Origin: a virus
Lineage: Duplodnaviria; Heunggongvirae; Uroviricota; Caudoviricetes
Length of the DNA stretch: 20,429 nt
IMG/VR virus record: IMGVR_UViG_3300045988_007995
Coordinates: 1 to 20,429 of that record
Reading direction: 5' to 3' (one strand)
Position 1 is the stretch's first letter. The number at the start of each line of letters is the position of its first letter. The notes under the pieces are model-generated. The model saw nothing but the letters and a program-made list of their open reading frames with translations. It searched no databases and had not been told where the DNA came from. Below are positions 1 through 20,429 of the stretch, piece by piece. Made by a program: the position numbers and the translations under genes.

Positions 1-1
1 T

Positions 2-400
2 TCACTCACTCAAGCAGGGCTAGTTGAAGGTTTTCAGTGGGTAGATGGAAGCTTCACAGAACATATTGAACTTATTGAAAAAAGGCCACCGAATGATGTC
101 GATGTTGTGACCTTTTTTCAATTCAGTAATGGCGATAATGATGCAATCGTAATCGGTAGAAAGCCAGAGCTATTTGATCATGATTTTGTTAAGAAGGAGT
201 TTTTCGTAGATTCCTACTTCCAAGAACTTAATCTACCAAGTCATGAGCTTGTTGAAATGACTGTATATTGGTACAGTATGTGGGCACATAGACGCGATCT
301 GTCGTGGAAGGGATTTATCCAAATCCCGTTAAACCCACAACTTGATGTTGTGGCAATGACTATACTTAATTCGGCTACTACTGAGGGGGTCAAACAATGA
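2..400 (+). CDS. 5'-truncated hypothetical protein; first gene of a two-gene operon in the immunity region (rexA-equivalent position)
   Basis: Reading frame is open from the window edge to TGA at 398-400 with no internal start before the end of the frame; stop overlaps the ATG of the next gene (ATGA at 397-400). AT-rich by eye. No motif I can assign. Confidence 0.55.
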   Translation, partial: SLTQAGLVEGFQWVDGSFTEHIELIEKRPPNDVDVVTFFQFSNGDNDAIVIGRKPELFDHDFVKKEFFVDSYFQELNLPSHELVEMTVYWYSMWAHRRDLSWKGFIQIPLNPQLDVVAMTILNSATTEGVKQ

Positions 401-1326
401 ATCGTAATGATTATGTTTTCGCTCTCAGTGAGCGCGAGCAAATAAGTAATCTATTAAAAAATATGCCAACAAGTCATTCTATTAGCCGAAAAAGCTTAGA
501 AGACCGTCTGGAGAAAGTTGAGCGATTAATTTCACAAGCTGACGTTCGAGAACATGAACCTACGCATGCTGTGTTAACTTTTAGAGGCCCAACAGTAGTT
601 GGCACGCATGGCATTTCAGCAGTATTTGGAACAAAAGCTATATCTTGTTTTAATGATGCAATAGCTTACTTGGCAACCTCTTTCAATGGCCCACTTCCTG
701 CATCAGGCAAGATACCAAACATAGAAAATAATCATCTCATGATTACCGCGTCAGCCCGTGGTTCTTTCGGATTCGTACTTGAAGAGTTTAGACCTGATGC
801 TCCTCTTGAATTCGATGAAGAAACCCCAGTAGCAAAAGCTATTAATAAGGCCAGAAAAATATTTCAGGCAAGCTTGGATAATGATGATGAAGAATTGTCT
901 GATGCTATAGAAAACTTAGACTCTCGGGCCTTAGATAAAATCAGAGCATTCATTCATTATCTGCATGAAAATAAAACAGTTTTTACACTTAAAAGCCAAG
1001 GTTTTAGCATCGTTTTTAGAGAGCCAAAACAGCTTGAAGCTGTATATCAACATCTCAGCAATGATAACATTCAGCAGGAAAAAATTATTGAGAACGTTAT
1101 ATTTTTGGGAACTCTTCCTAACAAGCGCCAATGTGAATTTATAGTTTTAGGTAACACTGATATCAGAACCGCTAGCATTGACAAAGCTGTAGATGACCCA
1201 GATATTATAAACAAGCACTTAGGAAGCGTTGCAACAGCCACGTTCCTGAAAAAAACTGTTGGTAAGGGCAAGCCCAGATACACTCTGGTTTCTCGACCTC
1301 AATGGGATATTAAATCAATCGATTAG
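397..1326 (+). CDS. hypothetical 309-aa protein; second gene of the immunity-region operon (rexB-equivalent position but not membrane-like)
   Basis: 309-codon ORF, ATG overlapping upstream stop (translational coupling), followed 15 nt later by a strong intrinsic terminator; AT-rich by eye; no long hydrophobic segments, no Walker or nuclease motif I can recognise. Confidence 0.7.
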   Translation: MNRNDYVFALSEREQISNLLKNMPTSHSISRKSLEDRLEKVERLISQADVREHEPTHAVLTFRGPTVVGTHGISAVFGTKAISCFNDAIAYLATSFNGPLPASGKIPNIENNHLMITASARGSFGFVLEEFRPDAPLEFDEETPVAKAINKARKIFQASLDNDDEELSDAIENLDSRALDKIRAFIHYLHENKTVFTLKSQGFSIVFREPKQLEAVYQHLSNDNIQQEKIIENVIFLGTLPNKRQCEFIVLGNTDIRTASIDKAVDDPDIINKHLGSVATATFLKKTVGKGKPRYTLVSRPQWDIKSID

Positions 1327-1340
1327 AATGAGCCCCTTCA

Positions 1341-1368
1341 GCCCGGCCTCCGCGCCGGGTTTTCTTTT
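1341..1368 (+). terminator. Rho-independent terminator closing the immunity-region operon (tImm-like position)
   Basis: GC-rich hairpin CCCGGC-ctccgc-GCCGGG (1342-1359) followed by TTTTCTTTT. Confidence 0.75.
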
Positions 1369-1518
1369 ACCATCAGCCCGTCAAAAACACACCTAACGAA
1401 TTGTATTTATTGAATAAATATAAATCACACTTATCACATTGCGCAATTCAGCTCCTACACATCCAGACTAGCTCTGCAAAACTTTAAAAAAATAAATCAA
1501 TAGTAAAAACATGCACAT

Positions 1519-1581
1519 AACCATTTGCGGTAATATTTTATCTCTAGCGGTGTTGACGAAAATACCTCCGGCGGTGATACT
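1519..1581 (+). promoter_or_regulatory. Lambda-type OL3-OL2-OL1 operator triplet overlapping a PL-like sigma70 promoter (rightward in this window)
   Basis: Three 17-bp sites AACCATTTGCGGTAATA (1519-1535), TATCTCTAGCGGTGTTG (1539-1555), TACCTCCGGCGGTGATA (1563-1579) with 3-bp and 7-bp spacers; -35 TTGACG (1553-1558), 17-bp spacer, -10 GATACT (1576-1581). By recollection each operator differs from lambda OL3/OL2/OL1 at only 1-2 positions and the downstream transcript start region (acacatcagcaggacgc) is lambda-like. Confidence 0.8.
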
Positions 1582-1626
1582 AAACACATCAGCAGGACGC
1601 TGGAAGCTAAATGGAACAGACTGGCA

Positions 1627-1673
1627 GGCTCTTTAAACAACGTCGACTCTCGACTACGTGGCTGAAAAGCCAG
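1627..1673 (+). promoter_or_regulatory. candidate nutL site (boxA plus boxB hairpin) in the PL leader
   Basis: boxA-like GGCTCTTTAAACAA (1627-1640) about 40 nt downstream of the predicted PL start, followed by small hairpin TGGCT-GAAA-AGCCA (1659-1672) with a GNRA-type loop; lies between PL and the N-like gene. Confidence 0.5.
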
Positions 1674-1770
1674 ATCACCCAACCACATAAGCTGTGGGAT
1701 GCAATGCCGAAGCAACCGTCTCAGGAGGAGCTTCGAGATTGCATCACCAAAGTTTATTCGGGAGGAATCT

Positions 1771-2043
1771 ATGTCCAGAAAAACAGAATTTAAAGGCACC
1801 TCAGCTTCTCGTCGTAGAGCTCGTCGCGCAAACCTGCAAAGTCAGGAGGCGATTAGCTCCGACAAGCTACACAGACCAACCCCCTCTCGAGTGGTCTTGC
1901 AATGCAAGCGCAAACCAGCAATGAGAGCAGAAGTAATAACACTGACAACGTTGACCAGAAAATATGAAGGCTCAACTTGTCTTCCAAATGTAGCTCTTTA
2001 CGCGGCAGGCTACCGGAAATCCAAACAACTGACAGCAAGATGA
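1771..2043 (+). CDS. N: N-like transcription antitermination protein (arginine-rich motif)
   Basis: ATG at 1771 preceded by GGAGG (1761-1765); N-terminal arginine-rich motif GTSASRRRARRANLQSQ resembling the ARM of lambdoid N proteins; first gene downstream of PL and nutL. The longer ORF from 1699 lacks an RBS and overlaps the leader. Confidence 0.7.
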   Translation: MSRKTEFKGTSASRRRARRANLQSQEAISSDKLHRPTPSRVVLQCKRKPAMRAEVITLTTLTRKYEGSTCLPNVALYAAGYRKSKQLTAR

Positions 2044-2104
2044 CTTGTGTTGGTCGCCAGAAAATGAAATTAGGCAGCAAACCACTTATTTGAGAGGAAT
2101 TAAT

Positions 2105-2728
2105 ATGTCATCAATCCGCTTAACTACGAGAATGAAAGAGAAAATCGCTCGTAACGCTTTAATTAAATCTGGGGTTTTCACTGAGCTTGAAGAAGTAACA
2201 AAGTTAAAGAACCAGCTTGCACTTGACGCCAGAGTTGTTGCGTTTGGCGGTAAAAAGAAAACTGAGGAAGTGGATCAGTTATCATCCAAGTTAATGGCTA
2301 TAAGCGAAGAACTTGAAAAGCTGGGATGTTCATTTTACTCATGCGATGCCCGTTCAACTTCAATTTATCTGACTGTATCTGGCAGAAGGGTTGGCTGGTA
2401 TTCATATGGGAAAGACGGCAACGGCGAAGATATATTGCTCCCTACTCCGACCAAAGATAAATGCATGTTTAGCGCAGAACACGAAATAACAAAAAGGTTT
2501 GATGAAATCTGCGCATTGCAACAAAAACTTGAAGCCAAGAAAAAGGATATCGAATCAAATGTATGGGCTGCTTTGAACTCAGTCACAACAGTTAAGCGAC
2601 TTATTGAAGTTTGGCCTGAAAGCAAAGAGTTGCTACCAAAAGAAGCAGATAAAGCAAGTACAGCACTTCCTGCTTTACGGGTAGAAGATTTGAATAAGAT
2701 GATTGGACTTCCTTCCGAGGTCGCATAA
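2105..2728 (+). CDS. hypothetical 207-aa protein (AT-rich insert between N and the tL1-like terminators)
   Basis: ATG at 2105 preceded by GAGAGGAA; ORF-track frame 2045-2728; AT-rich by eye; occupies the lambda ral/sieB/ea10 interval but resembles none of them to my recollection. Confidence 0.6.
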   Translation: MSSIRLTTRMKEKIARNALIKSGVFTELEEVTKLKNQLALDARVVAFGGKKKTEEVDQLSSKLMAISEELEKLGCSFYSCDARSTSIYLTVSGRRVGWYSYGKDGNGEDILLPTPTKDKCMFSAEHEITKRFDEICALQQKLEAKKKDIESNVWAALNSVTTVKRLIEVWPESKELLPKEADKASTALPALRVEDLNKMIGLPSEVA

Positions 2729-2862
2729 TCGTCCTTTATTTTTGGCATAAACAACAGAATAAACACTGCACTGTGTATTCATTCCAACGAGTGAATACAC
2801 GGAGCAATGTCGCTCGTAACCAAACAGGAGCCGACTTGTTCTGATTATTGGAAATCTTCTTT

Positions 2863-2888
2863 GCCCTCCAGTGTGAGGGCCTTTTTAT
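2863..2888 (+). terminator. intrinsic terminator (first of a tandem pair, tL1-like)
   Basis: Hairpin GCCCTC-cagtgt-GAGGGC (2863-2880) followed by CTTTTTA. Confidence 0.65.
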
Positions 2889-2902
2889 ATGCATACCAAT
2901 AA

Positions 2903-2924
2903 CGCTTCACTCGAGGCGTTTTTC
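2903..2924 (+). terminator. intrinsic terminator (second of the tandem pair)
   Basis: Hairpin CGCTTC-actc-GAGGCG (2903-2918, one G-U pair) followed by TTTTT. Confidence 0.6.
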
Positions 2925-2949
2925 GTTATGTATAAATAAGGAGCACACC

Positions 2950-3090
2950 ATGCAATATGCCATTGCAGGGTGGCCTGTTGCTGGCTGCCCTTCCGAATCT
3001 TTACTTGAACGAATCACCCGTAAATTACGTGACGGATGGAAACGCCTTATCGACATACTTAATCAGCCAGGAGTCCCAAAGAATGGATAA
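2950..3090 (+). CDS. cIII: CIII (FtsH/HflB inhibitor), truncated to 46 aa relative to lambda
   Basis: ATG at 2950 after AAGGAG; product MQYAIAGWPVAGCPSESLLERITRKLRDGWKRLIDILNQPGVPKNG matches my recollection of the first 46 residues of lambda CIII (54 aa); TAA at 3088-3090 where lambda continues. Confidence 0.8.
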   Translation: MQYAIAGWPVAGCPSESLLERITRKLRDGWKRLIDILNQPGVPKNG

Positions 3091-3196
3091 AACACTTATG
3101 GCTATCCAGACTAAATTCACTATCGCCGCTTTTATTGGCGATGAAAAGATGTTTCGTGAGGCCGTCGAAGCCTACAGAAAATGGAGGTCAAAATGA
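3083..3196 (+). CDS. kil: Kil-like FtsZ-inhibiting peptide
   Basis: ATG at 3083 overlapping the end of cIII as in lambda; product MDKTLMAIQTKFTIAAFIGDEKMFREAVEAYRKW... closely matches my recollection of the lambda Kil N-terminus; TGA at 3194-3196 overlaps the next start. Confidence 0.7.
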   Translation: MDKTLMAIQTKFTIAAFIGDEKMFREAVEAYRKWRSK

Positions 3197-3381
3197 TTCC
3201 GGTAGAACTGGCGAAAACTCCAGAGTTAAGTCGATTAAAAAGAGAATATCACATTGCTGAGGCTCGTTACTGGCGTAAAGCGGGAGATAAATCAAAGAAA
3301 CAACTTTGCTTATGGCAGGCACAAAGAGAGCGCATGAATGAGCGTGAGTTTCTTTCCTCCCCATCCGAATTACCATTCTGA
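3193..3381 (+). CDS. hypothetical small protein (62 aa)
   Basis: ATG at 3193 preceded by GGAGG (3183-3187); ATGA overlap with kil stop; sits where lambda has gam but is unrelated by eye. Confidence 0.5.
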   Translation: MIPVELAKTPELSRLKREYHIAEARYWRKAGDKSKKQLCLWQAQRERMNEREFLSSPSELPF

Positions 3382-3389
3382 GGCAAATT

Positions 3390-4070
3390 ATGGGAACTGC
3401 GACATTAATACTCGGTGAATCTGGCACCGGAAAATCAACCAGCATGAGAAATATCAATCCAGAGGAAGCAATACTTATAAAACCAATAGGCAAGCCGCTT
3501 CCATTTAAATCAAAAGACTGGCTGGCATGGGATGCCAGAGCAAAAAAAGGAACCGTAGTTACCACTGACAAATGGGACGTAATAGTTGCCGTAATTAAGC
3601 GTGCTCACGAATACGGGAAAAGAATCGTTATTGTTGATGACTTCCAGTATGTGATGAGCAATGAGTTTATGCGCCGCTCAGAAGAAAAATCGTTTGATAA
3701 ATTCACTGAGATAGGCCGCCACGCATGGGAGGTGATTAAGGCTGCACAGGATGCACCTGATGACCTGAGAGTCTATTTTCTCGCACACACCGAAGAAACC
3801 CCTATGGGGCGTGTGAAAATGAAGACTATCGGCAAAATGCTGGACGAGAAAATCACTGTCGAAGGCATGTTTACTATAGTTCTTCGCACCCTTACCCGCG
3901 ATGACCAGTTCTTTTTCACCACGAAAAACAACGGTGCAGACACTGTTAAATCCCCAATAGGAATGTTTGATTCCAATGAGATTGATAACGATCTCTCTTT
4001 CGTCGATGCCACTGTTTGTGATTACTACGGCATCAATAATGTTCATCAAATTAAGGAAAACGCCGCATGA
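3390..4070 (+). CDS. P-loop ATPase, Sak4-like / RecA-family recombination protein
   Basis: Walker A GESGTGKST near the N-terminus and Walker B-like RIVIVDD; about 226 aa; located where lambdoid phages carry the recombination module; AT-rich by eye. Confidence 0.7.
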   Translation: MGTATLILGESGTGKSTSMRNINPEEAILIKPIGKPLPFKSKDWLAWDARAKKGTVVTTDKWDVIVAVIKRAHEYGKRIVIVDDFQYVMSNEFMRRSEEKSFDKFTEIGRHAWEVIKAAQDAPDDLRVYFLAHTEETPMGRVKMKTIGKMLDEKITVEGMFTIVLRTLTRDDQFFFTTKNNGADTVKSPIGMFDSNEIDNDLSFVDATVCDYYGINNVHQIKENAA

Positions 4071-4654
4071 GCAACGTGATTTTTACTTATAACGAAGAAG
4101 CAGCACTGACCGCAGGGCAAGGTGGTTTTATTAACGAAACTGGCGCCCATATCATTACCATTACTGAAGCAGAACTAAAGAAATCAGAAAAAGGAGCCAA
4201 ATTTATTGAGTTTTCTGGAGAATCCGACGACGGACGTAAAATCCAGTATCTTAGCGTTTGTGTTCAGAAAAATGACGGAACGGAAAACAAATTTGGCGCA
4301 AATGTCGTTCACGCCATGATGGGGTGTGCCGGGATTGGACAATTAACACAGCATATGGTTTCCGCCAGTAAATTTGTTGCACCTGAATTTCATGGAAAGA
4401 AAATCGGGTTAGTGCTCCAGAAAGTATTAACCACAAACAAAAAGACTGGCGCAGACAGCTACCAGATGGAAATACGCATCCCGTTTATTGCACAAACAGG
4501 TCAAACCCTTAAAGAAAAGGCAGAAGGCAAGCAACCAGAAACTATCGCCGACATGGTTGCCAGCCTCAAAGATAAAGACAATCGCTCTAAAAACGTAAGC
4601 CAGAATCATGCAGATGATTATGGTTACAGCCAGAACGATTACCCTGCTTTCTGA
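4067..4654 (+). CDS. putative phage single-strand DNA-binding protein partner of the Sak4-like ATPase (DUF669-type is a guess)
   Basis: ATGA overlap with upstream ATPase gene; 195 aa; C-terminus ...DDYGYSQNDYPAF resembles an acidic SSB-type tail; family assignment is from recollection of Sak4-SSB gene pairs only. Confidence 0.5.
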   Translation: MSNVIFTYNEEAALTAGQGGFINETGAHIITITEAELKKSEKGAKFIEFSGESDDGRKIQYLSVCVQKNDGTENKFGANVVHAMMGCAGIGQLTQHMVSASKFVAPEFHGKKIGLVLQKVLTTNKKTGADSYQMEIRIPFIAQTGQTLKEKAEGKQPETIADMVASLKDKDNRSKNVSQNHADDYGYSQNDYPAF

Positions 4655-4677
4655 TTACTGAAAATAAGGCTCCCATT

Positions 4678-4974
4678 ATGCCAGCGCCTCTGTATGGTGC
4701 GGATGACCCGCGCAACTGCTCCGGTAGCTCCAAGGCGGAGGTGCTGGAGAATATCAAAAACAATTTCGACGCGTTTCTTGCTCTGACACCAGAAACAAAA
4801 GCAGAACGGATGTACCGACGCGATATACAACTCGCGCTAAAACAGGAGAAGGACCGAACAAACGAAACAGCAATGAGACCGTTGCGAAAAGCGACAATAG
4901 ACAAATTCCCTGAATATATCGACCCGCGCCTGCGTAATTACCGCTCACGTTATGGTGCTATCAGTAATGACTGA
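4678..4974 (+). CDS. hypothetical protein (98 aa)
   Basis: ORF in series with flanking plus-strand genes; weak RBS; no recognisable motif. Confidence 0.45.
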
Positions 4975-4984
4975 GGAATTTACC

Positions 4985-5149
4985 ATGAGAGGACTTGCAT
5001 ACAATCCCGGCATTCTTCCGGCAGAAATGATTATTCGCCAACGCGTAAAGCCAATGCCATCGAGAGAGGAATTGCTTAAGAGAAATTCTTTTCCGTCAGT
5101 GAATCAAAACAAATATCTGAATGCGATGTTGCGGAGTGGGAAGAAATGA
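4985..5149 (+). CDS. hypothetical small protein (54 aa)
   Basis: ATG at 4985 preceded by GAGGAA (4974-4979); ORF-track frame 4952-5149; stop overlaps next start (ATGA at 5146). Confidence 0.4.
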
Positions 5150-5691
5150 AACAAATGTCACTAATTGAGATGGATGGATTCCTGAAAGGTAAATGCATCC
5201 CAAGCGATTTAAAGGTTAACGAAACAAACGCTGAATATCTGGTGCGTAAATTTGCTGAAGCGGAGGCCAAGTGCGCGGCGCTGGCGGCGGAGAGTGCGCT
5301 GGCTCGTAAGGCAGTTCAGGCATTCTGCGATGTTGTTGGCGACAACACCGAGGTTATCTGTGAGGCGGTTGGGAGAGATGGCGTTCTGGTTATTTTGGAG
5401 GCCATGAAGGCAACAGGAAATATGTCAGCCACCGACGCTTTCCTGGCTGAAATACGTGCGGAGGCACGCAACGAGGGGATTAACTACACCGCAAGCCGTC
5501 TTGCTGCTGCGTTCAATCACGGATTTATCAATAAGTCTTTGCGTGAAGTTTTCGACGTTACACGCATGATTTTGTCAGCGAAAGAAGAGTTGGCTAATGA
5601 ACCGCATCCGATTGATGGCCTGTCCGGTGAATATGCGGAGAAATCCCTTGAAGAATGGGCGGAACAGATTCGCAAAGGAGGCAACCAGTGA
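5146..5691 (+). CDS. hypothetical protein (181 aa)
   Basis: Complete ORF, translationally coupled on both sides (ATGA at 5146, GTGA at 5688); Ala-rich; no motif assigned. Confidence 0.55.
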
Positions 5692-6323
5692 GCAAGATTG
5701 ACTATCAGGCACTGCGTGAGATAGCAAAACAGGCAACACAAGGCGAATGGGTCGCATTTATTTCGTCTGGTACTGGTACGTATGCGGTGCATACGCCCGG
5801 TGATGAACGATGTGAAGACGTTATCAAATGGACCGGCTTTGATGGACAGAAAAACGCAGAGAACAACGCCCATTATATCGCAGCTTTCAACCCTGAAGTA
5901 GTGCAGGCATTACTGGATGAACTGGAAGCCAAAGACAAAGCATGGTCCGCTCAGGACAACCATATCAACCAGCTGGCTGAACGAATTGAATCGCTGGAGA
6001 AGAAGAATGGCGAGATGGGAAGATCGCTGGAAGCCGCAGAGAAGCGCATAGCAGAACTGGAAGCACGGGAAATAAAACCAGCCAAAGGCGAAGTTCTTGT
6101 CGTTGTATCTGGTTTTACTGGTTGCGGGAAAAGCGCCATTGCCGGGGAAATAGAAATTGCGATGAAAGCTATTGGTGTGTCGGTTCAGTGGACTAATGGC
6201 GATGCGGAAAAGCGCATGACAGGAGCTGACTGGCTGACAGCGATTGAGATGTACAAACCAACTGTGCGCATCGTGGAAGTTAATGTGCCACGCGCCGCAG
6301 GCATTCGCATCAAAGGAGAGTGA
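5688..6323 (+). CDS. Ead/Ea22-like family protein (coiled-coil)
   Basis: GTG at 5688 preceded by AAAGGAGG; N-terminus [21 protein letters not shown]... and central heptad-like segment (LEAKDKAW...IAELEAR) match my recollection of lambdoid Ead/Ea22-like proteins. Confidence 0.6.
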   Translation: MSKIDYQALREIAKQATQGEWVAFISSGTGTYAVHTPGDERCEDVIKWTGFDGQKNAENNAHYIAAFNPEVVQALLDELEAKDKAWSAQDNHINQLAERIESLEKKNGEMGRSLEAAEKRIAELEAREIKPAKGEVLVVVSGFTGCGKSAIAGEIEIAMKAIGVSVQWTNGDAEKRMTGADWLTAIEMYKPTVRIVEVNVPRAAGIRIKGE

Positions 6324-6324
6324 T

Positions 6325-7272
6325 ATGACCACTATTACCAAAGAGCGACTGCTGACAATCAGGCAGTGGCGCGAAACATACGGACCTGGTAGCAACGTTG
6401 TACTGCCAGCAGAAGAAGCGGAAGAACTGGCACGAATTGCTCTGGCATCGCTGGAAGCAGAGCCGATAGGTTTCCGTTGCAGGCGCAATGATAACCTTGG
6501 TGATTGGAGTTACGTATATCATCGAGAGCCAGATGATTTTGAGCGCAAACATTTAGTGATAGAGGGCATTTACGCCGCCCCTCCAGCACCGGTAGTGCCT
6601 GAAGAAGCAACTCCGGAAAACGTAGAAATGCTCTCTGGCTATGTTTCAACGTACAAATTAACCGATAGCGAGCGCGATATTGCTGCCGAAATATGGAACG
6701 CCTGCCGCGCCGCCATGCTTCAGTCCGGAAACTTTCGGGAAAACAAGAATTCGTCAACCAATAATTTTCGGGAAATCGCGGAAACGTCAACCAACTATCC
6801 GGCAATTCCTAGTGAGGTGTTGTCCGCAATCCTGAAGGTTGCCAGGATTCGTGCCGATTTCGATGATTTTGACGGTGACAGGCGAGGTATCGGTGATTGT
6901 CTGGATGAGGCTGAGCAAGAGCTTATCGTTACCATTAACAAATATGCCAGTCAGTTGGCAGCAGAACCTATAGCGCCTAATGACGTTCGAGAGCAGACAG
7001 CCATTCCACAAGTTCCGGTAACTCCGGATGGTTGGATAAGCTGTAGTGAGCGAATGCCAGAAATGGGAGAGCGACAATGCTATGTGTTAGCTGCTGACTT
7101 TAAAAACAACTACCTACCAAGCATCCCCAACACTCAGGTCGGCGTATATGGCGACTGGTTTAATGATGGCAAGCCCACTTGGGATGACGGTGGTGGCGAA
7201 GACCTGTATCTCAAGGAGGTAACCCACTGGATGCCGCTGCCAGAACCGCCGCAGGAGGTTAACCGTGGCTAA
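6325..7272 (+). CDS. DUF551-domain protein
   Basis: ATG at 6325 after AAGGAG; C-terminal segment DGWISCSERMPEMGERQCYVLAAD...THWMPLPEPP has the pattern of the DUF551 domain common in lambdoid early regions. Confidence 0.6.
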   Translation: MTTITKERLLTIRQWRETYGPGSNVVLPAEEAEELARIALASLEAEPIGFRCRRNDNLGDWSYVYHREPDDFERKHLVIEGIYAAPPAPVVPEEATPENVEMLSGYVSTYKLTDSERDIAAEIWNACRAAMLQSGNFRENKNSSTNNFREIAETSTNYPAIPSEVLSAILKVARIRADFDDFDGDRRGIGDCLDEAEQELIVTINKYASQLAAEPIAPNDVREQTAIPQVPVTPDGWISCSERMPEMGERQCYVLAADFKNNYLPSIPNTQVGVYGDWFNDGKPTWDDGGGEDLYLKEVTHWMPLPEPPQEVNRG

Positions 7273-7546
7273 CCTGCAACTTGCCGTTAAAGGTGAATAC
7301 TTCGATGCCATGATTCGCGGAGAGAAAACGGAAGAGTATCGCCTGTGTAATGACTACTGGAATAAGCGAATTATGTTCCGCGAGTATGACCGCCTGATTA
7401 TCACAAAGGGATATCCGAAGCGCGACGATTCCAGCCGCAGAATTGACGTCCCGTATGACGGATATGAAATCAAGACAATCACACATCCGCACTTCGGCGA
7501 TAAGCCGGCAAAGGTGTTCGCGATAAAGGTGAATATTGATGGCTAA
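7265..7546 (+). CDS. small PUA-like (ASCH/DUF3850-type) protein, tentative
   Basis: GTG at 7265 preceded by AGGAGG (7251-7256); 93 aa; YFDAMIRGEKTEEYR pattern reminiscent of ASCH/DUF3850 proteins (recollection only). Confidence 0.4.
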   Translation: MANLQLAVKGEYFDAMIRGEKTEEYRLCNDYWNKRIMFREYDRLIITKGYPKRDDSSRRIDVPYDGYEIKTITHPHFGDKPAKVFAIKVNIDG

Positions 7547-7841
7547 ATCAGCAGCAGAGCGCAAAGCCGCTCAGAGAGCCAGACAAGCTGCATCTGGTGT
7601 GCGTAAGCTGGAAATTGTGCTTGATGCTCAGGAAATTGAAATGCTGGAGCGTAACTGTGCCACGCGTCGCCCCGGGCGTGCGCCTTACGAATTTGGTGAG
7701 TATATAGCGTTACTGATCCGCCAGGATGATGCACGCGTGCACGGGCGTATAAAATCGATCAGCAGAAACGTTGCGGTAAGTGCGGCGAGAGAGTTCCCGT
7801 TAATTCATGCCCGTGTAATGGTGACTCGGAATGCTGGGTGA
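7539..7841 (+). CDS. hypothetical basic protein (100 aa), last gene before the packaging module
   Basis: ATG at 7539 after AAGGTG, overlapping previous stop; Arg/Ala-rich N-terminus; no HNH or other motif seen. Confidence 0.5.
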   Translation: MAKSAAERKAAQRARQAASGVRKLEIVLDAQEIEMLERNCATRRPGRAPYEFGEYIALLIRQDDARVHGRIKSISRNVAVSAAREFPLIHARVMVTRNAG

Positions 7842-7871
7842 CTAAAGGCTGGCATGAAACGAAATTAATAG

Positions 7872-7885
7872 CGTGACATGTCACG
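7872..7885. repeat. perfect palindrome CGTGACATGTCACG (copy 1 of 3 of the GTGACATGTCAC core)
   Basis: Exact dyad symmetry read directly; same 12-bp core recurs at 10138-10149 and 10531-10542. Confidence 0.9.
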
Positions 7886-7925
7886 AGTAGATTATGCATG
7901 ATGAATTTGATGGGTTTTGAATACT

Positions 7926-7951
7926 GCCGCCAACTATGGCGGCTTTATTTT
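7926..7951 (+). terminator. intrinsic terminator between the early operon and terS
   Basis: Hairpin GCCGCC-aactat-GGCGGC (7926-7943) followed by TTTATTTT. Confidence 0.7.
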
Positions 7952-7958
7952 GCATGGT

Positions 7959-7987
7959 ACTATTACCACAACGGTAACTATTACCAC
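7959..7987 (+). repeat. two exact 11-bp direct repeats ACTATTACCAC immediately upstream of the terS start
   Basis: Copies at 7959-7969 and 7977-7987 (18-bp period), ending 8 nt before the predicted terS ATG. Confidence 0.85.
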
Positions 7988-7994
7988 GGTGGTT

Positions 7995-8591
7995 ATGATG
8001 CCTGCTGAACCTAAAACCTATAAACGCAAATCAACGCAATTTAAGCCACTAACAGCAATGCAGGAGGCTTATTGCCAGTCATACATCAAAACGCCTGAAA
8101 ACCAGACTCAGGCAGCGATTAACGCAGGATTCTCCCCAAATACAGCGGCAGTTAAAGCCAGTCTCATGATGCGCGATGAACGCATTCAAAAACGGATTGC
8201 CGAGCTGATGGAAGAGCGCAACAAACGAATGCGCGTCAGTGCTGATTACGTTCTCATGCGCCTGGTGGAGATCGACCAGATGGACGTGATCGACATCCTC
8301 AACGACGATGGGAGCCTTAAGCCAATCCGCGAGTGGCCGAAAATCTGGCGCACTACGCTTAGTGGCTTTGATCTGTCATCGACCATCATGAACATGAACG
8401 AGGATTCGATAGAGACAATCCTCAAAAAAATTAAATGGCCTGACAAGGTGAAGAACCTCGAACTGATTGGTAAGCACGTCGACGTCAACGCATTCAAAGA
8501 ACGCCTGGATGTTAATGTGAATGTGACAATTGCTGATCGCATAGCGGCAGCCAGGAAGAGACTGAAAGAACGTCAGGATGGCAATCAGTGA
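7995..8591 (+). CDS. terS: terminase small subunit (P27-family-like)
   Basis: Located immediately upstream of and overlapping (GTGA) the large terminase gene; start placed at ATG 7995 (MMPAEPKTYKRK...) because the ORF-track extension from 7917 spans the terminator and direct repeats. Confidence 0.65.
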   Translation: MMPAEPKTYKRKSTQFKPLTAMQEAYCQSYIKTPENQTQAAINAGFSPNTAAVKASLMMRDERIQKRIAELMEERNKRMRVSADYVLMRLVEIDQMDVIDILNDDGSLKPIREWPKIWRTTLSGFDLSSTIMNMNEDSIETILKKIKWPDKVKNLELIGKHVDVNAFKERLDVNVNVTIADRIAAARKRLKERQDGNQ

Positions 8592-10063
8592 CAGATACAG
8601 CGTTATCTCCTGAAGAGCAGTTAATCGAGGATATTGCAGGGTTCACTCACGATCCGCTTGGCTATGCCCTCTATGCGTTCCCATGGGGGGAAGAGGGGAC
8701 TGAACTGGCACATGCCACCGGCCCACGTCAGTGGCAGGCTGATGCGTTCCGAGAGATACGTGATCACCTGCAGAATCCAGAGACGCGCTATCAGCCGCTT
8801 ATGCTGGCACGCGCTTCTGGTCACGGTATTGGTAAATCCGCATTCATCTCAATGCTGATCAACTGGGGCATGTCCACTTGCGAGGATTGTAAGGTCGTGG
8901 TGACCGCCAACACCGACAACCAGCTACGAACGAAGACCTGGCCGGAAATTATCAAGTGGTCGAACCTTGCTATCACGAAAGACTGGTTTACCTGTACCGC
9001 TACCGCGATGTACAGCAATGACCTAGGGCACGACAAGCGGTGGCGGGCTGACGCAATACCCTGGTCTGAGCACAACACCGAGGCATTCGCCGGACTACAC
9101 AACGAGCGCAAACGCATCATCGTGGTGTTTGATGAAGCGTCGAACATTGCGGATCTGGTGTGGGAAGTTGCCGAGGGTGCGCTTACGGACGAAGACACTG
9201 AGATTATTTGGGTGGCGTTCGGAAACCCTACACGTAACACCGGGCGTTTTCGCGAATGTTTCCGCAAATATAAACACCGCTGGAAAACTGCGCAGATTGA
9301 CAGCCGGACGGTGGAAGGCACTAACAAACAGCAGTTGCAGAAATGGGTTGATGACTACGGGGAAGACAGCGACTTCGTTAAAATCCGTGTGCGTGGCATA
9401 TTCCCTGATGCATCTGAATTGCAGTTTATCCCTACCGGTCTTACTGACGAGGCAATGAAACGGGTGGTAACCGCTGCGCAGGTTGCACATGCTCCGGTGA
9501 TAATCGGCGTTGACCCGGCATACTCCGGCGTTGATGACGCTGTGATATACCTGCGGCAGGGGCTACACAGTAAGGTGCTGTGGACTGGCAACAAGACTAC
9601 CGACGATCTGATTATGGCGAAGCGTATCGCTGACTTTGAAGACCAGTATCAGGCTGACGCGGTGTTCATCGACTTCGGTTACGGAACCGGTTTGAAGTCA
9701 ATCGGTGACGGCTGGGGTCGTACATGGCAACTTGTTCCGTTCGGTGGCGCGTCTACTGACCCGCAGATGCTCAACAAGCGTGGGGAGATGTTCAATTCAT
9801 GCAAGACATGGCTGAGGCTGGGCGGCATGCTGGATGACCAGGAAACAGCAGACGACCTGTCGGCGGCAGAGTACAAAGTTCGAGTGGACGGTAAAATCGT
9901 TATCGAACCGAAGGAAGATATCAAGGAGCGGCTTGGGCGTTCACCGGGTAAAGGCGATGCGCTACTGCTGACGTTTGCGTTCCCTGTGTCTAAGCGTCTG
10001 CGAATTCCCGGTCAGCAGAACCAGCAAGGCAAGGCCATCACAGATTACGATCCCTATGCTTAA
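8588..10063 (+). CDS. terL: terminase large subunit
   Basis: 491-aa ORF; GTG start overlapping terS stop; ATPase-like segment ...IIVVFDEASNI... (Walker B-like) and overall size and position typical of phage TerL. Confidence 0.85.
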   Translation: MTDTALSPEEQLIEDIAGFTHDPLGYALYAFPWGEEGTELAHATGPRQWQADAFREIRDHLQNPETRYQPLMLARASGHGIGKSAFISMLINWGMSTCEDCKVVVTANTDNQLRTKTWPEIIKWSNLAITKDWFTCTATAMYSNDLGHDKRWRADAIPWSEHNTEAFAGLHNERKRIIVVFDEASNIADLVWEVAEGALTDEDTEIIWVAFGNPTRNTGRFRECFRKYKHRWKTAQIDSRTVEGTNKQQLQKWVDDYGEDSDFVKIRVRGIFPDASELQFIPTGLTDEAMKRVVTAAQVAHAPVIIGVDPAYSGVDDAVIYLRQGLHSKVLWTGNKTTDDLIMAKRIADFEDQYQADAVFIDFGYGTGLKSIGDGWGRTWQLVPFGGASTDPQMLNKRGEMFNSCKTWLRLGGMLDDQETADDLSAAEYKVRVDGKIVIEPKEDIKERLGRSPGKGDALLLTFAFPVSKRLRIPGQQNQQGKAITDYDPYA

Positions 10064-10104
10064 TCCGCTGGTGGGGATAATGTCGTTGATATCCTCTGGT
10101 GAGG

Positions 10105-10133
10105 ATAAAACAAAGCCAGCTCATAGGCTGGCT
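10105..10133 (-). terminator. minus-strand intrinsic terminator downstream of the opposite-strand gene pair
   Basis: Hairpin AGCCAGC-ctatga-GCTGGCT followed on the minus strand by TTGTTTTAT; protects terL from antisense read-through. Confidence 0.5.
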
Positions 10134-10137
10134 GTTT

Positions 10138-10149
10138 GTGACATGTCAC
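10138..10149. repeat. palindrome GTGACATGTCAC (copy 2), 4 nt downstream of the gene A stop codon
   Basis: Exact 12-bp palindrome; flanking context CTGtTTGTGACATGTCACGGtGTTA nearly identical to copy 3. Confidence 0.9.
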
Positions 10150-10153
10150 GGTG

Positions 10154-10486
10154 TTATTTCGGTAGATTGTGTTTGGCATTCGACTCGTCTATCACGTAAC
10201 GCATTGCAGTTCGACCGAGATTACCAGGATCTTCATGCAGACTCACTCGTGCCTTTAGGAGCACACATTCAGCCTTGACATAGTTTGCTGGAATTATTCC
10301 TACCTCGGCATTTTTAAATGCCTCCTTCACCGCCTCACCGTTGTACTGACCGCCAAGCAACTCTGTACATGTCAGGTTGTTATGGATAATTGCAAGGAGA
10401 TCTTTAATCTCTTCACGCAGGTTTACAATCGCCATCGCGGCATTGATAGCTGCGGCATAGCGCTCAGCTGCAGTCTTCTCTTTCAT
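10154..10486 (-). CDS. hypothetical 110-aa protein (opposite-strand insert gene A)
   Basis: Minus-strand ORF; start placed at MKEKTAAERY... (ATG complement at 10484-10486) preceded by AAGGTGA; the only long ORF in this interval on either strand. Confidence 0.55.
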   Translation of the reverse strand: MKEKTAAERYAAAINAAMAIVNLREEIKDLLAIIHNNLTCTELLGGQYNGEAVKEAFKNAEVGIIPANYVKAECVLLKARVSLHEDPGNLGRTAMRYVIDESNAKHNLPK

Positions 10487-10498
10487 GATTTTCACCTT

Positions 10499-10525
10499 AA
10501 AAAAATGCCCGGCGAATCGGCGGGC
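10499..10525 (-). promoter_or_regulatory. conserved hairpin plus T7 tract directly upstream of gene A RBS (copy 1 of duplicated 5' element)
   Basis: Minus strand reads GCCCGCCGATTCGCCGGGCATTTTTTTAAGGTGAAAATCATG; terminator-like stem GCCCG/CGGGC then U-tract, immediately followed by the RBS. Confidence 0.5.
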
Positions 10526-10530
10526 TGATT

Positions 10531-10542
10531 GTGACATGTCAC
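10531..10542. repeat. palindrome GTGACATGTCAC (copy 3), 4 nt downstream of the gene B stop codon
   Basis: Exact 12-bp palindrome in context CTGaTTGTGACATGTCACGGcGTTA. Confidence 0.9.
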
Positions 10543-10546
10543 GGCG

Positions 10547-10969
10547 TTAGAAGGTTATTTTATCGAATGCGGCGTTGATTGCCTTGGCGTCCTGCTCAGC
10601 ACCAACCACATCAAGTAAAGATCTTTTACTAAGCACTTCAGCCAGGCATTGTAACTTCATGTTGTATAAGTTTTCGCGCATGTAATCATCATCACTTTTT
10701 TCTTTGGCGTATACAGCGCGAGAAATATCAAACACATTGCCTTTTTCCATTTCAGTTTTCTGCGCTGAAATCCAGTCATGGCAAGTAACTCCTATTCCAT
10801 GGTCATCGCTAAGCGTTAACCCGGCAAGTCGCTCACCTGGAATTGCTTCACAAAGCATTTCATTTCCTGCAAAAACACCATAAAAAATTGAGTCATCACC
10901 CTGAACAATGCGTACATATTTGCACGGCCATTCATTTAGATATTTAGCTAGCATGTCGGCTGTTTTCAT
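10547..10969 (-). CDS. hypothetical 140-aa protein (opposite-strand insert gene B)
   Basis: Minus-strand ORF; start placed at MKTADMLAKY... (ATG complement at 10967-10969) preceded by TAGGTGA; upstream ORF-track extension crosses the hairpin/T-tract and is rejected. Confidence 0.55.
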   Translation of the reverse strand: MKTADMLAKYLNEWPCKYVRIVQGDDSIFYGVFAGNEMLCEAIPGERLAGLTLSDDHGIGVTCHDWISAQKTEMEKGNVFDISRAVYAKEKSDDDYMRENLYNMKLQCLAEVLSKRSLLDVVGAEQDAKAINAAFDKITF

Positions 10970-10979
10970 GATCTCACCT

Positions 10980-11005
10980 AAAAAAAATGCCCGGCGAATC
11001 GGGCG
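10980..11005 (-). promoter_or_regulatory. conserved hairpin plus T8 tract directly upstream of gene B RBS (copy 2 of duplicated 5' element)
   Basis: Minus strand reads CGCCCGATTCGCCGGGCATTTTTTTTAGGTGAGATCATG; about 40 nt alignable with copy 1. Confidence 0.5.
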
Positions 11006-11045
11006 AACTGGAAGCAATGAGTTATGCCTTCCGTGGCTGTACTGG

Positions 11046-11085
11046 TTTACAGCATGAAGCCATCGCAATGGCGTCATGCTGTAAA
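11046..11085. repeat. 40-bp near-perfect nested palindrome
   Basis: TTTACAGCATGA-aGCCATcgcaATGGCg-TCATGCTGTAAA: 12-bp outer arms with a 5-bp inner dyad. Confidence 0.85.
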
Positions 11086-11124
11086 AAGGGCGGTGATAGT
11101 CCTTCAAGGGAAACCATCACCGCC
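11083..11124 (-). terminator. minus-strand terminator 43 nt downstream of the tRNA
   Basis: 9-bp stem GGCGGTGAT/ATCACCGCC with 18-nt loop, followed on the minus strand by CTTTTT. Confidence 0.5.
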
Positions 11125-11167
11125 AAGCCCCTGGAACTTCTGGCATCACGGTCCTTAGGCGTGATTC

Positions 11168-11244
11168 TGGCGTGGCATGCAGGATTCGAACCTGCGACCA
11201 ACCGCTTAGAAAGCGGTTGCTCTGTCCAGCTGAGCTAATGCCAC
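11168..11244 (-). tRNA. tRNA-Arg (anticodon UCU), phage-encoded
   Basis: 77-nt cloverleaf on the minus strand: acceptor GTGGCAT/ATGCCAC, D-stem GCTC/GAGC, anticodon stem ACCGC/GCGGT with loop TT-TCT-AA, T-stem GCAGG/CCTGC with TTCGAAT loop, discriminator G and encoded CCA. Confidence 0.85.
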
Positions 11245-11671
11245 AACGCTGAGAGCACTTAGCCTGTTAAGGCGCCACACTTTGTCGCGGCTCCATAAAT
11301 GCTCTCATCGTTGTACCCTCGTCTCTTCCGAGGCGTCACACCGAATCGCCGGGATGGTGAATCCCCGTGCGCGGAATAAAACCGCTCGACTTGCACATTC
11401 CGGCTACCTGGTTCGTTTGCCACAGCCAGGGAGGGTGCCCCTTAAACGTATCCAGACCGCTATCGGCGCATGTGCCATACGCCGTACTGCTCAAAATAAA
11501 AGCTCACTCCACCTGTTCAATTTAACGACAAGCCAGTCAGGTTAGTAACCGGAATGAACTCTTTGGTTACCTGAAAGGTAATAATTTGTGCGTTAAATGT
11601 CAACTACCTACGATAAATAAATCATATGTGGTTAAATTGGTAATAATTTAATTGCGTACGGAGTCATTGAT

Positions 11672-11878
11672 ATGTGCATGGGTAGCTCACCATCAGTGCC
11701 TGCAACACCAGAAGTTCAGGCAGCACCACAGGAGCAGGATGCCGCCGTTGTTGATGCCCGCGACGAAGAAACTCGTCGCCGTCGCGCTGCTGCTGGTCGT
11801 AGTTCTACGCTGCTTACCGGTTCTCAGGGCGACACATCAACCGCTAATACCAGCGGTAAAACGCTGCTTGGTCAGTAA
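11672..11878 (+). CDS. small virion-associated protein candidate (T7 gp6.7-like?), 68 aa
   Basis: ATG at 11672 preceded by GGAG; begins MC..., Ser/Pro/Ala-rich; immediately upstream of the portal gene, whose leader shares the motif CGGAGTCATTGA(t/a)ATG. Confidence 0.45.
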   Translation: MCMGSSPSVPATPEVQAAPQEQDAAVVDARDEETRRRRAAAGRSSTLLTGSQGDTSTANTSGKTLLGQ

Positions 11879-11892
11879 CCGGAGTCATTGAA

Positions 11893-13572
11893 ATGGCGGA
11901 AACAACTAAAGAGCGATTGAACAAACAGTTCGCACAACTTGAAAGCGAGCGTCAGTCGTTCGAGCCGCACTGGCGCGAGTTGAGTGATTACATCAACCCG
12001 CGTGGTTCCCGCTTTCTGACTTCTGAGGTCAACCGTAACGATCGACGCAATACACGCATTATTGATTCGACCGGGACTATGGCGGCGCGCACTCTCGCCA
12101 GCGGCATGATGTCAGGCATCACAAGCCCCGCGCGTCCGTGGTTTCGCCTGGCTACGCCAGATCCTGAAATGATGGATTATGGCCCTGTTAAGTTGTGGCT
12201 TGAGGCGGTGCAGAACCGCATGAACGATATGTTCAATAAGTCGAATCTCTATCAGTCGCTGCCGCAGTTATACGGAAGCCTCGGCACATACAGCACTGGT
12301 GCAATGGCAGTGCTGGAGGATGACGAGGACATCATTCGCACAATGCCATTCCCGATAGGCAGTTACTACCTGGCTAACTCACCTCGTGGCAGTGTGGACA
12401 CCTGTTTTCGCAAGTTCTCTATGACTGTTCGTCAGCTTGTTCAGGAGTTCGGGCTAAATAACGTCAGCGAATCCGTAAAAAGCATGTGGGAAAGCGGAAC
12501 CTACGAGAAGTGGATTGAAGTGATGCATTCGGTTTACCCGAACATTGACCGCGATACATCGAAGCTGGATAGCAAGAACAAGCCATTCAAATCGGTTTAT
12601 TACGAGGTTGGTGGCGATAACGACAAGTTGTTGCGTGAGTCCGGATTCGATGAGTTTCCAATTATGGCTCCGCGCTGGGAAGTTAACGGCGAAGATGTTT
12701 ATGGATCATCATGCCCGGGTATGCTGGCGCTTGGACCTGTTAAGGCATTGCAGCTTCTCCAGAAGCGCAAGTCGCAGTTGATTGATAAAGCCACCAATCC
12801 GCCGATGGTTGCTCCGACTTCCCTCAAGAATCAGCGTGCCTCCCTTCTTCCTGGCGACATCACGTATATCGATCAGATTACTGGTCAGGATGGTTTCAGG
12901 CCTGCTTATCTGGTTAACCCCAGTACAGCAGATTTGGTGGCAGACATTCAGGACACCCGTCAAATCATTAACAGCGCCTACTTTGTCGATCTGTTCATGA
13001 TGTTGCAGAACATCAATACCCGCTCGATGCCTGTTGAAGCGGTGATCGAAATGAAAGAAGAAAAACTTCTGATGTTGGGGCCGGTTCTGGAGCGTCTGAA
13101 CGACGAATGTCTTAATCCTCTCATTGACCGCGCTTTCTCGATGATGGTGCGTAAAAACATGCTGCCGCCACCGCCTGACGCGATGGAAGGTATGCCCCTG
13201 AAGGTCGAATACATTTCCGTCATGGCTCAGGCGCAGAAGTCTATCGGCCTGTCCAGTCTGGCGTCTACGGTCAACTTCATTGGTCAACTTGCGCAAGCGA
13301 AACCAGAAGCTCTCGACAAACTCAACGTTGATCAGGCGATCGATGCATTCGCTGATATGTCCGGAGTGTCTCCAACCGTCATTGTTCCGCAGGAACAGGT
13401 TGAGCAGGCTCGCCAGCAACGGGCACAGCAACAACAGCAGCAACAAATGATGGCGATGGGGATGGCGGCGGCACAGGGTGCCAAGACGCTAAGCGAAGCT
13501 AAAACTTCGGATCCGAGTGTTTTGTCAGCTATGGCGAATGCAGTTAGTGGTCAGGGTGGGCAATCACAATGA
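11893..13572 (+). CDS. portal (head-to-tail connector) protein, T7 gp8-like
   Basis: 559-aa ORF following terL; C-terminal Q/A/M-rich tract (QQRAQQQQQQQMMAMGMAAAQGAK) resembles the T7 connector C-terminus as I recall it. Confidence 0.8.
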   Translation: MAETTKERLNKQFAQLESERQSFEPHWRELSDYINPRGSRFLTSEVNRNDRRNTRIIDSTGTMAARTLASGMMSGITSPARPWFRLATPDPEMMDYGPVKLWLEAVQNRMNDMFNKSNLYQSLPQLYGSLGTYSTGAMAVLEDDEDIIRTMPFPIGSYYLANSPRGSVDTCFRKFSMTVRQLVQEFGLNNVSESVKSMWESGTYEKWIEVMHSVYPNIDRDTSKLDSKNKPFKSVYYEVGGDNDKLLRESGFDEFPIMAPRWEVNGEDVYGSSCPGMLALGPVKALQLLQKRKSQLIDKATNPPMVAPTSLKNQRASLLPGDITYIDQITGQDGFRPAYLVNPSTADLVADIQDTRQIINSAYFVDLFMMLQNINTRSMPVEAVIEMKEEKLLMLGPVLERLNDECLNPLIDRAFSMMVRKNMLPPPPDAMEGMPLKVEYISVMAQAQKSIGLSSLASTVNFIGQLAQAKPEALDKLNVDQAIDAFADMSGVSPTVIVPQEQVEQARQQRAQQQQQQQMMAMGMAAAQGAKTLSEAKTSDPSVLSAMANAVSGQGGQSQ

Positions 13573-13865
13573 CAGATTACGAAGACGATCAACTGAAAGA
13601 AGAAAACGCCCGTAAGCAACGTGACATGGCACAGCGTGAAATTGATGACATTTGCTTTGTCATGAGCAGTGAACAGGGGCGTCGCGTTGTCTGGTCGGTG
13701 CTGGAGAAAGGCCGTGTGTTTTCCGCTATCTCACCGATGGACGCTATGGCAATGGCATTTAATGAGGGGCAACGCAATCTGGCGCTGGAACTGTTTCAGC
13801 GCGTTATGGCGCATTGCCCTGAACAGTATTTGAAGATGGCCAAAGAGGCCAGTGAACAGGAGTGA
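13569..13865 (+). CDS. hypothetical protein (98 aa) between portal and scaffold genes
   Basis: ATGA overlap with portal stop; acidic; no motif assigned. Confidence 0.5.
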   Translation: MTDYEDDQLKEENARKQRDMAQREIDDICFVMSSEQGRRVVWSVLEKGRVFSAISPMDAMAMAFNEGQRNLALELFQRVMAHCPEQYLKMAKEASEQE

Positions 13866-13867
13866 TC

Positions 13868-14563
13868 ATGAATTTATTTGAGCGTTTGCTGTATCGCCGT
13901 CTTTGCAATGAGCAACCAGTCGATGGTGGAGCAGCTCCGGCTGCGTCAGAACCGTCAGCGCCTGCAGGTGATAACCCTGCTCCAGTTGGTGATCCATCAC
14001 AACAGGAAGGTGATAAGCCACAACCTGTTGCTGATGGCGATAAACCTGCTGATGACAAAAAGCCTGAAAACGATAAGCAGGATGAAAAAAAGGACGGCGA
14101 TAAACCAGAGGGTGCGCCTGAAAAGTACGAGTTTCAGGCTGCCGAAGGCGTAGAGCTGGATACAGAAGCGTTGAAGGAATTCGAGCCGGTGGCGCGAGAA
14201 CTAAACCTGACCAACGAGCAAGCGCAAAAGCTGGTTGATGCTTATCCGAAGATTCTGGCAGGTGTTCAGCAGCGCCAGGCAGAAGCCTGGCAGAAAACAA
14301 CCGAGCAGTGGGCAGCGGATGTAAAAGCCGACAAAGAAATCGGTGGCGACAAGTTGATTTCTAACCTTAGCGCCGCACAGCGTGCGCTTGACCAGTTCGG
14401 GACACCTGAACTCAAAGAATATCTGAACACCACCGGGCTGGGTAATCACCCTGATCTGGTCAAAACGTTCGTGAAAATCGGAAAGGCGATGTCTGAAGAT
14501 GGCATGGTCACCGGTGGTAATGAAGGCCAGCGTAGTGCGGCCGAAGTGCTCTATGGCAAATAA
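13868..14563 (+). CDS. putative scaffolding protein (acidic, Pro/Asp/Lys-rich N-terminal region)
   Basis: ATG at 13868 after AGGAG; low-complexity acidic segment (PAASEPSAPAGDNPAPVGD...DKPADDKKPENDKQDEKKDGDKPEG); sits directly upstream of the capsid gene. Confidence 0.5.
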   Translation: MNLFERLLYRRLCNEQPVDGGAAPAASEPSAPAGDNPAPVGDPSQQEGDKPQPVADGDKPADDKKPENDKQDEKKDGDKPEGAPEKYEFQAAEGVELDTEALKEFEPVARELNLTNEQAQKLVDAYPKILAGVQQRQAEAWQKTTEQWAADVKADKEIGGDKLISNLSAAQRALDQFGTPELKEYLNTTGLGNHPDLVKTFVKIGKAMSEDGMVTGGNEGQRSAAEVLYGK

Positions 14564-14571
14564 GAGAGGAA

Positions 14572-15564
14572 ATGACAATGGCTGTTAAAGGCTTAACTGC
14601 GCTAACGCTGGCTGACTGGGGTAAGCGCGTCGATCCAAACGGGAAAGTCGATAAGATTATCGAGCTTCTCGGTCAAACTAACCCGATCCTTCAGGATATG
14701 CCTTTTGTCGAAGGGAACCTTCCTACCGGACACCGAACCACCATTCGTTCTGGTTTACCTTCAGCTACCTGGCGTTTGCTGAACTATGGCGTACAGCCAA
14801 GCAAATCAACCACAGTGCAGGTAACCGATTCCGTTGGCATGCTGGAAACCTATGCGGAAGTCGATAAGTCACTGGCTGATCTGAACGGCAATACCGCCGA
14901 ATTCCGCCTGTCTGAAGACCGCGCATTTATTGAAGCGATGAATCAGCAGATGGCGCAGACGCTGTTTTATGGTGATTCCAGCGTTAACCCTCAGCAGTTT
15001 ATGGGACTGTCCTCCCGCTATTCCAGCCTGTCTGCGGGTAATGCTCAGAACATCATTGATGCTGGTGGCACGGGTACAGATAACACCTCAATCTGGTTAG
15101 TGGTGTGGGGCGAAAACACCGTGCATGGCATCTTCCCGAAAGGGCAGAAGGCTGGCATCCAGATGGAAGATAAAGGCCAGGTGACACTGGAAGATGCTAA
15201 TGGCGGCAAGTACGAAGGCTATCGCACCCATTACAAATGGGATAACGGACTTGCTCTGCGTGACTGGCGTTATGTTGTTCGCATTGCAAACATCGATGTC
15301 AGCAATATTTCAGAACCATCCTCTGCCGCAAATATTGCGAAGTTGATGGTTAAAGCACTACATCGCATTCCAAACCGTGGCATGGGCCGCCCGGTGTTCT
15401 ACATGAACCGCACTGTAGGCCAGGCTCTTGATCTGCAATCTCTGGAGAAAACATCTCTGGCTATCAGCGTAAAAGAGACTGAAGGCGAGTGGTGGACTTC
15501 ATTCCGTGGTGTACCAATCCGTGAAACTGATGCGCTTCTGGAAACAGAATCCCGCGTGGTGTAA
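14572..15564 (+). CDS. major capsid protein
   Basis: 330-aa ORF after GAGAGGAAA, in the canonical position after portal and scaffold; assignment by size and synteny, not motif. Confidence 0.65.
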   Translation: MTMAVKGLTALTLADWGKRVDPNGKVDKIIELLGQTNPILQDMPFVEGNLPTGHRTTIRSGLPSATWRLLNYGVQPSKSTTVQVTDSVGMLETYAEVDKSLADLNGNTAEFRLSEDRAFIEAMNQQMAQTLFYGDSSVNPQQFMGLSSRYSSLSAGNAQNIIDAGGTGTDNTSIWLVVWGENTVHGIFPKGQKAGIQMEDKGQVTLEDANGGKYEGYRTHYKWDNGLALRDWRYVVRIANIDVSNISEPSSAANIAKLMVKALHRIPNRGMGRPVFYMNRTVGQALDLQSLEKTSLAISVKETEGEWWTSFRGVPIRETDALLETESRVV

Positions 15565-15615
15565 CGCCTGTTATTAACCTGTGGGTCGTAACAGACCCAC
15601 TAATGGAGAAAGAAG

Positions 15616-16053
15616 ATGATCACCGACAAACTGTTGATGTTCTCCGAAGCTCAGGCGGTTACGAATACCGCGGCTTCTACTGACGTAATCGATCTCGGTC
15701 CAATTGACGGAAAACGTCGTGATATCGGCGTGGGTTACCCGCTTGAGTTTTGGGCGCTGGTTAACGCAGCCGCCGCGGCAAGCGGTGATGCAACTGTAAA
15801 CATCCAGTTGCAGACGAGTGAGAATAACAGCTCATGGACCACTATTTATGATAGTGGCGCACTGGCAAAGACCGCCCTGACAGCAGGTAAACGAGTTGTT
15901 TCTGCAAAGGTGCCTGCCGGTGTTCAGCGATATCTGCGTGTTAACTACTCCGTCGCAACTGGCCCACTAACGGCTGGCAAATTCACTGCGGGTATCAGTC
16001 TGGATGTTGATGCCAATACGCCGTACCCGATCCGCTCAAAAGTAACTGGTTAA
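15616..16053 (+). CDS. hypothetical virion protein (145 aa, beta-rich composition)
   Basis: ATG after GGAGA; within the head gene block; Thr/Ser/Ala/Val-rich. Confidence 0.5.
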   Translation: MITDKLLMFSEAQAVTNTAASTDVIDLGPIDGKRRDIGVGYPLEFWALVNAAAAASGDATVNIQLQTSENNSSWTTIYDSGALAKTALTAGKRVVSAKVPAGVQRYLRVNYSVATGPLTAGKFTAGISLDVDANTPYPIRSKVTG

Positions 16054-16063
16054 GGTGATATCG

Positions 16064-16399
16064 ATGTCAGGTGAGAAACCAAGATACCGCGTTCTGCGCC
16101 TCTCTCATATCCATAACACTCTGTGGCCGGAGGGGGCAGAAATCGAATACGAAGGTGAGCCTGGTAGCGCACTGGAACCTGTTAACGATGCAGCCAGACA
16201 GGCAAAAGCAAAAGTTGCAGGAAAGGTGTCAATGGCAGCAACCAGCACCAAAATCATCAACGATGTGTCAGATGATGGTGAACTGGATAAGCTCCGTGAA
16301 GAGTACGAATTGCTCTTTAACGAGAAGCCACACCATAACGCCAAAGCCGAAACGCTACGCGAGAAGATCGCAGATAAGCGTAAAGAACTGGGCGTGTAA
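16064..16399 (+). CDS. hypothetical protein (111 aa)
   Basis: ATG at 16064 preceded by AAGGTGA (16052-16058); followed by a strong terminator. Confidence 0.5.
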   Translation: MSGEKPRYRVLRLSHIHNTLWPEGAEIEYEGEPGSALEPVNDAARQAKAKVAGKVSMAATSTKIINDVSDDGELDKLREEYELLFNEKPHHNAKAETLREKIADKRKELGV

Positions 16400-16415
16400 G
16401 CCTCGCGAATCAGAC

Positions 16416-16437
16416 AAGGGGCTTCGGCCCCTTTATT
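16416..16437 (+). terminator. intrinsic terminator after the head gene block
   Basis: Hairpin GGGGC-TTCG-GCCCC (UUCG tetraloop) followed by TTTATT. Confidence 0.75.
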
Positions 16438-16455
16438 GCAGGAGTATAGAAACTT

Positions 16456-17061
16456 ATGGCCTCTGTAGTAGAGATCTGCAATCGTGCGCTGTCCAATATT
16501 GGCAACAGCCGCAGCATTAACAGCCTGACGGAAGCCAGCAAGGAAGCGGGGGAATGTTCGCTGCACTTTGAGGCCTGCCGTGATGCTGTGCTTTCTGATT
16601 TTGACTGGAACTTTGCTACCAAACGCGTGGCGCTTGCAGATACGAGCAATCCACCGCCTGACTGGGAATATGCGTACCAGTACCCGTCAGATTGTCTGCG
16701 CATTACTGAAATTATGCTTCCTGGTGTACGCAATCCAACAGCAGCAATGCGCGTTCAGTACGAAGTTGGTGCAGACACCAACGGAACAGGAAAATTGATC
16801 TACACAGACCAGCCGCAGGCATGGCTCAAGTATGTCTCTCGCGTTTCAGATGTAAACATGTTTGATGCCATTTTTATGGAGGCGCTGGCCTGGCGTCTTG
16901 CGGCAGCCATTAACATGGCGCTGACTGGGAATGCGGATCTCGGTACATTTGCTCTCAATATGTACAATCGCGTGATTCTTAGTGCTGGCTCGCATAGCCA
17001 GAATGAATCACAGGAACCACAGCCACCGGTTGACGAGTTTACCATTGCGAGGTTGTCCTGA
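16456..17061 (+). CDS. tail tubular protein A / adaptor (T7 gp11-like)
   Basis: 201 aa; N-terminus ...NRALSNIGNSRSINSLTEA resembles the gp11 family pattern as I recall it; size and position next to an 823-aa partner fit the gp11/gp12 pair. Confidence 0.5.
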   Translation: MASVVEICNRALSNIGNSRSINSLTEASKEAGECSLHFEACRDAVLSDFDWNFATKRVALADTSNPPPDWEYAYQYPSDCLRITEIMLPGVRNPTAAMRVQYEVGADTNGTGKLIYTDQPQAWLKYVSRVSDVNMFDAIFMEALAWRLAAAINMALTGNADLGTFALNMYNRVILSAGSHSQNESQEPQPPVDEFTIARLS

Positions 17062-19532
17062 TGGCTATCAGTTGGATCCAGCCCAGCTTTGCCGGTGGTG
17101 AGATTGGACCGTCGTTGTACGGGCGTATTGACATGGCGAAGTACCAGGTGGCATTGCGCAAGTGCGATAACTTTATCGTGCGGCAGTATGGCGGCGTTGA
17201 GAATCGACCAGGTACGCGTTTTGTCGGTGCCGCCAAATACCCAAATCGGAAATGCCGCCTGATCCCGTTCCAGTTCTCGACGGTTCAGACCTATGCTCTG
17301 GAGTTCGGACACCAGTACATGCGCGTTATCAAAGATGGTGCGTTGGTGCTGAACAGCAGCAATGTTATTTATGAAATTGCCACGCCATATACTGAAGCCG
17401 ATCTGTTCCGAATTAAATTCACGCAAAGCGCCGACGTGCTTACGCTTGTTCATCCGGCATACCCGCCGAAAGAGTTGCGTCGCTATGCGCATGACAACTG
17501 GCAACTGGTTGATGTGGTAACGAAGAACGGACCATTTGAAGATATCAATATTGACGAGTCAGTGACGGTTTATGCCAGCGCCAGCACCGGGACAATTACG
17601 TTAACGGCAAGCGCCTCTATTTTTGGCGCGGAGCAGGTAGGCAAATTGTTCTATCTGGAACAGCCTGCAGTGGATTCTGTGCCGGTATGGGAAACCAGTA
17701 AGAGTACGTCAATTGGCGATATTCGCCGTGCAGACAGTAACTACTATCGCGCCGTTACAGTAGGCAAAACAGGCACTTTGCGCCCTTCGCATACAGAAGG
17801 CACATCATGGGATGGCTGGGGCGGATCCGGTGATGATGATACCGGCATTGAGTGGGAGTATCTGCACAGTGGTTTTGGCATTGCCCGTATCTCTGCTGCA
17901 AATGGAACTACTGCAACTGCCGAGGTGATTTCCTATATCCCTTCGCAGGTAGTTGGCGAGGATAATGCCAGCTATAAATGGGCTAAATATGCCTGGAACA
18001 GTGTTAATGGTTATCCTGGCACTGTTGTTTATTATCAACAACGTCTTTACTTCGCCGCATCGACTGCGTTTCCTCAGACTATCTGGGCCAGCCGTACCGG
18101 GGATTATAAGGATTTTGGCAAAAGCAATCCTACGCAGGATGACGACAGAATTATCTACACCTATGCCGGGCGTCAGGTTAATGAGATCCGCCACCTGATT
18201 GATGTTGGTTCGCTGGTGGCGCTGACTTCCGGAGGTGAGTACGTCATCACTGGCGACCAGAACAAAGTGCTTACCCCATCACCATTTGCATTCAGCTCTC
18301 AGGGATCAAATGGCTCGAGCAATGTCCCACCAATTGCCGTGGCGAATATTGCTCTGTTCGTCCAGGAGAAAGGCAGTGTTGTCCGTGATCTGGCCTACTC
18401 ATTCGATGTTGACGGCTATCAGGGGAACGACCTTACTATCCTTGCCAATCATCTTTTTCAGAAGCACAGCATTGTTGACTGGTGCTTCTCAATAGTCCCT
18501 TACTCCAGCGCCTTCTGCATCCGTGATGACGGTAAATTACTGGTGATGACCTATTTGCGTGATCAGCAGGTTTTTGCATGGGCACCACAATCCAGTACCG
18601 GAAAATATGAAAGCACATGCAGTATCAGCGAAGGCAATGAAGATGCGGTGTATTTCGTCGTTAACCGAACCGTTAACGGGCAAACAGTGAGATACATCGA
18701 GCGACTGTCCAGCCGTTTATTTACCAGCGATGAAGATGCTTTCTTTGTTGATTCTGGCCTTAGCTATGATGGAAGAAATACGTCTGACAGAACGATGATC
18801 ATCACTGGTGGTTCTGGCGAATGGGATTACCGCGCGGAATATACAATCAGTGTTTCTGGTGGTGCGTACTTCACCAGTAGTGATGTCGGCGCGCAACTAC
18901 AGTTCCCTTATACCGGAACTGATCCTGATACTGGCGATGAGGTGTCAAAAGAATTACGTTGCGACATTATTTCTGTAACCAGCAATACCGCTGTAGTGGT
19001 TCGTGCTAACAGGAACGTCCCGCCATCCCTCAGGAATGTGGCCACCACGAACTGGCAGATGGCGCGCCGGACATTTGGAGGCCTGTCTCATCTTGAAGGC
19101 CAGACCGTAAACATTCTCTCTGATGCGAACGTGGAACCACAGAAAGTGGTTTCCGGAGGTGCCGTCACGCTGGAATCACCGGGGGCTGTAGTGCACATCG
19201 GCCTGCCAATAACTGCTGAATTCGAAACACTGGATATCAACATTAACGGACAGGAAACGCTGCTGGACAAAAAACAGGTGATCCCGTCCGTTACTCTGGT
19301 TGTGAATGCCAGTCGCGGCATCTGGGCGACTACGCCCGGCGGTAAATGGCACGAATATCCACAGCGTGAATTCGAGTTCTACGATGATCCTGTTGATGAT
19401 GCTACCGGAAAAGTAGAAGTGAAACTGGACAGTAACTGGGGCAAAAACGGGCGTGTAAAAATCCGTCAGCTTGACCCGTTGCCGCTGTCTGTTCTTGCCG
19501 TTATTCCTCGCCTTACTGTTGGGGGATTCTGA
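17061..19532 (+). CDS. tail tubular protein B / nozzle (T7 gp12-like)
   Basis: 823-aa ORF, ATG overlapping upstream stop (TGATG); size and synteny with the gp11-like gene. Confidence 0.5.
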   Translation: MAISWIQPSFAGGEIGPSLYGRIDMAKYQVALRKCDNFIVRQYGGVENRPGTRFVGAAKYPNRKCRLIPFQFSTVQTYALEFGHQYMRVIKDGALVLNSSNVIYEIATPYTEADLFRIKFTQSADVLTLVHPAYPPKELRRYAHDNWQLVDVVTKNGPFEDINIDESVTVYASASTGTITLTASASIFGAEQVGKLFYLEQPAVDSVPVWETSKSTSIGDIRRADSNYYRAVTVGKTGTLRPSHTEGTSWDGWGGSGDDDTGIEWEYLHSGFGIARISAANGTTATAEVISYIPSQVVGEDNASYKWAKYAWNSVNGYPGTVVYYQQRLYFAASTAFPQTIWASRTGDYKDFGKSNPTQDDDRIIYTYAGRQVNEIRHLIDVGSLVALTSGGEYVITGDQNKVLTPSPFAFSSQGSNGSSNVPPIAVANIALFVQEKGSVVRDLAYSFDVDGYQGNDLTILANHLFQKHSIVDWCFSIVPYSSAFCIRDDGKLLVMTYLRDQQVFAWAPQSSTGKYESTCSISEGNEDAVYFVVNRTVNGQTVRYIERLSSRLFTSDEDAFFVDSGLSYDGRNTSDRTMIITGGSGEWDYRAEYTISVSGGAYFTSSDVGAQLQFPYTGTDPDTGDEVSKELRCDIISVTSNTAVVVRANRNVPPSLRNVATTNWQMARRTFGGLSHLEGQTVNILSDANVEPQKVVSGGAVTLESPGAVVHIGLPITAEFETLDININGQETLLDKKQVIPSVTLVVNASRGIWATTPGGKWHEYPQREFEFYDDPVDDATGKVEVKLDSNWGKNGRVKIRQLDPLPLSVLAVIPRLTVGGF

Positions 19533-19996
19533 TGATCGATGTTCAAATTATTCCCGCTACCGAAGAGCATCTTCAGATGATTTTGCCGGATGTTCGTCAG
19601 GCTGATATTGACGAACTGTATGCGGTATCGCTGATGACTACCAAAGATGCGCTGCGTGTTGGTCTGCGTACTGCGACTATGGCCTGGTCAGGGTTCGCGA
19701 ACGGAGAACTGGTAACCATGTTTGGCGTATCTCCGGCGTCAATGATCGGTGGCAATGGTACGCCCTGGCTGGTCGGAACCAGCCGTATCGAAAAATATCA
19801 GAAGACATTTCTTCGCCACTGCCGCCCTGTATTGCAGCAGATGCTGGCAGTTTATCCGCGCCTGGAAAACTATGTCGACGAGCGAAACCATGTTGCCAAA
19901 GCATGGCTGCACTGGCTTGGATTCAGGCTTGAAGAAGCCGCGCCTTATGGTGCTCTTGGTCTTAATTTCCACAGATTTCACATGGAGAGAAAATAA
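19532..19996 (+). CDS. hypothetical protein (154 aa), possible internal virion protein
   Basis: TGATG overlap with the upstream gene; position corresponds to T7 gp13. Confidence 0.45.
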   Translation: MIDVQIIPATEEHLQMILPDVRQADIDELYAVSLMTTKDALRVGLRTATMAWSGFANGELVTMFGVSPASMIGGNGTPWLVGTSRIEKYQKTFLRHCRPVLQQMLAVYPRLENYVDERNHVAKAWLHWLGFRLEEAAPYGALGLNFHRFHMERK

Positions 19997-20429
19997 TGTG
20001 CGATCCGGTTATTGCTGGTGGCGCAATGCTCGCCATGAGTGGCATTCAGGCATACACCCAGCACCAACAGGGAAAGTATGCCTCGAAGGTTGCAGAAGCG
20101 AACGCAGATATAGCCACAGCTCAGGCAAATGATGCAATAAACAGAGGTAACGCTGAAGCTGAGCAACGACGCAGAGAGACCCGACAGCGGCTTGGTACAC
20201 AGGCGGCGACAATGGGGGCTACCGGCGCTGATTTATCTACAGGTAACGCGCTGGATATATTTGGCGACACTGCCCAGTTTGGCGCTCTTGATTCGCTGAC
20301 GACGGTGAATAACGCGCAACGCGAGGCTTACGGTTATCAGGTTCAGGCTGCCAACTATAAAGCAGAAGCCAGTTCAGCCCGTAAACAGGGGAATGTGGGA
20401 GCAGCAACAACATTGCTCACTGCGCCTCT
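19996..20429 (+). CDS. 3'-truncated internal virion / ejection protein candidate (T7 gp14-like)
   Basis: ATG at 19996 after GGAGAG; frame open to the window end; begins MC followed by a hydrophobic segment (VIAGGAMLAMSGIQA) then an Ala/Gln-rich region. Confidence 0.45.
   Translation, partial: MCDPVIAGGAMLAMSGIQAYTQHQQGKYASKVAEANADIATAQANDAINRGNAEAEQRRRETRQRLGTQAATMGATGADLSTGNALDIFGDTAQFGALDSLTTVNNAQREAYGYQVQAANYKAEASSARKQGNVGAATTLLTAP

Follow-up and report, generated by a model that had tools for sequence, protein, structure and literature searches.

A tRNA-Arg(UCU) gene of Uetakevirus-type phages and the structured leader RNA to which it is joined

Among temperate enterobacterial phages, tRNAs that read AGA and AGG are carried by Stx phages such as 933W, in which the ileZ-argN-argO cluster lies in the late operon upstream of stx and is usually explained as a supply for rare codons. 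Large phage-associated RNAs are represented by GOLLD and ROOL, and the C4 RNA of P1 is a unit processed by RNase P. Closest to the locus analyzed here are the epsilon15-like temperate podoviruses (Uetakevirus) of the phiV10/SPN1S branch: a tRNA-Arg is annotated in SPN9TCW, SPN1S, O157 typing phages 9/10 and phiv142-3 (tRNA annotation records KP869107/8, MN187550, JQ691610, KC911856/7 and RefSeq E. coli prophages), the RefSeq entry of phiV10 puts a spurious CDS, PhiV10p04, over the tRNA, and the vB_EcoP_ZX5 paper mentions just "one tRNA" (PMC9782041). In the window, by which we mean the whole 20,429-bp stretch of DNA analyzed, ARAGORN called a single tRNA, tRNA-Arg(tct), which is the same gene as in the phiV10/SPN1S-like phages (75-76/77 identical positions), in the same slot, on the same strand and between the same flanks; the window differs from these phages in a C32U change in its copy and in an early-left segment of lambdoid type (N-cIII-kil) placed upstream of terS. 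Because the same gene occupies the same slot in relatives and is often annotated there, it is already known, and the window tRNA is the conserved and ordinary tRNA of the phiV10/SPN1S branch. With the Stx cluster it shares a temperate enterobacterial carrier and an AGA/AGG-reading tRNA, and it differs in being the only tRNA in 20.4 kb, between packaging and head genes, antisense and fused to a structured leader; neither the three tRNAs nor the late-gene strand of the Stx cluster was seen in the window. The gene lies antisense between the terminase large subunit gene and the gp3-like ORF and portal:

8588-10063, + strand: terminase large subunit (terL)
11168-11244, - strand: tRNA-Arg, anticodon UCU, 77 nt, CCA encoded (ARAGORN, Rfam RF00005, fold, comparison with argU)
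11672-11878, + strand: small gp3-like ORF
11893-13572, + strand: portal (Pfam Head-tail_con, E = 1.6e-187)

The first-pass annotation of this DNA had described a complete 77-nt cloverleaf of isotype Arg(UCU) with an encoded CCA, and each of these points was confirmed. ARAGORN placed tRNA-Arg tct at exactly 11168-11244, the Rfam tRNA model RF00005 matched it with 71.1 bits (gathering score 29, E = 4.9e-14), and the 77-mer folded alone at -36.5 kcal/mol with z = -4.58 against 200 shuffles, which is far beyond chance. The fold is a canonical cloverleaf with stems of 7/4/5/5 bp, all 21 pairs are standard in each of six distinct sequences, and reading the sequence showed that the 3' CCA is encoded in the DNA. 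The anticodon UCU occupies positions 34-36 and is kept in all 25 listed instances, the D-loop is AGCUGGACA, in which an A aligns with A20 of argU, and the alignment to argU located A20, C35, U36 and G73 (a discriminator G) in the window tRNA. The identity set of E. coli ArgRS consists of A20, C35, U/G36 and A/G73; since A20, C35, U36 and A/G73 are present, the window tRNA should, as judged from these nucleotides, take arginine. The window copy has a U at anticodon-loop position 32 (window 11212) and a C in the D-loop (window 11229), and the C32U change is private to it, being absent from 499 E. coli carriers (best match one mismatch) and from the 24 other listed instances.

In comparison with K-12 argU, the window tRNA is identical at 62/77 positions (81%) and the phiV10 tRNA at 64/77. 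The phage and host genes share the anticodon, the length, the ArgRS identity nucleotides and an identical T-arm, and the common phage allele has the argU anticodon loop as well, whereas 13-15 of the 77 positions differ, including five fully compensated stem pairs, and the genomic context is another one. With 62/77 identity, five compensated pairs and 100% of the stem cells paired, the phage tRNA-Arg is therefore a distinct tRNA under selection and not a decaying argU copy, and its description as phage-borne rather than host argU stands.

The tRNA-Arg was present in the same slot of phiV10, TL-2011b, O157 typing phages 9/10, ZX5, SPN1S-type Salmonella phages and Klebsiella prophages, and the family occurred in 499 of 5,426 complete E. 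coli genomes (9%), where it is annotated as tRNA-Arg. Among the matches listed from viral contigs there were 24 further instances, all 24 with TerL and/or gp3/portal flanks. The 25 listed instances, from phages of Escherichia, Salmonella and Klebsiella, comprise nine distinct sequences; UCU and CCA are found in all of them while the flanks diverge, and variation is limited to the D-loop, the variable loop, the wobble-compatible acceptor positions 70/71 and a G/A discriminator. The window tRNA matches that of phiV10 at 75/77 and that of ZX5 at 76/77 positions, a 231-bp segment consisting of the tRNA and its flanks is 99.1-99.6% identical to phiV10-type relatives, and the 1.3-kb stretch around the tRNA is 99% identical to prophages of more than 100 E. 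coli genomes.

The carrier had at first been regarded as lambdoid, and this did not hold for the part of the genome that bears the tRNA, which is an epsilon15/phiV10-type podovirus (Uetakevirus) packaging/head module. The right two thirds of the window matched PAS61, O157 typing phages 9/10, HEMP4, ZX5, TL-2011b and phiV10 at ~98%, Tyrion at 82% and epsilon15 at 77%, and the related prophage of strain MCJCHV-1 is integrated beside guaA and has an epsilon15-type structural module with the capsid staple gp10, a Bbp16-type cement protein and a T7 gp14-type core protein. Lambdoid genes were found in the left third only, namely an N-like antiterminator (1699-2043), cIII/kil, a Sak4-like annealase, SSB and Ea22-like proteins, all on the + strand and reading into terS, together with the lambda cIII thermoregulator at 2937-2995 on the + strand (Rfam). 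Because only the left part is lambdoid, the window phage is a mosaic in which the tRNA is part of the Uetakevirus module.

The gene does lie opposite to the structural genes, as the first-pass annotation had said (terL and portal both +, tRNA -). Its location within the packaging-head region had also been called unusual, and in this lineage it is the rule: of the other tRNA-Arg instances listed, 24/24 occupy this TerL/gp3/portal slot and are likewise antisense. Nor is the tRNA inside a structural operon. In epsilon15, the depositors annotated repressor-binding palindromes, ATTACC-N5-GGTAAT, before terS, gp3 and the tailspike gene, and terminators between those operon blocks; given this arrangement, the late region is several repressor-controlled operons and the terL-gp3 interval a gap between operons, so that the placement of the tRNA is normal for the lineage. 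The window has palindromes matching the epsilon15 repressor sites, two before terS (7962-7978, 7980-7996) and one at 11566-11582, and the gap contains operator-like palindromes and terminators. The - strand cargo of the gap varies: phiV10 has a 123-aa Sf6 gene 66-like ORF, the window and MCJCHV-1 share a 140-aa ORF, strain 97-3250 carries a 272-aa ORF and a Klebsiella prophage a DUF2829 protein. The terL-gp3 gap is thus a classical moron slot. The features that we assign to the - strand unit, in the order of its reading, are these:

11603-11566, - strand: putative sigma-70 promoter, TTGACA (11603-11598), 17-nt spacer, TACCTT (11580-11575), proposed from conservation and a perfect -35 and spacing
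11566-11582: operator-like palindrome GTTACCTGAAAGGTAAT overlapping the putative promoter, one mismatch against epsilon15 ATTACC-N5-GGTAAT
11489-11317, - strand: conserved leader RNA core (alignment with compensatory changes)
11484-11464, - strand: leader helix P1, loop GGCAC
11408-11390, - strand: invariant leader 19-mer GGUAGCCGGAAUGUGCAAG
11333-11317, - strand: leader hairpin P5 (CCUCG-GAAGAGA-CGAGG)
11313-11244, - strand: long leader stem, 5' strand 11313-11300, 3' strand 11257-11244, variable insert (read from the sequence)
11124-11080, - strand: intrinsic-terminator-like hairpin (11124-11089, 14 pairs) with T-run CTTTTT, 44 nt after the tRNA 3' end
10969-10547, - strand: 140-aa ORF (phrog_4846), cargo downstream of the tRNA
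10486-10154, - strand: 110-aa ORF (phrog_27507), extra cassette

The TTGACA of the putative promoter is invariant in the Uetakevirus alignments, and its -10, TACCTT, sits within the operator-like palindrome and matches the consensus at only 3/6 positions, which is why the stricter automatic promoter scan missed it (no site called in 9900-12000). Between this promoter and the tRNA, the sole terminator-like site reported by the scan, at 11552-11533, was weak (7 pairs, three of them G-C, and a poor T-run), so that a transcript of ~520 nt reaching to 11124-11089 is predicted. The hairpin 11124-11089 bears out the claim that the tRNA has its own downstream terminator; it is conserved behind the tRNA, or behind a tRNA-like module, in related phages, and it probably ends the leader-tRNA transcript. 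Further downstream, a second hairpin with T-run (11004-10989) and then an AGGTGA ribosome-binding site precede the 140-aa ORF. The hairpin/T-run/RBS module is repeated (hairpin 10525-10507) before the 110-aa ORF, which is absent from the four Uetakevirus relatives aligned, and behind that ORF there are a palindrome GTGACATGTCAC and a terminator-like hairpin (10133-10114), the equivalent position of phiV10 being annotated as the + strand terL terminator. Neither of the two - strand ORFs had a Pfam or PADLOC match, and no function is assigned to their PHROG families.

Upstream of the tRNA, ~240 nt are 77-82% identical to non-coding DNA of unrelated phages, and the 480 nt from 11560 to 11080 on the - strand fold much more stably than shuffled sequences (z = -4.73). 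In cdtI, mEp460, 2H10, Stx2c/Stx2k phages, 1720a-02 and mEp390 the homologue of this leader heads the early-left operon and lies immediately downstream of a cI-like repressor gene. P1, P7, SJ46, RCS47 and D6 have it in the trnI-ban interval, and SopranoGao, a Klebsiella Lastavirus, has it behind the lysis genes. At least 120 viral contigs contained the invariant 19-mer GGTAGCCGGAATGTGCAAG, and the leader core was found in 1,831 of 5,426 complete E. coli genomes (34%), including 548 plasmid places; almost all of the core matches listed in E. coli have no feature, the few exceptions being "hypothetical protein" only, and none of the records examined annotates the leader RNA as such. In an alignment of 35 sequences, each at most 93% identical, the four helices were paired in 97.7% of the cells, compared with 24-44% in slid controls, and ten pairs showed compensatory changes in 71 cells. 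The frequent G.U pairs place the RNA on the tRNA strand, which is also the strand preferred by RNAalifold (-31.7 vs -22.7 kcal/mol). The long leader stem (13 bp) is conserved with variable inserts in the alignments of relatives, and its basal pair abuts or includes G1 of the tRNA, G1 being the last stem nucleotide.

Three other identities of the leader were considered and rejected. A protein-coding region does not agree with annotators' ORFs on either strand, indels that are not multiples of 3, conserved nucleotides in differing frames and strand-specific G.U pairs. A known RNA family is disfavoured by Rfam 15 scans at permissive cut-offs, in which the element had no match in the window (E up to 5) or in five further contexts, mEp460, P1, BUCT554, SopranoGao and mEp390 (E up to 1), and a literature search for the invariant leader blocks and the P1 trnI-ban spacer returned only unrelated matches in indexed papers. 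HK022 putL or the HK639 putL-like RNA was set aside since the leader motifs had no match in the HK022 early-left stretch examined and the annotated HK639 putL-like RNA gave no convincing alignment.

The place that adjoins the 3' side of the leader is occupied by more than one kind of module. Among the 121 unique leader instances listed, the 3' junction is with tRNA-Arg in 25, another 13 are of P1 type and begin right after the CCA of tRNA-Ile, and ~40 have an element of 85-146 nt at the same junction (GUUG|UGG...), so that a tRNA or tRNA-like module adjoins the leader in ~78/121. The 85-146-nt element showed a cloverleaf-like junction fold in ten independent sequence clusters, in which a closing stem starting GUGG is followed after 2-3 nt by a 5-bp hairpin, the central arms vary, and a second 5-bp hairpin abuts the 3' strand. 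Moreover, the Uetakeviruses KpST11 and BUCT554, which have no tRNA-Arg, carry this pseudo-tRNA between the same up- and downstream flanks as the real tRNA.

The leader resembles the put RNAs of HK022 and HK639 in its location: in siphoviruses reported to be N-less it is promoter-proximal, heads the early-left operon beside the repressor gene and has terminators downstream; among the matches listed, 96/113 leader instances have a terminator-like hairpin within 500 nt downstream. It differs from them in having no sequence similarity to the HK639 putL-like RNA or to the HK022 early-left stretch examined, in its size (a core of ~170 nt plus accessory domains vs ~70-126 nt) and, in Uetakeviruses, in heading just a short moron unit. 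The leader-bearing siphoviruses are the yfdP/yfdQ group, reported to be without an N homologue and suspected of RNA-based antitermination (PMC12315714). The leader resembles GOLLD/ROOL and P1 C4 RNA as a large, ornate structured prophage RNA physically associated with tRNA genes, with a tRNA-like fold as a potential processing site, whereas it had no Rfam match to GOLLD, ROOL, HEARO, C4 or others (E up to 1-5), has Enterobacterales hosts and has a different fold. Taken by themselves, the facts about the leader support two readings that they do not separate: a new put-like cis antiterminator, and a discrete RNA that owes its ends to the enzymes of tRNA processing. Further, we propose, as a view that we hold to be about evenly balanced, that there is a hitherto undescribed family of large structured phage RNAs in which the tRNA serves as one exchangeable 3' module, and that this RNA may be a new protein-independent antiterminator or a trans-acting RNA. 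Such a family would combine a ~170-nt core with accessory stems (in the window the unit measures ~520 nt between promoter and terminator) and would have early or repressor-controlled promoters, its carriers would be Uetakeviruses, N-less lambdoid siphoviruses (pL leader), P1-type phage-plasmids (trnI-ban) and the Klebsiella Lastavirus, and the coupled tRNA or pseudo-tRNA would let host tRNA-maturation enzymes define the RNA ends.

As to the tRNA itself, the first-pass annotation had suggested that it supports genes rich in rare codons. AGA averages ~2 per 1000 codons in the E. coli genome. We counted 8.0 AGA per 1000 codons in the window genes, 15.5 in the early/accessory part and 7.0-7.4 in a complete related prophage, with none in the flanking host genes xseA, guaB and guaA; the codon is enriched in early/accessory genes and in large tail and ejection proteins and is absent from the portal, protease, major capsid and cement genes. 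The suggestion is plausible in that AGA, at ~8 per 1000 vs 0 in the flanking host genes, is common in the phage, and it falls short of a demonstration in that the head genes are free of AGA, relatives lacking the tRNA are as AGA-rich, and epsilon15 is viable without it. Within the genus, no coupling of AGA use to the presence of the tRNA was found among these three phages:

epsilon15: tRNA absent, AGA 4.2 per 1000
65FD: tRNA absent, AGA 6.5 per 1000
SPN9TCW: tRNA present, AGA 5.8 per 1000

The epsilon15 junction consists of the SPN9TCW left flank, the 13-bp repeat TTCCCTTGATGCT and the SPN9TCW right flank; the loss was a clean 394-bp deletion between 13-bp repeats that removed most of the leader and the tRNA, and the tRNA is thus dispensable, since a viable phage has deleted it. 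Because AGA use is uncoupled from tRNA carriage and epsilon15 lost the gene by a simple repeat-mediated deletion, we treat codon compensation at this locus as a hypothesis. Codon supply is still the best-supported candidate function of the tRNA, only as a quantitative benefit.

The account that we put slightly above even is that of a functional phage tRNA-Arg(UCU), made from a repressor-controlled leader-tRNA transcript, matured by RNase P and supplying AGA decoding for phage genes. According to this model, the unit would be transcribed leftward from TTGACA-N17-TACCTT (11603-11575); as the -10 lies within an epsilon15-type repressor operator, the lysogen would keep it silent and lytic growth would turn it on. 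The unit's primary transcript, ~520 nt long, would comprise the structured leader and the tRNA and end at the 11124-11089 terminator. Cleavage by RNase P at the foot of the long leader stem (tRNA G1) would form the tRNA 5' end, and 3' trimming would expose the encoded CCA for charging by host ArgRS. The mature tRNA would read AGA, and AGG more weakly, and would supplement the scarce host argU tRNA. Its beneficiaries would be phage genes in which AGA is several times commoner than in host genes, mainly early/accessory genes and those of the large tail/ejection proteins, and its benefit would be quantitative rather than essential.

Several other explanations were weighed against this one. The tRNA might be mainly structural, a tRNA-shaped 3' module of a composite non-coding RNA through which RNase P and the 3'-end enzymes release or define the upstream RNA, AGA decoding being secondary; the leader product could then work in cis, as a put-like antiterminator, or act as an RNA in trans. 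Such a role is suggested by the long stem that ends exactly at tRNA G1, by the cloverleaf-like 85-146-nt element that fills the slot in KpST11, BUCT554 and siphoviruses (10 clusters, homologous flanks on both sides), by the P1-type element that starts right after the tRNA-Ile CCA, by the ~78/121 listed unique instances that adjoin a tRNA or tRNA-like module, and by the strong covariation support of the leader core together with the terminators that precede the downstream ORFs. We nevertheless consider it rather unlikely as the main role, for the anticodon, the ArgRS identity elements and the CCA are tightly constrained, and a mere processing handle needs none of these, as the degenerate pseudo-tRNAs show; epsilon15, moreover, is viable after the joint loss of leader core and tRNA. 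Phage tRNAs can, in other phages, replace host tRNAs depleted by nucleases, and a counter-defence role, in which the gene would replace host tRNA-Arg cut or depleted by colicin D-type or anticodon nucleases, would suit the predicted lytic expression and the five base pairs by which the acceptor and anticodon stems differ from argU, which could alter nuclease recognition. Known evasion of tRNA nucleases, however, acts through changes in the anticodon loop, and this loop (CUUCUAA) is identical to that of argU in all eight other variants; with a single isoacceptor carried, no linked nuclease or defence gene, and neighbouring ORFs without PADLOC or Pfam match, we judge this role improbable.

Lysogenic conversion, by which the tRNA would raise AGA decoding in the host, e.g. 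for horizontally acquired AGA-rich genes, agrees with the moron-like arrangement of a gene opposite the late-gene strand with its own terminator and with carriage by 9% of complete E. coli genomes. The only plausible promoter, however, has its -10 inside an epsilon15-type operator-like palindrome, so that repression in the lysogen is predicted, and we find a function of this kind quite improbable. Finally, our first idea, prompted by the cIII element, was that the gene is the host's argU, situated at the attachment junction of a prophage or picked up as a relic by imprecise excision, as argU is the attachment site of DLP12 in K-12. The context refutes it and makes it virtually untenable: phage structural genes, terL and portal, lie on both sides of the tRNA, only 62/77 positions (81%) agree with argU, the isolated virion genomes of phiV10, ZX5 and SPN9TCW carry the gene, and this phage group integrates at guaA via an unrelated core sequence.

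The tRNA finding is therefore real but ordinary, a textbook kind of phage cargo whose practical value lies in correcting the records that miss it, and the uncoupling of tRNA carriage from AGA usage within one genus is a cautionary result for the codon-compensation story. The joined structured leader is the item that deserves its own study: roughly one in three complete E. coli genomes, as well as P1, carry this covariation-supported RNA without an Rfam family, always beside an early promoter and very often beside a tRNA or its mimic. Should the leader act in antitermination or as a processed regulatory RNA, the read-through of early terminators in N-less lambdoid phages would have an explanation, and the leader would be an enterobacterial, genetically tractable counterpart to GOLLD and ROOL.

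Directly upstream of the phage tRNA-Arg(UCU), on the tRNA strand, we found a structured leader RNA with conserved sequence and a fold backed by covariation, and further copies were located in other phage loci, including a P1 element that we delimited in the record.

Window 11245-11560, minus strand: structured leader RNA, directly upstream of the tRNA
L010 (P1) 2470-2673, L011 2542-2744 and L017 740-927: further copies of the leader RNA
L010 (P1, AF234172) 2470-2759: structured element, 3' of trnI and 5' of ban

The leader RNA was present in at least 120 viral contigs; P1-type phages and N-less lambdoid siphoviruses carry it, and 34% of complete E. coli genomes contain it. An Rfam search matched it to no family, and in the records examined no feature overlapped it except an occasional 'hypothetical protein'. 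In P1, the first nucleotide of the element directly follows the CCA of trnI and its end lies about 40 nt short of the ban start codon, within the C1-controlled ban operon (without the long stem and without the tRNA-like 3' module); a literature search yielded no published description of the trnI-ban spacer. Inserts in the long stem were variable in SPN9TCW (L004), 1720a-02 (L016) and BUCT554 (L014), and held hairpins resembling a T-arm, with GGTTCGAATCC or GGTTCAATTCC as their type, which suggests that tRNA fragments have repeatedly been captured or have decayed inside the leader RNA.

The absence of the tRNA from epsilon15 is explained by a clean deletion of 394 bp (L003, epsilon15, 2116-3257 versus L004, SPN9TCW, 2148-3529). 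It runs between two copies of TTCCCTTGATGCT, which lie in a leader hairpin and in the post-tRNA terminator, respectively. The epsilon15 site annotated 'RNaseIII' is the leftover of the first helix of the leader.

In its anticodon loop, the tRNA of the window carries a C32U change unique to this copy (window 11212, alignment column 33), found in none of the 24 other tRNA instances and in none of the E. coli genomes carrying the tRNA, and its D-loop C (window 11229, alignment column 16) is common to phage ZX5 and strain 97-3250. Host tRNA-Arg carries its s2C modification at C32, so the decoding properties of the U32 copy might differ; a sequencing error is a possible source of C32U.

On the far side of the tRNA, a module of GC hairpin, T-run and AGGTGA ribosome-binding site lies 5' of each minus-strand cargo ORF, and the palindrome GTGACATGTCAC lies 3' of each.

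Window 10138-10149, 10507-10542 and 10989-11004: cassette module and palindrome sites

The same module at each cargo ORF, together with two tandem cassettes in the window versus one in each of the four aligned Uetakevirus relatives, suggests that cassettes are exchanged through recombination at this module. The cargo ORFs sit directly behind terminators. The non-coding stretch from the tRNA terminator to the 140-aa ORF (window 10985-11088, minus strand) is conserved even in epsilon15, and more strongly than the adjacent coding DNA; it reads as two hairpins and a terminator, a layout like that of an sRNA or an attenuator.

Upstream of the packaging genes and within the listed terS ORF, the following features were located.

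Window 1699-4654, same strand as terS-terL and directly upstream: lambdoid early-left segment
Window 2937-2995: cIII thermoregulator (RF01804, 88.5 bits), within the early-left segment
Window 7962-7996: two operator-like palindromes of epsilon15 repressor type, inside the terS ORF as mechanically listed

The early-left segment encodes an N-like antiterminator, kil, a Sak4-like annealase and SSB; the junction to phiV10-like sequence is near window 5276. Since it lies directly 5' of Uetakevirus terS-terL on the same strand, the phage is a mosaic, with a pL-type operon directed into the packaging genes. The listed terS ORF (window 7917-8591, TTG start) contains the palindromes; the real start is probably downstream of them.

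The phiV10 RefSeq record (NC_007804.2, L002) has no tRNA feature, and a hypothetical CDS, PhiV10p04 (2672-2923), spans the tRNA (2853-2929) on the opposite strand; the ZX5 and TL-2011b records share this problem. Such a CDS over the tRNA is an annotation error, which merits correction in all three records.

Follow-up and report, generated by a model that had tools for sequence, protein, structure and literature searches.

The phages closest to the element described here, which are of the phiV10/epsilon15 type (genus Uetakevirus), are short-tailed (PMC9782041). Homology between the tail and ejection proteins of epsilon15 and those of T7 has already been published by Hardies et al. (2016; PMC4819975), whose trees grouped the terminase and the capsid protein of epsilon15 with siphovirus lineages. 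The best solved structures for comparison come from two phages that are more distant in sequence, BPP-1 and Carin-1. Carin-1 (PDB 8cjz, 8ck0 and 8ck1) gives the best portal, adaptor and nozzle matches, and its capsid and decoration proteins also match; BPP-1 gives the best capsid match (3j4u_A) and a cement-protein match (3j4u_H).

We analysed a window of 20,429 nt, by which we mean the whole stretch of virus DNA available to us. Its part from 11672 to 20429 appears, from DNA identity and gene content, to carry the virion genes (head, tail and DNA ejection) of a temperate phage with a short tail and of the phiV10/epsilon15 type, a reading to which we assign a probability of about 93%. The element is probably a prophage in E. 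coli or a close relative. The 20 kb in view end before the remaining ejection genes, the tailspike, the lysis genes and the integrase. This phage type is already well known, and the sequence-only reading of the region, a T7-like virion module driven by lambda-like control, is right in outline and describes something ordinary. The block contains the following features.

11672-11878, + strand: 68-aa protein starting MCMGSS (epsilon15 gp3 / phiV10p06); phrog_831
11893-13572, + strand: portal of the T7 gp8 type, 559 aa; PF12236 E 1.6e-187, PDB 8ck0_A E 5.7e-179
13569-13865, + strand: Bbp19-like protein, 98 aa; PF25181 E 6.8e-17
13862-14563, + strand: scaffold-like protein, from its position between the portal and capsid genes
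14572-15564, + strand: major capsid protein of the epsilon15 gp7 / BPP-1 type; PF20911 E 9.4e-149, NF045672
15616-16053, + strand: capsid cement/decoration protein, Bbp16 family (epsilon15 gp8); PF21190 E 3.5e-47
16055-16399, + strand: epsilon15 gp9 homologue (phiV10p12); phrog_590
16416-16437, + strand: GC-rich hairpin AAGGGGC-UUCG-GCCCCUU (7-bp G+C-rich stem, UUCG loop) with a TTTATT tail
16456-17061, + strand: tail adaptor (tubular tail protein A), predicted T7 gp11-type fold, 201 aa; PDB 8ck1_E E 2.9e-26
17061-19532, + strand: tail nozzle (tubular tail protein B), 823 aa; PDB 8ck1_A 'Tail Nozzle' E 1.5e-216
19532-19996, + strand: T7 gp13-like protein (internal virion protein A), 154 aa; phrog_308 E 1.3e-62
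19996-20429, + strand: T7 gp14-type ejection protein, N-terminal 144 aa, starting MCDPVIAGGAMLAMSG; PF24072, phrog_418

All ORFs of the gene series named from the letters were found on the + strand where they had been placed; the Bbp19-like gene had been left out of that series. The genes correspond one to one with the annotations of phiV10 and epsilon15, and the structural genes are colinear with phiV10 p06-p17. PhiV10 (NC_007804), ZX5, PAS61 and TL-2011b show 98-99% DNA identity across 100% of positions 11600-20429, and the O157 typing phages 9 and 10 share this level of identity and the gene order p06-p17. The alignment with phiV10 itself (98.3% identity over 100% of 11600-20429) falls into two pieces because of a single 317-bp absence. 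PhiV10 and the window share the hairpin as well as the palindromes that precede terS and p06, but the window lacks p13, has other genes in the interval from terL to the 68-aa gene, and differs in its early region, which is another mosaic. Epsilon15 (AY150271) has the same gene series (gp3-gp14) and a capsid protein of the same family (3j40_A), but is only ~75% identical in DNA to 11600-20429. Its record likens gp11 to T7 tail tubular protein A and gp8 to Bbp16, and reports for gp13 an HHpred match to the GNAT-family acetyltransferases. The sewage isolate EC.W1-9 (PP445227) aligns in one piece at 97.5% identity; the region before terS contains cro and replication genes in this phage and an N-cIII-Sak4-SSB operon in the window. 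The early half of the window (1-7500) is matched better by Stx-converting lambdoid phages than by Uetakeviruses. Its mosaic differs so much that 80% or more of the whole window is present in none of the complete E. coli genomes. Last, BPP-1 has the window's order of portal, Bbp19, scaffold, capsid, cement, small gene, adaptor and nozzle, but it has no gp13-like gene at that position, its Gp10-like gene (bbp20) follows the portal, and its small pre-portal protein bbp22 does not start with Met-Cys.

The head genes are where the likeness to T7 divides. The portal passed the gathering threshold of PF12236 Head-tail_con with ease (624.3 bits; cut-off 27), and the portal and T7 gp8 have reciprocal hits to phrog_332 and phrog_449. 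Its C-terminus is rich in glutamine, which makes up 21% of the last 75 residues compared with 6.8% overall. The Bbp19-like gene occupies the same after-portal position in BPP-1 and in contig L012. The product of 13862-14563 is probably the scaffolding protein, with a likely true start at ATG 13868 as in the phiV10 annotation; its N-terminal part has a high content of Pro, Asp, Ala, Glu and Lys, and it received no family assignment. Its PHROG, phrog_458, is labelled 'protease', and in epsilon15 the homologue bears the annotation 'putative endoprotease', but the product has no Pfam peptidase match and the label is unsupported here. The capsid gene, which likely starts at 14578, encodes a protein that matched BPP-1 best among solved structures (3j4u_A, 4.7e-128), followed by 8cjz_Y (1.7e-87) and 3j40_A (1.6e-85). 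Together with the cement protein, it forms the BPP-1/epsilon15-type capsid pair (PF20911, 494.9 bits; PF21190, 159.9 bits). Neither the capsid protein nor the scaffold matched the corresponding T7 families (PF21703 for gp10 and PF05396 for gp9). Thus, the proposed parallel of scaffold and capsid with T7 gp9 and gp10 is one of position only, as the capsid belongs to PF20911/NF045672. Two genes at 15616-16399 had been described as extra, and they do lie between the capsid and tail genes. The first of them encodes the Bbp16-type cement protein, which matched 3j4u_H ('cementing protein', 4.1e-26) and 8cjz_B ('Capsid Decoration Protein', 1.3e-22); the second, the gp9 homologue, likely starts at 16064.

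Pairwise searches by BLASTP and phmmer found no significant similarity between the block and any T7 protein, and the link to T7 is drawn from profiles, from shared PHROGs and from one predicted fold. The 201-aa protein had no Pfam hit to PF17212 (Tube) at E<=1, and a profile of 20 sequences found nothing in T7 gp11 by hhalign. However, its AlphaFold2 model (pLDDT 75.5) was matched by Foldseek to the adaptors of Carin-1 (5.2e-15) and LME-1 (3.8e-8) and to T7 gp11 (7box_M, 6.9e-6, TM 0.56); Carin-1, LME-1, PhiM1, KP32 (tail tubular protein A) and P-SCSP1u adaptors took the top or near-top ranks. The protein models as a T7 gp11-type adaptor, a distant relative. The 823-aa protein likewise lacked a Pfam hit to PF25675 (Phage_nozzle), to which T7 gp12 itself scores 1274.6 bits. 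An eight-sequence profile of this protein matched gp12 alone among 19 T7 late-region proteins (hmmsearch, 2.4e-6), and hhalign aligned its residues 304-400 with T7 gp12 321-428 (8e-5, probability 61%). By its match to the solved nozzle and by this profile it is a nozzle and a distant relative of T7 gp12, in agreement with PMC4819975. The 154-aa protein scored below the cut-off of PF11090 (13.7 bits; cut-off 25), but phrog_308 was the best hit both for it and for T7 gp13 (1.1e-42), and through this PHROG it shares a putative distant relationship with gp13. The last ORF starts with Met-Cys followed by a hydrophobic stretch, as T7 gp14 does. Although cut by the end of the window, it passed the threshold of PF24072 T7_gp14 (29.1 bits; cut-off 27), and its phrog_418 is labelled 'internal virion protein'. 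In these profile searches no protein of the block fell into a long-tail family.

Upstream of the block lie the terminase genes and conserved palindromes.

7917-8591, + strand: terS, small terminase subunit; PF03592 Terminase_2 E 1e-29, phrog_51
7963-7995: two tandem palindromes of the TTACC-N5-GGTAA type ahead of terS; motif count, conservation
8588-10063, + strand: terL, large terminase subunit (phiV10p02); phrog_5902, phrog_2
11567-11581: palindrome of the same type (TTACCTGAAAGGTAA), ~90 bp ahead of the 68-aa gene; motif match, conservation

The terminase had been said to precede the portal, unlike that of T7, which is at the far end, and this is what we found. Between the terminase and the 68-aa gene lie 1.6 kb with two ORFs and a tRNA-Arg(TCT), all on the minus strand.

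How much of the block, then, is of T7 type? Portal, adaptor, nozzle, gp13 and gp14 follow one another in T7 as they do here. The Pfam families of the portal and the gp14-like protein are those of T7, the adaptor has a matching fold, the nozzle appears related at the profile level, and gp13 has a PHROG in common with the 154-aa protein. T7 also has a terminator after the capsid gene, and a Met-Cys start on both its small pre-portal protein and gp14, as in the window. The families of capsid, scaffold and terminase are unrelated in the two, the window's terminase is upstream, and the cement and Bbp19-like genes are additions. Unlike T7, the window phage is temperate, and phage RNA polymerase promoters are annotated in none of its relatives. 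Thus, of the T7-like module that had been read from the letters, the tail and ejection half appears to hold, with proteins related to gp8, gp11, gp12, gp13 and gp14 in the same order, and the capsid, scaffold and terminase do not belong to it. It might instead be argued that everything in the block, even the head genes, comes from the T7 lineage (Autographiviridae-type) as one module that was transplanted into a lambdoid genome, with the terminase alone having moved. The gene order, which parallels T7 6.7-8-9-10-Tphi-11-12-13-14, and the shared portal and gp14 families would be expected from such a transplant. However, its capsid and scaffold should then resemble those of T7, and their placement with BPP-1 and epsilon15, which together with Carin-1 are the closest relatives, refutes this. 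The Bbp16 cement and Bbp19-like proteins, both missing from T7, the failure of the 201-, 823-, 68- and 154-aa proteins to reach the T7 Pfam models, the complete lack of significant pairwise similarity to T7 proteins and the epsilon15 trees of Hardies et al. all point the same way. We therefore regard a transplanted T7 module as very hard to credit and retain the phiV10/epsilon15-type assignment.

The 68-aa protein had been seen as a parallel of T7 gp6.7. Its small size, its pre-portal position and its Met-Cys start agree with this, but we could detect no homology beyond the MCxx residues. The protein had no Pfam hit to the gp6.7 model PF17570. When an alignment of 106 family members was compared with the gp6.7 family alignment by hhalign, residues 1-4 alone aligned (probability 13%). 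Hmmsearch with the 68-aa family gave gp6.7 an E value of 0.003 among 19 proteins, a match confined to the MCF..PK start, and gp7.3 scored about equally. Additionally, T7 has three genes between 6.7 and 8, whereas the 68-aa gene adjoins the portal gene, ending 15 nt before it. The family itself is very large (1627 clusters at 50% identity). In 105 of its 116 full-length members the protein starts with Met-Cys and ends in ..KTLLGQ. Its genes almost always sit just before a T7-type portal gene or are separated from it by one gene; in distant contigs this arrangement was seen with PF12236 portals (synteny in L011 and L012). The sequence-only reading had rightly pointed out that two proteins of the block start with Met-Cys, this one and the last ORF. 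T7 gp6.7 and gp14 start in the same way, as do all 69 gp6.7 relatives and the gp14 proteins of epsilon15 and phiV10. The near-invariant Cys2 that the 68-aa and gp6.7 families have in common could reflect a shared N-terminal chemistry for building or releasing the ejection apparatus, such as a modification that follows removal of the initiator Met. By analogy, it is possible that the 68-aa protein is a small internal or ejected virion protein that acts with the portal, an analogue of T7 gp6.7 or gp7.3. More generally, we tentatively suggest, while thinking it rather doubtful, that this large uncharacterised family plays the gp6.7 (or gp7.3) role in phages of the epsilon15/BPP-1 type, binding the portal and being ejected. 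A small follow-up on this Met-Cys family ahead of T7-type portals may be worthwhile.

The hairpin at 16416-16437 is followed by a Shine-Dalgarno sequence, AGGAG, at 16440-16444. The hairpin is kept in phiV10, and its epsilon15 equivalent is annotated as a rho-independent terminator. A scan with a consensus terminator did not flag it because its T run is short. We think that it is probably an attenuating intrinsic terminator, judging from its stem and its conservation. A terminator between the capsid and tail-tube genes had been listed as a difference from T7. The terminator is there, but T7 has Tphi in the same relative place, between genes 10 and 11, and the hairpin is therefore a parallel with T7.

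The lambda-like control that had been proposed applies to the early operon, which encodes an N peptide (1699-2043; PF25694, E 6.9e-32) and a cIII control element (2937-2995; Rfam Lambda_thermo RF01804, 88.5 bits). For the late genes we found no Q-type antiterminator within the 20,429-nt window; no ORF in 1-7900 matched a Q family in Pfam or PHROGs. Palindromes of the TTACC-N5-GGTAA type occur three times in the window compared with 0.38 expected. Those on the terS side recur in phiV10, epsilon15 and EC.W1-9, and the epsilon15 record labels them repressor binding sites and has a repressor site at the equivalent of 11567-11581. The true start of terS is likely ATG 7995, downstream of these operators; in epsilon15, terS is annotated in this shorter form with the operator upstream of its start. 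A lambda-style switch, in which a Q-type antiterminator acts at a single late promoter and transcription reads through terminators into terS and all genes downstream, has something to recommend it. Upstream, the + strand carries a lambdoid operon of the pL type (N peptide, cIII element, Kil and Abc2), and just before terS a promoter-like site (7873-7902) and, after it, a hairpin with a T run (7926-7952) recall lambda pR'-tR'. However, these two matches are consensus hits that occur at or below the chance rate, and in addition to the missing Q family there are at least two late units, separated by the minus-strand genes and tRNA, each with its own conserved palindrome upstream. We consider a single Q-driven late promoter unlikely; the labels in the epsilon15 record suggest that repressor sites precede both late units.

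Based on the solved structures of T7, Carin-1, BPP-1 and epsilon15, we propose a model of how the block may work; the element itself is known here from its genes. Its starting point is the gene order seen here. The terS-terL pair is followed by the insert of two minus-strand genes and tRNA-Arg and then by one long + strand series that encodes the Met-Cys protein, the T7-type portal, the Bbp19-like protein, the probable scaffold, the BPP-1/epsilon15-type HK97-fold capsid protein, the Bbp16-type cement protein and the gp9-like protein. After the probable hairpin terminator, the series continues with the gp11-like adaptor (presumably a 12-mer), the gp12-like nozzle (presumably a 6-mer), a probable gp13-like assembly factor and the first (gp14-like) ejection protein. 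We propose that the scaffold and capsid proteins build a shell on the portal, that the terminase packs DNA into it, that the cement protein coats the outside of the expanded shell, and that the adaptor and nozzle seal the portal channel. During infection, the gp14-like protein, internal proteins encoded downstream and possibly the 68-aa protein would be ejected to form a channel across the cell envelope. Like Tphi in T7, the hairpin, which lies after the capsid and cement genes, probably makes the tail genes less strongly transcribed than the capsid genes. The importance of the block lies mainly in annotation: the portal, scaffold, capsid, cement, adaptor, nozzle, gp13-like and gp14-like labels can be given with confidence, and they can take the place of 'protease' and 'hypothetical protein' in databases.

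We also observed that the element is a variant without the epsilon15 gp10 'capsid staple' gene, as are 68 complete E. coli genomes and phage EC.W1-9. Such a natural lineage offers a ready-made test of the contribution of the staple beside a Bbp16-type cement protein. The 317-bp stretch that is absent relative to phiV10 and epsilon15, at 16399-16456, is the one that carries the gp10-like gene (phiV10p13 matches PF21628 at 7.4e-52), and no Gp10-like (PF21628) ORF occurs anywhere in the window. Although phiV10 and epsilon15 typically carry a Gp10-like gene, it is not a defining character of the taxon. PDB entry 3j40 includes epsilon15 gp10 in its model as a capsid protein, and the absence of the gene could be taken as degradation in a decaying prophage whose module no longer makes infectious particles. 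We find this quite improbable. In BPP-1, too, no such gene lies between the adaptor gene and the genes on the cement side. The junction is clean and leaves 11 nt between the upstream AGGAG and the ATG of the adaptor gene. It is identical in the 68 E. coli genomes and in EC.W1-9, and no Gp10-like ORF occurs anywhere in the 40.6-kb genome of that phage. The remaining ORFs of the window are all intact, with 98-99% identity to their counterparts in phages that propagate.

The open reading frames (ORFs) that the sequence-only reading had listed on the plus strand of 11672-20429 are present as described and tightly packed, together with a Bbp19-like ORF that was absent from that list.

Late genes of the window
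7917-10063: terS and terL, 5' of the 68-aa gene
11672-11878, plus strand: 68-aa ORF, N-terminus MCMGSS
Plus strand: portal, 559 aa, glutamine making up 21% of the final 75 residues
Plus strand: 98-aa ORF, Bbp19-like
Plus strand: 233-aa protein, acidic and proline-rich
Plus strand: capsid protein, 330 aa
15616-16053 and 16055-16399, plus strand: ORFs of 145 aa and 114 aa, with a hairpin after them
Plus strand: 201-aa, 823-aa and 154-aa ORFs, after the hairpin
Plus strand: last ORF, beginning MCDPVIAGGAMLAMSG, interrupted by the window end

Megablast of 11600-20429 returned 13 phage records with at least 80% query coverage. Identity was 98-99% for phiV10, ZX5, PAS61, phiv142-3, TL-2011b and the O157 typing phages 9 and 10, and about 75% for epsilon15. 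Additionally, the genes correspond one to one with phiV10 p06-p17 and epsilon15 gp3-gp14. Judged by this identity and gene map, 11672-20429 holds the structural genes of a temperate podophage of the Uetakevirus type; ZX5 is described as a short-tailed member of Uetakevirus (PMC9782041). The object as a whole is a known phage module, and its kinship with T7 has already been published. Between terL and the 68-aa gene, the minus strand carries two ORFs and a tRNA-Arg(TCT). This insert (10154-11244; ORFs of 127 aa, phrog_27507, and 186 aa, phrog_4846) is variable among relatives and contains a strong terminator-like hairpin at 11124-11089.

When all 13 window proteins were compared with 19 T7 late-region proteins, BLASTP and phmmer found nothing significant; the relationship is detectable only through profiles, PHROG clusters or folds. 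The 823-aa protein matches the Carin-1 'Tail Nozzle' (8ck1_A, 1.5e-216). Its family profile, built from eight sequences, had gp12 as its sole match among the 19 T7 proteins (hmmsearch 2.4e-6; hhalign 8e-5, aligning residues 304-400 with T7 321-428). The 201-aa protein matches the Carin-1 'connector' (8ck1_E, 2.9e-26). A fold search with its AlphaFold2 model (pLDDT 75.5) retrieved podophage adaptors, including T7 gp11 (7box_M, E 6.9e-6, TM 0.56) and KP32 tail tubular protein A. A 20-sequence adaptor profile gave no T7 link, either by hhalign against gp11 or against PDB sequences, so the adaptor is tied to gp11 solely by fold. The best match of both the 154-aa protein and T7 gp13 is phrog_308, and the partial last ORF matches Pfam T7_gp14 at 29.1 bits (threshold 27). 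Together with the portal, which belongs to the T7 gp8 family (PF12236, E 1.6e-187; solved relative 8ck0), these profile and model matches suggest that the portal, adaptor, nozzle, gp13-like and gp14-like proteins are distant relatives of T7 gp8, gp11, gp12, gp13 and gp14, whose genes stand in the same order in T7. Hardies et al. (2016) reported a strong HMM-HMM match between epsilon15 gp12 and T7 gp12, described the epsilon15 homologues of internal virion proteins A and B as 'very standard', and found that epsilon15 terminase and capsid cluster with siphovirus lineages (PMC4819975). In the epsilon15 GenBank record, gp11 is already noted as resembling T7 tail tubular protein A.

The proposal of a T7-like gene series holds for the tail and ejection half, but was overstated for the head genes. 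The capsid, scaffold and terminase are of other types than those of T7. The terminator after the capsid-side genes had been counted as unlike T7, whereas Tphi of T7 holds the same relative place. This hairpin, at 16416, went undetected in a scan of 7000-20429 for consensus promoters and terminators, whose counts did not exceed chance.

The capsid protein belongs to PF20911 and to the NCBIfam family 'MCP_gp7_epsi_15'. Among solved structures, the BPP-1 capsid matches it best (3j4u_A, 4.7e-128), followed by Carin-1 (8cjz_Y) and epsilon15 (3j40_A). The 98-aa protein falls into PF25181, and the 145-aa protein is a Bbp16-family cement protein (PF21190) that matches the 'cementing protein' 3j4u_H (4.1e-26) and the 'Capsid Decoration Protein' 8cjz_B (1.3e-22). 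The 233-aa protein matched no family; a 'protease' label traces to phrog_458 and to the epsilon15 homologue, which is annotated as a 'putative endoprotease'. We infer that the 233-aa protein is the scaffold, solely from its position and composition. A literature search on PDB codes 8CK0 and 8CK1 found no paper, and the phage name Carin-1 was taken from the fold-search table.

The window differs from phiV10 and epsilon15 in one head gene. Both phages have a Gp10-like gene (PF21628; epsilon15 gp10 'capsid staple', PDB 3j40_N), which is cleanly absent from the window at 16399-16456. At this junction the hairpin and an AGGAG lead straight to the adaptor gene, so that the AGGAG is now the adaptor's. 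There is no Gp10-like ORF elsewhere in the window. We found no similarity between the Bbp16-like and Gp10-like proteins and therefore treat them as distinct. The identical gp10-less junction occurs in 68 of 5426 complete E. coli genomes, the gene being present in 433, and in the sewage isolate EC.W1-9, an Escherichia phage whose whole genome contains no Gp10-like ORF. BPP-1 has a Gp10-like homologue, bbp20, but at a different position.

Proteins beginning Met-Cys include T7 gp6.7 (MCFSPKIK...), T7 gp14 (MCWAAAIP...), and the 68-aa and gp14-like proteins of the window. For the gp14-like protein the start shared with T7 gp14 reflects homology. The 68-aa protein matched no family in Pfam or NCBIfam. 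An exhaustive search gave its own family 1627 clusters at 50% identity (E ≤ 0.001). Members have a Pro-rich segment, an RRRR..G..STILTG motif and the C-terminus ..KTLLGQ, and 105 of 116 full-length members begin Met-Cys. A few longer members carry a hydrophobic N-terminal extension preceding the Cys, which may be a miscalled start. In distant contigs (examined loci 3178-3381 of L011 and 1868-2068 of L012), a PF12236 portal lies directly or one gene 3' of the family member. BPP-1 bbp22 has the C-terminal motif but lacks the Met-Cys start.

The claim that the 68-aa protein is the gp6.7 counterpart went too far. All 69 gp6.7 relatives retrieved begin Met-Cys, and a literature search on the N-terminal Cys in gp6.7 or gp14 returned nothing relevant. 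By hhalign the two families aligned over just four residues (probability 13%), and we therefore do not claim homology. In HMMER, gp6.7 and gp7.3 scored weakly and about equally, and the family profile gave only chance matches against the PDB, where no solved structure fits. Thus, equivalence to gp6.7 stays an analogy. In T7, gp6.7 is an ejected protein whose residues 2-15 wrap around the portal barrel (PMC11784390); the 68-aa protein could be tested against this model. T7 mutated in gene 6.7 makes particles that adsorb without ejecting their DNA.

The plus strand 5' of terS (1699-7272) is a lambdoid pL-type early operon.

Early operon
1699-2043, plus strand: N peptide, PF25694
2045-2728, plus strand: Nmad5
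2937-2995, plus strand: Lambda_thermo cIII thermoregulator, Rfam, 88.5 bits
2957-3196, plus strand: ORF with a Kil domain
3390-4070, plus strand: Sak4
4067-4654, plus strand: SSB
4678-4974, plus strand: Abc2 anti-RecBCD
5655-6323, plus strand: Ead/Ea22
6244-7272, plus strand: DUF551

At this position EC.W1-9 has instead cro and replication genes, and thus the window has a different mosaic in its early region. Among complete E. coli genomes, none contained at least 80% of the window. Two ORFs 5' of the N gene (107-1326) lie at the position of lambda immunity-region accessory genes; they encode 97 aa (DUF6932 match slightly under cut-off) and 309 aa (phrog_18731), and may have accessory ('moron') or defence functions.

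Lambda-like control, which had been extended to the virion genes, is supported for the early operon only: no Q-type antiterminator was found in 1-7900, and palindromes precede the late units.

Palindromes of the form TTACC-N5-GGTAA
7963-7995: two tandem copies (starting at 7963 and 7981), ahead of terS
11567-11581: one copy, ahead of the 68-aa gene

These three matches, against 0.38 expected, are the only ones in the window. They are kept at corresponding positions in phiV10, epsilon15 and EC.W1-9, and the equivalents in the epsilon15 record are annotated as repressor sites. The palindrome looks like a putative operator common to both late transcription units. A 101-aa ORF just 5' of terS (7536-7841) matches no Pfam family and falls into phrog_536, 'transcriptional regulator'; its product may regulate the late units.

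At 7873-7952, a promoter-like site (GTGACA-18-CATGAT) precedes a hairpin (GCCGCC-AACTAT-GGCGGC) and TTTATTTTG (z-score -2.75). As this stretch falls inside the terS ORF when read from TTG 7917, terS probably begins at ATG 7995, matching the epsilon15 annotation.
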